Origin: Nanobdellota archaeon | GTDB taxonomy: Archaea > Nanobdellota > Nanobdellia > Woesearchaeales > JAHWHD01 | Direction of reading: 5' to 3' | Length of the DNA: 44,457 nucleotides | Assembly: GCA_034722435.1 (NCBI GenBank) | Contig: JAYENX010000015.1 | Span: 1 to 44,457, forward strand | Shown: piece by piece, positions 1 to 44,457 of the stretch | Numbering within the stretch: the first letter of the stretch is position 1 | Layout of the letters: every line of letters begins with the position of its first letter | Translations under genes and position numbers: made by a program | The notes under the pieces: model-generated | The model's database searches: none | The model's input: only the letters and a program-made list of their open reading frames with translations | Told to the model about the DNA's origin: nothing

Positions 1-520
1 CCTTCAACTCTTTAAGAATTTCAAAATACTCGTCAGTACTCGTACCAATAACCCCTCCATAACCAACATCTAAAGCTTTCCATTTCCCAAAACTAGCCAC
101 AACCAAATCTGCAAATGCACCATTACAAAGCGGAGTACCAATACAACCTGAACAGTCCATGATAGCTAAAGCTTTGGATTTATTTGTTGCAAGTAAATGT
201 TTTATGTTCCATTCCTGTTTAAGACAATATCCTGCTACTTGCGTAAATAATACTGCACAAACATCTTCATCAAACAACTGTTTATAATCAACAATAACTC
301 CGTCTTTAGTTTTTATCTTTCTAATCTCAAGCCCGGCTTTTTTGGCAAGTTTTTCATAACTAAGCCATCCACCTTGGTCTTGAACAAGAACAACCTTTTT
401 TCCATTAACCTTTTTAGCAAGTTTCAGAACCATAAGTATAGCTGAGTTACACCTATTCACAAGAATATTGTGCACAGTGCCTGTAGCACCCTCTAACAAT
501 TGATTCAATTCTTCATTCAT
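1..520 (-). CDS. PLP-dependent aminotransferase-like protein (DegT/DnrJ/EryC1/StrS-type fold), truncated by window start
   Basis: Manual translation from ATG at 520: MNEELNQLLEG...MDCSGCIG...SFGKWKALDVGYGGVI; resembles the DegT SF..K....GG motif; open to base 1. Confidence 0.6.
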   Translation of the reverse strand, partial: MNEELNQLLEGATGTVHNILVNRCNSAILMVLKLAKKVNGKKVVLVQDQGGWLSYEKLAKKAGLEIRKIKTKDGVIVDYKQLFDEDVCAVLFTQVAGYCLKQEWNIKHLLATNKSKALAIMDCSGCIGTPLCNGAFADLVVASFGKWKALDVGYGGVIGTSTDEYFEILKELK

Positions 521-626
521 ATTTTTCTAGTTACAATCATCCTATAAAAATCTAACCCTAAGAGACACTTTACACAAACCCCTAAAAAACAAATAATTTA
601 TAAACCTGGAAACATAAAAACACTCC

Positions 627-1016
627 ATGAACAAGGTAAAAACATTCTTCCTTACATACGCATTTCTTATAGCTGTTGTATTTATTGTAATATTATTATT
701 ATCTACATCACACATTTATCAACCAGATTCAATCTGCCAATTAGACACCGGTTTTAGTTGCAGAGATGTCCAGCTTACACCTACAGGAATAACTTTCCAG
801 CTATATAATGAACAAGATTCTGATGCAAATATGAAAACGATTGCAGTGATTGGGGATAAACTAAGTTGCAATCCAGATTCAGCAAATATTCTTGCAAAAA
901 CATCTCAACTTATTACTTTAACATGCACTAAGAAACCCGCAAATTCATACGATGCAAAGATTTCAATCACTTACAATTCTGAAAAAACAATCTCAGGACG
1001 GCTTATAGTGAAATGA
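627..1016 (+). CDS. Membrane-anchored, pilin-like secreted protein (DPANN type)
   Basis: N-terminal hydrophobic helix, C-x6-C (CQLDTGFSC), further Cys residues, C-terminal SGRLIVK. Confidence 0.45.
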   Translation: MNKVKTFFLTYAFLIAVVFIVILLLSTSHIYQPDSICQLDTGFSCRDVQLTPTGITFQLYNEQDSDANMKTIAVIGDKLSCNPDSANILAKTSQLITLTCTKKPANSYDAKISITYNSEKTISGRLIVK

Positions 1017-1504
1017 CTTACTACGACGATATAGCTGAAGGATATAACGAACTTCATAGAGCTGAGCAGATGAAAAAGCTCAAGATTATCAAAAACGAAT
1101 TAAACATAATAAAAAAGCATAAACTTCTCGACATTGGCTGCGGCACAGGTTTCAGTTTTGACGTTTTTGACTGCAAACTATTCGGTATCGACCCTTCTTT
1201 AGAACTAATTAAACAAATACCTGTAGGGAAAGTTATTACTAAAGTCGCATCAGCAGAAAAGTTACCTTTCCCCTATAAATTCTTTGACATAATAATATCT
1301 GTCACCGCTATCCAAAACTTTAACGATGTTGACAAAGCCCTTGAAGAAATCAAAAGAGTATCAAAACCTAAAGTTCAAATCGCAATTTCTTGTTTAAAGA
1401 AAAGTACAAAACTTAAAGATATAAAACAGAAAATTCTTAACAATTTCACTCTTCTGAAAGAGATTGAAGAAGATAAAGATTTGATTTGGATTCTATCAAT
1501 TTAA
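1013..1504 (+). CDS. Class I SAM-dependent methyltransferase
   Basis: LLDIGCGTG motif I, GIDPS, AEKLPF, FDIIIS. Confidence 0.85.
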   Translation: MTYYDDIAEGYNELHRAEQMKKLKIIKNELNIIKKHKLLDIGCGTGFSFDVFDCKLFGIDPSLELIKQIPVGKVITKVASAEKLPFPYKFFDIIISVTAIQNFNDVDKALEEIKRVSKPKVQIAISCLKKSTKLKDIKQKILNNFTLLKEIEEDKDLIWILSI

Positions 1505-1523
1505 TACTTATTCAGCTAATATG

Positions 1524-1632
1524 AAAACCTTGCCTAACTCGGCCAGCGAACACGTTATTTATTCGTAAGACAGAAAGATGCATTCGTAATTGATTAAATG
1601 AATAAAACGAATGCTGTGAGCGAGAGGGTTTT
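1524..1632. repeat. Imperfect palindromic element between convergent genes
   Basis: AAAACC(T) at 1524 and GGGTTTT at 1626; GCATTCGT 1580-1587 pairs with ACGAATGC 1607-1614; CTCG 1538 pairs with CGAG 1621. Confidence 0.5.
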
Positions 1633-1665
1633 ATATTGGCCTACTTATTCTATAACTTTAAAAAA

Positions 1666-1692
1666 AATAATAATAATAATAATAATAATAAT
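1666..1692. repeat. (AAT)9 microsatellite
   Basis: Direct reading. Confidence 0.9.
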
Positions 1693-1705
1693 AACTTAAA
1701 AAAAC

Positions 1706-2140
1706 TTAAGAAAGAGTTCCTTGTTCTATTTCCTTTAACCCTGCTTTAATATTCGTTTTAATTTCATCACTAATTTGTAATGTATCTATTTCATCTACTG
1801 AAACCCATTTAAAATCATCATGTTCATCGCTTAATTTAATATTATCCACCTCATCATCTAATTTAACAAAATAAACCAATTCTACTGTGTGACGATTTCC
1901 TTTTTCAGAAATATAAGTAAATATTCTATAAGGGTGTAATGCAATAATTTTAAGATTTACTTCTTCCATAAATTCTCTTTCAAGAGTATCTTTAGGATGG
2001 TCTCCAAAATCAACTTTCCCACCAGGCAATTCATAATAACCAGTCAAATAAGGTTCAGCAGACGACCTTCTAACAACTAAAACTTTGTTATCTTTAACAA
2101 GTAACCCTCCAACAGTTATTTTCTGATATTTTTCAGTCAT
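1706..2140 (-). CDS. Nudix hydrolase
   Basis: Nudix box GGKVDFGDHPKDTLEREFMEEVNL. Confidence 0.9.
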   Translation of the reverse strand: MTEKYQKITVGGLLVKDNKVLVVRRSSAEPYLTGYYELPGGKVDFGDHPKDTLEREFMEEVNLKIIALHPYRIFTYISEKGNRHTVELVYFVKLDDEVDNIKLSDEHDDFKWVSVDEIDTLQISDEIKTNIKAGLKEIEQGTLS

Positions 2141-2218
2141 AAGATTAAACTAATAAATGTACATTATAAATTCTTCTAAAGAAATAAATGAACAAAACCA
2201 ATACAACAATTTAATAAT

Positions 2219-2683
2219 CTAAAACCAATACTCAAACCACGGAGGTTCAGGTTGTCCGTCTCTTTCCATGTCCCTCATGAAATCCTCTTCAGTCTGAAAC
2301 TCACCATATCCATCCGTAGGATAAGAAACTCTTCTACCATCAATCTTAAAATATTTAGGTGTTTGGGCAACAATTTGAGTCTTGGTATTATTATTATTAT
2401 TATTATTATTGTACAACTTCTTACTAGAAAAATAATCTTCCACTACTTGTGCAGGAGACCTTAAATCTGAAATTATTATAGCTGCTGCAGGAGCAGAACT
2501 TGGAAGATTCACAACATTTGCCAAAAGACTAAGACCAACCAGTCCACCTATTAAAATCCTTTTAACCAATCCATTACTAGATTCGTTTCCATTAAAAACT
2601 TTTTTAGGACTTTGTGCTACTCTAGCATCTACAGTTCCTTGACCAGCTGTTGCATACATATTATAATTAGAAAAGCTTATCAA
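2219..2683 (-). CDS. Hypothetical protein with one TM segment and a poly-Asn tract
   Basis: ORF track; hydrophobic ILIGGLVGLSLLANVV; (ATT)8 at 2387-2410 encodes the Asn run; true start may be downstream. Confidence 0.5.
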   Translation of the reverse strand: MISFSNYNMYATAGQGTVDARVAQSPKKVFNGNESSNGLVKRILIGGLVGLSLLANVVNLPSSAPAAAIIISDLRSPAQVVEDYFSSKKLYNNNNNNNNTKTQIVAQTPKYFKIDGRRVSYPTDGYGEFQTEEDFMRDMERDGQPEPPWFEYWF

Positions 2684-2714
2684 TATAAAAAGTTTATTGC
2701 ACTCTGGTGATATA

Positions 2715-3194
2715 ATGCTACAAACATCCTACCCTAGACAAGTTATTTTAATCAGCTCAAGATTAGACAATAAAGATAATATAATGACTGTTTCCTGGCA
2801 CATGCCAGTATCATTTAAACCTGAACTTTACGCATTTTCTATCAGTAAAAAAAGGCACACTTTCGAACTTATTGAACAGAGCAATGTTTTCGCTATAAAC
2901 TTCATCTCTAAAGATCAAGAACAAATCGCTGTCGATGTTGGCACTCATTCAGGTTTTAGAAAGAACAAGTTTGAAATGTTCAAAATAGATAAAGAAGAAT
3001 GCGAACGTATTGACTGCCCTGTCATGAAAGATGCAGTTGCTGTTCTTGAATGTAAAGTTGTTAACAATATAGAGGCTGGCGATCACGTAATCATAATTGG
3101 TGAAGTTCTAAATAGAAAAATAAACACAAAAGAAAGAAGGCTGTTCCAGTCAGGAACTGGAGACAGATTCACAACAACTGTTGAGAAACCATAA
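2715..3194 (+). CDS. Flavin reductase-like FMN-binding protein
   Basis: NIMTVSW, FAINF, GTHSG, LECKV, AGDHVIIIGEV; start moved to ATG 2715. Confidence 0.85.
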   Translation: MLQTSYPRQVILISSRLDNKDNIMTVSWHMPVSFKPELYAFSISKKRHTFELIEQSNVFAINFISKDQEQIAVDVGTHSGFRKNKFEMFKIDKEECERIDCPVMKDAVAVLECKVVNNIEAGDHVIIIGEVLNRKINTKERRLFQSGTGDRFTTTVEKP

Positions 3195-3300
3195 TCTGTA
3201 AGTAATTCTTTAAAACAACAATATTTATATATTATTTATTTAACTGTTTAGACAATTCACAACATATACTAATACTAAATTATAAAGAGAGGTTTGAACA

Positions 3301-3855
3301 ATGGGATATATTGAAGACATTCAAAAAATAAATTCGCTTGCCAAAGAACTTATGGAACACGGCATGGCTACTTCTTTAGACGAAGCTGTTATCAAAGCAA
3401 AAAGTATGTTAAAAAACGATGTACCTCTTGGTAAAGTACCCAATCCAGGGGATACTGCTGAAGAAGAAATCAAAGTTGAAGAGATTAATTCTCAGACTTT
3501 ACAAGAACATGAACGAAAACTTAAAGCTGTAGAAGATAAAAAAGAACCAGATATGACTTGGCAAGAAGCTATGACTAAAAATAATGAGTACATGGTCGGT
3601 ATGCTAAAACAATTTGAATCAGCTCTTAACATGTTCAATAACGAAATGTCTGCAATAAAACGACAAATTTCAGACATAAAAGAGAGCCAAAAGGTTGTAA
3701 ATGTTGTTACTGAAGCAGCAGCTCCTGCTCAACAACCACAGACGCAACAAACACAACAAGTTCCGCAACAAACAGGCCAGTCACATCCTAAAACAGGATC
3801 CTCAGACCCTAGCAAGTTTTCAGTTGAGGATATTTTCTATTGCGGTAATAAATAA
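3301..3855 (+). CDS. Hypothetical coiled-coil protein with Gln-rich linker
   Basis: ORF track, SD GAGG upstream, typical codon usage. Confidence 0.6.
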   Translation: MGYIEDIQKINSLAKELMEHGMATSLDEAVIKAKSMLKNDVPLGKVPNPGDTAEEEIKVEEINSQTLQEHERKLKAVEDKKEPDMTWQEAMTKNNEYMVGMLKQFESALNMFNNEMSAIKRQISDIKESQKVVNVVTEAAAPAQQPQTQQTQQVPQQTGQSHPKTGSSDPSKFSVEDIFYCGNK

Positions 3856-3919
3856 TTTTTTTCTTTTTAGTCACCTTCCAAAATAAGCTTTATATACTTC
3901 TATACATACATCACAGTAT

Positions 3920-4078
3920 ATGAATCAAAAAGCACTTTTTTCAATCGTAAGCATTGCACTAATCTTCATTTTCTTGATACTACAATGGTACGTATTCGCA
4001 CTCGCTATACTGGCTATTGCACTCTGGTACGGTTTTGTTAAACGTAACTGGTTTGACAAGGGCGGATATTGTTTTTAA
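3920..4078 (+). CDS. Small membrane protein (52 aa)
   Basis: MNQKALFSIVSIALIFIFLILQWYVFALAILAIALWYGFVKRNWFDKGGYCF; TTTATATA about 25 nt upstream. Confidence 0.55.
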   Translation: MNQKALFSIVSIALIFIFLILQWYVFALAILAIALWYGFVKRNWFDKGGYCF

Positions 4079-4317
4079 CTTCTGAATATCCTCACTATTG
4101 ATTCAATTTTTAAATTAATTTTAAACATAAAGAACAAAATGAAATCTTCAGATCTTGAAACTTATGTTACACGAAAAAAAGCAGAAAGCCTTGCCCTTGA
4201 GGGGGAGGATGAATAATATTTGTGTTTTGTGCTTTTTTTGTGTCCTAGAAATTCGTCTCGAAAATCCTGCGCAAGCCCAATTCTTTTGAGTCGGGTAAGT
4301 AGGATTTTAGGATTTCA

Positions 4318-4572
4318 ATGACATACTTACTCTGTCCTGACAAATCTTGCAACTTATTCGACCCTGCAACAGCCATCTGCGAACACGGCTGCCCGTATCA
4401 AAATAAACTACAGAAAATCATCAAATGTATTCGCTGTAAAGAACTTATTTACCTCCCTGGAAACCATAGCCCACCACAAAGAATACAACACCTCTGTCCG
4501 GATGGACGAGAGATAGGCCAATTCAGATTAAGCGGCGAGTACCAAATAATATATGAAAAACCTGAAAAATGA
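4318..4572 (+). CDS. Small Cys-rich, possibly Zn-binding protein
   Basis: CPDKSC, CEHGC, CIRC, HLC motifs. Confidence 0.45.
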   Translation: MTYLLCPDKSCNLFDPATAICEHGCPYQNKLQKIIKCIRCKELIYLPGNHSPPQRIQHLCPDGREIGQFRLSGEYQIIYEKPEK

Positions 4573-4629
4573 ATGATTTATTGTAATTTTTAGATATTCT
4601 TATAAACCCCTTCTTAATAAATCCAACAC

Positions 4630-4842
4630 ATGTCATTAGACGAATCAACCAAAATAAATTTATGCATAGTTTTTGCACCCATTGTAACCCCTGTTCTTGG
4701 AATAAACGAAATATATCAACAAGGAAAAAAAGCTATCAACGAATATCGTGGTTTTGATATGGAACGTATAGATTGGAACCATGAAGAAAAACCTTGGCTC
4801 CCGTATTACAGACGAACTTCTCAGTCATCCTACAAAATATAG
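4630..4842 (+). CDS. Hypothetical protein
   Basis: ORF track; TATA-like TTATAAA upstream. Confidence 0.4.
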   Translation: MSLDESTKINLCIVFAPIVTPVLGINEIYQQGKKAINEYRGFDMERIDWNHEEKPWLPYYRRTSQSSYKI

Positions 4843-4921
4843 ACATATAAATCAGAAAACATATAAATGCAATTCTATATAATTAATAAATAATTATTAA
4901 AAAACAAAAAAGAGGGATACT

Positions 4922-6349
4922 ATGTCTAAAAAAACTCCTAAAGAATTATACAAAACACTTAATCCTAAACAAAAAGCTTATGTCAAACTTTCTTTAAGCA
5001 AACCTAAAAACGGAGAATATTTACTCAGTGTTTTCCATATTAAACCTGGAAAAGGCCACAACATTTTACAAGCTGCTTCAGAGGTTGCTGCAGAATCTTC
5101 TACAGGTACAAATTTCAGGGTAATGACTGAAACTCCTTTCTCTAGAGAAATGAACGCTTTAGTCTATAAACTAGACACAAAAAAGAACCTTATCTGGATT
5201 GCATATCCTTGGAGATTATTTGATAGAGTCGGTAATGTACAAAATATATTAACATACATAGTCGGAAACGTTCTTGGCATGAAAGAAGTTTTAGCTCTAA
5301 AACTTTTAGATGTTTGGTTCCCTCCAGCAATGCTAGAACAATACGATGGTCCTAGTTACAATTTAGACGATATGCGAAAATATTTGAAAGTTTACGATAG
5401 ACCTATACTCGGTACAATTGTTAAACCTAAAATGGGCCTCACATCTGCAGAATATGCAGAAGTATGCTACGATTTCTGGGCGGGTGGAGGTGACTTTGTT
5501 AAAAACGACGAACCACAGGCAAACCAAGACTTCTGCCCATATGATAAAATGGTTAAACATGTCAAGAAAGCAATGGACAAAGCTGTTAAAAAAACTGGAA
5601 GAAAAAAAGTACACTCTTTCAATGTTTCAGCACCAGATTTTGATACTATGATCCAAAGATGCGAAATGATAAAAAAAACAGGTTTTGAACCCGGAAGTTA
5701 CGCTTTTTTGATAGATGGCATAACTGCAGGCTGGATGGCTGTTCAAACTCTAAGACGACGTTATCCTAAAGTATTTCTTCATTTCCATAGAGCAGCACAT
5801 GGTGCATTTACACGTCCTGAAAATCCTTTAGGATTCACTGTACTAGTTCTTTCAAAATTTGCAAGACTTGCTGGAGCTTCAGGTATACATACCGGCACAG
5901 CGGGTATTGGTAAGATGCAAGGATCTCCTGCTGAAGACATTGTTGCGGCACACAATATTCAACATTTTAAAGCAAAGGGCCATTTTTTTGAACAAGAATG
6001 GGGCAAGATACCTGCAAAGGATGAAGACGCTATTAACTTAGTCCATCAAGACCTTGCACATCACGTAATTCTTGACGATGACGAATGGAGAGGCATGAAA
6101 AACTGTACACCTATAGTATCAGGTGGTCTTAATCCTACAAAACTTAAACCTTTCATTGATGCCTTGGGAAATGTAGATTTTATTACTACAATGGGTGCAG
6201 GATGCCATGCGCATCCAAAAGGTACAAAGGCAGGCGCAGCTGCTTTAGTTCAGGCATGCGAAGCTTTTATGAAAAGAATAAGTATCGAAGATTACGCAAA
6301 AAAACATAAAGAGCTCGCTCAAGCAATTAAATTTTTTGGCAAAAAGTAA
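4922..6349 (+). CDS. rbcL: Ribulose-1,5-bisphosphate carboxylase, form II/III
   Basis: AAESSTGT, KPKMGL, GGDFVKNDE (carbamylated Lys), HFHRAAHG, HTGTAGIGKM, SGGLNP, MGAG; closely resembles Methanococcoides burtonii form II/III as I recall it, including the C-terminal insertion. Confidence 0.95.
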   Translation: MSKKTPKELYKTLNPKQKAYVKLSLSKPKNGEYLLSVFHIKPGKGHNILQAASEVAAESSTGTNFRVMTETPFSREMNALVYKLDTKKNLIWIAYPWRLFDRVGNVQNILTYIVGNVLGMKEVLALKLLDVWFPPAMLEQYDGPSYNLDDMRKYLKVYDRPILGTIVKPKMGLTSAEYAEVCYDFWAGGGDFVKNDEPQANQDFCPYDKMVKHVKKAMDKAVKKTGRKKVHSFNVSAPDFDTMIQRCEMIKKTGFEPGSYAFLIDGITAGWMAVQTLRRRYPKVFLHFHRAAHGAFTRPENPLGFTVLVLSKFARLAGASGIHTGTAGIGKMQGSPAEDIVAAHNIQHFKAKGHFFEQEWGKIPAKDEDAINLVHQDLAHHVILDDDEWRGMKNCTPIVSGGLNPTKLKPFIDALGNVDFITTMGAGCHAHPKGTKAGAAALVQACEAFMKRISIEDYAKKHKELAQAIKFFGKK

Positions 6350-6507
6350 TTAATTGCCTTTATTTTCTATTTTTTTCAAATTTACCTATTTATTTTATTT
6401 ATATATGCTATTTATAAGTTCTATACTCTACAACCATAAACTTTATATACTGTTGTCATTACTAGGGAATAATTACAAAAATAACCAATTTCGAGGGTGG
6501 TATTAAG

Positions 6508-8973
6508 ATGAAAAAACTATTGCTACTAACAATTTTATTTGTGCTAGCTTTTACTATAAGCGTTAGCGCAGCTAGTAACCTGACAATTACAGATGCTACA
6601 ACTTCCCTTACTGGAAATGTAAGCGAAGCTGTCGTTGGAAGTTTTAAACTTGACAACACAGGCACTGAAGATTTGCAAGGAATTACACTTGGTAAGACCG
6701 AGTTTAAAGGTTTGACTGAAACATTCACAATCCCTGCTGGAAAGATCTCATTCCAACCATCAGGCTACAAATCAGTCTTAAACGACACAGAAACGCCTTC
6801 TTACAATTTTACAATCAACATTCCTAGTAACGCGTTTCAAGACACGTATAAAGGAAACATAACAGCTACCGATACAACCGGAGACCATACTGCTGAGTTT
6901 GAGGTAACACTTCTAGTAAATCCTAACAAGGCTCTTTCAGGAGAAGATGTTACACTTACAATTGTTCAAGGTCTACAGGGTAAAGTAAACCTAACATTAA
7001 CAAATGATGGGAATACAGATGTAGATGTAGCAGCAGACTGGACATTAGGCGATGGCGCAAGCTCAGACTTGGGTAAAGACGCAATCCTTGTACAGGCACC
7101 TGCAAAAGTTAAATACGCAGAATCAGAAAAAGCTTTGATTACAGTTACTGTACCTGAAGACCAAGCAGCTGGAGAATACACAAGCACTATCACTTTCACA
7201 TACGATGGCGAAGAATTCAACCAGACTCTAAAGGTTAATGTACAGACAAAAAATGAAGATGTAACTCTTACAAGTCCTTCAGTAACATGGGCAATAGATG
7301 GTGTATCAACATCCGAAAGTGCTAAGCTAAAGATCACAAACTCAGGTAATGTAGACCTTACAGGTATCACATTATCTCTTGCTGACCTTTTATCAGGCAC
7401 TAACGAGATTTCAAAAAGCAAAGTAAGCTTTAACACTGCAGCTTTTGATCTTGCAAAAGGCGCAGAAAAAGAAGTTACTTTCACTCTATCTGGTGTACTT
7501 GCTGATCAAATTGTTGGCACATATCAAGGAACAATTACAGCTGATTGGGGAACTGATAATAAAACAAGCACATTTACTGCTGTTTTAAGAACTCCTGAGA
7601 AAAAGCTAGAAGTTCCAAGTTCAGTAAGTCTTGGCGATTCATCTTCATTAAGAAACGCTACTTACACAACTACTTTTGATATAACTAACACAGGAGATTA
7701 CGCATTAGGAAACCTTAATGTTTCATCTACTGCAGCTGATAAATATCTTGTAAAGTTTTCAATTGATGGAACTAACTGGTTAACATCATTAAATATGGGA
7801 ACCCTTACTAAATCTACTGCAAAAACATTACATGTACAAGTTTATGCACCTGAATCAATGGACTCAGGCATTGTAGATATAGGTAACATCTTATTTGGAG
7901 CTGACGAAGATTTTACAGCTACTATCGCAGATTTTAAGTTGACTACAAAGTCGTTCTTAATAATTAACGATGCAGAAATATTCATAGATGGCGATGATGA
8001 AAGTCTAGACGACAACGACGTTATTAATGATGTTAAACCTGGCGCTAAGATCAAAATCGAATTTGAACTTAAAAACATGTTCAACGAAGACGACACTGCT
8101 GAAGAAGACATGGACATTGACAATATTGAAGTTACTGTTGAAAGTAAAGACGATATTGGAGATGGCGATGTAGACGAAACCAGTGAAGAAATCGACCTTA
8201 ATCCAGGAGATGACGATAAGGTAACTGTAGAGTTCACTATTGACGATGAAGCTGACGAAGACACTTACGAATTCACTGTCAAAGTAGAGGGTGAAGACAC
8301 GGAAGATTCAAAGCATACAACTGAATGGACCTTTAGTATCAAAGTTGAAAAGGACGATCACGACATCGACATTGCTAAAGCAGAACTTCAAGATTCAACA
8401 CTTTCTTGCCTAAGAGATACAAGACTTAACATCTTGATTAGAAATCTTGGCCAAGATGATGAAGATGAAGTACGTCTAAAAGTACTTAGCCCTGTTCTTG
8501 GCATCAACATCGATAATAGAGACATTGAACTTAGTAACGATGTGGGAGACGACGATAATGAGTACAGTTTTTCAGTACCTGTTACACTTAGTGATGACTT
8601 TACAGAAGGAACATACAAGATTACTGTAGAAACCTTTTATGAAGACACTAAAAGTTCAGATGATAAAGATGTTGTACTTACAGTTGGAAAATGTTCTTTA
8701 GACAGTCCAAGTTCATCTTCAAACGATGACGATGATGATGCAGATACTGGTTCAATAGTTATCCAGACACCTACACAAGGTTCAGCATCAACACCTTCAA
8801 CACCAACAGTTCCAAGCACACTAGCACCTTCTGTCACAGTTACAGAAACTACTGCTGCAAGTTTTAGAAATTCAAACATTTACATCGGATTACTATTAGT
8901 TGCCGTTATCGTAGTAGCAATTGCAGTTGTAATGCTTGCAACCAAAGGTTTTGGACCTAAGTACAAATATTAA
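6508..8973 (+). CDS. Putative S-layer/cell-surface protein with Ig-like (CARDB-like) repeats
   Basis: Signal peptide, repeated beta-rich N.G..D units, acidic domain, Ser/Thr/Pro linker, C-terminal TM anchor. Confidence 0.65.
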   Translation: MKKLLLLTILFVLAFTISVSAASNLTITDATTSLTGNVSEAVVGSFKLDNTGTEDLQGITLGKTEFKGLTETFTIPAGKISFQPSGYKSVLNDTETPSYNFTINIPSNAFQDTYKGNITATDTTGDHTAEFEVTLLVNPNKALSGEDVTLTIVQGLQGKVNLTLTNDGNTDVDVAADWTLGDGASSDLGKDAILVQAPAKVKYAESEKALITVTVPEDQAAGEYTSTITFTYDGEEFNQTLKVNVQTKNEDVTLTSPSVTWAIDGVSTSESAKLKITNSGNVDLTGITLSLADLLSGTNEISKSKVSFNTAAFDLAKGAEKEVTFTLSGVLADQIVGTYQGTITADWGTDNKTSTFTAVLRTPEKKLEVPSSVSLGDSSSLRNATYTTTFDITNTGDYALGNLNVSSTAADKYLVKFSIDGTNWLTSLNMGTLTKSTAKTLHVQVYAPESMDSGIVDIGNILFGADEDFTATIADFKLTTKSFLIINDAEIFIDGDDESLDDNDVINDVKPGAKIKIEFELKNMFNEDDTAEEDMDIDNIEVTVESKDDIGDGDVDETSEEIDLNPGDDDKVTVEFTIDDEADEDTYEFTVKVEGEDTEDSKHTTEWTFSIKVEKDDHDIDIAKAELQDSTLSCLRDTRLNILIRNLGQDDEDEVRLKVLSPVLGINIDNRDIELSNDVGDDDNEYSFSVPVTLSDDFTEGTYKITVETFYEDTKSSDDKDVVLTVGKCSLDSPSSSSNDDDDDADTGSIVIQTPTQGSASTPSTPTVPSTLAPSVTVTETTAASFRNSNIYIGLLLVAVIVVAIAVVMLATKGFGPKYKY

Positions 8974-9016
8974 TTTTTTTATTTTTTAACCTTTTTCTAA
9001 TAAACAATTTTCGGTT

Positions 9017-9604
9017 CTAATAATTTCTAAAGAATTCTTTTAACTTTTCAATCTTAGCCCAATTAATATTCAATTTATAATTTGCAAACCTGATCATTTC
9101 TCTAACATAATAGGCACTAATCAACAGCTTCGCATCATAATACACAGGAATATCCATTCTTTCAGAACCCACTATTTCTACCAATATTTTCTTATTAGTT
9201 GATTGTATACCTGATCTTCTAAACCCTGAATTTCTTGCAAAATCAACCAGTTTCTGTGCATTCTCCAGACTATCACAAGCAACATGAAGTATCGCAGCCT
9301 CCATCCTAAACCAAACCTCATCACCTTCACTCAACTTTTCAATATTACTCACAGTCTCTAAAGTTTTTAACAATTCAGAGTATTCAACAATATCATGACT
9401 TACAAATAACCATAGATTTTCATTTTTTCTCCCAGATTCAGCAATATTCTGTAATACGACCCTCCCTGAACATGAAGATGTTGTATAGAAATGTTCATTA
9501 TTATTAATACAATCTACTAATTTAAGGATCTTAGAATCAATACTAGCTTTAACCGATTTATCAATCTTATCTAGACACACTTTTTTATTATTTTGAAAAT
9601 TCAT
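9017..9604 (-). CDS. taw3: tRNA wybutosine-synthesis methyltransferase TYW3/Taw3
   Basis: YTTSSCSGRV, ILHVAC, SGFRRSGI; start set at MNFQ (9604). Confidence 0.9.
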   Translation of the reverse strand: MNFQNNKKVCLDKIDKSVKASIDSKILKLVDCINNNEHFYTTSSCSGRVVLQNIAESGRKNENLWLFVSHDIVEYSELLKTLETVSNIEKLSEGDEVWFRMEAAILHVACDSLENAQKLVDFARNSGFRRSGIQSTNKKILVEIVGSERMDIPVYYDAKLLISAYYVREMIRFANYKLNINWAKIEKLKEFFRNY

Positions 9605-9608
9605 TTTA

Positions 9609-10085
9609 TCAGTTTGATCTGATATACAAAACTTTTTCTTTTGTTTCAGGCACATCTTCCTCTATAAGAGAATCTAAACCTTGACCTATTTGAACTGTAA
9701 TAAATTTTTGCGTATAACAATCTAACACTTTATCGTAGGGAATTGATGCCAATGATGCTCTCCCGGTAACACTTACATTTAAACCTGACACCGCACTATC
9801 TCCAAAATAAAGGTGAGTCATAGTAAACAAAGTTTTTTGATTTATGAATAAACCTGGAAATATTTGTCTGAATTTAGCATCCATAATCGCTTTTCTAAGA
9901 GTATTTTCTTTCTTTACTGGAAGAAACATATAAGTTTTATCTTGTTCGCCCACTTCAACAGGTTTAATCTGACTAGTGTCAACATGTAATAAAGTGTTCA
10001 TAGATTCAATATTAAGGTCATATAAATCCCATCCCCGTTCATGTATCAACTTTACTAAGTCTCTATTAGATTTCTCATCAAACAT
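9609..10085 (-). CDS. Hypothetical protein
   Basis: ORF track; apparently co-transcribed with taw3. Confidence 0.55.
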   Translation of the reverse strand: MFDEKSNRDLVKLIHERGWDLYDLNIESMNTLLHVDTSQIKPVEVGEQDKTYMFLPVKKENTLRKAIMDAKFRQIFPGLFINQKTLFTMTHLYFGDSAVSGLNVSVTGRASLASIPYDKVLDCYTQKFITVQIGQGLDSLIEEDVPETKEKVLYIRSN

Positions 10086-10119
10086 AATATACTAGAACAA
10101 GGCCTACATATTTAAAGAT

Positions 10120-10917
10120 TTACCCAATAAACTTTTTCATTCTATTAACAAAATCTGTAGCATCTTTCTTATATTTATCATAAGCTTTACCAGAAATTTC
10201 TTTGACTTGCCTATGCATAATCATTTTTGATAATTTATAAAAATTTCTCATGATATTTGCATACCTTGGCTCAAGCAACTTTTTCTTTACAAGCCTCTCA
10301 TCAAGCATATCAGCTACGTGATTTGGTGATGCAGGAATTTCGCCCATCCTCATAAGAGCAGCATGTGCAGCGTCTATAACAGCCCAGTATAAATCAAGTG
10401 TACCTTGCATTACATGCCATGAAGAGTTAACTATTGATCTTGGCGCTCTATCAAAATATGTATATATACTTTCAAGTGTTGGCCTTATCCTGCCTTGCCT
10501 TAATAATTCTTGTAACGGCGCAAAAAATCCAGTATCAACAACAGGAACACCATCTCTAAGTATGTTTATTCCTACAGGATCCCCATTTCTAATATATTCC
10601 CAGAACGCAGTATATTTCATTGAAACAACATGAAGTTTCTTGCTAGTATCAATAATAGCTTTCTCAGTTATTATTCTATAAGTTTGCACTACTTCTTGAC
10701 TTAACTGTATATTAAGATCATCCAATACTAAAAGAACATCAATATCGCTAAGGTTTCCTTTTCCACCTTTAGCAGTACTACCAAAAAGAATGATACCCAT
10801 AATAAAATCTCCAAATTCATCATATACCTTTTTAGCAAACTTTCTTACTATTTGAAGATCATCATGATTATATTTAGAAAGGTTGGGATTTTTCCTTCTC
10901 TTGATATCTGCTTTCAT
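10120..10917 (-). CDS. Minimal nucleotidyltransferase fused to a HEPN-like domain
   Basis: ILFGSTAKG..SDIDVLLV; C-terminal YWAVIDAAHAAL helix typical of HEPN. Confidence 0.75.
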   Translation of the reverse strand: MKADIKRRKNPNLSKYNHDDLQIVRKFAKKVYDEFGDFIMGIILFGSTAKGGKGNLSDIDVLLVLDDLNIQLSQEVVQTYRIITEKAIIDTSKKLHVVSMKYTAFWEYIRNGDPVGINILRDGVPVVDTGFFAPLQELLRQGRIRPTLESIYTYFDRAPRSIVNSSWHVMQGTLDLYWAVIDAAHAALMRMGEIPASPNHVADMLDERLVKKKLLEPRYANIMRNFYKLSKMIMHRQVKEISGKAYDKYKKDATDFVNRMKKFIG

Positions 10918-11022
10918 TATTGTATAGTTATTTCTTTTCGGCTTTAAAAGGTTTTATAATTATTTTCAAGTAGCAAAAACTCTTACCATACTTTTAAAAA
11001 CATTAACTACAACAATTATCTC

Positions 11023-11658
11023 ATGAGTGAAAAATCTCTTGAAAAAGCAATCAAGGATAAAATAAAACCTTTACTTGATAAAGTAACTAGAGAATCTCTA
11101 GGTTTTTCTATTGAAAAATTAAACGAAGACATTATCGATAAGCTGGAAAAGCCTGTGCTAAGATTCAAAATAGATACATCTATTCCATTCAAAATAGCTA
11201 AAAAGGATTTCAAAAAACAATTTTTCGAGAACTTATTAAGGGGCCACCTTGGAAACATTTCAGAAGTAGCAAGAATATCTGGCATGGACCGACGTTCAGT
11301 TCATCGAGCAATAAAAGACCTTGACATAAATATTGACAAGTATAGAGAAGAAATGATACGTCCTGATCAATATCGGGTAGAGGTTGTTGATGAAGCTGTT
11401 AAAGATTCGTTAGAAGAATTTAAAGAAATAATTAATCAAGATAAACTCAAAAATATTTACCAATCAATCATGGAAAAAGATGAAATTAAACACATCCCTC
11501 TAAGGGAGCCTAAATTCGACGAATCAGAAAAAGAATTTGAACGTCAATACATTGAATATGCACTAAGAGAAAACAACCATTTAATCACAAAAACCGCAAA
11601 AAAGATAGGTCTAAGATACGAAACTTTAATTAGAAAGATGAAAAGTTTAGGTCTTTAA
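11023..11658 (+). CDS. Protein with two Fis-type HTH motifs
   Basis: GNISEVARISGMDRRSVHRAIK and FERQYIEYALREN..ITKTAKKIGLRYETLIRKMK. Confidence 0.65.
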   Translation: MSEKSLEKAIKDKIKPLLDKVTRESLGFSIEKLNEDIIDKLEKPVLRFKIDTSIPFKIAKKDFKKQFFENLLRGHLGNISEVARISGMDRRSVHRAIKDLDINIDKYREEMIRPDQYRVEVVDEAVKDSLEEFKEIINQDKLKNIYQSIMEKDEIKHIPLREPKFDESEKEFERQYIEYALRENNHLITKTAKKIGLRYETLIRKMKSLGL

Positions 11659-11660
11659 TT

Positions 11661-11678
11661 AATAATAATAATAATAAT
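11661..11678. repeat. (AAT)6 tract between convergent stop codons
   Basis: Direct reading. Confidence 0.8.
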
Positions 11679-11691
11679 ATCCCTAAAATAA

Positions 11692-12006
11692 TTACTCCAA
11701 TCCTAGTTTAAACAATTTAAACATTGACTCATTTTCATCAGGAAAAGTAATTGAAAACTCATAAGAATTATACGCAAATATAGAATTTAGACTTTCTATT
11801 TTAAACCTAAAAAACTGTCCTTCATCATCAAATATATCTAAAATAATATCAACTATTTTGGATGTTTTAACAATCTCAAATACTTCAGAATCTATTTCAG
11901 TATCATAAAAAAAGAGTTTCACTTCACTAATCCCGTTAATATCTAAAAATTTTTTTATCTTATTAGCTACAACTTTATAATCAAAAGTATCATATTTTAA
12001 TTCCAT
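11692..12006 (-). CDS. Hypothetical protein
   Basis: ORF track. Confidence 0.5.
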   Translation of the reverse strand: MELKYDTFDYKVVANKIKKFLDINGISEVKLFFYDTEIDSEVFEIVKTSKIVDIILDIFDDEGQFFRFKIESLNSIFAYNSYEFSITFPDENESMFKLFKLGLE

Positions 12007-12054
12007 GTTAATATGAATAAATGTACAGTTAATAAATCTAACTTAGAATATACT

Positions 12055-13110
12055 TTAATCAAACAGATCAATAGACTTCTTTGGTTGCATTAAACCCTTC
12101 GAATGTTTATACTCTGCGTCAAACAAATCTTTAGTATCTAAAAGTTCTCTCTCAATTCCAGAATCAATATGTCTTGTACTATATTGAAATGCTAAACTTT
12201 TAGCTATATGTTTTAAACTTTTTGCAAGCATATTATCAGCTACATAACCTTTCTCGGCCTCTTCAAGAAGACCATTTAACTTAGTAACTTTATCATATCT
12301 TGCCATAATGGCAGCACCTTTAATTATGTCCAATTTAGGAAGCTTTTGTTTTAAATCATCCATATGAGATTCTACTGTACTTTGCATATCTAAAATTTCA
12401 TTATAAGCAGATTCAATTTCAGGAACTGCACTGATAAAAGTTCTTTTACACATCATCTCAGTTCTTCCAAGAGAAACTCTTCTTGAAATATATTCACGAG
12501 CCAACGCATTCTCAAACAAAGCAGCGGCAGTATATTTACCACCCTTTTCACAAAGTCCGCTCATATGTTCATAAAGCTGTATTCTAGCATCGCTTGCACC
12601 AACACTAAACCTTCCGCCTTCAATATTATTCTGTATTTGTTCAATAGAGTCCTTAGCAAATTTAGCTTGTTTAACTGGTCTATGTGTTGATATATGAAGA
12701 AGGTCTTGTTCATAATCCATTCCAAATACAAGTCTAGACGCTATCATAAGATCAAGTTCATCAGAAACTTCATTCAAAAATCCAGTAAATTCATTTTTCA
12801 GTCCCGCTTTCGCAGTATTTCCTAAAAAAGTATCAACCACATCTTTCTGATATTTTGCATGTTCAATTAAAACTCTATCAGAAGAATCTGTTTTATGAAA
12901 ATATTTTGCATCAGCATCAAGTTTTATTTTATCTTCAATACTTTCAGGTTCAATCTCAAAAGATTCAGAACTCTTTAAACCTGCTACTTTTTCTAAACCT
13001 TGTAGTGCACCATCAAATAAATTCCAAATACCGCTTAACATATACGTAGAAGAAGAGGTCCATATATAAAGCTTATTGATTTTAGTCACTAATAAGTTAC
13101 TAAATAACAT
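12055..13110 (-). CDS. Hypothetical helical protein
   Basis: ORF track; true start probably MLSGIWN. Confidence 0.55.
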   Translation of the reverse strand: MLFSNLLVTKINKLYIWTSSSTYMLSGIWNLFDGALQGLEKVAGLKSSESFEIEPESIEDKIKLDADAKYFHKTDSSDRVLIEHAKYQKDVVDTFLGNTAKAGLKNEFTGFLNEVSDELDLMIASRLVFGMDYEQDLLHISTHRPVKQAKFAKDSIEQIQNNIEGGRFSVGASDARIQLYEHMSGLCEKGGKYTAAALFENALAREYISRRVSLGRTEMMCKRTFISAVPEIESAYNEILDMQSTVESHMDDLKQKLPKLDIIKGAAIMARYDKVTKLNGLLEEAEKGYVADNMLAKSLKHIAKSLAFQYSTRHIDSGIERELLDTKDLFDAEYKHSKGLMQPKKSIDLFD

Positions 13111-13237
13111 AAACTCAGATTAGCTCAGACTATGACTTTTTTGTCACACATTTAACAAGTTCATTTAAATAGTCTTTATAAATGTCTAGAACATACTAAT
13201 AAAAGGCAGATAAATATGTCATATTAACATTATAAAA

Positions 13238-13537
13238 ATGGATTATTTAAAAATATTAGAACAAACCGGGAAAGATATGTATGTCGCTTTTTTTGGTGCA
13301 AAAGCATATGCAGATTCTATGCCATCCAAAATCCCTCCAATCTCGCCCATGAACCAGTACACTTCAGACTTGAGCAATATATTAACAAAATATTTATCTA
13401 AAGCAGCAGACCTTGGAAAAGAATGCCTTGATAAAAATATTCCTGAAGATCTAAAAAACTACGCATCAGAATTAGTAGACATGGTTGAAAAATATATACC
13501 TAAAACTCCCAAATATTCTTGTGCAACATGCAAATAA
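13238..13537 (+). CDS. Hypothetical protein with C-terminal CxxC
   Basis: ORF track. Confidence 0.5.
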   Translation: MDYLKILEQTGKDMYVAFFGAKAYADSMPSKIPPISPMNQYTSDLSNILTKYLSKAADLGKECLDKNIPEDLKNYASELVDMVEKYIPKTPKYSCATCK

Positions 13538-13538
13538 C

Positions 13539-14060
13539 CTATTTTGAATAAACTCTAACCTTTATTCCAGAAATTTCAAATTCTTTCTCAATTTTCATAT
13601 TCTTTAAAAAATAAAGATTAGAATAAACAATAACTTTGCCTGATAACTCTTTTACAAACTTCTTCTCAAGTTTATCAAGTTCCTGGTCAGGGTTCACAAA
13701 TAACCAATTATATCCAGATAAATTAAGATTCATATAATCATCACACATAAAATTAGCATCAATCTTAAGATTCAAAGCAAACTCTTGCGATTTCTTAACA
13801 AGTTCATCATCACATTCTATTCCTGAAACTGAATCACAAAATAAAGAAGCTATCATTACAACTTTCCCGTCCCCAGACCCTAAATCCATAAATTTCCCAT
13901 TAACAGCTAATTTCTTGAAAATTTCAAACACATCATCAGCTGAACTAACGCCCCACATTCCGAGCTTAGTATCTTTAAGAGGTACTTTTCCAGAAAGATA
14001 AAATTGTTTATAATATTCCCTATATTGTCTTTTTATAGAACTAAACTTCAAAAGTCTCAT
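13539..14060 (-). CDS. Class I SAM-dependent methyltransferase
   Basis: FMDLGSGDGKVV, GIECD. Confidence 0.8.
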   Translation of the reverse strand: MRLLKFSSIKRQYREYYKQFYLSGKVPLKDTKLGMWGVSSADDVFEIFKKLAVNGKFMDLGSGDGKVVMIASLFCDSVSGIECDDELVKKSQEFALNLKIDANFMCDDYMNLNLSGYNWLFVNPDQELDKLEKKFVKELSGKVIVYSNLYFLKNMKIEKEFEISGIKVRVYSK

Positions 14061-15928
14061 TCTAATCCTAAACCGGACCAGAACGGAGCTCCTTTGAACT
14101 CATTACTCGGAGAATATTCTCCAAATATATAAGTAGGAGAGTTAGCCCTTCCAAAATAAGAATGTTGTACATTTGTCCAATGAACTCTTTCGGCGCCATA
14201 GATTGGCGACCCAAAAACATCCCAACCGCCTAACATTGCACGCCATCCTGCCCCACCTGCTTGACCACCGGCCTCAACAACAACATCAGTTATACCGTGC
14301 TTTTTTATTCTTTGTATAAAATTTTGTAAACGTTCTTTTGTAAGAATTCCTTGCCCCGGCGTAAGATGTTCATCCTCATAACCAAAATTATCTGATACGT
14401 GCACGTGACCTATGATCCCATTCTCTAAAAGGTTCTCAACCTTTTTATCAACCCATTTATGAAAATCTTTATCCTTGCCATTAAAATATTTTTTCCAAGT
14501 ATATACATGACCAATATCAAAAGTGGCTTTAATATGTCTTTTTGCAAGTTCTTTAGCCCTTGATTCACCATATTTTTCCTTATTCAGCTCAATAAAACGT
14601 TTTCTTGAAGTCTGGACAATTTCCTTTAACTCATCAGGATGACTACCATAAGTTTCAGGAAAAATATTTTCAGGAGATATATACAAAGGCTTTTCTAATT
14701 TAGCAGCTTTAGTTTTTTGCATTGCATACTTTGCAAGCTTAGCAATAGAATCTGCAGTTTTTTGAATTCCATATTCTTTAATAGTCTTAATATTTTTCAG
14801 AGTTTCGTTCATTTTGTAAGCTTGTCGTCTACTCGAAATACCAATCTCTCGACCATACGCAATATTTCTCTCATTATCATCTAACCTAGTTTTATAAAAT
14901 CCTACAGGATCCATACCTCTACATTCATCTTTATGAGCATTTGTTATTTTACTCCATTCTTCTTTAGCAGCTTCGCTACCCTCGCCAAGTTTATCATTTA
15001 TTATCTTTTTCAATCTTTGAAAATAATTATGTTTCTCGATAAGCTGAGTTCTTTCAGCGGTTCCGCTAATATAATGTCTTTCGTACTCTCTTGCCTGACC
15101 TAAAGAATGACCCAATTCACGTTGTTGTTGCTGCGTAAAAAAATCAACTACAATTTTATCCTCTGATTCTCCCCGCGCAGTTCCTTCATCATAAAAATCT
15201 TGAAAAGTTTTCTTTTTAACAATAATATTTCCAGTGTCATCTGTTTGATATTTAGGAATCACCCGTCCAAATTCGTCATATACATTGCTTCCGTCAGCAT
15301 TTTTCAAATATTGTGGCGTCTTACCATCTTCTTCATATATTGGAACAGGCATAAACACCTCTTCATCTTGTCTAACTCCTTGTATAATCTTACCTGTTTT
15401 ACCATCTACAAGATGATGAATACGTTTATCTTTTTCTTCAGGATAAGCACTGAATTTTTCATCTTTAAAAGATCCATATATTGACCTAGGAAATTCTCCT
15501 GTATGAATAACCACTGCACCGCCTTCAGTTACATCTGCAGCAAAATCTACTGCCTTCTTTACCTCTGTTATATTCCTGCTACGAGTGGCATCATCAAAAG
15601 TATTATCTCTTCCAAGACCAGCAAAACCTGATACAGCTACAGAACTGTGTGTTGACAATTTTACTTCGTTAACTTTTGCCAATTCTTTCAAAGCAAGCCG
15701 TTCATCTCTACCGTAACTTTCAGGTGTAGGAGAATTTTGTCCTTTGTTACCTTTACCCGTACCCGTAAAACCTATCTCAACTCTAGAAGCGCCCTGAAAA
15801 ACAGCAGCTTTCAAACTTTCAAGAGCATCCTTGGCAGGGTGCGTAGAAACTCCTATGTTTTTAGGACTTAAACCTATATCTTCATAATCTTTATCCATAG
15901 GATGGTAATAACCAGTATTAAATATCAT
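14057..15928 (-). CDS. Sugar-phosphate isomerase/AP-endonuclease-2 family TIM barrel with a large insertion
   Basis: STHS, VVIHTGE, PENIFPE, TFDIGH, HVHVSDNFG..DEHLTPGQG, VVVE metal-binding motifs. Confidence 0.7.
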   Translation of the reverse strand: MIFNTGYYHPMDKDYEDIGLSPKNIGVSTHPAKDALESLKAAVFQGASRVEIGFTGTGKGNKGQNSPTPESYGRDERLALKELAKVNEVKLSTHSSVAVSGFAGLGRDNTFDDATRSRNITEVKKAVDFAADVTEGGAVVIHTGEFPRSIYGSFKDEKFSAYPEEKDKRIHHLVDGKTGKIIQGVRQDEEVFMPVPIYEEDGKTPQYLKNADGSNVYDEFGRVIPKYQTDDTGNIIVKKKTFQDFYDEGTARGESEDKIVVDFFTQQQQRELGHSLGQAREYERHYISGTAERTQLIEKHNYFQRLKKIINDKLGEGSEAAKEEWSKITNAHKDECRGMDPVGFYKTRLDDNERNIAYGREIGISSRRQAYKMNETLKNIKTIKEYGIQKTADSIAKLAKYAMQKTKAAKLEKPLYISPENIFPETYGSHPDELKEIVQTSRKRFIELNKEKYGESRAKELAKRHIKATFDIGHVYTWKKYFNGKDKDFHKWVDKKVENLLENGIIGHVHVSDNFGYEDEHLTPGQGILTKERLQNFIQRIKKHGITDVVVEAGGQAGGAGWRAMLGGWDVFGSPIYGAERVHWTNVQHSYFGRANSPTYIFGEYSPSNEFKGAPFWSGLGLE

Positions 15929-15938
15929 TTAACTCTAA

Positions 15939-16382
15939 CTACCTCATTATAGGTTTTTCATAACCTAATTCTTTCCAAGTTTCAGTTGCCGTATCAGTCA
16001 TTTCTGACTTATAACTTCCTGCAACCTCATCTTTCTTATACTTAACATCATCATTTCTTGTATAAGTTGCTTTCATCTCTTCAATCTTCTGATCAACCTC
16101 ATTTGTTACAACATTATACTGCGCACGTTCTTCAATATTATTAGTTTCTTCTTTAACAGCATCTTCAAGATTATCTTCTTGTATATGTTTAAACAATTTC
16201 TCAAGCTTAGTTTCCTCAGATTCCTGTTCAATCTCAATATTACTTTTCTCTATCAAATCTTCAGCAACTTTCAATTCATCCTGCATTTCTTTTTCAATTG
16301 CAGCCTGCCTAACTCTAAGTACTTTAATCCTTTCTTCAGGAGTAAGTTTTTCAAGTTCCTTTAAATCCGTATTATCAACCAT
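15939..16382 (-). CDS. Acidic coiled-coil hypothetical protein
   Basis: ORF track. Confidence 0.55.
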   Translation of the reverse strand: MVDNTDLKELEKLTPEERIKVLRVRQAAIEKEMQDELKVAEDLIEKSNIEIEQESEETKLEKLFKHIQEDNLEDAVKEETNNIEERAQYNVVTNEVDQKIEEMKATYTRNDDVKYKKDEVAGSYKSEMTDTATETWKELGYEKPIMR

Positions 16383-16397
16383 TATTTTTTATTTAAT

Positions 16398-17837
16398 CTA
16401 CCACGCCATGAACTTATGAGCTTTCTTAAAATTTTTAAATATTGCCCATGTAGTACCTTTTGCATGTTTACCAGCACTAGCAGCATTAGATTTAAATTTT
16501 AAAGGATGTATTAAAGGTGCAGCTTTTTTAGATTTATTCTTCGGAACCTTTCTAGGCAAAAATGCGCCAGCTAACTCTCCAAATCCTTTAAATATAGATA
16601 CAAACGGATCAAGACCGCCAGGTATTGCAGACTTCTTTTTTTCAAGTTTTTTATCTTCTTCAACAAACTCTCCACTATCTTTAAGAAACCCTTTCAAGTC
16701 AGAACCTAAAGCATCAATTGCAGCTTTTATAGAATCATTAATACTTCCTAATAACTCAAAATCTTCTTCATCACGCACTTTCAAATAATTATCCAACTGT
16801 TCTTGGGTCCATGAATACGCACGAAGATTAAACTCTACCTTACCAACATGTAAAGGACCTTTATGTCTGTATTCATCTTGATGATACGGCATTGTAGGCG
16901 ATGTCCTATAATTAAACTGCGCACTTAATATTGAATAATGACTTCCAAACTTTCGCTTCCCCATCACTTCCACTTCAAGCAACGAACCTTCAAAAGCGCT
17001 TACTAAATCAGGATTCTTGAGCTGGTCAGGATTCATGGATAAAAGTTTTGTATATTTCAAGTACGGTTTAACCCATGCCATGTACATTCTAATAACATTA
17101 TAATGTTGTCTAAGATATTTCAATGTAAATTTATTACGCGTTTTAAGTTCTTCAAAAGTTTTCTCTTTCCAATCAAGATAAGCATAAATCTTCCTTTTCA
17201 ATACCTCTCTAACTTTCCGATTAAATTCAAGCTTATCAACTACACCACCCACTTTTTCTTTCTTTCCTGGATGTGTTGAGAAAAATAAATCTGGGAGCGT
17301 GACAAACCCAACTTCACGAGCCATCCCATAAACCGATGCAGGATTCTTCGTACCCCCCTCAACCTGGTCAACCCATATACCTTTAAGCACAATCTCTGCA
17401 GTTTTATCGCCAGCATAACTATTGTTATAATAATCTAACTTTTGTTTCAGAACACGTAACTCACGAACCATTTGAAAAAGATCTTTTACAAGTTTACCAA
17501 TCTGAGCAAACAATCCTGAAGCTCTATCCTGTGTAACTCCCAGTCTTGCCTGTGTAGCTCCAAAGAAACTTGAACTTTGTGATGCAGCAAACGCATCAGA
17601 TATTTTTACAAGTTCATTATAACTCCCATCATTTCTCATACTAGTAGTAACCCAAAAATATGCATTTTCCATAGAAACATTCTGGGCTTCCCAAATAAAT
17701 CTAAAATGACATAACGGTTTTGGATATCCAGTTTTAACAAAATTACCTTTAAACATCTCAAAACTCTCTTCTTTAAACTTATACTTACCAAGTAATTCGG
17801 ATGTTGAAGCCATATAGAATTTATATATAAAGAACAT
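16398..17837 (-). CDS. Hypothetical protein (DPANN-type)
   Basis: Long ORF, typical codon usage. Confidence 0.65.
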   Translation of the reverse strand: MFFIYKFYMASTSELLGKYKFKEESFEMFKGNFVKTGYPKPLCHFRFIWEAQNVSMENAYFWVTTSMRNDGSYNELVKISDAFAASQSSSFFGATQARLGVTQDRASGLFAQIGKLVKDLFQMVRELRVLKQKLDYYNNSYAGDKTAEIVLKGIWVDQVEGGTKNPASVYGMAREVGFVTLPDLFFSTHPGKKEKVGGVVDKLEFNRKVREVLKRKIYAYLDWKEKTFEELKTRNKFTLKYLRQHYNVIRMYMAWVKPYLKYTKLLSMNPDQLKNPDLVSAFEGSLLEVEVMGKRKFGSHYSILSAQFNYRTSPTMPYHQDEYRHKGPLHVGKVEFNLRAYSWTQEQLDNYLKVRDEEDFELLGSINDSIKAAIDALGSDLKGFLKDSGEFVEEDKKLEKKKSAIPGGLDPFVSIFKGFGELAGAFLPRKVPKNKSKKAAPLIHPLKFKSNAASAGKHAKGTTWAIFKNFKKAHKFMAW

Positions 17838-17907
17838 TTATAAATATATCGAATATTTTATATACAAAAACACATTTATAAATTAAAAATTATAGGGGGG
17901 ATTTAAG

Positions 17908-18666
17908 ATGATTGTTGGAAGCACATTTTTAATTATAGTTCTTGTATTATATATTGCAGCAGGTATTAAAATTGTTAAGGAATATGAACGCGGTGTACGT
18001 TTTACGCTAGGTAAATATACAGGGTTAGTAGGGCCAGGTCTAAAATTTATATGGCCAATTTTTCAAACCTGGGACAGGGTAGACATTAGAATAAAAACCG
18101 TTGATGTTCCTGATCAGGATGCCATAACAAAAGATAACGTATCTATCAAAGTAAACGCAGTTTTATATTTCAAGGTACACGAGGCAAATAAAGCAATTAT
18201 CCAGGTAGAACATTACGGTTACGCAGTATCACAACTTGCTCAAACCACTATGCGAGACGTTGTAGGTGAAGCTACATTAGACGAACTTCTTAGTAACAGA
18301 GACGAAATTTCTAAACGTATAAGAGAAATTGTTGATAAAGCAACAGACCCTTGGGGTATCAAAGTCGAATCAGTTGAACTTAAACATGTAGAACTACCTG
18401 AGAACTTGAAAAGGGTTATCGGTAAAGAAGCAGAAGCTGAGAGGGAGAAGAGAGCTGTAATTATCAAAGCACAAGGTGAAGTAATGGCAGCTAATAACAT
18501 GTCAAAGGCAGCAACCACTCTCAATAAATCGCCTGGCGCTCTTCATTTGCGAACACTTCAAAGCATTAACGATCTGAGCTCTGACCAAAGTAACACAGTA
18601 ATTTTCGCTGTACCTTTAGAAGTGTTAAGAGCTTTTGAAGGTATAAGTAAACTAAAAAAGAAATAA
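17908..18666 (+). CDS. SPFH/band 7 stomatin-like protein
   Basis: IVKEYERGVRFTLG, ITKDNV, LAQTTMRDVVG, WGIKVESVELK, LHLRTLQ. Confidence 0.95.
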   Translation: MIVGSTFLIIVLVLYIAAGIKIVKEYERGVRFTLGKYTGLVGPGLKFIWPIFQTWDRVDIRIKTVDVPDQDAITKDNVSIKVNAVLYFKVHEANKAIIQVEHYGYAVSQLAQTTMRDVVGEATLDELLSNRDEISKRIREIVDKATDPWGIKVESVELKHVELPENLKRVIGKEAEAEREKRAVIIKAQGEVMAANNMSKAATTLNKSPGALHLRTLQSINDLSSDQSNTVIFAVPLEVLRAFEGISKLKKK

Positions 18667-18696
18667 TTACAACAAAGTCGTAAGGAGGGATTAACA

Positions 18697-18981
18697 ATGG
18701 GAGAAAGAGTAGAAGCAATTTTAAGACTTTTTATTGCAATCATTACAGGCATACTTTTGTACATATTCGGTTATGTAATTGGACTTGTTAACTTTGTACA
18801 CTGGTTCTATGTAATAATTACAGGTAAAAGATCAAAATCTCTTGCAGAGTTTGCAAACAGTTATTGCAGTCTTTTGTACAACTACACAAGATATATGACC
18901 TTTACAACTAACGAAAGACCTATACCTTTTGGACCTTGGGAAGAAATAAAATCTGTTAATTTCCCGAAAAAGAGAAGGTAA
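18697..18981 (+). CDS. DUF4389-like membrane protein
   Basis: LRLFIAI..HWFYVIITGKR..Y.RYMTFTTNERPIPF. Confidence 0.7.
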   Translation: MGERVEAILRLFIAIITGILLYIFGYVIGLVNFVHWFYVIITGKRSKSLAEFANSYCSLLYNYTRYMTFTTNERPIPFGPWEEIKSVNFPKKRR

Positions 18982-19071
18982 TTTTATTTTTTTCTTATTT
19001 TTAAAATATTTCAATCATAATTATTCTAGTATCTAAATCAATATTAATAAACTCTCTTTCTTACAATTAAT

Positions 19072-19803
19072 ATGAAACTGCAAGGTAAAGTTGCATTAAT
19101 AACTGGGGCATCAAGAGGTATAGGAGCATCTATCGCTCTAACCTTTGCACAAGAAGGTGCAGTTATTGCTTTAAATTATAATAATTCTGAAAGATTTGCA
19201 AGAGCCATGGTTAGAGATATTCAAATATATACACAAGCTACAAGTTATAGAGCAGATATGTCAAATCTTGAACAAGTAAGAACTATGGTTGACAAAGTTA
19301 TATCAGACTATGGAAGACTTGACATTCTAGTTAACAATGCAGGGATACTTCACAGGAATTCATTTTTTGAATCAACTGAAGACATCTGGGACGAAACAAT
19401 GAACCTTAACTTAAAAGCTGTTTATTTCTGTTCACAATACGCTACACAACATATGACTGAAGGATCGATCATCAACATATCTTCATTATCAGGACAAAAA
19501 CCAGGGAAAAAAGATATTGAATACGGACTATCAAAATGCGGTGTTGAATTCATAACCTGCGCTTTAGCTAAAGCTCTCGCACCGAACATCAGAGTAAATG
19601 CAATCGCTCCAGGAAGAACATATACAGACATGACAGGTTATCGAACTAACCCTGCAAAGGAAGCAAAACGAATCAAAGAAATCCCTCTTAAAAGAATAAA
19701 TGAACCTGAAGATATAGCAAACTTAGCAGTTTTCCTTGCATCAGAACAAGCACGTCAAATCACTGGACAAATAATTAATGTAGACGGCGGTTCAGGGATT
19801 TAG
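19072..19803 (+). CDS. Short-chain dehydrogenase/reductase (FabG-like)
   Basis: TGASRGIG, NNAG, YGLSK, RVNAIAPG. Confidence 0.95.
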   Translation: MKLQGKVALITGASRGIGASIALTFAQEGAVIALNYNNSERFARAMVRDIQIYTQATSYRADMSNLEQVRTMVDKVISDYGRLDILVNNAGILHRNSFFESTEDIWDETMNLNLKAVYFCSQYATQHMTEGSIINISSLSGQKPGKKDIEYGLSKCGVEFITCALAKALAPNIRVNAIAPGRTYTDMTGYRTNPAKEAKRIKEIPLKRINEPEDIANLAVFLASEQARQITGQIINVDGGSGI

Positions 19804-19857
19804 TTTATTTATTTCAACAGAAAACTTTATTTAATAAGATGAAGTCATAATACTATT

Positions 19858-20478
19858 ATGAACAAAACTGAAACTACTTTTTTGAAAGTGTGTGAAGAGT
19901 TAGAAAATCTAGATAAAACATTTCTAATCAAAGGCGTACCTGAAGAATATAAAGAAATCTGGGTACCTAATAACGAAATAAAGTTATGGCAAATACCTAG
20001 AACATCTGGACAAATCTTGAAAGCGTTTGTTTTATCAAACAAATCAAAAACTGTTTTAGAACTTGGAACTTCTGCAGGCTATTCTACGATCTGGCTTGCC
20101 TCGGCAGCTAGCCAATTCAATGGTAAAGTGTATACTATCGAACTTGCAAAACCTAAGATTGAAATGGCAAAAAGATATTTCAAAAAAGCCGAATTAGAAA
20201 ATTATATTGAACAAATCGAAGGTAAAATTTCAGAAGTATTAAACAAATGGGATAAAGATCTTGATTTGATATTTCTTGACGCCGATAAACCTAATTATTT
20301 TAATTATATAAAACAATTCGAACCATTTCTAAAAATTGGCTCAATAATAATTGCAGATAACGCATCTGACTTTGGCCATTTAATGAAAGATTATCTAGAA
20401 TACGTTACTAACAATCCAAAATATTACAGCTTTCTATTAGATATAGACCACGGTTTAATGATTTCAATAAGATTATAA
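19858..20478 (+). CDS. O-methyltransferase (CCoAOMT/YrrM family)
   Basis: VLELGTSAGYST, IFLDADK, IIADN. Confidence 0.9.
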   Translation: MNKTETTFLKVCEELENLDKTFLIKGVPEEYKEIWVPNNEIKLWQIPRTSGQILKAFVLSNKSKTVLELGTSAGYSTIWLASAASQFNGKVYTIELAKPKIEMAKRYFKKAELENYIEQIEGKISEVLNKWDKDLDLIFLDADKPNYFNYIKQFEPFLKIGSIIIADNASDFGHLMKDYLEYVTNNPKYYSFLLDIDHGLMISIRL

Positions 20479-20581
20479 ACGAATGAATTATTATTATTAC
20501 CGAATAGAGATTAGTTTTTAATTATCCTATCTTTCGACCATATTGAATTATTTTTTAAAAGTCGTCAAACATTCGACAAAG

Positions 20582-21085
20582 TTAACCATTTAATATAATT
20601 TCTTCTGCCTTGTTTATAAAGTTTAATACTTCTTTTTGATATGTATTAATTAATTCCTTTGTAAATTTAGTTTCAGTTGAATAGCTTGCATCATGCCTAT
20701 CTCCTTTTAAATTGGTGTATAATTCAGCATCTCTTTTGTTAATGGATAAATTATTTATTAATTCTATTTCTTGTTGAGATATTGAATATTCTTTTATTAA
20801 TAGAAGAATTGTTGCATAATGATTCTTACAAGCATATTCTTTTTTTGTTATTAGTGCTAATGCAGTATGATATAGTGCGTAGTATAGTGTTACAATAAGC
20901 CAATCATTATATTCTGTGTACTCCTTATTGAGCTTGAAGAAGCTTAAATTATGTTTTGCTTTCTTTATATGTGATGCAACCAGTTCTGGATTATTTGTTA
21001 TCTTCCTTATATGTTTCCTCGTTGTAAAAAAGTCTATTTCTTTATGTAAAAAGTTATTATCTAAAAATAGTTTATCAATATTCAT
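20582..21085 (-). CDS. HEPN domain protein
   Basis: YYALYHTALAL, KNH, RHDASY. Confidence 0.8.
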   Translation of the reverse strand: MNIDKLFLDNNFLHKEIDFFTTRKHIRKITNNPELVASHIKKAKHNLSFFKLNKEYTEYNDWLIVTLYYALYHTALALITKKEYACKNHYATILLLIKEYSISQQEIELINNLSINKRDAELYTNLKGDRHDASYSTETKFTKELINTYQKEVLNFINKAEEIILNG

Positions 21086-21647
21086 CCATTATAGCCTCGT
21101 AAAAGTTTTGTTCTTTGTATATTGGAAAACCAGTTTTTCTTGCTTGAATAATTATATCGTCCTTATTATCAAAGAATTGTTTTATCGAGCATTGAAATAT
21201 TGAAATAGGGTATTTTGACGTTACTTCAGCTTTTTTCTTTTGTATAGCAAAGTCATTTTTTGAGTTTGACACAATTAATAGGTCAATATCACTGTGCTTT
21301 TGTTCTCTTCTTTCGGATGCTGAACCAAAAAGTATAATAGAAAATATGGTGTTTGGAAGGTTTTCCATAAAATTTCTTAACGGGTTTTTTATTCCAATGT
21401 TTAGGTTATTAAATCTCTTTAATGCTAATTCAGAAAACTTTAATGCAAATGATTTTTTATTTTTGATACTGTAGAATGTGTTTGATTTTGTCTTCTCAAC
21501 TTTTAACATATTATTCTTTATTAATCCCTTTAATGTATTCTGTAAAGAGCTATTTGAAAGTTTCGTATATTCTTTTAGTTCATTAAAATATATTTTTTCT
21601 TGTTTTTTTTCTAAAAATGCTTTAAAAATCTTATATTCTGCTTTCAT
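21075..21647 (-). CDS. HTH plus minimal nucleotidyltransferase (MNT partner of HEPN)
   Basis: IILFGSAS...SDIDLLIV; overlaps the HEPN gene. Confidence 0.85.
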   Translation of the reverse strand: MKAEYKIFKAFLEKKQEKIYFNELKEYTKLSNSSLQNTLKGLIKNNMLKVEKTKSNTFYSIKNKKSFALKFSELALKRFNNLNIGIKNPLRNFMENLPNTIFSIILFGSASERREQKHSDIDLLIVSNSKNDFAIQKKKAEVTSKYPISIFQCSIKQFFDNKDDIIIQARKTGFPIYKEQNFYEAIMDEY

Positions 21648-21780
21648 GTTTATGTGTTTATAGTACTAGTTTATATATCTTGCCATAAATTGGTATAACC
21701 ACACCAGAATGTGGCAAGGGCGTACAAGAACAGATTTTTTCATTGAATAGTTTTTTCTAATTTTGAGTTATTCAGCAATT

Positions 21781-23124
21781 TCATTTCTTATCAATATACT
21801 TCCCATACTCCTGCTTCAGCTCAGGATGAGAATAATCAGGTTTTTTATGATCGTACTTAGAAGGATCTTTCTTGTAAAAACTATTACCTAAAGCCTGTAC
21901 GAACCTTGACTGTAACTGCCTATTTGCCATCAACCATTTCGCTGGAGGTAGTTTAAAAATAATCTTCAATACTGCTCTCAAAATACCATAACCCCATAAA
22001 TGATGATTATCAAATATTAAGTTTTGTAACGTACACGAATCAATCGCTTCTAAAACGTGTCGCTCTAAAGAATCTTTAGGTACAAAATTAGTTTCTTTTC
22101 TTCTTTCAAGTGTTAATGATTTTGTAGGACAGAACCTGGTACATACACCGCAACCAATACATCTATCAGGATCGATAACTGCATACTTTTTACCTTCATT
22201 TTCAACAATTTTCATAGCATCTACTGGACACTTTTGTACACAAACAGAACAACCTGTACACTTAGGTTCATCATTTACAGCTAACCAGTTAGTATGTATT
22301 CTTGAATTATAACCTAACTTACGATATGCTATCAGCGCTTCACAACAACATCCGCAACAGTTACACATCCAACTAACACTGTCCTGCATGTTACTTCCTA
22401 TCTGTACAAGCCCTTCATCACGAGAATCTTTTACAATTTTCATACATTCTTCTTTAGAAATTTCTCTATATATTTTATGCTTAACCATGGACCTCGCAAC
22501 ATCATTAAATGCAAGACATACATCCATTGAATGGCCACAACTTTTACCCAGATGTTCCATCTTATGCCTACAATAACATATCCCAACTGCCCAGTAATCA
22601 GATTTCTCAACTACCTCTGTTGCACGTTCATAACTCATAACAATATCTTCATCTTTCTTTTGAATTGTATCTTCGTGCACGAACACTCTATCGATTGGCG
22701 GGTTTAACGCAAAAACTCGTTTACCGAACTCGTCTTCAACATTAAGGTATTGATAGTATAATTCTGATAACAACTGTTTATTGAACTTCTCACCTATCTT
22801 CATGATTGACCATTCAAAGAATCCCGCCATTGTAGGTGAAACTGCATACACTTTTTTATCGCCTTTAGAAAAATCAACTAATAACCCTTTATCCGCAAGA
22901 CCGTTAAGATGTCCTTCAGCTTCTTCTTCAGACATTTTCCAAATCTTTGCTGCTTTTTCAAGAGTAAAATAATTAATAGGTAACTTCGAAACCAGCCCGG
23001 CCTCTTTCTCAGTAAACAGATGTTCCAAGATTTTAAACAAAGTATCCGATTTAGGAGCTCCTTGCGGCGCTCTATCAAGCCTAGACTGTAATCTTAAATA
23101 ATTTTTAGATGTTAAATGTCCCAT
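21781..23124 (-). CDS. 4Fe-4S dicluster domain protein
   Basis: CTGCSVCVQKC and CIGCGVCTRFC plus a CNCCGCCC cluster. Confidence 0.85.
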   Translation of the reverse strand: MGHLTSKNYLRLQSRLDRAPQGAPKSDTLFKILEHLFTEKEAGLVSKLPINYFTLEKAAKIWKMSEEEAEGHLNGLADKGLLVDFSKGDKKVYAVSPTMAGFFEWSIMKIGEKFNKQLLSELYYQYLNVEDEFGKRVFALNPPIDRVFVHEDTIQKKDEDIVMSYERATEVVEKSDYWAVGICYCRHKMEHLGKSCGHSMDVCLAFNDVARSMVKHKIYREISKEECMKIVKDSRDEGLVQIGSNMQDSVSWMCNCCGCCCEALIAYRKLGYNSRIHTNWLAVNDEPKCTGCSVCVQKCPVDAMKIVENEGKKYAVIDPDRCIGCGVCTRFCPTKSLTLERRKETNFVPKDSLERHVLEAIDSCTLQNLIFDNHHLWGYGILRAVLKIIFKLPPAKWLMANRQLQSRFVQALGNSFYKKDPSKYDHKKPDYSHPELKQEYGKYIDKK

Positions 23125-23172
23125 AAGTCAAGATATTTAATGACCATTTATAAGTGTTATGTAAAACCTCAT

Positions 23173-23346
23173 TTATTTAGGTGTCTTTTTTAAAAGAACA
23201 AACAACATTATTACACTCGCTATAACCCCTGAAGAGGTTCCTATTAATAAAGATAAATTTGAATCTTTCCCTAATAATTCAATCATTAAAATAGTTACTA
23301 CAAGAAAAACAAAGAACACTATAATTGGAACTATAACTTTTCGCAT
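23173..23346 (-). CDS. Small two-TM membrane protein (57 aa)
   Basis: MRKVIVPIIVFFVFLVVTILMIELLGKDSNLSLLIGTSSGVIASVIMLFVLLKKTPK. Confidence 0.5.
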   Translation of the reverse strand: MRKVIVPIIVFFVFLVVTILMIELLGKDSNLSLLIGTSSGVIASVIMLFVLLKKTPK

Positions 23347-23421
23347 ATTAGCAATTTAAATTAACTGAATATATAAGGATTTTGCAAAGAAATTTAAACC
23401 CCATACCTAAAAACAATCCCT

Positions 23422-23841
23422 ATGAACATCCAATTCAATCCTGACGGAAGTATCAAACTCCCTGAACAGTTCGCAAAAAGAAAGCAAGACCTTACCAATA
23501 AAATGAATAATGCACGTTGCATTGTCATCGATAGAGAGATTGTAAGTACCTATTCACCTAAACAGTGCAGACTATCAATCAAAACTTCTAAACATGTTAA
23601 TCAAGGATTTATAGAAAACGTTTACAAATATTTCACTGCTCAAACACCTATGAAACTTAAACAAATATCTGAAACTGAGTTCCATGTTGAAATAGGTACA
23701 GATTTCAGACGATGTTCTGATTGTACAGCATTAATCTCCAGACTAAGAAACGCACTCAACGGCCACATCATAGTTAACCAAGGTACATGCACATTTAAAC
23801 AAAAACAAAGAGAATTCTGCTTTGAAGATTATTTTGATTGA
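23422..23841 (+). CDS. Hypothetical protein with Cys motifs
   Basis: ORF track. Confidence 0.55.
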   Translation: MNIQFNPDGSIKLPEQFAKRKQDLTNKMNNARCIVIDREIVSTYSPKQCRLSIKTSKHVNQGFIENVYKYFTAQTPMKLKQISETEFHVEIGTDFRRCSDCTALISRLRNALNGHIIVNQGTCTFKQKQREFCFEDYFD

Positions 23842-23916
23842 AAGTCACTGGACACTAGACAGATGCGAATAAAATTTATATAATTATTAAATCTAAGAAT
23901 ATATAAGTGGTCTAAA

Positions 23917-24150
23917 ATATTAAAAAATAACAAATTAATTGTATTCCAAAACAAAAAGATTAGAAGAGTTTGGCATGATGATGAATGGTAGTTCGTAATA
24001 GTAGATATAGTTTCAGTGCTTACAGATTCTAAAAGTCCCAAAGGTTATATTAAAGATATGCGTCGTCGTAATGAAGAACTATCAAAGAGACGGGGGTAAA
24101 TTGCAACCTCCCTTAAAATTTCAACCAAAGAGGGTAAACAAAAAAGTTAA
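23917..24150 (+). pseudogene. Bro-N domain pseudogene
   Basis: NKLIVFQNKKIRRVWHDDEW*FVIVDIVSVLTDSKSPKGYIKDMRRRNEEL...G*IATSLKISTKEGKQK; two in-frame stops, no ATG. Confidence 0.7.
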
Positions 24151-24165
24151 AAAAATAAAATAATT

Positions 24166-25257
24166 TCACTTTCTTTCAGGATATAATTCCAGAATAGATT
24201 CTTCTGTAGCTTTGCAAATACCTCGTTCCGTGATTAAACCAGTAATTAAACGTGCAGGAGTTACATCAAACCCAAAATTTACTGCAGGTGAACTTTCCGG
24301 AGTTAGTAAAACCTTTTTAAGACTACCATCATGCAAACCTTGTATCAACCTAACCTCATCCCCACTTCTTTCTTCTATAGGAATTTCTTTTACACCATCC
24401 TTTAAATTCCAATCAAATGAAGACGAAGGTAAAGCAACATAGAATGGTACATTATTATCAAAAGCAGCAAGTGCCTTCAAGTAAGTTCCAATTTTATTAG
24501 CCACGTCACCAGTCCTTGTTGTCCTATCAGTACCTGTAATAGCCATATCAACCATACCGTGTTGCATAAGATGACCACCAACATTATCAGCTATAACAGT
24601 ATGTGGCACTTTATGCTGACCTAACTCCCATGCAGTTAACCTAGCACCTTGATTACGCGGTCTAGTCTCATCCACATAAACGTGAACTTTAATACCCTTC
24701 TCATGTGCAGCATATATAGGGGCTGTTGCAGAACCATAATCAACGAACGCTAACCAACCTGCATTACAATGTGTTAATATGTTAACAATTTCACCATTCT
24801 TTTTATGAGATATCTCTTCAATAATTTTTGATCCATTCAATCCTAAAACTCTACAATAATTTGCATCTTCATTTGCAATCCCGGTAGCAACAGATAAAGA
24901 ACCTTCAACTCGGTCTTCTAAGGGGAGACATTCTAACGCTCCTAACTGCCTATCCACAGCCCATGCAAGATTAACAGCAGTAGGTCTAGACTCTTTTAAA
25001 TATTCGCCAGCTTTCTTTAAACCTTCATCAGAACTATCAGTTAAGGTAGCTAAATACATTCCATATCCCGCAGCAGCACCTATTAATCCTGCACCACGCA
25101 AATGCATTTCACGTATAGCAGTATACATTTCATTAACAGTTTTTATATCTTCAATTACAAATTTATGAGGCAACCATCTCTGGTCAATAATCTTTACAAT
25201 TTTATTATCTTCAGCATCATGCCATATAGTTTTATAATGTTTACCATCAACATTCAT
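24166..25257 (-). CDS. mtnA: S-methyl-5-thioribose-1-phosphate isomerase (eIF2B-like family)
   Basis: IDQRWLP, LRGAGLIG, SRPTAVNL, LTHCNAGWLA, DETRPRNQGARLT, NKIGTY, NFGFDVTP. Confidence 0.85.
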   Translation of the reverse strand: MNVDGKHYKTIWHDAEDNKIVKIIDQRWLPHKFVIEDIKTVNEMYTAIREMHLRGAGLIGAAAGYGMYLATLTDSSDEGLKKAGEYLKESRPTAVNLAWAVDRQLGALECLPLEDRVEGSLSVATGIANEDANYCRVLGLNGSKIIEEISHKKNGEIVNILTHCNAGWLAFVDYGSATAPIYAAHEKGIKVHVYVDETRPRNQGARLTAWELGQHKVPHTVIADNVGGHLMQHGMVDMAITGTDRTTRTGDVANKIGTYLKALAAFDNNVPFYVALPSSSFDWNLKDGVKEIPIEERSGDEVRLIQGLHDGSLKKVLLTPESSPAVNFGFDVTPARLITGLITERGICKATEESILELYPERK

Positions 25258-25359
25258 ATTATCACCAACAACTAGAACTAAGATTTAATTAATAAGTATT
25301 TATATACTCAAATATACAGCAATAGCAACCTTTATAAAGCCCTCCTTTCTCCAGTTCAG

Positions 25360-25438
25360 TATAAGACCAAATTTACGCTGAGGCTGTATGCTTAATTTTT
25401 TGGTCAATAAACTAAACAGTCCTCGGGAGGTATAAACA
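25360..25438 (+). promoter_or_regulatory. Structured 5' leader of rps6e (possible pseudoknot)
   Basis: TTTATAAA 25331-25338; GACCAAA 25365/TTTGGTC 25399; CTGAGGCTGT 25378 pairs with ACAGTCCTCGG 25416, abutting SD GGGAGG. Confidence 0.5.
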
Positions 25439-25879
25439 ATGGAATTCAAAATAGTAATATCAGACACAAAAACTGGTAAATCTGTTCAAAGAACTGTTAC
25501 CGAACAGAATGCAAAATTTTTCTCAGGAAAAAAAATAGGCGAGAAATTTAAAGGAGAATCAATCGATTTACAAGGTTACGAATTCGAAATATCTGGCGGA
25601 TCAGATTTCGCAGGTTTTCCAATGCGTAAAGGTATTCCTGGCCCTGTAAGAAAAAGAATCTTAACAGGTAAAGGCGTAGGATTTAACCCTCACGGTAAAA
25701 AATCTCATCGTTATAAGAAAGGACTAAGAAAAAGAAGAACAGTCTGCGGTGACACGATTCATGAAAAGATTACTCAAGTAAATCTTAAAATCATCACACA
25801 AGGTACAGAAAATCTTTTCGAAGAAAAGAAAGAAGAACCTGCAGAAGGTGAAGCTCCTAAAGAGGAAGCTAAAAAATGA
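25439..25879 (+). CDS. rps6e: 30S ribosomal protein S6e
   Basis: FKIVISD, IGEKFKG, GYEFEISGGSDFAGFPMR, RRTVCG. Confidence 0.95.
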   Translation: MEFKIVISDTKTGKSVQRTVTEQNAKFFSGKKIGEKFKGESIDLQGYEFEISGGSDFAGFPMRKGIPGPVRKRILTGKGVGFNPHGKKSHRYKKGLRKRRTVCGDTIHEKITQVNLKIITQGTENLFEEKKEEPAEGEAPKEEAKK

Positions 25880-25983
25880 ATGTTGTTGAATATATCAAGA
25901 ACCTTCCTAAACAAGAACTAATCGCTTATTCAGCTATAGGTTTAGGAGCTATCTTGATTATTATCGCACTTTTACTTTGGTAA
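25876..25983 (+). CDS. Small single-TM protein (35 aa)
   Basis: MNVVEYIKNLPKQELIAYSAIGLGAILIIIALLLW; ATGA overlap with the rps6e stop, fills the gap to aIF2gamma. Confidence 0.6.
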   Translation: MNVVEYIKNLPKQELIAYSAIGLGAILIIIALLLW

Positions 25984-25986
25984 ATA

Positions 25987-27240
25987 ATGGCTAAAACAAA
26001 AAAAACAGACGCTGTACAACCTGAAATCAATATAGGTTTAGTTGGTCATGTAGATCATGGCAAGACTACACTGACAGAAAAACTTTCAGGAAAATGGACA
26101 GATACACATTCTGAAGAAATTAAGAGAGGTATCACAATACGTCTTGGTTATGCAGATTCTGTGTTCAGAAAATGCAAAAAATGTCGCGGATCATCAGCTT
26201 ACACTGTCCATGAAAAATGTAAAAAGTGTGAAGGCGAAACAAAAGTAATTAGAAAGGTTAGCTTTGTAGACGCTCCGGGTCACGAAAGTTTAATGGCAAC
26301 CATGCTCGCAGGAGCCACCATAATTGACGGCGCTCTTTTACTAATCTCTGCTGACGAAAGATGTCCTCAACCGCAAACAAGAGAACATTTAATGGCCCTG
26401 GAAATTTCAGGTATAACAAACGTTATCATTGTCCAGAATAAAATTGACGCTGTTCCTGAAGAACAAGCTTTGAAAAATTATGAACAGATTAAAGAATTCT
26501 TAAAAAATACACCATACAAAGACGCACCTATCATTCCTATCTCAGCAAGACTAGGTGTAAACATAGACCTATTAATTGAAACTATTGAAAAATTTATTCC
26601 TACACCAAAACGAGACCCTAAAGCTGACCCCGTCATGCTAGTAGCAAGATCATTCGATATCAACAAACCAGGTATAACCCCTGATAAATTAATCGGAGGA
26701 GTACTGGGAGGTTCTCTCAAACAAGGAATTTTTAAAGTTGGTCAGGAGATAGAAATCAAACCAGGTTACAAAGTAATTGAAAAAAATCAAGCAATATGGA
26801 AACCTTTGAAAACTAAAATTACTGATCTAAAAACTGGCGGTCTCTCAACTAAAGAAGTTGGACCAGGAGGATCAATTGGAATCCTTACATCATTAGACCC
26901 TTCAATTGTTAAATCAGACCAACTTACAGGGTCACTAGTTGGAATTCCAGGGAAACTACCTAAAGTATGGTACAAATTAAGCCTAGAAATTCACCTTCTT
27001 GAAAGAGTCGTTGGCGCAAAACAAGACATCGAAGTTGAATCTATTAAAATGTCAGAAGCACTCATGCTTAACACTAACTCAGCAGCTACTGTTGGAATTA
27101 TAACTAATCTTCAAAAGAATACTGTAGATTGTACTCTTAAACTTCCAGTATGTGCAGAGCCAGGTTCAAGAGTAACAATTTCTAGAAGACTAGGTAACCG
27201 TTTTAGACTTATAGGTTATGGTATAATAAAAGAAAAATAA
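25987..27240 (+). CDS. eif2g: Translation initiation factor aIF2 gamma subunit
   Basis: GHVDHGKT, RGITIRLGY, Zn ribbon, DAPGHE, QPQTREH, NKID, RFRLIGYG. Confidence 0.97.
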   Translation: MAKTKKTDAVQPEINIGLVGHVDHGKTTLTEKLSGKWTDTHSEEIKRGITIRLGYADSVFRKCKKCRGSSAYTVHEKCKKCEGETKVIRKVSFVDAPGHESLMATMLAGATIIDGALLLISADERCPQPQTREHLMALEISGITNVIIVQNKIDAVPEEQALKNYEQIKEFLKNTPYKDAPIIPISARLGVNIDLLIETIEKFIPTPKRDPKADPVMLVARSFDINKPGITPDKLIGGVLGGSLKQGIFKVGQEIEIKPGYKVIEKNQAIWKPLKTKITDLKTGGLSTKEVGPGGSIGILTSLDPSIVKSDQLTGSLVGIPGKLPKVWYKLSLEIHLLERVVGAKQDIEVESIKMSEALMLNTNSAATVGIITNLQKNTVDCTLKLPVCAEPGSRVTISRRLGNRFRLIGYGIIKEK

Positions 27241-27251
27241 GGCAAACAAAC

Positions 27252-27956
27252 ATGCAAGATTACCCTGACGCAATTTGTGTTTTCGCAATGGATGGAGAGG
27301 TAGACAATGTTAATAAAGAATTCTGTAAACTATTTGAAACTGACTCAGAAAATGTTATAGGAAAAAAGCCAGAATCTATTGTCAGTTGGATATCTAAACA
27401 CCGTAACAAACTTTCTGAACATGCAAGTGTTAAATTTCATGAACAAGTGATAAAAAGCGACGGCACTATAAAATATATTCAATGGATACTTAAACTTGTA
27501 AACCAAACAAATAAAAGTCTTAAATGTATAGCTATAGGCAGAGATATCACTGAACTTAAAGAATCAGAAGAAAACCTCAACAACCAGCTTAACATCTACA
27601 AGACTATGGTTGAAAGTGCCACTCATCCTATATTCATTCTTAATGGTAAAGGCGTTATCATTGCAGCTAATAAAGCACACCAAAAAGTTAGCGGTTATAA
27701 AAACGAAGAATTAGTAGGTAAACATTTTACAAAATTACCTTGTTTTAGTAAAGATAATCACAACAATTACACCGAACTATTTAAAAAGATTTTAAAAGAC
27801 GACTTCACAAACCCCATTGAAATCATAGGCAAACGTAAAGATGGCATCGTATATAAAACCCAAATAAGTGTTAATGTATCTTACAAAAACTTAAGAGTTT
27901 CAGGCGTCACATGCATTGTCCTAAAATCTGAAAAATATGAAGAAGATTCTCCATGA
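27252..27956 (+). CDS. Stand-alone tandem PAS domain protein
   Basis: Two PAS S-box units (PDAICVF..G...NVN; HPIFIL..KG.I..AN.A..K.SGY...ELVG; RKDG); no output domain. Confidence 0.75.
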   Translation: MQDYPDAICVFAMDGEVDNVNKEFCKLFETDSENVIGKKPESIVSWISKHRNKLSEHASVKFHEQVIKSDGTIKYIQWILKLVNQTNKSLKCIAIGRDITELKESEENLNNQLNIYKTMVESATHPIFILNGKGVIIAANKAHQKVSGYKNEELVGKHFTKLPCFSKDNHNNYTELFKKILKDDFTNPIEIIGKRKDGIVYKTQISVNVSYKNLRVSGVTCIVLKSEKYEEDSP

Positions 27957-28183
27957 AAAAATTAACAAATGAAGAAATAAATTCGCTTAATAATTTAAAT
28001 TCTAAACTTATCAAATATAAAAAACAAATATCAAAATTAACTAAAGAAGAACTTCAAAACGAACTAGAAAAACTTAACAATTATCTTAAAGGTTGCAGAA
28101 ATAGCGAGATTGACGATACTTTAACAAATATAAGATTTATTGAAGAAAAAATTAACGTTCTTAAAAATATAATTCACTATTAA
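27953..28183 (+). CDS. Hypothetical coiled-coil protein
   Basis: ORF track; ATGA-type overlap with the PAS gene. Confidence 0.45.
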   Translation: MKKLTNEEINSLNNLNSKLIKYKKQISKLTKEELQNELEKLNNYLKGCRNSEIDDTLTNIRFIEEKINVLKNIIHY

Positions 28184-28189
28184 TCTATT

Positions 28190-29371
28190 TCATTTTTTTT
28201 TATTCTTGCCTAATACATAAACTTTCAATGGCGGAAAACCGTTAAATCCAACAGAACTAACCTGATAAGTATAAGCGCCAGTAGTCATAAAATATATTTT
28301 AGAACCTTCTTTTATCTTTGATGGAAGCGAATACTTTTTCTTCTCATATAACACATCATGACTATCACAAGTCGGTCCAGCAATAACAAATTTAGTTTTA
28401 CGTAACGATTTTTCGCTAGTTTCCATTTGAAACTCTAACGATTCATCAACACACTCATCAAGACCTTGATACAATCCAGCATCAAGATAAAGCCATTTAT
28501 ATGGGAGAGACTCTGACTTTTTTGAAACAAGTATAACTTCTGTAACCAATATTCCTGCTGAACCAACCATATATCTCCCAGGTTCAATAAATATACGAGG
28601 TAAATTTTTACCAAAATGAGTTTTTAAATAAGATTTTATTTTTCTACAATAATATTTTAATTTTGGAGTAGGTACCAAATATTGTGAAGGAAGTCCACCG
28701 CCTAAATTAATTACTTGGAGAGAAATATCTACCTTTTTTAAAGCATCAAAAACATATTTACACTGAGATAATGCAGAGTCCCATTGACCTACATCACGTT
28801 GCTGCGAACCTACATGAAACGACAAACCATAAGGATTCAAACCTAGCTTTTTAGCTTCTTTTGCAAGATGAATCACCGTTTCCGGATGAGCTCCGAACTT
28901 TTTTGAAAGTTCCCAATCAGCCCCGATCCCGTCAACTAATAAACGAAAAAATACATTCGACTTTGGTGCGTTGATAGCAATCTTTCTCAGATCAGATATG
29001 GAATCAGTAACAAAAATTCTAACCCCTTTTCGATAAAAATAAGCAATATCTTTAGATTTCTTAATAGTATTACCAAAACTTATTTTACTTACTGAAACAC
29101 CCATCTTTAGAAGATCTTTAAATTCATATATTGTGGCAACGTCAAAATTTGAACCAGTTTTATTAAGTAAAGAAATTACACGCGAATGAGGGTTAGCTTT
29201 AACTGCATAATAAATTGTTGCAAAAGGCATCTCTTTATGCAAATCAGAATAATTTTTAGCAACCTCATTTAAACTTAACACTAAAAAAGGAGTTTGTTTA
29301 CCCTTTGAAAAGCGTTTAACTTCTTTCAAAAAATAATTATTTTTTATCGTCATCTTTCTCTTTTTATTCAC
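28190..29371 (-). CDS. Fold-type III PLP ornithine/lysine decarboxylase
   Basis: YAVKAN, FDVAT, SFHVGSQ, NLGGG, EPGRY, GPTCDSHD, GAYT. Confidence 0.9.
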   Translation of the reverse strand: MNKKRKMTIKNNYFLKEVKRFSKGKQTPFLVLSLNEVAKNYSDLHKEMPFATIYYAVKANPHSRVISLLNKTGSNFDVATIYEFKDLLKMGVSVSKISFGNTIKKSKDIAYFYRKGVRIFVTDSISDLRKIAINAPKSNVFFRLLVDGIGADWELSKKFGAHPETVIHLAKEAKKLGLNPYGLSFHVGSQQRDVGQWDSALSQCKYVFDALKKVDISLQVINLGGGLPSQYLVPTPKLKYYCRKIKSYLKTHFGKNLPRIFIEPGRYMVGSAGILVTEVILVSKKSESLPYKWLYLDAGLYQGLDECVDESLEFQMETSEKSLRKTKFVIAGPTCDSHDVLYEKKKYSLPSKIKEGSKIYFMTTGAYTYQVSSVGFNGFPPLKVYVLGKNKKK

Positions 29372-29621
29372 TCAATATCCCTAAATAAATTAAATAGGTT
29401 ATAGTATATAAATGTTTATTTTAAAGAATGTGATAAAATAATAATCTTACTTTAGAAATGTGTTTATGCGTAGCAAATTAAATGTATGAGAGACTAAGAA
29501 TCCAATATTTCTAAAAAAAATAACTTAAAGTTTTTTAAATTTAACATACACAATTATACATTTTTTTTACTATAAGAAATCAAGAAATAAAACAAAACAA
29601 TAACATCACTCAAAAAATTAA

Positions 29622-30197
29622 TTAATAATATTCCATAATATCTCTAACTTTCTTTGAAATCTGATTATCCACATCATATAATTTATCTAATAAAGATAAA
29701 CAAGCATCAATTCCTGCCGTAATTCCTGCTGAAGAAATAATTTTTCCGTCTTCAATATATTTAACATTTTCACATACTTGTATTTTTGAATATGCCTTCA
29801 ACAAATCTATTGCCCCTTTGTGAGTTGTAGATTTTCTATTATCAAGTAACCCTGCTTCGGCTAATAAAAGAGATCCGGTACAAACAGATAAAAAATATTG
29901 TGCATTTTGATAATGCTCATGTAAAAATTTAATTGTACTTAAATTGTATCTTTCTCGTCTACTTGAAGGACCACCAGGAATAACTAAAACATCTAATGAA
30001 GGAGAAGTCACATAACTAAAATCAGGTATAACCCTGGTACCATTTCCACAAACAACTTCTTGCAAAGATTCTGAAATTCTAGAAATATCATTAGAACTAT
30101 CAGAATTTAAAAAGAGATTAGCAATAGATAAAACTTCAAGTGGACCTACAAAATCAAGTTCTTCAACACCATTATAAATTAATATTCCAATATTCAT
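29622..30197 (-). CDS. DJ-1/PfpI family protein
   Basis: GVEELDFVGP, LVIPGG, SVCTGS, SSAGITAGID. Confidence 0.9.
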   Translation of the reverse strand: MNIGILIYNGVEELDFVGPLEVLSIANLFLNSDSSNDISRISESLQEVVCGNGTRVIPDFSYVTSPSLDVLVIPGGPSSRRERYNLSTIKFLHEHYQNAQYFLSVCTGSLLLAEAGLLDNRKSTTHKGAIDLLKAYSKIQVCENVKYIEDGKIISSAGITAGIDACLSLLDKLYDVDNQISKKVRDIMEYY

Positions 30198-30352
30198 AAT
30201 CTAAATACGAATATCATCATCTTTAAAAGTTACTTTTACATTATCGTAAATTTTTCGAGTAATATTGCGTATAACATCACGGTTATTTAACGAGGCAGAA
30301 GGAGAAATCAAACCCCACAATATTTAAATACTTAAAATTAATTCTTGATTAT

Positions 30353-30826
30353 ATGCGAGAAATAAAATATGAAGATTTAGATGAAAAACAACGAAGAGTA
30401 TTAGATGAAGCTGAAAAAGTAATGACCACAGCATATAATCCGTATTCTAAGTTTTATGTTGGAGCTGCACTTTTATCCCAAGATGATCGAATAATTACAG
30501 GTTCAAATGTAGAGAATGCAGCGTACGGTTCTACAATATGTGCAGAAAGAGCAGCGATATTGAGAGCAAATGCTATGGGAATAAGAACATTTGATAAAGT
30601 AGGAATTATTGCAAGAGGGGAAAATTTTGACACAACTAAAGTAACTGCCCCATGTGGCAGTTGTAGACAGATGTTATATGAATCTGCTCAAATTTCAGAA
30701 AGAGATTTAGAAATAGTTATGGCGACAACTAAAAAAGATAAAGTTGTTGTGGCAACAATCAATGAACTTTTACCACTAGCATTTGGTCCAAAAGATTTGG
30801 GAATTGATGTTAGAAAATATAAATAA
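30353..30826 (+). CDS. cdd: Cytidine deaminase
   Basis: AYNPYSKFYVGAA, NVENAAYG, CAER, PCGSCRQ. Confidence 0.95.
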   Translation: MREIKYEDLDEKQRRVLDEAEKVMTTAYNPYSKFYVGAALLSQDDRIITGSNVENAAYGSTICAERAAILRANAMGIRTFDKVGIIARGENFDTTKVTAPCGSCRQMLYESAQISERDLEIVMATTKKDKVVVATINELLPLAFGPKDLGIDVRKYK

Positions 30827-30902
30827 TGACTTTAATTTCTAGTTAAAACTAACATCTGGATAAACAACATTTTATATATTAATAATTTCTTAAACTATCA
30901 CA

Positions 30903-31355
30903 ATGATTAAACTCAAACCATTCAAACAATCAAAAGGATATTGTGGACCTGCTTCATTAAAGATGGTTCTATCTGCTTATGGGATAAATAAATCTGAAAA
31001 ATATTTAGCTAAAACAACAAAAAGTAGTAGAACTAGAGGATGTGCTGAAGAAAATATTGTCAAAGCAGCAGAAAAATTAGGATTCAATGGATATGTGAAA
31101 CAAAATTCCTCAGTTAATGAAGTTAAAAAGTTAGTGAAAAAAGGAATTCCTGTAATTGTAGATTGGTTTTCTCCTGAAGAAGCAGGACATTATTCTGTTG
31201 TTATAGGCTTTGACAAAGATAGAATCATTTTAGCAGATCCACATTTTGGCAAATTAAAAAAACATAAAATTGAATGGTTCAAAGAAAGATGGTTTGATTT
31301 ACCTTTTGCAAAAAAAGGTCCACTTCTAAAAGAAATTATTGTAATACATCGATAG
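30903..31355 (+). CDS. C39-like cysteine peptidase
   Basis: QSKGYCGPASL, GHYSVVIG, ILADP. Confidence 0.8.
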   Translation: MIKLKPFKQSKGYCGPASLKMVLSAYGINKSEKYLAKTTKSSRTRGCAEENIVKAAEKLGFNGYVKQNSSVNEVKKLVKKGIPVIVDWFSPEEAGHYSVVIGFDKDRIILADPHFGKLKKHKIEWFKERWFDLPFAKKGPLLKEIIVIHR

Positions 31356-31574
31356 CGCGCCAAGTCCAATTGAAACTAACATCACAATTAAGAGATATGT
31401 GAAGATTAAGGCAACCCACAGAAATTCGATTTGGATGAAATCCCTATATAGAACTGACATCAGAATTACGTCTAACTCCAAAGAAAAGTTTAGGGAAATC
31501 GCTTAACAATTTAGCAAAAGCAACCTAATTTTTCCTTTAATTACCTCCAAATTCTTTGACCCTATAACGAAGGA

Positions 31575-32774
31575 TCAAACTACGTCCGCAGAGGCAAGAG
31601 AATTCTTACTAACCCAAGATAAAATTAAAAAATATACGAAGAAAAGGAATAAACCTACACCCATCATCAAAAACGCAGCAGAAGGAGTATAGATGTCCGT
31701 AAAATACCCTATTAATGGCGCAAAAACTGCATACATTAAATTTCTTGACATACTTTGTATAGAAATTACTGTTGCACGATGATGAGAATCAGTATGTTTA
31801 TTTATTCCTTTATTTACTAAAATATCTCTAACTCCACATACAAATGATATTATACAAATCAATATTAAAACAGATAATTTATTAACAAAAAATATTCCAA
31901 TAAAAGATAAGCTAGCAATTAATAAAATTAAGATTAATAATCTATTTTTTTTTGTTCTTCTTGTGATTTTTCCAGCGGCTAAATTTCCTAATCCTGCTGT
32001 AAAAAAATATAAAGATATTGCAATACCAACTATATATTTTGGAAATGTACTTTGCTCATAGAATGGTTGAATTAGAAACCAAGTTATATGCCCGAGCGCT
32101 GCAAACAACCCAAAGTAAATTATAAGATTTTTAACATATTTATGATTATAAGAAAACTTAATTGCTTCAATAAGATGTTTATAGTAATTCTTCTTATGAA
32201 CCTTTTTATGTATTGGAGGTTCTTTAAACCATAAACCTATAACGAATGCTAGAAAGAAAAGGAAGGCCGAAATAAAGAACAAATTTCTATACCCTAGATA
32301 GATTGCTAAAAACCCGCCCGCAAGCGCTAAAATTGACCAAGTCAATTGAGAATAGAAATTACCTCTACCAAAAATCTTAGCGTATTGATTTTCTTTTTCT
32401 AACTCTTTTAATGAATCATATAATAATGCAGAATCTGCACCTGATCTTAATGCCCAGCAAAAGGCAATAACCACCATTGCGATTAAAAAAGTCCAATAAT
32501 TAGTTCCAAATCCAAAGATTACATAACTTATTGAAGCACAAAGCATGGCTAATGCAACAGATAATTTTCGTCCTACTAAATCTGCAAACACTCCGCTTGG
32601 AACTTCCAGCATTAAAACTACTACAACAAAAATAGTTTGTAGTGACATTACCTGTGTCATCGATAAATAATTTGCTAAAAGAAATAATACAAATGTAGAA
32701 ACAGTAAAATCCAAAGTACTAACTACTCTGAATAAATAGAATTTCCAGATATTAGACTCGTACGCATTAGCCAT
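31575..32774 (-). CDS. MFS transporter
   Basis: About 12 TM segments, LEVPSGVFADLVGRK, SGADSALLYD; start set at MANAYES. Confidence 0.9.
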   Translation of the reverse strand: MANAYESNIWKFYLFRVVSTLDFTVSTFVLFLLANYLSMTQVMSLQTIFVVVVLMLEVPSGVFADLVGRKLSVALAMLCASISYVIFGFGTNYWTFLIAMVVIAFCWALRSGADSALLYDSLKELEKENQYAKIFGRGNFYSQLTWSILALAGGFLAIYLGYRNLFFISAFLFFLAFVIGLWFKEPPIHKKVHKKNYYKHLIEAIKFSYNHKYVKNLIIYFGLFAALGHITWFLIQPFYEQSTFPKYIVGIAISLYFFTAGLGNLAAGKITRRTKKNRLLILILLIASLSFIGIFFVNKLSVLILICIISFVCGVRDILVNKGINKHTDSHHRATVISIQSMSRNLMYAVFAPLIGYFTDIYTPSAAFLMMGVGLFLFFVYFLILSWVSKNSLASADVV

Positions 32775-32916
32775 TTCTCGTCGAGAAAAACAGCACAATT
32801 TATAAATATTACCCATTCGTCGTCGGCAATCACCAACTTACCGTCGAGAAAATCAGCAATCTTTATAAAGTTTTCCCGGCTTCTCGTCGATAATAAACAT
32901 TTTGGAGGAATAAAAA

Positions 32917-33300
32917 ATGAAAGAAGAATTAATGAACGCAGATTTAAGGACTAGAATTGAAACGGAATTACAAAATAAAGATATTTTAAAAAAAATCAAG
33001 ACTGTTGCAAGAAATCTTGGAAAGGAGAATAAGGATAACGAACAAACCATCCATATATTCCAAGAAGGAGACATTAGTATAAATTATTGTTTTTGGTGGA
33101 GAGGGCCTTATGTTCGGATTAATGGCGGAACTGTTTTTGAGGACCATGCCTGTCTTACATATCACGGAATTCCAGTGTATCAATTTGACGAAAACTTAAG
33201 AACACCAAATATCAGTAGATTCAGTCCTGGAGAATGGGAGAAAGAGCTACAAACATTATATGAGAGAGGATTACAGGTTGAAAATAGCCGTAATAATTGA
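32917..33300 (+). CDS. Hypothetical protein
   Basis: ORF track; SD GGAGG. Confidence 0.55.
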   Translation: MKEELMNADLRTRIETELQNKDILKKIKTVARNLGKENKDNEQTIHIFQEGDISINYCFWWRGPYVRINGGTVFEDHACLTYHGIPVYQFDENLRTPNISRFSPGEWEKELQTLYERGLQVENSRNN

Positions 33301-33456
33301 TTAGTCTCAAGCATTCGAAGTTTTCGACTTAAACAATCAGTAGTTTATTTAGTAACTTCCCCCTTTAATTTGAATGCTAGTTAATCTCAATCTGATAAGA
33401 CATTGTGTTGGCAAGATAGACTCTCCGTTACAATTTTCGTTAACAACGAAAATCCT

Positions 33457-33465
33457 GTTAATTGC
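33457..33465. repeat. Right core of a decayed cassette-boundary hairpin (GTTAATTGC)
   Basis: Exact reverse complement of GCAATTAAC at 33901-33909. Confidence 0.7.
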
Positions 33466-33532
33466 CCCGAGCCGTTAGGCGAGAACGCAGCGTGGTCGAG
33501 GAGCGAAGCGACGAAGAAGTCACAATTTCTCG

Positions 33533-33850
33533 CTACTTATCAAATTTGAAATTCTTATGAATCTCCTTATCATATCTTTCCCAATTAAGTGTCTTTCTAA
33601 GAATTACATGAACAGTATTTTTTGTAAAGATAAAGTATACAATAAAATTCTCGGTTTCTTTATGGAAATACATTTCTCCAGATTCTATATAAAACGCATA
33701 TGAATGAATATTTTTGGCATCATCTTCATAAAGATTATCATAAATATCAAAAATTAAATCAATTTGTTTTAGCGTTTCATCTCCAGGAGAAATTTTATAC
33801 CACATGACATCATCAGTGTTACTTAAACCGAGGATTTTTTCTTTGCTCAT
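33533..33850 (-). CDS. Hypothetical protein
   Basis: Start set at MSKEK; TTTATAAA about 25 nt upstream. Confidence 0.6.
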   Translation of the reverse strand: MSKEKILGLSNTDDVMWYKISPGDETLKQIDLIFDIYDNLYEDDAKNIHSYAFYIESGEMYFHKETENFIVYFIFTKNTVHVILRKTLNWERYDKEIHKNFKFDK

Positions 33851-33902
33851 GTAATTAGTTAATAATTGGGGATTTATAAATCTTGCGAGAAATTGTAATT
33901 GC

Positions 33903-33922
33903 AATTAACATCGCTGTTATAT
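33903..33922. repeat. Minimal cassette-boundary site AATTAAC-ATCGCT-GTTATAT
   Basis: Left core, ATC and right core with only 6 nt between cores. Confidence 0.6.
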
Positions 33923-33990
33923 TTCCCGAAGGGCTGAAATTTAGTGCAACGTTCCGCAGGAAAATTTCAGAGTCGTCGTGTCTATATTTT

Positions 33991-34734
33991 TTATTGAGGG
34001 TTTCCGCCGTCTCTAGAAAGAACATATATAGAAACATCTCCTAGATGAAGTCCTTGTTTGGATTCAACCTTATGTTCTTGAGAAATTTTCAGTTTATATT
34101 TTTCTACATGGTTTGCAGGGTCATTTTCCTTTCCAGCAAAATGAAAATAAGGCATGATTATGACTCCGTCTTCTTTTAGACATTGAGGAATTTCTTTGAA
34201 AAATCTTTGTAGAAGTTCAGTACCTCCAAGCATACTTCTTCTCAACATTTCATCTTGATTTGGGTCACCTTCAAATTTTTCAGGTTCTTCAGAAAAAAAT
34301 GGATGATTGAATAAAACAACATCATAGATTCTGTTTTTGGGAAGACCATTAAATAAATCGCTTTGATAAACTTCAGCATTTGCAAGTTTATGTTGTATGA
34401 TATTTTTTTGGGTGTTGGCAACTGCTTTAGGATTAATATCTGCAAACGCAATAAATTTCGCTCCATATTTGGACATTACTATTCCTTGTGTTCCGGGTCC
34501 ACACCCAATATCAGCAACATCTTTTCCAGAATATAATTCTTGATGTTCATATAAAAATCTTGCAAGATGACTTGCAGTAGTAATAATGTCTGACCCAAAA
34601 ACGCCTCTTTCAATCAACAAATCAAGAGAAATATCTGTATTTTCATCTAATATTATATTCCTTATTCCTGATTCGCGTTGATGAGCATGTAATTGTTTTT
34701 TTACAAGATCATATTGTTCTTTAGTGAATGTCAT
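33991..34734 (-). CDS. N-type SAM methyltransferase (PrmC/HemK-like)
   Basis: VADIGCGPG, ADINPKA, SDLF, NHPF (NPPF-like); start set at MTFTK. Confidence 0.8.
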   Translation of the reverse strand: MTFTKEQYDLVKKQLHAHQRESGIRNIILDENTDISLDLLIERGVFGSDIITTASHLARFLYEHQELYSGKDVADIGCGPGTQGIVMSKYGAKFIAFADINPKAVANTQKNIIQHKLANAEVYQSDLFNGLPKNRIYDVVLFNHPFFSEEPEKFEGDPNQDEMLRRSMLGGTELLQRFFKEIPQCLKEDGVIIMPYFHFAGKENDPANHVEKYKLKISQEHKVESKQGLHLGDVSIYVLSRDGGNPQ

Positions 34735-34784
34735 AATGAAAGGAAGTATAAACTGATTTATAAATGTTAGGCGGAAAGAAAACA

Positions 34785-35117
34785 CTATTTTGTAAATATT
34801 TTAACTAATTTTTGCTCAACTTCTTTTACTTTTGAATTAGCTAGTGCTCCTGTTTTGTATAAGATTATGGCTTTGTCAGCTGTAAACAATCTATTAGGTC
34901 TGATCATACTTGTTAATTTCAAGTTTCCTTGCTTGAAATCATCATTCATAAGATTAATGGAATAATCATCAAATCTAGCTTCGCTTGTTATCTGAGCAAG
35001 AATTAAATCATCTCCTTGCAAATTAGCAACAACCAAAGCAGGTCTCTTCTTAGACCTACTCAAATCTGAAAAAGGAAATGGCAGAATAACAACGTCTCCC
35101 TTTACAAATTCTTCCAT
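34785..35117 (-). CDS. PemK/MazF family toxin
   Basis: KGDVVILPFPFSDLSRSKKRPALVV, QITS. Confidence 0.92.
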   Translation of the reverse strand: MEEFVKGDVVILPFPFSDLSRSKKRPALVVANLQGDDLILAQITSEARFDDYSINLMNDDFKQGNLKLTSMIRPNRLFTADKAIILYKTGALANSKVKEVEQKLVKIFTK

Positions 35118-35350
35118 GCTTCATCATCCTCTTTGCTATTCCAATCTTTAGCTAAAACCTTTTCACTAGCTATAGCAGTAGCCATTCTCTCATTTATTTG
35201 TTTCATTGTCCTTAATTCAATATGATCTTCAAAGGCCAAAATAGCTACTTTAGTTCCAGTTTTGAAGCCTTCAGCTTCCCTAATATCCTTGGGAATAGCA
35301 ATTTGTCCTTTTTCAGTTATTGTAGCAGTTTTCATTTCAACTATTGGCAT
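35102..35350 (-). CDS. AbrB/MazE family antitoxin
   Basis: ITEKGQIAIPKDIRE; C-terminal EDDEAWKNL; overlaps the toxin gene. Confidence 0.9.
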   Translation of the reverse strand: MPIVEMKTATITEKGQIAIPKDIREAEGFKTGTKVAILAFEDHIELRTMKQINERMATAIASEKVLAKDWNSKEDDEAWKNL

Positions 35351-35446
35351 AATATCACCTTTCTTACAAGTAAGAAGTGTAAGAAATATATAAATGTTTC
35401 GTTTTCTTTCCGCCTATTTTCCTTTTTCGGATAAATCCTGAATTAC

Positions 35447-35525
35447 GTATAACATCGGAATTTAACGAAGGCGATTTGGGTGGAGAAACCTGTAAGGTTT
35501 CGGAACCGTTAAATTCCTGTAAAAC
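35447..35525. repeat. attC-like hairpin site (79 bp)
   Basis: GTATAACA-TC-GGAATTTAACG ... CGTTAAATTCC-TGTAAAAC. Confidence 0.7.
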
Positions 35526-35745
35526 GACCCTACGCGCCCACTCTCAGCGTCTGTACATATCAAATTCTGTTTTAACTGTAGGCAAATTGGGCGAGTAAAC
35601 TCTTTGACGTGCCATACGCGCCCATATTGTATAAAATGGCTAAACTTCTATTTAAGCTCTTCCCCCGTTTGACGAATTTAACTCGCTTTTGAAGTTTTTA
35701 GAAGTCGTAGTGGTTACGGGGTTTAATAGAAATAAAAAATGAAAA

Positions 35746-36210
35746 TTATTCAATAACAATTTTAGGACTATCTTTGAAACATTTCGGTGCAATAATTCCT
35801 TTACCGCGAACATCAAAACATTGTGCAACCTTTTGAATTACTTTAAAGTATTCTTCTTTATCTTTAACCCTTAATTTGACAAGATAATCATAATCTCCAG
35901 TTGTATAAAATACTTCTTGTACTTGAGGGATTTTAGATAATTGTTTTGCGGGTTTTTCTAAATCAACTTCCTTTCCAAGCTTTGCTTGACCAAAAACAAA
36001 TGCTACATAACTTTTATCTAATTTTTCAGGTTCAACGATAACTGTAAAACCTTTAATTACGCCCCATTCTTGTAATTTATTTATTCTTGCCTGTACTGTA
36101 GAAGTTGGAATTTTTAATTGGTGTGCAATTTTTGTAATTCTTGGAACACACAAATCCTTATCTTGGATTAATTTCAATATTTTCTTGTCTATAGGTTTTA
36201 TTTTATCCAT
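35746..36210 (-). CDS. Lrp/AsnC family regulator
   Basis: IDKKILKLIQ..IAHQL..STVQARINKLQEWGVIKGF; V.EVFYTTGDYDYLVKL. Confidence 0.9.
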   Translation of the reverse strand: MDKIKPIDKKILKLIQDKDLCVPRITKIAHQLKIPTSTVQARINKLQEWGVIKGFTVIVEPEKLDKSYVAFVFGQAKLGKEVDLEKPAKQLSKIPQVQEVFYTTGDYDYLVKLRVKDKEEYFKVIQKVAQCFDVRGKGIIAPKCFKDSPKIVIE

Positions 36211-36338
36211 TTTTTTATTATATTAATGTATATTATATGTAAATATAAGTATTATTTATATACTTTACGTAAAAATTAGCATAAAATTAATATTAATTGT
36301 ATAGTATCCTAATTTATAATACTTTGGAGGATGAAATC

Positions 36339-36650
36339 ATGAAAAAAATAACCCGATTTGTAGGAAAAAGAATCACAATTGATGGAGTTATAGGTACTAT
36401 TTATCAAGAACAAGAAAGGGGGTTTTGTGAATTTGTAAATAGAGACCAGATCGCAATCAAAACCATAAAAATAGCAAGTAGATATCTTAAAAATAATGGT
36501 GAAAGAAATTACAAAATTAAAGATAAATTTTTAGATTCAGTAATTGCATCTAAAGAAACGTATGGCTCATTAATTGCACACTGGAGTGGATATTATCCTT
36601 GCGGCAATTATCTTAGACGTGATCAAGAATTAAAAAACGCAGGAATTTAA
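36339..36650 (+). CDS. Hypothetical protein
   Basis: Start set at MKKIT with SD GGAGG. Confidence 0.5.
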   Translation: MKKITRFVGKRITIDGVIGTIYQEQERGFCEFVNRDQIAIKTIKIASRYLKNNGERNYKIKDKFLDSVIASKETYGSLIAHWSGYYPCGNYLRRDQELKNAGI

Positions 36651-36690
36651 TATTTATTTTTTTCTTTCCCGTACCCAACCCATAATTCTT

Positions 36691-36697
36691 GTTAAAC
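36691..36697. repeat. Orphan right core GTTAAAC
   Basis: CTTGTTAAAC context as at 43283-43292; complementary to 37689-37695. Confidence 0.55.
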
Positions 36698-36756
36698 CGC
36701 TTAAAGGTGTCTACAAAAACGCAATATTTAAATATGTAGACACCTTATAATTATAT

Positions 36757-37650
36757 ATGTTCTTAGAAATACGAAAGATTGGAGAAAGTAAAAAATACTA
36801 TCTTGTGCATACATATAGAATAAAAAGTAAAGTAAAAAGGATTTCTAGGTATTTAGGGTCTAATTTAACTAAGAAGGAATTGAGTCAATTACAAAAACAG
36901 GCAGAGCAGGAAATTCTGGAGGAGATTAAGGAAAAGAATATTCTTGAATTTGAGCTTACAAAAGAAGAAATAGAAGAGTATAAGAAATATGAAAAAGATA
37001 TTAAAATCCAACATTTGCAAAAGTTAAACTGGAAAAGATTTACTGCTAATTTTACATATAATACTAATGCTATAGAAGGCTCAACTGTTCTTCTGTCAGA
37101 AGTTAAAGAGTTACTAAGTGGAGAGGAAAAACCTCATGATAATGAGGAAATTGAAACCTTGAATGTAGCAGAAGCAATTGATTTTATTAAAACTTCTAAA
37201 CAAAAAATTACTGTTGCATTTATCAAAAAATTGCATAAGATTTGTTTTAATGGCACTAAAGGATTTGCAGGCAAATTAAGAGATGTTAATGTAATTATAA
37301 GAAATGCTCAAGGAGATATAATTCACGAAGGTGCTCCGATTAAACAACTTCAACCATTGCTTAAAGAGCTTTGTAAATGGTATTTCAGTCATAAAAACAA
37401 ATACCCTCCGCTGTTACTTGCAGCTGTCATGCATAACCAATTTGAAAAAATACACCCATTTCAAGATGGTAATGGGAGAGTTGGCCGGTTATTGCTAAAT
37501 TATGTTCTTTTAAAGCATAATTATCCACCTATAAATATAAGACTCAGAGATAGAGTAAAATACTACCATTGTTTACATGAATATGACCATAAGAATGATA
37601 TTAAGACAACTTTAAAGTTTTTAATTTCTCAATATAAGAAACAGTTCTAG
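36757..37650 (+). CDS. Fic domain protein (class II, internal inhibitory motif)
   Basis: HPFQDGNGRVGR active motif; TNAIEG inhibitory motif. Confidence 0.93.
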   Translation: MFLEIRKIGESKKYYLVHTYRIKSKVKRISRYLGSNLTKKELSQLQKQAEQEILEEIKEKNILEFELTKEEIEEYKKYEKDIKIQHLQKLNWKRFTANFTYNTNAIEGSTVLLSEVKELLSGEEKPHDNEEIETLNVAEAIDFIKTSKQKITVAFIKKLHKICFNGTKGFAGKLRDVNVIIRNAQGDIIHEGAPIKQLQPLLKELCKWYFSHKNKYPPLLLAAVMHNQFEKIHPFQDGNGRVGRLLLNYVLLKHNYPPINIRLRDRVKYYHCLHEYDHKNDIKTTLKFLISQYKKQF

Positions 37651-37688
37651 GTGTCTACAAAGTAGAGTGTAGACACCCTTCTAATTGC

Positions 37689-37845
37689 GTTTAACATTAG
37701 GTTGAATAGACGTTTTACGTAAGTGTTACGTAATTATTGTTAAAGAGATTAAAATATGCACGCTGTTTTCTTGAATGTATGTAAAAAAAATATAACCTTG
37801 GAAAGAGAAAAAATAGAAATGGCGAGGCGAATGGTTGTTAAGTGA
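37689..37845. repeat. Degenerate attC-like site
   Basis: GTTTAACATT ... TTGTTAAGTGA; interior pairing is partial. Confidence 0.5.
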
Positions 37846-37901
37846 CCCGGACGAAGTGAGAGCGCAGCGTGGCAAGGAAAATCTTTGATTTTCCGCAGAG
37901 T

Positions 37902-38642
37902 TTATTTGCCCCCACATACAAAAGTGTATTTTAAGGATTTGCCAACCCAATCTTTTTCTTCAAAATCTGTGCTTTTTACAACTTCAATAAGATTCAACCC
38001 TGCTGATTTTATTTCAGAAAGAGCTTCTTTTTTAGTATAAAAATGTAAAAACATTTTTTCTTGCATTTTTGTTTCTGGATTATTAGCTTCAATCCAAGTA
38101 TCACCTAATTCTTCATCAGGTTTCTTGAATATTGCTCCAATTTCTTTTTTCGTCCAAAACCACCAAAACTTAAATCCACTTTTCCGTTCGTGTGTAGTAA
38201 AAAACATAACCCCTTTTGGTTTCAGAAAATTCTTGCATTGTTTTAGTAATTTAATCCTATTATTTATTCCTTTAATATGCTCAATCGTTTGAGTTGGAAG
38301 CATAATATAATCAAAAGAATTTTCTGGATAATTTAATTTTGTAATATTTTTAGCAATAAATTTAGTATTAGATATTTTATGTTTTTTAGCATATTCGTTT
38401 GCATACTTAATCATATTTGGAGCAATATCAACGCCAATAATTTCAAATCCTCTTTTTGCAAGAACAAATGCTTCTCTTCCCGCACCACAGCCAAGATCTA
38501 AAATCTTTTCTTTGGATTTGAAATATTTATCAATAACATATTTTTCAGTTTCTAATAATCCATGCTTGATTATTTTAGCATAGTGTTCTACTTCCCTTTT
38601 TGAATCAAATGTTTTTTTTACACTTTGGGTTGAATCTGACAT
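37902..38642 (-). CDS. Class I SAM-dependent methyltransferase
   Basis: ILDLGCGAGR, GVDIAP, FDYI. Confidence 0.9.
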   Translation of the reverse strand: MSDSTQSVKKTFDSKREVEHYAKIIKHGLLETEKYVIDKYFKSKEKILDLGCGAGREAFVLAKRGFEIIGVDIAPNMIKYANEYAKKHKISNTKFIAKNITKLNYPENSFDYIMLPTQTIEHIKGINNRIKLLKQCKNFLKPKGVMFFTTHERKSGFKFWWFWTKKEIGAIFKKPDEELGDTWIEANNPETKMQEKMFLHFYTKKEALSEIKSAGLNLIEVVKSTDFEEKDWVGKSLKYTFVCGGK

Positions 38643-38705
38643 ACTATTAAGATTGGGTTGGCATTATATAAATTTTCTTATAATTAGTGGGGGCAAATAA
38701 ATTTC

Positions 38706-38890
38706 ATTTAACATCAGTTTTAAACGACCCGATAGGGCTCGAAGGCGAAGCCATCGAGGGTTCAATTCTGACCTCGAGACTCCTTTAAAGTGAGGCTCGA
38801 GCTGGAAGAATTGAATCTGGGTAAAATTGGGGAAATCGCTTGGCGATTTAGGCTATGCCGACCCAATTTTCCGTTTAAAACTTGTTAAAT
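38706..38890. repeat. attC-like branched hairpin site (185 bp)
   Basis: ATTTAACA-TC-AGTTTTAAACG ... CGTTTAAAACT-TGTTAAAT with several internal stems. Confidence 0.8.
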
Positions 38891-39213
38891 ACCTTTACCC
38901 TACGAAGTGGGGTAAAGTTGCGTCCGCAAAGTAAAATTTCCATTTCTTATCAATTCTGCCGAAGGCAGACTATATGTGCGTAGCACTGGGGAGTTCAGTT
39001 CTTTCTAATAAGCGAAGCATTACATCAAGAACAAGTATCAAGGGGGAGTTCGTTACATCAAAGCCGAAGGCTCTTTTAGTTAGTACATTCAGGGGAGTTC
39101 CGTTCAATTAATGCAAACACAGTGAGCTATCAACAACAAGTATTATGAGGTAAAAAACAGCATATTCATTTAAAAGCAAATATTTATTAATATTTGAGTA
39201 TTTATTATATATA

Positions 39214-40720
39214 CCTGACCTCGCCACTTCTTAAAAAGAAATAAAATCTCCCATAGTGTTTGGTGAAACCCTATGAGAGAAAATGTTAATTTTGCTATAG
39301 GCAATATAGCATTGATGGATAAAGTAGACCACAAATTTAATTTTTTCGGTCAACTCTTTGGTAGTGTAGTAAACAAAGCTAAAAACCTAAAGGAAGATGC
39401 TAAGTTGTTCATGTACAATCGACTTGGAAAATGCGTATCTATAAATCAGATTTTATCTGTTTATCCTCTTGAAACCTTTGAGTATCTTGGCTTCAAAGAT
39501 GCGCCAAAAGAAAGAACATTGTACAGAGACTTGGAACGTATTGGCTTATACCACAAATTCATCATAAGCAAATACCAGCAACTCATAAAGAAAAATGATC
39601 TTGTTTCAAAAGAGCAGTTTCCTGATTTCTCCTCAAGTTATTTCGAAGGTAAGAAGTCTGAACTTAGCAAGTTAGGCTACTCCAGAGATCATATGCCTGG
39701 GAAAGAACAGCTTACATGGGGAATTAGTACAGGTTCCAACAACATCCCTACGGCATTGACAATCCAAAAAGGCAATGTCCAGGACAAAAAGCATTTCAAA
39801 TTTATGCTTAAAACAGTGAGCAAGGTGCTGGATAAAGAAGATGTTCTTGTCTTTGATTGCGGTGGCAACACTAAGAAGAACAAGAAAAAAATTAGAAAGC
39901 TTAAGTTTCATTATCTTACACTCAAAGCAAAGAAAAAGAAAACATACAAGAAATATATACAGCTTTTCAAGATAGGAAAAAAGCAGAAAATCAGCTTAAA
40001 TGGAAATTATTATGAATGCGTTAAAATAAGAGAAGAAGATGAGATAAAATACATCTTCTTCTCTAAAAAACTATACAAAGACCAGATTAAGAAGAGGAAA
40101 AAGAAGTTTAAGAAAGAACTTGAAAAGAATGAAAGCAAGCTTACTAAAGTAAAGAAAGGCAAATCTTTCTCAACCTGTATCTCAAGAGAAGGTTATATCG
40201 TAACCAAAGGCTCTTTGCAGAAAACTCTGGATGGAATAAAAAACCCTTTCATAACTGGATTAGAAGGCTACTTCATCCTTGAATCATCTTTGGATGATGA
40301 GCCAGAGAAGGCTCTTATCTTATACAAAGACAGAGACAAATCTGAAAAGCTTATCAGAGACATGAAAGAAGGAACAGAGCTTAGGCCAATAAGGCATTGG
40401 AGCAAGTGGGCTATTATTGGTTATCTTGTGATAATTTTCCTCACAAACTGCCTGATTAATTTGACACTTTATTTAGCTGAGAACCCCATCGTGAAAAACG
40501 TAAAGTTACTCAAAAAATTCCTTAACAATTTGACACTTACTGTGGTATATCCAAGAAATAGGTTTAGATTCACTATTTTGGCTAACGATTCTGAAGAAAT
40601 GAGGTCTGTTTTAGGGGATTGGCTGGATAAATACAGGGATAAATCATTAGAATTACGCTGGTAAAGCTGAATGGCGAAATGGGTTAGGGCATTTGTTTAG
40701 TTAGAGATGGCGAGGTCAAG
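39214..40720 (+). mobile_element. IS1634-family insertion sequence, 1507 bp
   Basis: TIRs CCTGACCTCGCCA / TGGCGAGGTCAAG; 6-bp duplication TATATA at 39208-39213 and 40721-40726. Confidence 0.9.
39273..40664 (+). CDS. IS1634-family DDE transposase
   Basis: [15 protein letters not shown]...[24 protein letters not shown]. Confidence 0.88.
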
Positions 40721-40728
40721 TATATAAT

Positions 40729-40959
40729 ATGGCAAAAAACCCAAAACTAACTCAAAATGAGATAAAGGTCTTAAAAAAACTTATTGAACAGGCCAGGGTT
40801 TCAGATACTGAAATTGCTAAAAATATGTCCATTTCTCAACAAGCAGTATATCAGATAAGAAACCGCCTCGAGGAATTAGGAGTAATTAAGGGATATATGC
40901 CTATTATTGATTTTAAAAAAATTGGAATAAATTTGCTATTTAAGGTAACATTTAAATAA
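40729..40959 (+). pseudogene. Truncated Lrp/AsnC regulator (HTH only)
   Basis: ARVSDTEIAK..ISQQAVYQIRNRLEELGVIKGY; ends after 76 aa; cut off from its promoter by the IS. Confidence 0.6.
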
Positions 40960-41005
40960 AATTAAAGTTACTTTAAAAGCAGAAAGACAAAGAAAGTTTT
41001 AAGTT

Positions 41006-42694
41006 GTGGTTGCAATGAAAGACATTAAAACTAATGAATCAAAAAGAAAATTTGGAAGAATCAAAGAAATTGCAGGAGTTTTAACTAAATCTGGCTTTGG
41101 ATATATTGTAGAACGAATACAGCTAAAGAGGAAATTGCCATTTCTTAAGAGGCTCTCGCATTATGAATCTTTGGAGGAATTAGACTCAACAGTGCCGGAA
41201 AGAGTTAGATTTGTGTTAGAGGAGCTAGGCACAACTTTTATTAAATTTGGCCAGATATTAAGCACGAGGCAGGATTTGATTGGAGAAGAATTTGCAAAAG
41301 AATTTGCCAAACTGCAGGACAATACGCCACCATTCTCATATGAGCTTGTTAGAACAACAATTAAAGAAGAAGTTGGCCGTTCGATTGATTCTCTATTTGA
41401 AGAATTTAACAATAAACCCCTGGCATCAGCTTCAATTGGGCAGGTACACAAGGCAAAGTTAAAAAACGGCAAAATTGTTGCTGTTAAAATCCAAAGACCA
41501 GGAATTGAAGAACAAATCAAAGAAGATATTAATATAATGCGGAAGCTGGCAAAATTAATTGAGAAGCATATCCCTGATTGGAAATACTTCAATCTTCCAG
41601 TTGTTATTGATGAGTTTGAGCGTTCTATTAAAAAAGAGTTAAACTATATCCAAGAAAAGACAAACATGAATAAATTCCAAAGCATGTTTGAAGATGATGA
41701 AAACATTGTTGTCCCGAAAGTTTATGATGAATATTTAACAAGACGAGTAATCATAACTGAATTTATCGATGGGGTTAAAATAAGCGAGCTATCCAAATCC
41801 AAAAGACATTTTAATAAACAATTGATTGCAAAGAGGGGTGCGGAAGCTTTTTTTAAGCAGGTTTTGGTTCATGGATTTTTTCATGCAGATCCTCATCCTG
41901 GCAACCTATTAGTATTAGAACAGAATCGCATTTGTTTTTTAGATTTTGGAATGGTAGGTCATATTGATAAGGAATTTATGGATAATCTTGCACAGTTATT
42001 TGTATTTCTCATTGATTACAATGTTAACGGCTTAATTAATCAGCTTACTAATATGGGTTTCATTAATGAAACTATTGACATTAAATCATTTAAGTACGAT
42101 ACCATGGATATAATGGATTTATACCACGGTGCTCAGTTGAAAGATATACGGCTTGGAAAAATAATCAGTGAGCTTATGATGCTATTGGTTAAATATAATA
42201 TAACTCAGCCAAAAGAGATAATCTTGCTAAGCAGAGCGTTAATTATCATTGAAGGTATTGGAAAAGACCTTGATCCTGAATTTAATATAGTTGTTGTATG
42301 CAAGCCATATGCAAAGAAAGTAATCAGGCAAAGAATAAGCCCCAGAAGGATTATGGACATAATAAAAGATGACTTTTTTGAGTTTGAACATTTTATAAAA
42401 ATACTTCCAAGAACTATGAAAGAGATATTTAGTAAGATTGCCCTTGGTAAAATCAATATTGAATTTGAACATAAAAACCTCGATAGGTTTTCAAGTAACT
42501 TAGAAAGAATCAGCAATAAAGTTTCTTTTGCATTAATAATATCTGCACTGATTGTTGCTTCATCACTTATAATGCAGACTGACAAAGGGCAACTCCTTTT
42601 TGGGTTTCCTATACTGGGTATAGTCATATTTTTCATAAGTGCTATAATGGGATTAGGATTAGTTATTTCAATAATTAGATTCAAAAAAATGTAA
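41006..42694 (+). CDS. UbiB/AarF/ABC1 family atypical kinase
   Basis: IKFGQILSTRQD, ASASIGQVH, VAVKIQRP, FHADPHPGN, LDFGMVG. Confidence 0.95.
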   Translation: MVAMKDIKTNESKRKFGRIKEIAGVLTKSGFGYIVERIQLKRKLPFLKRLSHYESLEELDSTVPERVRFVLEELGTTFIKFGQILSTRQDLIGEEFAKEFAKLQDNTPPFSYELVRTTIKEEVGRSIDSLFEEFNNKPLASASIGQVHKAKLKNGKIVAVKIQRPGIEEQIKEDINIMRKLAKLIEKHIPDWKYFNLPVVIDEFERSIKKELNYIQEKTNMNKFQSMFEDDENIVVPKVYDEYLTRRVIITEFIDGVKISELSKSKRHFNKQLIAKRGAEAFFKQVLVHGFFHADPHPGNLLVLEQNRICFLDFGMVGHIDKEFMDNLAQLFVFLIDYNVNGLINQLTNMGFINETIDIKSFKYDTMDIMDLYHGAQLKDIRLGKIISELMMLLVKYNITQPKEIILLSRALIIIEGIGKDLDPEFNIVVVCKPYAKKVIRQRISPRRIMDIIKDDFFEFEHFIKILPRTMKEIFSKIALGKINIEFEHKNLDRFSSNLERISNKVSFALIISALIVASSLIMQTDKGQLLFGFPILGIVIFFISAIMGLGLVISIIRFKKM

Positions 42695-42711
42695 AATGGA
42701 GGTAAACAAAA

Positions 42712-43014
42712 ATGGTAGATTTGTTAAAAAAAGGTTTAATGCTTGGTCTTGGTATTACTACCATGACCAAAGAAGCAATAGAGAAGACTGTGAAAGATTT
42801 ACAAGAGAAGGGAGAGATTAATACAAAAGAAGGCAAAAAGATGGTTGAAAACTTGCTGAAAAAGTCTAAAAAACAAAGTGAAGAAATAATGAAGAAAGTT
42901 GATGAGAGAGTGAAAAAAGTTTTGAAAACAATGCCCGTAGCAACTAAAAACGACCTTGAATCGCTTCATAAAAAGATTGACCAGCTAATAAAGAAAGATA
43001 AAAAGAAGAAATAA
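42712..43014 (+). CDS. Phasin-like helical protein
   Basis: KKGLMLGLG..TMTKE..E..V..L..KGEI; ATKNDL. Confidence 0.7.
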   Translation: MVDLLKKGLMLGLGITTMTKEAIEKTVKDLQEKGEINTKEGKKMVENLLKKSKKQSEEIMKKVDERVKKVLKTMPVATKNDLESLHKKIDQLIKKDKKKK

Positions 43015-43209
43015 GTGATTTTTTCTTATTTCTTCTTTTTGTAATACAATTAGTTTGCATCTCGATAAAAAATAGACTAGTAATATGAGAACTCCCCCTT
43101 AAGTTTAAAATTGTCCCGTTCTAATTAAATTTCTTTTTCAAAGAAAAAGACTATATGTCCGCTAGGACGAACTCCCCCTTGTTTTTTAAAAAAATGGAAA
43201 TTTTATTGT

Positions 43210-43292
43210 ATTTAACATCGCGGATTAAAAAAAGTTCGCGTAGCGAATTTGGGAAAAATCAGCAAGATTTTTCTTTTTAATCCTTGTTAAAC
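43210..43292. repeat. attC-like hairpin site (83 bp)
   Basis: ATTTAACA-TCGC-GGATTAAAAA ... TTTTTAATCC-T-TGTTAAAC. Confidence 0.8.
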
Positions 43293-43419
43293 TCCCCCGA
43301 ACGAAAGTGAGAGGTCGCAGACCGTGGGTCGAGCGAAGCGAAGAAGTCGAGAAAGAGTGCGTTCTATCCAAAAGAGCGAATGCGATACATCAAGAACAAC
43401 AATCAAAAGGGAACAAAAT

Positions 43420-44373
43420 TTATTTGAATAACTTCTCATAAAATTTCTTTCTTCCAATTACATCAATTTCATCAAGTGCATTAGATAATATTTTAAACAA
43501 ATCTTTTCCTTTCCATTTGTCATACATTAACCAAGACATTATCATTAATGCTGCAAATTTAAATGCATCAAAAAGATGTTCTTTTTCTGTTTTTGTTAAA
43601 GGACTAATTTCTTCGTATGAATTTACAATTTTTTTAGCAATTGAAAAATCCATTTTATTAGTATAAAATCTTGCCCAGTACAAAATCAGGATTCCTATAT
43701 CGTGAATTCTATATCCATAATGTGAATCATCAAAATCAAGAATTCCTGAAATTTCATTATTATGAAATTTAACATTGGATTTATCAAAATCACCATGTAC
43801 AATGCTTTTAGTTAAGTTTGTTGGAAAATTTATTGTATCTAATTGAGATTTTATAATATTATATCTAAATTTTCCTTTATCTTTATCTTCAAATCTCTTC
43901 TTCTCTTCTTTAGTAGCTTTAATGCAAAAATCTTTACTTCTTGGTTCTTTGTGAATATAATTATTTACATCATAATTTTTAGTTAATTTATGTAGTAAAG
44001 CTAATTTATGAACTAATTCTTTAAATTGAATATTATTAAGATTTTTCAAATGTCTTCCAGATATATATTCAAAAATGATAAATGGTTTCTTATCAAATAT
44101 CCCGATAAATTGATGCTTTTTATTTTCAATTGGTTTTGCAATTGGATATTTTTTCTCTGAAAGAAATTTTAAAAGTTTGGCTTCAAAGTCTACTCTTTTT
44201 TTGGTTCTATTTTCATAGTATCTTAAAACAAATTTACCTTTTGTTGTTTTAATTAAAATATTTGTTTGAACATAGCCCGCCTTGAAAGGTTTTGATTCTT
44301 TAAAATCTCCAATGTCGTAATTGTCTAATATTTCTTGAAAAACTTTTTTGGTAAAATTTGTTTTAACAGCCAT
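43420..44373 (-). CDS. Homoserine kinase type II / aminoglycoside-phosphotransferase-like kinase
   Basis: GYVQTN, FVLRYYE, IVHGDF...NV, ILDFDD. Confidence 0.85.
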   Translation of the reverse strand: MAVKTNFTKKVFQEILDNYDIGDFKESKPFKAGYVQTNILIKTTKGKFVLRYYENRTKKRVDFEAKLLKFLSEKKYPIAKPIENKKHQFIGIFDKKPFIIFEYISGRHLKNLNNIQFKELVHKLALLHKLTKNYDVNNYIHKEPRSKDFCIKATKEEKKRFEDKDKGKFRYNIIKSQLDTINFPTNLTKSIVHGDFDKSNVKFHNNEISGILDFDDSHYGYRIHDIGILILYWARFYTNKMDFSIAKKIVNSYEEISPLTKTEKEHLFDAFKFAALMIMSWLMYDKWKGKDLFKILSNALDEIDVIGRKKFYEKLFK

Positions 44374-44444
44374 AACTTAATCTGATTCTTAGAAGTATAT
44401 AAATTTTGTTCCCCCTACCATTTTTTTAGCCCTCTTTCTCGATT

Positions 44445-44457
44445 GAGTTTAACATCG
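44445..44457. repeat. Left core of the next cassette-boundary site (cut by window end)
   Basis: GAGTTTAACATCG; reverse complement of GTTAAACTC at 43286-43294. Confidence 0.75.

Follow-up and report, generated by a model that had tools for sequence, protein, structure and literature searches.

An integron-like row of gene cassettes in a Nanobdellota archaeon, with a dedicated Xer-family paralogue as its likely recombinase

The last 15 kb of the contig are confirmed as a real integron-like row of gene cassettes in the window studied here (the whole stretch of 44,457 nucleotides). This row is probably the chromosomal mobile-cassette array of a system that resembles integrons and occurs widely across this DPANN order, with a dedicated Xer paralogue as the likely enzyme. 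The system is a Xer-type variant of the integron and not a canonical integron; the recombinase activity and the strand used are what we infer. The initial annotation had described an integron-like array, and this description stands with the qualification that the integron is not a canonical one: no IntI was found, and in relatives such arrays are linked to a Xer-type paralogue and have a dif-like terminal site.

The array continues past the end of the contig; it is well formed from about 33427 to 44457, and its part between 29372 and 33426 is decayed (Table 1). The motif TAACAT has 11 intergenic copies on the + strand between 29542 and 44450 and none on the - strand of that interval, and for TAACATC the window has 20 copies where 7.4 would be expected, with none of 100 shuffles reaching 20. 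The genes are not the co-oriented, mostly promoterless ORFs behind a common promoter that characterize integrons: both strands are used (seven modules on the - and six on the + strand) and the cassette genes have TATA-like boxes of their own, read directly in the sequence. The alternating site orientation of pdif modules was not found either, all 11 intergenic motif copies lying on one strand, as they do in relatives. A search of the whole window at Rfam gathering thresholds matched no family, and a tRNA scan found none.

Six pairs of cores flanking a module had been cited as complementary, and all were found again at the same coordinates with the same match counts: 44445/43286 (9/9), 43208/38884 (9/9), 38704/37837 (8/9), 37689/36691 (7/7), 35447/33916 (6/7) and 33901/33457 (9/9). 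For scoring we compared the 6 nt outside AAC/GTT between six left and six right cores, which allow 720 pairings. The module-flanking pairing matches at 31 of 36 scored positions, the single highest value among the 720, and a 6/6 match was seen in none of 189 TAAC/GTTA control pairs taken outside the array. Cores within one hairpin match at only 2-4 of the 6 positions. Both the complementarity of flanking cores above chance and the mismatch of cores within a hairpin, as proposed in the initial annotation, are thereby upheld. The attC core pattern RYYYAAC/GTTRRRY is exact in four of six left and four of six right cores, the rest being one base off. As side observations, a conserved ATTG lies four bases upstream of every left core, a 2-nt TC bulge directly follows TAACA, and a GC-rich element lies 3' of most right cores.

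Table 1 Features of the cassette array (positions in the window)
Feature	Position	Strand	Description
Whole cassette array	29372..44457	.	directional intergenic TAACAT motif, flank complementarity, mixed unrelated cargo
Cassette-type site, left arm	44442..44457	+	ATTG-NNN-WTAA, then CATCG; cut by contig end
APH-type phosphotransferase cassette	43216..44452	-	gene 43420-44373, Pfam APH
Site S1	43205..43294	+	left arm, TC-containing bulge, 10-bp second stem, two small stem-loops, right core
GC-rich element	43295..43419	+	small GNA-triloop hairpins after right core; read directly, recurs in relatives, triloop strand bias
Similar GC-rich elements	33466-33532, 37846-37901, 38893-38935
4.5-kb cassette	38712..43215	.	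S2, 250-nt conserved non-coding leader, then four genes: ORF463 (no family), HTH protein, ABC1 kinase, phasin-like protein
Site S2, long form	38701..38892	+	11-bp second stem, branched top
Class I SAM methyltransferase cassette	37695..38711	-	gene 37902-38642
Weak site	37684..37845	+	left arm intact, hairpin poor, two candidate right cores (37738, 37836)
Composite cassette	35453..37694	.	Lrp/AsnC regulator (-), ORF117 (+), Fic (+)
Site S3	35442..35527	+	complete hairpin, mutated right core (TGTAAAAC)
Methyltransferase, MazF toxin, MazE antitoxin cassette	33909..35452	-
Short-form site	33898..33924	+	two arms a few bases apart, no hairpin
Small cassette	33427..33908	-	ORF123 (no family), small hairpin, right core 33456-33465
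Decayed distal part	29372..33426	.	DJ-1/PfpI, cytidine deaminase, C39 peptidase, MFS transporter, ORF127

A 21-mer of the left arm at the contig end continues into different sites in nine metagenome contigs. The adjoining APH cassette has a TATA-like box upstream of its gene and site S1 with the GC-rich element at its 3' side, and its ends are complementary at 6/6 scored outer positions (10/10 with the invariant core), as are those of the 4.5-kb cassette (again 6/6 and 10/10). S1, which forms one row of covariation alignment A2, has a DNA fold of -18.3 kcal/mol (z -5.2) and S2, also found by the structural scan, one of -51 kcal/mol (z -8.5), with none of 200 shuffles as stable in either case. 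The leader of the 4.5-kb cassette (38884-39140) was considered as a simple shared cassette and rejected as such, no ORF463 homologue following the leader in another genome that was compared (G020).

The right core of the methyltransferase cassette (37836-37845) matches the left arm at 38701 at 5/6 scored outer positions (9/10 with the invariant core), and the hairpin S6 (37684-37747) in the weak site folds at the level of shuffled sequence (z -1.6 and -2.1; 16 and 6 of 200 shuffles at least as stable). S3, a close relative of which is found on contig C14 of the same genome at 4191, and the hairpin at 33430-33458 have folds weaker than those of S1 and S2, yet above their own shuffles. In the composite cassette an orphan right core (36690-36699) precedes the Fic module. 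Short forms similar to that of the array occur in two other genomes (G022 and G020) and in metagenome contigs, and the right core of the small cassette matches the left arm at 33898 at 6/6 scored outer positions (10/10 with the invariant core). Site remnants lie between the genes of the distal part, with left arms at 30264 and 31369 and TAACAT remnants at 29542, 29601 and 30850, and the segment 31369-31590 can be read directly as a degenerate copy of S2 together with the right flank of S2. Part of the array may be a fossil, given its decayed distal third; we infer that it still functions in this genome.

The intergenic elements of the array recur at 77-95% identity in many genera. Sites were sought by regular expressions and a hand-written structure, and a strict 23-nt site pattern matches 23 of 121 genomes of the order, a reversed control pattern none. 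In the covariation alignment, three rows of which come from an unpublished genome (G001), the second stem shows compensatory changes in 10 of 11 pairs, with 94% of cells paired, a percentage inflated by the choice of sites, for which the stem was required. None of 500 shuffles attained the covariation score of this stem, and the signal is lost when the register is slid. Within a site, just 53% of cells are paired at the outer three bases, and a GAAGT after the second stem is conserved though unpaired. The sites share with attC a two-stem fold conserved more in structure than in sequence, and they are members of a family that is conserved throughout this order of Woesearchaeota-like DPANN archaea.

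In bacterial attC sites, about 5 nt on either side form an unpaired central spacer, and the extrahelical bases are on the other arm of the recombined strand. Such a spacer was not found in the sites studied here, where the TC bulge lies between the two stems on the arm following TAACA, with nothing on the other arm. On the ATTG...TAACA strand there are 37 GNA triloops versus 7 TNC triloops. Measured against the bacterial attC layout, the position of the bulge conflicts with the strand that the triloop bias and the breakpoints indicate.

The complementarity of module flanks recurs in the arrays of eight other genomes, where a perfect 10-nt partner exists upstream for 18 of 37 left cores and downstream for none of the 37; five of the 18 derive from the unpublished genome G001, and without it the counts are 13/32 upstream and 0/32 downstream. 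As in integrons, the start of a cassette complements the inverse core within the site that the cassette itself carries, the footprint of a crossover in the core. Copies of the APH cassette were found on two metagenome contigs, with 90% identity over 1072 nt (L123) and 84% over 636 nt (L124), and their alignments to it all end 3 nt after TAACA, with different neighbours beyond. BLAST was used for these comparisons in place of a free-end global aligner, the baseline of which is 70-75% in AT-rich DNA. The Fic module is found in other contexts in three genomes (G002, G015 and G025), and homology to these copies ends 9-12 nt inside both cores. The earlier proposal that the modules are excisable, shufflable cassettes agrees with both cases; in other populations the APH cassette has other neighbours, and the switch occurs at the core.

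The genome encodes four tyrosine recombinases, none over the TIGR02249 cut-off and the best being XerA. No canonical integron integrase over that cut-off was found in the 121 genomes of the order, and every TIGR02249 match in them is split, skipping the IntI insert. An array-type enzyme is absent from this assembly, in which the sole Xer is of the housekeeping type on contig C2, with no site beside it. The recombinases of contigs C24, C25 and C31 were considered as array enzymes and rejected, with 23-32% identity to either Xer type and no sites nearby. The array-linked Xer gene is absent from the assembly because the contig breaks inside a site, and no contig end of the assembly overlaps the end of this contig (C15). 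True sites are limited to contigs C15, C14 and C35; under a strict structural grammar applied to the whole genome only S1 and S2 have the right spacer, and there is therefore no second large array in the genome. A dif-like pattern search, noisy in this AT-rich genome, did not single out the chromosomal dif.

Arrays of relatives are linked to a Xer paralogue. The clade of this paralogue was defined by 59% identity or more, and 15 of its loci keep at least 150 nt upstream of the gene; a same-strand site is present in 13 of the 15, and in 11 of these its distance to the start codon is 101-159 nt. As many as six sites lie further upstream, and a single match on the opposite strand was seen upstream. 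In at least 14 loci the paralogue has a fixed position and orientation beside a special terminal site, and it forms groups of its own in the tree, in which the array-linked copies fall outside the housekeeping XerA clade (one sequence, L074, with a very long branch that probably stems from ORF extraction, was left out). They score 217-222 bits with the XerA model versus 246-281 for housekeeping copies, align continuously to Pyrococcus abyssi XerA (1e-45 to 1e-47), and have no counterpart of about 45 residues of VchIntIA (the IntI insert). A Xer-family recombinase without extra domains is thus found in relatives and, for the array itself, not in this assembly.

The terminal site of relatives is dif-like, with 28 bp in two 11-bp arms and a 6-bp spacer, about 100-160 nt upstream of the Xer gene; in one locus (L045) its arms match P. 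abyssi dif at 10/11 and 8/11 positions. In the cassette sites of the window only the left arm retains the 11-bp dif-arm form. Recombinase gene and terminal site of relatives lie at the matching end, as is usual in integrons, in keeping with the earlier assignment of the minus strand as top strand.

In the proposed mechanism, a cassette consists of a single recombination site and between one and four genes that have promoters of their own. Read on the + strand, a site starts with a Xer-type arm of 11 nt (ATTG, three variable bases, WTAA), CA and the 2-nt bulge, followed by a 10-13-bp stem with a variable top, TGTTAW, three variable bases and C. The + strand would fold as single-stranded DNA and be cut at TAA|C; in the folded strand, pairing of the two cores would give, along with the second stem, an imitation of a dif-like duplex. 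Cassettes would be joined by recombination within the invariant TAACA/TGTTA core, the variable bases being kept at both cassette ends; because such a crossover keeps the ends of each cassette, cores flanking a module would be complementary and those of one hairpin not necessarily so. In relatives the head of the array is a dif-like site in double-stranded form, which precedes by about 100-160 nt the gene for the dedicated Xer-family paralogue; this paralogue is most likely the catalyst that inserts and excises cassettes.

It seems unlikely that the row is an ordinary integron array (CALIN), with a true IntI unassembled or acting in trans and the Xer genes of relatives as bystanders. The attC core pattern (exact in 4/6 per side, otherwise one base off), the two-stem hairpin and the complementary ends would suit that explanation, as would a missing array head where the contig ends inside a site, and the data of Ghaly et al. 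(2022; PMC9668308) on archaeal integrons and CALINs include integrase-less arrays in Woesearchaeales and Pacearchaeales, in MAGs with 2-4 attC sites and no IntI. Bystanders would, however, hardly keep a fixed place beside the terminal site in at least 14 loci and form their own groups in the tree, and neither this genome nor the 121 of the order hold a TIGR02249 match over the cut-off, the matches skipping the IntI insert; the 2-nt bulge instead of an unpaired central spacer and the use of both strands for genes also point away from an ordinary integron.

Quite improbable, too, is that a Xer enzyme acts on double-stranded dif-like sites, comparable to the pdif of Acinetobacter plasmids, with hairpins that are incidental or accessory and no folding of a single strand. 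Compensatory changes, not sequence conservation, maintain the second stem, exchange between direct repeats does not explain complementary variable cassette ends, all sites share one direction unlike the alternating pdif sites, and the triloop classes are strand-biased; this outweighs the likeness of the left arm to the P. abyssi dif arm, the short forms with two arms around a few-base spacer and no hairpin, the plain 28-bp dif-like terminal site, and the unpaired but conserved GAAGT, which with the left half of the site is dif-like. That the hairpins are miniature inverted-repeat elements, REP-like repeats, terminators or small RNAs without cassette biology is largely refuted and highly improbable, for although they are intergenic, palindromic, repeated across genomes and GC-rich within an AT-rich genome, they keep one orientation regardless of flanking-gene direction, have outer bases that fit a partner at a distance of one module and do not fit the opposite end of the same hairpin, contain the core at which cassette copies exactly cease to be homologous, are associated with a single recombinase clade and match no Rfam family.

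Integron integrases are thought to derive from Xer recombinases, and we know of no system intermediate between Xer and integron. We found no description of the array-Xer link in the literature. The chances appear evenly divided on whether the Xer-type array is an integron analogue with a dedicated XerA paralogue lacking the IntI domain, folded single-stranded hairpin sites and a dif-like docking site, and thereby either a living intermediate between Xer/dif and integron or an independent archaeal reinvention. It would represent a widespread DPANN cassette platform, combining attC-like folding sites with a Xer-like recombinase and a dif-like docking site. Confirmation of the enzyme would show that cassettes can be captured without the IntI-specific domain. 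It would account for the published archaeal arrays that lack an integrase, provide tiny symbiotic archaea with a mechanism for accessory-gene turnover, and imply that integron-finding software overlooks a whole class of platform because it requires the IntI domain.

Like integrons, the array has unrelated cassettes in a row, imperfect hairpin sites with AAC/GTT cores, complementary cassette ends, a two-stem folded site, a tyrosine recombinase gene (in relatives) divergent from the array beside a simpler double-stranded site, and cargo rich in toxin-antitoxin, Fic and methyltransferase genes. It differs from them in that the recombinase linked to it in relatives is a XerA-family paralogue without the IntI-specific segment and the terminal site is dif-like, that a 2-nt bulge replaces the unpaired central spacer, that ATTG and a GC-rich element flank the cores, and that the genes use both strands and have TATA-like boxes of their own instead of being co-oriented behind one promoter. 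With archaeal XerA/dif, which serves chromosome-dimer resolution and in Thermococcales has dif not adjacent to xerA (Cortez et al. 2010; PMC2958812), it shares the recombinase family, and its left arm and terminal site resemble the 11+6+11 dif of P. abyssi. The differences are a separate paralogue outside the housekeeping XerA clade and, in relatives, a site at the head of a cassette array, at a distance of 100-160 nt from the gene. Phage CTX integrates at dif as a folded single strand that mimics the dif duplex, and the pdif modules of Acinetobacter plasmids carry resistance or toxin-antitoxin genes bounded by Xer sites of alternating orientation without hairpins; both rely on the housekeeping XerC/XerD of the host. 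In these elements, as in the array, Xer-family enzymes move accessory DNA, which in CTX is a phage genome and here would be a row of gene cassettes.

Complementary cores and single-strand folds in the window bear out as a whole the observation made in the initial annotation, which had proposed an array of integron-like gene cassettes, and all cores cited there are present at their positions. The motif TAACAT is intergenic and directional: all 11 copies found from 29.5 to 44.5 kb are on the plus strand. The pairs of cores flanking one module match, as had been proposed, and score together 31/36 over the six bases outside AAC/GTT, the unique best of 720 pairings, and 0 of 189 control core pairs outside the array reach 6/6. 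Cores within one hairpin, already described as able to mismatch, agree at only two to four of six bases. Folded as single strands, hairpin sites S1 and S2 are far more stable than shuffled sequences, their basal stem being made of the two cores; S3 and a small hairpin fold more weakly than S1 and S2, and the fold of S6 does not differ from that of shuffled sequence.

Sites, repeats and other located features of the window and of other contigs of the same genome
Feature	Position	Remarks
S1 hairpin site	43205-43294	plus strand
S2 hairpin site	38701-38892	plus strand
S3 hairpin site	35442-35527	plus strand
S6 hairpin site	37684-37747	plus strand
Small hairpin	33430-33458	
Hairpin-less short form	33898	
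ATTG arm at contig end and segment upstream of it	44420-44457	upstream segment TTTTTAGCCCTCTTTCTCG
RuBisCO large-subunit gene	4922-6349	
Inverted repeat around ORF463	39208-39231, 40703-40726	24 nt, 88% complementary
4.5-kb cassette, leader end	38893-39140	non-coding, conserved; 3 copies of GGGGAGTTC
4.5-kb cassette, other end	43085-43185	two inverted copies GAACTCCCCC adjoining shared motif GACTATATGTCC
Fic gene inverted repeats	36706-36745, 37651-37678	GGTGTCTACA/TGTAGACACC; around promoter and after stop codon
Site on contig C14	4191	
Sites on contig C35	2081, 255	
dif-like sequence	C22 end (41940), C47 start (42)	two 11-bp arms, 6-bp spacer

A DNA search of 30 relatives gave few matches to cassette genes and many to the intergenic elements (77-95% identity, often several on one contig), which also matched the small contigs C14 and C35 of the source genome. 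The sites consist of ATTG, three variable bases, WTAACA, a TC bulge, a stem of 10-13 bp, GAAGT, small stem-loops, the returning stem, TGTTAW followed by three variable bases and C, and then a GC-rich element; short forms lacking the hairpin occur too. In an alignment of 21 sites from 8 genomes, including three rows from the unpublished genome G001, 10 of the 11 pairs of the second stem show compensatory changes and 94% of its cells are paired, a percentage that is biased because sites were picked by requiring the stem, while the compensatory changes are unaffected. None of 500 shuffles reaches its covariation score, and slid registers collapse. The core does not vary in the same alignment; within a site, pairing of the outer three bases is seen in only 53% of cells. 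A strict 23-nt site pattern occurs in 23 of 121 genomes of the order (reversed control, 0). A metagenome scan with the 21 bases at the contig end matched nine contigs (L116-L124), in which unrelated cassettes also have some 20 bases preceding the ATTG arm in common, so conservation reaches beyond the arm in this cassette-end subfamily.

The complementarity footprint recurs in other genomes. In their arrays, 18 of 37 left cores have a perfect 10-nt complementary right core within 7 kb upstream (13 at 0.7-2.4 kb, five at 4.4-6.4 kb), against 0/37 in the mirrored downstream control; five of the 18 come from G001, which also supplies the same-genus array, and without it the counts are 13/32 and 0/32. 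Module order had been put forward as a check, and cassette context does vary among metagenome contigs and relatives. With the window, the metagenome locus L123 shares 90% identity over 1072 nt, a stretch that includes the APH gene in full, and L124 shares 84% over 636 nt; L123 and L124 are 87% identical over 637 nt. Each of these alignments ends 3 nt past TAACA, beyond which each sequence has a different site and cassette. The same APH cassette thus has other neighbours elsewhere, as expected of the shufflable cassettes that had been postulated. Copies of the Fic module in G002 (unpublished), G015 and G025 are set in unrelated sequence that has no cores, and their similarity to the window stops 9-12 nt inside the module's two cores. 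C14 has the left flank of S1 in common with the window but an S3-like hairpin. Taken together, these three cases place the switch point at the left core, the hairpin travelling with the DNA to its right.

Of the four tyrosine recombinases encoded in the source genome, only the one on contig C2 scores above a curated cut-off, that of archaeal XerA; none is an IntI, and no match in the 121 sampled genomes of the order exceeds the integron-integrase cut-off. In three relatives (G008, G020 and G030) the array ends in a variant site directly upstream of a recombinase gene of 270-278 aa, which shares its strand with the ATTG...TAACA motif. The usual integron layout is a divergent integrase, a docking site with a GTTRRRY core, and then cassettes. 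Seen from the other strand, recombinase and end site reproduce this layout, which supports the earlier choice of the minus strand as top strand.

According to a protein search of public genomes, this arrangement is widespread. In the clade of at least 59% identity, a same-strand site is present in 13 of the 15 loci that retain 150 nt or more upstream; it lies 101-159 nt from the start codon in 11 loci, 358 nt in L039 and 1,892 nt in L054; L048 and L057 have no same-strand upstream site. Other hits in this clade comprise one upstream on the opposite strand and, downstream, one on the same and four on the opposite strand, and longer contigs carry up to six more sites upstream. Many array-linked recombinase genes have a contig end on the site side, as expected beside a repetitive or variable array. 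Most paralogues of 37-48% identity have no site nearby; the three that do (L073, L075, L082) form the second site-linked group in the tree. Among L036-L038, L046 and L074, several contigs of Woesearchaeota-like character carry the database label 'uncultured Methanosarcinales', and a Thioploca bin includes one that has the recombinase and three sites, probably through mislabelling or mis-binning.

The array-linked proteins align continuously with Pyrococcus abyssi XerA and in only two pieces with VchIntIA, where 41 residues face 86; the approximately 45 absent residues lie around patch III, the region of the IntI-specific domain. They score 217-222 bits with the curated XerA model (cut-off 220), the second paralogues of the same genomes 246-281 and the C2 protein 236. 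In a maximum-likelihood tree the housekeeping XerA clade includes C2 (support 100/99), none of its members has a site within 400 nt upstream, and the site-linked recombinases form two groups outside this clade. With 46-50% identity to the housekeeping and 40-41% to the array type, C2 is nearer the former, so the assembly lacks the array's own recombinase. Because the final site before the contig end is of cassette type, one or more further cassettes should lie past that end. The Xer paralogue is the probable catalyst, and the array may still be active in the source genome.

The source genome (1.3 Mb, 60 contigs, estimated completeness 94.5%), of which the window is one complete contig (C15), is archaeal, as had been stated: the first 29 kb of the contig hold archaeal core genes, encoding aIF2-gamma, an eIF-2B-family protein and RuBisCO large subunit, and relatives in the protein search are labelled Woesearchaeota, Nanoarchaeota or Pacearchaeota, placing the array in a DPANN chromosome. 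A RuBisCO large subunit also features in a nucleotide-salvage pathway known from DPANN archaea. The array cargo, on both strands, comprises DJ-1/PfpI, cytidine deaminase, C39 peptidase, an MFS transporter, MazEF, two methyltransferases, Lrp/AsnC, Fic, an ABC1 kinase with phasin, an APH-type kinase and unknowns. ORF463 (463 aa, without Pfam family) is bracketed by an inverted repeat. The leader of the 4.5-kb cassette recurs in many genera (77-90% identity) directly after right cores, followed by different genes, and may represent a nested element or else an RNA carried by the cassette. Inverted repeats of its own accompany the Fic gene in three genomes (window, L012, L014), which suggests a self-contained regulated module. 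C14 and C35, with three more sites, probably also derive from this array, or else from a second array; the two small contigs have a terminal repeated segment in common.

In P. abyssi, dif is made up of two 11-bp arms separated by a 6-bp spacer (PMC2958812). Similarly, the left core with ATTG reads as an 11-bp arm followed by the central region, and terminal sites beside recombinase genes match both arms (10/11 and 8/11 in L045) with a 6-bp spacer. Xer cuts at the arm/spacer border and IntI between A and C of AAC; by analogy, cleavage is predicted at TAA|C on the plus strand, in agreement with the observed cassette breakpoints. A dif-like sequence shared by C22 and C47 is a candidate chromosomal dif of the housekeeping XerA. 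On the ATTG...TAACA strand, triloop hairpins of the GNA class outnumber the mirror class by 37 to 7 (11 to 2 in window spacers), C-GAA-G being the commonest. GNA triloops are unusually stable in single-stranded DNA, so the plus strand is likely the folded one, and the sites presumably act as folded single strands. Unlike in bacterial attC, the bulge lies on the arm adjoining the putative cut, so that site geometry is not simply that of attC.

Integrons have been reported in 75 archaeal MAGs, mostly as arrays without integrase, the genome table including MAGs of Woesearchaeales and Pacearchaeales that have 2-4 attC sites and lack IntI (Ghaly et al. 2022; PMC9668308). IntI was called there only on a match to the IntI-domain profile, so the survey would have missed any Xer-type gene adjoining an array. 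A full-text literature search on integrons in Woesearchaeota, or on archaeal Xer together with cassettes and hairpins, returned no description of the Xer link, and a tyrosine-recombinase survey mentions only a Xer-related group from candidate phyla. The integron-like reading holds for the way the array works, but its integrase, its site geometry and its gene orientation, with genes on both strands, are not those of an integron, and the element is best described as a Xer-type variant of the integron.

Follow-up and report, generated by a model that had tools for sequence, protein, structure and literature searches.

The distal part of a 44,457-nt contig from a Nanobdellota archaeon (JAYENX010000015.1, analysed here over its whole length and called the window) raises the question of why, in a tandem array of unrelated genes, the two ends of a cassette should be complementary to each other, with a different sequence each time. 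The array (29.6-44.4 kb of the window, running to the contig end) is integron-like and of the CALIN type. No integron integrase was found in the genome, which is 94.5% complete (the best match to TIGR02249 scores 126 bits, where the cut-off is 265, and profile positions 182-236 are missing from it), and no recombinase was found linked to the array as far as the contig end, the four tyrosine recombinases of the genome lying on other contigs. Each joint has two parts, a two-core site resembling attC (RYYYAAC ... GTTRRRY) and, after it, a conserved and structured tail block. The attC-type sites at 38706-38890 (+ strand, ATTTAAC ... GTTAAAT), 43210-43292 and 35447-35520 have inverted cores and fold into hairpins with inner stems of 10-11 bp, the sites at 33903-33922 and 30269-30288 are collapsed to their two cores, and ten cores of the ..TAAC type are co-oriented on the + strand of the array. 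By eye only, the spacers of the sites look asymmetric (ATCRC vs CTT). The tail block is GC-rich and, in its copy at 37844-37900 (+ strand, with the block core GAGAGCGCAGCGTGG at 37858-72), is placed between a core GTTAAGT and the cassette end; further copies lie at 33464-33521 and 43293-43346, variants at 38891-38931 and 33923-34000, and the block core is present in 109 of 401 genomes of the order. A search of the window against Rfam at the gathering threshold gave no match, and a run by E-value on 38600-39300 returned only a weak CRISPR-DR58-like match (E 0.24), which was judged insignificant.

Integrase-less arrays have been reported for Nanoarchaeota, among the archaeal CALINs (Ghaly et al. 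2022, PMC9668308). The likeness to these and to integron cassettes is found in the tandem accessory genes, in the structured sites with RYYYAAC/GTTRRRY cores and a hairpin between them, and in the cassette start (TTRRRYnn), which complements the cassette's own core better than the adjacent one (8/8 in the hypothetical-gene, UbiB and APH cassettes, 7/7 in the Fic cassette). This last part is already known: Hall, Brookes and Stokes reportedly described in 1991 that the opening 6-7 bases of a cassette are complementary to the inverse core in its own 59-base element, and are said to have given evidence for crossover at G|TT. Integron cassettes are mostly promoterless, co-oriented and expressed from Pc. 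Here, in contrast, the cargo is an ORF with a minimal promoter (in some cases several genes, in others no ORF at all), each with a TATA box of its own 25-30 nt ahead of the ATG and in mixed orientations (20 vs 11 among 31), and is thus not of the promoterless, co-oriented type; nor was an IntI found in the genome. The sites themselves also depart from the attC anatomy of R box, L box, extrahelical bases, spacer and terminal structure (PMC5027507), since many retain just the two cores, 4-6 nt apart, one core is flanked by the conserved GC-rich tail block, and extra cassette-specific helices are found outside the R box.

It is these helices that concern us here. A preliminary description of the array had proposed that every gene is clamped by its own inverted repeat, linking promoter region to stop codon, and had listed ten pairs. 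All ten are present as written, with one mismatch each in the cdd and Lrp pairs, 11/12 in the DJ-1 pair and the others perfect. Those of the APH, UbiB module, MTase, MazEF, hypothetical-gene and Fic cassettes lie far beyond chance, whereas the cdd, Lrp and second-MTase pairs are individually non-significant, the 8/8 pair of the latter being part of the MazEF arm; the claim therefore holds for part of the array. Gene by gene over the whole genome, 48 of 1189 genes have flanking repeats of 11 nt or more, close to the 37 of a permuted control and thus to chance, with the array enriched (7 of 17 genes), and a pair of 9-12 nt is for this reason weak evidence alone. When the ends of the window's cassettes were compared with one another, own ends gave 35 for MTase, 22 for UbiB, 21 for APH, 18 for the hypothetical gene and 11 for Fic, against 2-12 for non-own pairs; DJ-1 (5), cdd (10) and the outer ends of MT2+TA (5) stayed within background. 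In a position-constrained null a score of at least 12 was reached in 0 of 4000 trials, P being about 0.005 for DJ-1 and about 0.07 or worse for cdd and Lrp. The DJ-1 repeat (29608-29619, 11/12 with 30249-30260) is probably a real clamp that has decayed. Chance matching in AT-rich DNA suffices for the cdd, Lrp and 8/8 pairs, which are at the level of the 4% of genes with such repeats genome-wide and in the permuted control, but for the 12-16 nt pairs it is refuted by the own-end, multi-genome, nested-helix and covariation results together with the positional null, and as a reading of the whole phenomenon it is barely conceivable.

Beyond the ten listed pairs, further collinear blocks are present in the MTase, APH and UbiB cassettes, and the cassettes then resolve into an outer helix (P0) and, often, a nested one (P1). 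In the MTase cassette, the left arm of P0 (37901-37915) comes directly after the tail end ..GCAGAG, spans the last four codons and the stop, and pairs 15/15 with a right arm (38687-38701) located upstream of the TATA box, 4 nt before the core ATTTAAC. Its P1 joins a native coding arm (37940-37954, codons KDWVG, in a C-terminus kept in homologues at 66-89%) 15/15 to a promoter-side arm (38649-38663) in the TATA-to-ATG spacer. In the APH cassette, the left arm of P0 (TCGAGAAAGAG, 43347-43357) adjoins the tail ..GAAGAAG and pairs 11/11 with 44432-44442, which is followed by TTGAGTTTAAC, and the nested helix joins 43409-43423, over the stop codon, 15/15 to 44399-44413, over the TATA edge. The P0 helices of both these cassettes are part of the MFE fold. 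The UbiB/IS module has its left arm (38932-38945) after a tail variant ending in ..CCGCAAAG, pairing 14/14 with 43192-43205, 4 nt before ATTTAAC, and a collinear inner block (39039-39053, 15/15 with 43167-43181); the same left arm occurs in locus L091 of genome G038. The P0 of the hypothetical-gene cassette is formed by 33522-33533, adjoining the tail block, and 33885-33896, 4 nt before GCAATTAAC (12/12). The MazEF helix sits inside a fused cassette, its arms lying 1 nt past the mazF stop (34768-34783) and just upstream of the mazE TATA box (35401-35416), with 16/16 pairs.

The placement of the arms is fixed: the left one follows the tail block (tail end ..AG) and the right one stands 2-4 nt before the other core (TT-nn-core). 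For the relatives, a simple regular expression with a stem finder for attC sites proved symmetric and noisy and was replaced by anchoring on the tail-block core, and counts of the motif TAACATC were too unspecific (about 3 chance matches per 15 kb). The set so defined holds 61 cassettes from about 40 related genomes, of which 34 have a perfect repeat of their own of at least 14 nt (1.8 expected) and 38 rank above the null's 99th percentile; nested second helices of 11 nt or longer are present in 22 of 40 (null 0.8), and about 30-40% of the cassettes are without a significant clamp. The 36 distinct clamps are 12-16 nt long with a sharp inner edge and random sequence beyond, and their arms share only a semi-conserved outer stretch of about 7 nt (TTSAGAA). 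Pairing is confined to arms across the same cargo, with no complementarity across the recombination module, and this rules out that modules were inserted into pre-existing hairpins; nor can the clamp be the R-box stem simply extended outwards, as the tail block (40-120 nt) intervenes on one side only. Clamps also occur in ORF-less mini-cassettes and with cargo in either orientation, so that, while the arms do abut the minimal gene unit, the link from promoter to stop proposed earlier follows from compaction. The clamp is thus a feature of the cassette, general in the lineage and absent from the published attC anatomy, much as had been suggested.

The Fic gene, however, carries a repeat of another kind. 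A palindrome (GGTGTCTACA-N19-TGTAGACACC, 36706-36745) surrounds its TATA box and is copied at 37649-37677, directly after the stop codon; it is linked to the gene and is not cassette-specific, its sequence being conserved in nine Fic homologues in other contexts. Both arms thus occur in homologues outside cassettes, which the preliminary description had itself named as evidence against a clamp, and the Fic pair can no longer be counted as one. Could the other arms be elements of gene expression as well, such as insulating terminators, operator half-sites or partners in mRNA 5'-3' pairing? The Fic pair is exactly such a case, many left arms start with a T-run, and the arms adjoin TATA box and stop codon. 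Against this, arm sequences are unique to each cassette while the cargos are unrelated, clamps are found in ORF-less cassettes, and what are probably the MazE operator repeats have another position, downstream of the TATA box. Furthermore, the upstream arm is at or upstream of the TATA box and the TATA-to-ATG spacing predicts leaderless transcripts, so that the sense mRNA would lack that arm. We therefore regard an expression role as very improbable.

The comparison of homologous cassettes concerns the origin of the arms. In homologous MazEF, HIT and MTase cassettes the pairing is kept and the sequence has changed. The MazEF helix, which covaries in L015, L022 and L026, reads TAGGCGGAAAGAAAAC in the window and AGGGCGGGAAGAAAAC in L015 (16/16), with 15/16 in L022, and the outer MazEF helix has a different sequence in L022 and L038, where it is still paired; between the HIT cassette and L102 there are two compensatory changes. 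In L005, the homologue of the MTase cassette, the helices have decayed to 12/15 and, for P1, 11/15, and the paired changes are off by one and hence not compensatory. The alignment with homologues that had been proposed for finding the native arm was successful for the MTase and HIT cassettes: in both, the coding arm is native, and therefore the non-coding arm has been moulded to it. Non-cassette homologues (L007-9, L097, L099, L100) are without the repeat, and in the HIT cassette the loop between the nested helices holds the native TATA region, conserved in non-cassette homologues.

These observations bear on the possibility that the repeat is a functionless by-product of capture or mobilisation, in which some 15 nt of one end are copied inverted to the other by fold-back or template switching, like an inverted target-site duplication. 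Such a process would require the second arm to be written from the native coding arm, as appears to be the case; regeneration at every move would also yield covariation, the outer edges are fixed at conserved joints, and the narrow range of lengths (12-17 nt), the sharp inner edges and the random sequence past them would equally fit a mechanical, ruler-like origin. Nevertheless, the nested helices are parted by non-complementary loops, and in the HIT cassette a single copying event would have overwritten the native TATA loop, which rules out one fold-back copy as the sole origin. Moreover, the loops are unequal in size on the two sides, the tail block is present on one side only, and no known enzyme chemistry could be derived for an inverted duplication across the cargo. 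The passive scar of cassette creation envisaged in the preliminary description is a poor fit to covariation of the arms between genomes and to a native TATA region between two moulded arms, and we consider a by-product unlikely, although not negligible.

On balance, and with modest confidence, we favour the reading that the clamps are cassette-specific closing helices which fold single-stranded DNA during recombination, their formation in vivo and their role in excision and integration being what we infer. Excision in integrons needs both flanking sites folded on one stretch of ssDNA, and drops with cassette length (PMC5371416). With the cargo bracketed at both joints by its own perfect P0 repeat of 12-17 bp, often with a P1 further in, pairing of the arms in the array would loop out the cargo and bring the recombination sites on either side of it next to each other, and in the excised circle the same helix would turn the recombination module into a closed, discrete junction of several helices. 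Over evolution the pairing is kept, a change in the constrained arm (coding or promoter) being matched in the free arm; selection, perhaps with intrastrand conversion, would maintain the helices. Predicted ssDNA folds agree with this: every clamp is formed in the MFE structures, in both array and circle context, so that the earlier proposal of a loop closed by the clamp, with the cores brought together, is borne out in the models, where paired cargo ends would make the flanking sites adjacent. A bias of G.T vs A.C at the helix edges, which might indicate the folding strand, gave no signal. Counting against this reading are the 30-40% or so of cassettes that have no significant clamp, the decayed helices of L005 with paired changes that do not compensate, and L102, which retains a P1-type repeat with no recognisable module nearby.

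A bolder version, less likely and put forward tentatively, would make the clamp a working part of an archaeal ssDNA recombination system, with a cargo-specific helix, in place of a conserved site, joining the cleavage points ..AG|T and A|TT.., with cargo and clamp moving between resident scaffold modules, and with new cassettes arising when the free arm is written as the complement of the constrained arm. More doubtful still is that the mobile unit is cargo plus clamp and not cargo plus attC, the clamp offering ..AG|T and A|TT.. for cleavage to an ssDNA recombinase that sits on resident modules, which remain as scaffold, somewhat as in IS200/IS605 peel-and-paste. Cargo, both clamps and core are common to loci L058 and L067, whose tail blocks and hairpin interiors differ, MazEF homologues have homologous clamp arms with unrelated tails, and AG|T and A|TT recur as the conserved joints. 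On the other hand, the tail block of the MTase cassette seems to be present in L005 as well, with a compensatory change in the hairpin; the 8/8 match between the cassette start and its own core is what crossover inside the core would give; and an empty module-to-module joint was not found in the loci examined.

Partial likenesses to the closing helices are found in several known systems. As in the 59-base-element repeat (Hall et al. 1991), each cassette has an inverted repeat of its own whose two halves lie at opposite ends after integration, the circle having been opened inside a stem; that repeat is limited to the R box, whereas here one or two extra perfect helices of 12-17 bp lie beyond it, at a distance of one tail block at one end and 2-4 nt at the other. 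IS200/IS605 elements (IS608) and the attP of Xer-integrated ssDNA phages likewise obtain their substrate by intrastrand folding of ssDNA and join ends on one strand, but they do so by means of a known enzyme and of conserved subterminal hairpins that lie within the element, whereas here the arms are element-specific, pair across the whole cargo and leave the hairpins outside it. The processing stems of archaeal rRNA (repeats flanking 16S and 23S, with bulge-helix-bulge motifs) also enclose a gene-sized segment by a long-range helix; these are bulged and formed in RNA, unlike the perfect helices here, of which one arm is outside the predicted transcript. Transposons and MITEs differ in having family-wide terminal repeats that a single transposase recognises, which are lacking here, and a transposase is absent from most cargos.

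The own-end helix rule has three components: perfect helices of 12-17 bp, formed by a cassette's own ends at fixed joints; the frequent nesting of a second helix; and covariation from genome to genome. Textbook accounts of the integron do not include it, and literature searches yielded no description of such cassette-closing helices. The rule bears on two integron questions, how flanking sites meet on ssDNA and how cassettes are created, the latter an open question (PMC5371416). Were the clamp a working part, with the free arm written to the constrained arm, a concrete and testable route for cassette genesis would follow. In practical terms, the rule can be used to delimit cassettes in DPANN genomes that are missed by standard attC models, and to design mutants that disrupt and restore the helix for recombination assays. 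It may also serve as a marker of former cassettes that have lost their sites.

From 29.6 kb to the end of contig C15, which the window covers entirely, unrelated accessory genes (DJ-1, cytidine deaminase, C39 peptidase, an MFS transporter, two methyltransferases, MazEF, Lrp, Fic, an IS with UbiB and phasin, and an APH-type kinase) alternate with structured spacers. The + strand holds ten ..TAAC cores, all in one orientation and each followed by ATC, with GTTAnnn partner cores; the core pairs at 38706-38890, 43210-43292 and 35447-35520 enclose clear hairpins, and other sites have collapsed, leaving the two cores 4-6 nt apart. In three cassettes the bases after G|TT match the cassette's own distal core in 8/8 positions, the arrangement classical for integrons. 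A search of the host genome (1.3 Mb, 33% GC, 94.5% complete, with an array running past the contig end) found no integron integrase, and the array is therefore of the CALIN type (cassettes without integrase), such as has been reported for Nanoarchaeota (PMC9668308). Close protein relatives are labelled Candidatus Woesearchaeota, and an Xer-like gene sits on contig C2 without an adjoining array. Since the contig terminates within a core (44447-44457, GTTTAACATCG), the array extends beyond the assembly, where a linked recombinase may lie. Collapsed joints (cores 4-12 nt apart, hairpin interior absent) lie at 33903-33922 and 30269-30288, as well as at both flanks of the homologous locus L005 and at L052, L057 and L058; such joints resemble either a core site of the double-stranded type or the scar of a hairpin deletion.

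The preliminary description had proposed that every module is clamped by its own inverted repeat, and the ten pairs listed are all present as written. Genome-wide, repeats of 11 nt or more on either side of a gene are no more frequent (48 of 1189 genes) than in a permuted control (37/1189), so that short pairs taken alone are not evidence. A chain score, built from exact collinear matches between the first and last 300 nt of a cassette, reached 35 for the MTase, 22 for the UbiB module, 21 for APH and 18 for the hypothetical gene, against 2-12 for non-own end combinations; Fic scored 11, and DJ-1, cdd and the outer ends of the fused second methyltransferase-MazEF cassette stayed within background. 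With a position-fixed null, the DJ-1 pair (11/12) has P ~0.005 and those of cdd and Lrp (9/10) P 0.07 or worse. Additional collinear blocks, absent from the original list, were found in the MTase (37940-54/38649-63, 15/15), APH (43347-57/44432-42, 11/11) and UbiB (39039-53/43167-81, 15/15) cassettes.

Two of the pairs differ in nature. The Fic pair consists of palindromes (GGTGTCTACA / TGTAGACACC, at 36706-36745 and 37649-37677). In nine homologues without cassette cores (including L016 in the unpublished genome G183, on which the conclusion does not depend), their sequence is conserved both at the TATA box, which they surround, and behind the stop codon; across the order, the palindromes were located at L014, L018, L019, L025 and L029-L033. 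Both arms being present outside cassettes, the pair is a gene-linked motif standing at the clamp position by coincidence; in this Fic family it probably binds a regulator or acts as a terminator. In the UbiB module the clamp is a canonical one of 14 bp, and the two ends of the module double as inverted copies of a non-coding, multi-block element widespread in the order (38946-39140 and, inverted, 43089-43190; a further copy at G000 C14:4098-4259). This element (..CTGCCGAAGGCAGACTATAT.., with repeated ATCAAGGGGGAGTTC) is multi-copy in many genomes of the order and often placed between clamp and cargo; against Rfam it produced nothing beyond a weak CRISPR-DR58-like hit (E 0.24). A 463-aa ORF without Pfam match (39208-40726), flanked by 24-nt, 88% inverted repeats (39208-31/40703-26), is probably an insertion sequence within the UbiB cassette, and the ends of this unit match other genomes too.

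The position of the arms is precise. A conserved GC-rich tail block immediately follows the GTTAnnn core (33464-33521, 37844-37900 and 43293-43346; variants at 38891-38931, 33923-34000 and 31538-31574), and the left arm begins directly behind it; the block ends in ..GAAGAAG, ..GCAGAG or ..GTGAG. The right arm stops 2-4 nt short of the other core (for instance before TTGCAATTAAC or TTTCATTTAAC). In reverse-oriented cargo the left arm lies 0-4 nt from the stop codon and the right arm 32-47 nt from the ATG, so that the TATA box abuts the arm. The arms do adjoin stop codon and TATA box, as originally described, but the apparent linkage of promoter to stop follows from a compact layout, in which the cargo amounts to a minimal gene unit and the arms occupy what is left. 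The tail block itself comprises two small hairpins surrounding its core GAGAGCGCAGCGTGG, one of them with a compensatory change between the window and L005 (GGAAAATC/GATTTTCC against GTAAAATC/GATTTTAC).

This tail-block core occurs in 109/401 genomes of the order (reversed control pattern: 7 hits), and was used to anchor 61 cassettes from ~40 genomes, none of them on the list of unpublished ones and each cassette with at least 900 nt downstream. In these, the longest exact inverted repeat was sought by matching the first 175 nt past the core with up to 3.3 kb of the sequence that follows. An exact repeat of at least 14 nt was present in 34/61, against 1.8 expected from non-own pairs, and 38 of the 61 exceeded the 99th percentile of the null by gapless score. 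Canonical arms, of which there are 36 distinct ones, measure 12-16 nt, and complementarity falls to random level immediately past the inner edge; arms never pair across a module, the neighbour score equalling the null for 25 sites. In 22/40, a further helix of 11 nt or more is nested within the first (null 0.8). The window MTase cassette and an unrelated HIT cassette (G304, G263) have an identical layout (15 bp, a 24/23-nt internal loop, 15 bp), with the TATA box within the loop and the inner arm filling the TATA-to-ATG spacer. Cargo is found in either orientation, and mini-cassettes of 35-80 nt without ORF retain their own inverted repeats, with arms of 8-10 bp. At L060 (G218:C29), such ORF-less mini-cassettes lie between tail block and next core near 82 and 1853, on the reverse strand.

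Comparison of homologues shows which arm is native in the MTase and HIT cassettes. The MazEF helix is kept across homologous cassettes of other genomes despite sequence change (TAGGCGGAAAGAAAAC in the window; AGGGCGGGAAGAAAAC, 16/16, in L015; AAGACAGGAAGAAAAA, 15/16, in L022; 11/11 in L026), and the module-adjoining helix, TTGAGAAAAAGT in L022 and TTGAGAATTTAGGCTA in L038, is paired in each. The last 18 MTase residues are conserved among homologues down to 66% identity, and therefore the coding arms are native; the homologue at 66%, which does not sit in a cassette, lacks the repeat. The homologue at 89% (L005/L006) represents the same cassette, and the similarity stops at the same cores; both helices are decayed there (12/15 and 11/15), one paired change being shifted by one and hence not compensatory. 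In HIT the coding arm (LKKISD) is likewise native. Outside cassettes, the homologues L097, L099 and L102 conserve the TATA loop. The repeat is missing from L097, L099 and L100. L102 (GCA_030637545.1) retains it over 13 nt and differs from the cassette by two compensatory changes, of which one mirrors a synonymous Ile codon change. There (600-1300), the repeat pairs the TATA-to-ATG spacer with C-terminal codons and no recognisable cassette site lies near the gene; the locus may be a former cassette. In L100 (600-1200), a promoter segment (ATACTTTTATAACCCACAATTTATT) stands directly before the HIT gene and again before the next gene.

Taken together, the MazEF, MTase and HIT sequence comparisons indicate that the free arm follows changes in the constrained arm, as would be expected of selection for pairing or of intrastrand conversion. 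The origin of cassettes has been stated as unknown (PMC5371416), and the clamp had been suggested to be a creation scar. A single fold-back copy would less readily produce such tracking; a mechanistic by-product is our second-ranked reading, though an unlikely one.

We somewhat favour a folding role in recombination, because every clamp is complete in the minimum-energy ssDNA folds predicted for the array and for circularised cassettes, and because published work shows excision to depend on the folding of the two flanking sites within a single ssDNA stretch and to drop with cassette length (PMC5371416). In the array, the helix would loop the cargo out and place the two flanking sites side by side, and in the circle it would close hairpin and tail into a single junction. 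The suggestion that each gene would fold into a clamp-closed loop bringing the two cores together is consistent with the predicted folds. Less likely still is that the mobile unit is cargo plus clamp, a reading suggested by L058 and L067, which have cargo and clamps in common and differ in tail and hairpin.

Follow-up and report, generated by a model that had tools for sequence, protein, structure and literature searches.

The window, that is, the whole stretch of 44,457 nt that was analysed, contained housekeeping genes to the left of position 29601, and the stretch from 29.6 to 44.5 kb is a cassette array. The cargo between the sites (29608–44441) had mixed gene orientations and consisted of genes for DJ-1/PfpI, cytidine deaminase, a C39 peptidase, an MFS transporter, methyltransferases, MazEF, an AsnC regulator, Fic, an ABC1 kinase, a phasin and an APH-type kinase. 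The 393-aa ORF beside the array (28190–29371) was considered as an integrase and rejected, as it encodes an Orn/DAP/Arg decarboxylase. The motif TAACATC was located on the + strand at 29601, 30272, 30850, 31377, 33906, 35450, 38709, 43213 and 44450, and all nine of these occurrences were intergenic, in the same orientation and confined to the last 15 kb of the window. In the window as a whole the motif had 20 matches against 7.4 expected, and at least 20 were reached in none of 100 shuffles. The genome-wide strand bias of TAACATC was rejected as a signal, being a coding artefact of 3-base periodicity and GAT-GTT codons. The first-pass annotation had reported an ATC recurring after TAAC, and its positions were exact, with the ATC beginning at +4 of each TAACATC; its list of sites, correct for these nine, missed a variant site at 37684–37747, a collapsed site at 33898–33924 and three orphan right cores at 33456, 36690 and 37836.

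All of the sites lay on the + strand, and five of the nine TAACATC motifs (29601–33906) were without any stem. The lone, stemless left core at 29601–29607 formed the distal end of the array and abutted the stop of the DJ-1 gene. It was followed by a decayed or collapsed site at 30264–30289 (ATTGCGTATAAC, 6 nt and then GTTA), by a left core alone at 30842–30856 (..AAAACTAACATC) and by the decayed left box ATTGAAACTAACATC at 31369–31383, the hairpin being absent from both of the latter. A small hairpin with a degenerate left core was present at 33430–33465, its right core TGTTAATTGC occupying 33456–33465, and the collapsed site at 33898–33924 (ATTGCAATTAAC-ATCGCT-GTTATATTT) was stemless with its cores separated by 6 nt. 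The full site at 35442–35527 contained a left box (35442–35454), a TC bulge (35455–35456), a stem (35457–35467/35507–35517) and the right core TGTAAAAC (35518–35525). The orphan right core TGTTAAACCG at 36690–36699 matched, in 8 of 10 positions, the left box at 37684, which belonged to the short TAACATT variant site (37684–37747), formed by ATTGCGTTTAACATT, an inner 8-bp hairpin and then TGTTAAAG and folding weakly (−6.2 kcal/mol, z −1.7). Another orphan right core, TGTTAAGTGA at 37836–37845, preceded a GC-rich tail block and matched the reverse complement of the left box at 38701 in 9 of 10 positions. The long full site at 38701–38892 was composed of a left box, a TC bulge (38714–38715), a stem (38716–38726/38872–38882) with a structured interior of 145 nt, and the right core TGTTAAATAC (38883–38892). 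In the full site at 43205–43294, ATTGTATTTAACA was followed by a TCGC bulge (43218–43221) opposite the single T at 43284, a stem (43222–43231/43274–43283) and the right core TGTTAAACTC (43285–43294). The last left box, ATTGAGTTTAACATCG at 44442–44457, was truncated by the contig end. The bulges of the three full sites fell where the first-pass annotation had placed them.

Structural analysis showed that the stems at 35450, 38709 and 43213 were perfect over 11, 11 and 10 bp, respectively. AAC/GTT was followed by a single A-T pair, by a bulge of 2 nt confined to one strand (four bases against one at 43213) and by 10–11 perfect pairs. A scan of the whole genome (1.3 Mb) for TAAC..stem..GTTA/GTAA gave these three as the only clean sites. 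Folding of both strands with DNA parameters, a check proposed in the first-pass annotation, recovered TAACA, the TC bulge and the stem with z values from −3.0 to −9.9; the energies of the two strands were −14.3/−13.4 kcal/mol at 35450 and −18.3/−17.0 kcal/mol at 43213, and −51 kcal/mol was obtained at 38709. The interiors of the folded sites were 38–145 nt long. The cores fitted RYYYAAC/GTTRRRY, as ATTTAAC...GTTAAAC at 43210–43292 and TTTAAC...GTTAAAT at 38709/38884, and the R' of the 35450 site was degenerate (GTAAAAC). No family was matched in an Rfam search of the window (Rfam holds no attC family), and nothing convincing was found in this genome for a dif-like palindrome built from the same arms.

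The canonical attC site is characterized by an unpaired central spacer of about 5/6 nt and by extrahelical bases (PMC7439510). The sites of the array shared with it the inverted cores at their ends (R'' RYYYAAC and R' GTTRRRY) and an imperfectly palindromic sequence able to fold, as a single strand, into a hairpin of variable terminal structure. As the first-pass annotation had maintained, their geometry was otherwise unlike attC: folds of both strands had neither the 5/6-nt unpaired spacer between R and L boxes nor, on the R''/L'' arm that faces the exchanged R', a pair of extrahelical bases set apart from each other. They had instead one bulge, made of two neighbouring bases and lying 1 nt from the core on the arm of the exchanged core, with no unpaired base within the stem, whereas two extra bases stood on the opposite, R''/L'' arm in the canonical archaeal attCs as printed in the portion of Data S9 of Ghaly et al. 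(PMC9668308) that was covered. A further difference from attC was the extra conserved ATTG 4 nt outside the core. The first-pass annotation took the bulge as a replacement for both the unpaired spacer and the extrahelical G; it is more aptly regarded as the equivalent of the extrahelical bases, shifted beside the core.

The TC bulge was retained in a larger sample of relatives, the point on which the first-pass annotation had made its claim depend. Among 24 hairpin sites collected from related Woesearchaeota-type genomes without regard to the bulge, about 16 showed precisely a left-hand ATC and a right-hand T, and the remainder had mostly ATT, AAC, ATAT or ATCT; in a public-genome sample collected in the same bulge-blind manner the count was 29 of 38. 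ATC was also present in 31 of the 35 unique sites of the class with an offset of 3 nt left and 1 nt right, sites that had been selected on that same offset class. In nearly all related hairpins the bulge was on the arm with the conserved ATTGnnnnTAACA box. Each arm paired to 96% with its own partner, in comparison with a mean of 66% (maximum 73%) with the arms of other sites in 1000 partner shuffles, and swaps among GC, CG, AT and TA were observed at stem positions 1–4 and 8–10. The stems covary, and the hairpin structure is, as far as these alignments tell, under selection. ATTGnnnnTAACATC was present in 43 of 61 relatives with control counts near zero, and at least 120 public contigs, whose labels were mostly Woesearchaeota, Pacearchaeota or Nanoarchaeota, carried the hairpin pattern. 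Matches to the 17-base pattern in bacteria (CPR and others) were set aside, and no claim is made for bacteria, given that chance alone predicts about 70 matches in 596 Gb and that the contigs concerned are small.

In the site layout, read along the + strand, the conserved box ATTG-nnnn-TAACA is followed by an unpaired pair of bases, as a rule TC, and by a covarying stem of 10–13 bp in which the TTA(A) core is invariant; after an interior that varies come the return arm and T-GTTA with five bases that pair with the variable bases of the left box of the same cassette. The five variable bases after the right-hand TGTTA were the reverse complement of the next left box, with 10/10 matches in 3 of about 7 junctions (33456/33898, 38883/43205 and 43285/44442), and the same complementarity recurred in loci of three relatives (L005, L006 and L007). 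On contig C14 of this genome, a 100-nt flank was 94% identical to the flank of 43213, and the adjoining hairpin was closer to that of 35450 (96% identity) than to that of 43213 (75%); the switch of identity fell within TAACATC. In relatives G020 and G058, a common cassette (80% identity over 834 nt) lost homology at TTAACAT. Because of this chimeric copy and this shared cassette, the exchange is mapped, at the level of sequence, to the TAACAT core on the bulge side, and the comparisons demonstrate, to the same extent, that the DNA to the left and right of the core has been exchanged. Misassembly at a repeat could, in principle, have produced the C14 copy. An initial model, with the crossover in the right-hand TGTTA core and the hairpin at the 3' end of the left cassette, was rejected because of the C14 chimera, the homology break between G020 and G058 and the fixed special site beside the recombinase. 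Neither a circular cassette nor an empty site nor a read-level junction was seen in the sequences examined.

In relatives, the arrays ended, in the reading direction of the + strand, in a special hairpin (TAACA-NN-TATTAAGCG-like) followed after 100–250 nt by an Xer-like gene. In at least 16 related loci, a gene of this kind, 257–278 aa long and lacking the IntI insert, followed a left box of the same strand at a distance of 100–250 nt; the gene at L006:14709–15545 is an example of the array type. The best NCBIfam match of these genes was XerA_Arch with 186–217 bits, against a cut-off of 220. The nearest solved structure was P. abyssi XerA (4A8E), matched in one stretch (E 1e-47), and the IntI structure 2A3V was matched in two stretches; likewise, the IntI profile matched in two pieces, at positions 2–179 and 238–313. 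Where a genome had two Xer genes, identity to the XerA orthologues was 34–47% for the array copies, in comparison with 47–58% among the orthologues themselves, and in a small tree the array-adjacent recombinases were not clearly one clade. None of 151 genomes of the order had an IntI above the NCBIfam cut-off (TIGR02249), and all matches to that profile in these genomes split at positions around 180 and 237. The genome of the present array encoded four tyrosine recombinases, none of which was an IntI, the type marked by an additional domain near patch III; its only strong Xer gene, on contig C2 (236 bits), grouped with the XerA orthologues and had no site nearby. No recombinase was present beside the array in this assembly, where the array runs off the contig, and the recombinase of this array is unassembled. 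The first-pass proposal that a divergent recombinase acts here is supported by the context in relatives, where Xer-like genes without the IntI insert adjoin such arrays, and by the lack of an IntI above the cut-off in the 151 genomes; in this assembly, the array itself has no such gene beside it.

Our results suggest that the hairpins are probably the recombination sites of an integron-like cassette array served by an Xer-type tyrosine recombinase and not by IntI. The substrate bound by the recombinase would be a single strand in its folded form, or else an extruded cruciform, with cleavage in the TAAC/GTTA core. The 2-nt bulge beside the cut core may mark strand and orientation, as extrahelical bases and unpaired spacer do in attC. 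The special hairpin beside the gene would be a docking site, the counterpart of attI, at which new cassettes would enter. With cassette entry at the recombinase end, the stemless sites at 29.6–31.4 kb would be the oldest, and the recombinase of the array would be expected beyond 44457, where an Xer-like gene of roughly 270 aa and a hairpin of the TAACA-NN-TATTAAGCG type are predicted.

It is improbable, in our estimate, that the array is an ordinary integrase-less attC cluster (CALIN) whose atypical attC sites are recombined by a true IntI, unassembled or in trans. In its favour, the R''/R' cores fit the integron consensus (RYYYAAC and GTTRRRY, ATTTAAC...GTTAAAC), which makes an IntI acting in trans conceivable; the hairpin and cassette layout is shared, and the cargo (MazEF, Fic, methyltransferases) is typical. 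Ghaly et al. 2022 (PMC9668308) described CALINs from members of Woesearchaeales and of Pacearchaeales and showed that archaeal attC sites are functional with IntI1. This explanation is opposed by the absence of IntI above the cut-off in the 151 genomes of the order, by an array-adjacent gene that is Xer-like and devoid of the IntI insert, by the lack of an unpaired spacer and of separated extrahelical bases, and by the position of the extra bases on the arm of the exchange core, opposite to that in the Data S9 sequences covered. TAACATC was absent among the attC sequences in the portions of the supplements of Ghaly et al. (PMC9668308) that were examined. None of six contig prefixes of site-bearing MAGs occurred in those portions either, in files that may give only assembly accessions.

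Equally doubtful is the explanation that the real site is a double-stranded TAAC-N6-GTTA, as at the borders of Xer/dif-like (pdif-like) modules, into which palindromes without a recombination role have been inserted. In its favour are the collapsed sites with 6-nt spacers at 30272 and 33906, together with an enzyme of Xer type and the many collapsed mini-sites of relatives (TAACATC, a short palindrome and TGTTA), which cannot fold and therefore are either dead or used double-stranded. The spacers of these mini-sites, however, were 6, 8, 10, 12 and 14 nt long, which fits symmetric deletion of a palindrome and not a site with a fixed spacer; in addition, 10 bp of complementarity were kept across hairpins of 70–180 nt with covarying stems, and the sites closest to the recombinase were hairpins. 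The pdif sites of Acinetobacter plasmids are double-stranded 28-bp sites of alternating inverted orientation. Although Xer-type sites border accessory gene modules in both cases, the array has co-oriented hairpin sites, all on one strand. In archaeal chromosome dimer resolution, XerA acts at dif, of which each chromosome has one double-stranded 11-6-11 copy. XerA of Archaea (P. abyssi XerA, PDB 4A8E) is the protein family closest to the array-adjacent recombinases, but unlike XerA/dif the arrays have many co-oriented folded sites of variable length, and their gene is a paralogue that stays below the XerA equivalog cut-off (186–217 against 220 bits), with a separate XerA orthologue in the same genomes. 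It is very unlikely that the hairpins are non-recombining intergenic repeats (terminators, REP-like palindromes or MITEs). Such repeats would fit GC-rich, intergenic hairpins in a genome that is itself AT-rich, and the equal folding of the two strands; against them, every cassette has its own complementary flank, junctions are chimeric at the core, sites cluster in arrays ending at a recombinase gene, assemblies break at the sites, and no target-site duplications were seen.

Compared with integrons, the proposed Xer-served arrays have co-oriented cassettes, promoter-carrying or promoterless, each with one imperfect-palindrome hairpin site; AAC/GTT cores within which the exchange would occur, the bases beyond the crossover belonging to the neighbouring cassette; a special site beside the recombinase gene; and accessory cargo rich in toxin-antitoxin genes. 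They differ from integrons in the recombinase, which in relatives is Xer-like and lacks the additional domain of IntI, in a putative docking site that is itself a hairpin, and in cassettes that are often multi-gene with mixed orientations. A precedent for an Xer enzyme on folded DNA may be found in CTX-type phages, which reportedly integrate by XerC/XerD on folded single-stranded attP (work ascribed to Val et al., 2005), a subject said to have been reviewed by Das et al. in 2013. There, one strand exchange takes place on a forked single-stranded hairpin; the differences are that a bacterial phage integrates at dif, and that neither cassette arrays nor a dedicated paralogue are involved.

The model system for structure-specific recombination of single-stranded DNA is the integron, which is defined by the extra domain of IntI, the unpaired spacer and the extrahelical bases. 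We lean slightly towards the wider view that DPANN archaea (Woesearchaeales, Pacearchaeales and relatives) possess a widespread gene-capture system of their own, with a dedicated Xer paralogue and folded hairpin sites marked by a 2-nt bulge. Such a system would either have arrived at the integron principle independently or be a living relative of the transition from Xer to IntI. If true, integron logic would operate with a plain Xer-type enzyme and a simpler mark of asymmetry, which would indicate the features that the reading of folded DNA needs; it would bear on the origin of IntI from Xer and would account for a large part of the turnover of accessory genes in the tiny DPANN genomes. No published description of this Xer-linked cassette system was found in a literature search. 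Surveys that require IntI and canonical attC models would probably under-count such arrays, and some arrays may already have been detected, because the cores fit RYYYAAC/GTTRRRY and CALINs are on record from Woesearchaeales and Pacearchaeales (Ghaly et al. 2022).

The source genome (1.30 Mb, 33% GC, 94.5% complete), of which the window is the entire contig C15, is archaeal, since aIF2-gamma, a form III-like RuBisCO and a PACE-CTERM S-layer protein are also encoded on this contig. The sequence TAACATC occurred nine times on the + strand between 29.6 kb and the contig end, and all of the copies were intergenic. When the whole genome was scanned for hairpins (TAAC and GTTA or GTAA enclosing a perfect stem of ≥9 bp, with 0-7 free nt on each side of the stem), the only clean members were the three sites named by the first-pass annotation (35442..35527, 38701..38892, 43205..43294), with 3, 3 and 5 free nt to the left of the stem vs 1, 1 and 2 to its right. 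Folding of either strand with DNA parameters gave an R duplex of TAACA and TGTTA, a 2-nt bulge and a perfect stem of 10-11 bp; the bulge of the 43213 site differed, having 4 nt against 1. The bulges lay exactly where that annotation had placed them (35455-35456, 38714-38715, 43218-43221), and its claim that the unpaired spacer and the extrahelical bases of attC are absent was borne out by the folds, in which the spacer was paired and the 2-nt bulge was single.

In the canonical attC, cleavage of the R box (RYYYAAC) falls between its A and C, the central spacer is unpaired, two bases are extrahelical, the L box is degenerate, and the terminal structure is variable (PMC7439510; PMC8946536). In Data S9 of Ghaly et al. 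2022 (PMC9668308), the nine archaeal attCs printed have 5-nt spacers, and the one from Hadarchaeota carries two separated extra bases on the R''/L'' arm, across from the exchanged R'. The cores of the window sites fit the attC consensus, whereas their central spacer is paired, and their sole asymmetry is the 2-nt bulge, which is separated from the core by one base and belongs to the same arm as the exchanged core. As a folded, asymmetric hairpin with two boxes, the site thus behaves like attC, yet it lacks three of the features that define attC, and the integrase feature is lacking as well. The integrons and CALINs reported in Archaea, Woesearchaeales and Pacearchaeales among them, were all detected by canonical models, with few integrases, which carried the IntI domain (Ghaly et al. 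2022, PMC9668308). Our literature search found no paper describing Xer-linked cassette arrays.

Other repeated elements were observed around the sites. A GC-rich tail block (..CCCGRACGAAGTGAGAG..GCAGCGTGG..) followed the right core of several sites in the window (33461-33532, 37841-37901, 43290-43370; also 33925-33975), and a small hairpin of loop motif AGTGCAACG was recurrent; both sets of motifs also followed right cores in contig C35 of the source genome and in loci of relatives (L006, L013, L035, L036). The block and the small hairpin may belong to the site as accessory elements. A 27-mer repeat (TACATCAAGAACAAGTATCAAGGGGGA-like) was present at 39021-39047, 39126-39152 and 43386-43412, in the long spacers following two sites, and again on C35. 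The Fic gene (36757-37650) was bracketed by hairpins of identical stem GGTGTCTACA/TGTAGACACC (36706-36744, 37650-37678), which are unrelated to the cassette sites.

Conservation of the left flank extended outward to the 15-mer ATTG-nnnn-TAACATC, which was found in 43 of 61 related genomes (including the unpublished G001 and G002), often clustered and often at contig ends, while the reversed control pattern was near zero. About 40 regions from relatives bearing the 15-mer, and 120 public contigs bearing the hairpin-arm pattern, among the matches listed, were re-scanned by a rule that left the bulge unspecified. The exact pair of ATC (left) and T (right) was present in about 16 of the 24 genuine sites of the first set, the remainder having mostly ATT, AAC, ATAT or ATCT on the left, and in 29/38 sites of the second. 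The unpaired bases were on the ATTG-box arm in all sites but two, one fully paired and one, proximal to the recombinase, with 2 against 3. Stem positions 1-4 and 8-10 alternated among GC, CG, AT and TA, demonstrating covariation, and positions 5-7 were TTA, invariant or nearly so; arms paired at 96% with their own partner vs 66% with arms from other sites. These tallies, the arm bias and the covariation showed that the bulge is conserved in a larger sample, so that the refuting case named by the first-pass annotation, loss of this conservation when more sites are aligned, did not arise. Bacterial matches of the arm pattern among public contigs were within chance expectation or on small contigs. 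Many sites in relatives were collapsed to TAACATC, a palindrome of 2-10 nt and TGTTA (L005, L009, L011 and L012, the last being contig C74 of G044, where nearly all sites were collapsed), with core spacings of 6, 8, 10, 12 and 14 nt, a series that symmetric deletion of the hairpin is expected to produce.

A cassette array occupies the window from 29.6 kb to its right end. After each right-hand TGTTA, the five variable nt were the reverse complement of those in the next left box, with 10/10 matches at 33456/33898, 38883/43205 and 43285/44442 and 8-9/10 at others, and the same complementarity was found in three relatives. This follows the rule of integrons, in which the nucleotides past the crossover are part of the adjacent cassette. 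The cargo consisted of typical accessory genes (MazEF, Fic, methyltransferases, DJ-1, an APH-type kinase and an MFS transporter). Two other contigs, C14 and C35, are fragments of this system as well.

No integrase was found anywhere in the window, and the adjacent 393-aa ORF was rejected as a candidate since it is a decarboxylase. The source genome encodes four tyrosine recombinases, one XerA orthologue and three divergent proteins, and no sites were found near any of them. The orthologue, on contig C2, scored 236 bits vs a cut-off of 220 and grouped with the XerA genes of relatives (47-51% identity) in a small, poorly resolved tree. Relatives possess a second Xer-like gene (257-278 aa), located on the same strand as a left box and 100-250 nt downstream of it in G008, G015 and G058 and in a dozen or more public contigs, the latter picked by site pattern alone; in G020 and G054 it lay just beyond the last site, with the left box degenerate or farther off. 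These array-adjacent genes scored 186-217 bits with XerA_Arch, slightly under the cut-off, and their match to the IntI profile was split in two (positions 2-179 and 238-313), indicating that they lack the IntI-specific insert. Their nearest solved structure, P. abyssi XerA, was matched in one stretch. IntI above cut-off was found in none of 151 genomes of the order (including the unpublished G001, G113 and G133; locus L019 of G001 was left out of all claims). The divergent recombinase proposed by the first-pass annotation is supported by the setting of the arrays in relatives, and none was found near the sites of the source genome as assembled. The site closest to the recombinase gene is distinguished by a TAACA-NN-TATTAAGCG-like sequence and an AT-rich stem, and we read it as a docking site. 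In the order-wide table of 151 genomes, dozens of Xer-like genes started 200-1500 nt from a contig end, which fits unassembled arrays adjoining them. Directly upstream of the array-adjacent gene in L007 (G054, contig C57; reverse strand, ~10180-10300) was a tRNA-like sequence, possibly interrupted.

The complementarity by itself is compatible with a cut in either core. Exchange in the left, conserved core is favoured by three observations. The 100-nt flank of the C14 site was 94% identical to that of 43213, while its hairpin was 96% identical to that of 35450 and just 75% to that of 43213, the switch falling inside TAACATC. In a cassette common to G020 and G058 (80% over 834 nt), homology reached TTAACAT and was then lost; past this point one genome has the putative docking hairpin and the other a collapsed site. 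In addition, the site with the distinct signature was always kept beside the recombinase gene, an arrangement to be expected only from cassette entry at the left core of that site. With exchange at the left core, each hairpin would move together with the cassette that lies to its right (window orientation), the array's own recombinase would be located beyond 44457, and the stemless sites at 29.6-31.4 kb would be the oldest.

On C14 (4199-4275) and C35 (reverse strand, ~2640-2800), two different hairpin sites were truncated after the same 7 right-arm nt and joined to one common sequence (GATATACAATTACAC...), which is similar to a small site at the opposite end of C35 read in inverted orientation; the joins suggest either an inversion or a site-specific insertion event within the stem. 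A near-palindrome on contig C31 of the source genome (7449-7478; AGTAATATTAAC-AGTATC-GTTAATTGCAAT) was built from the left-box sequence found at 33898, with a spacer of 6 nt, and is a possible dif-like or attachment site.
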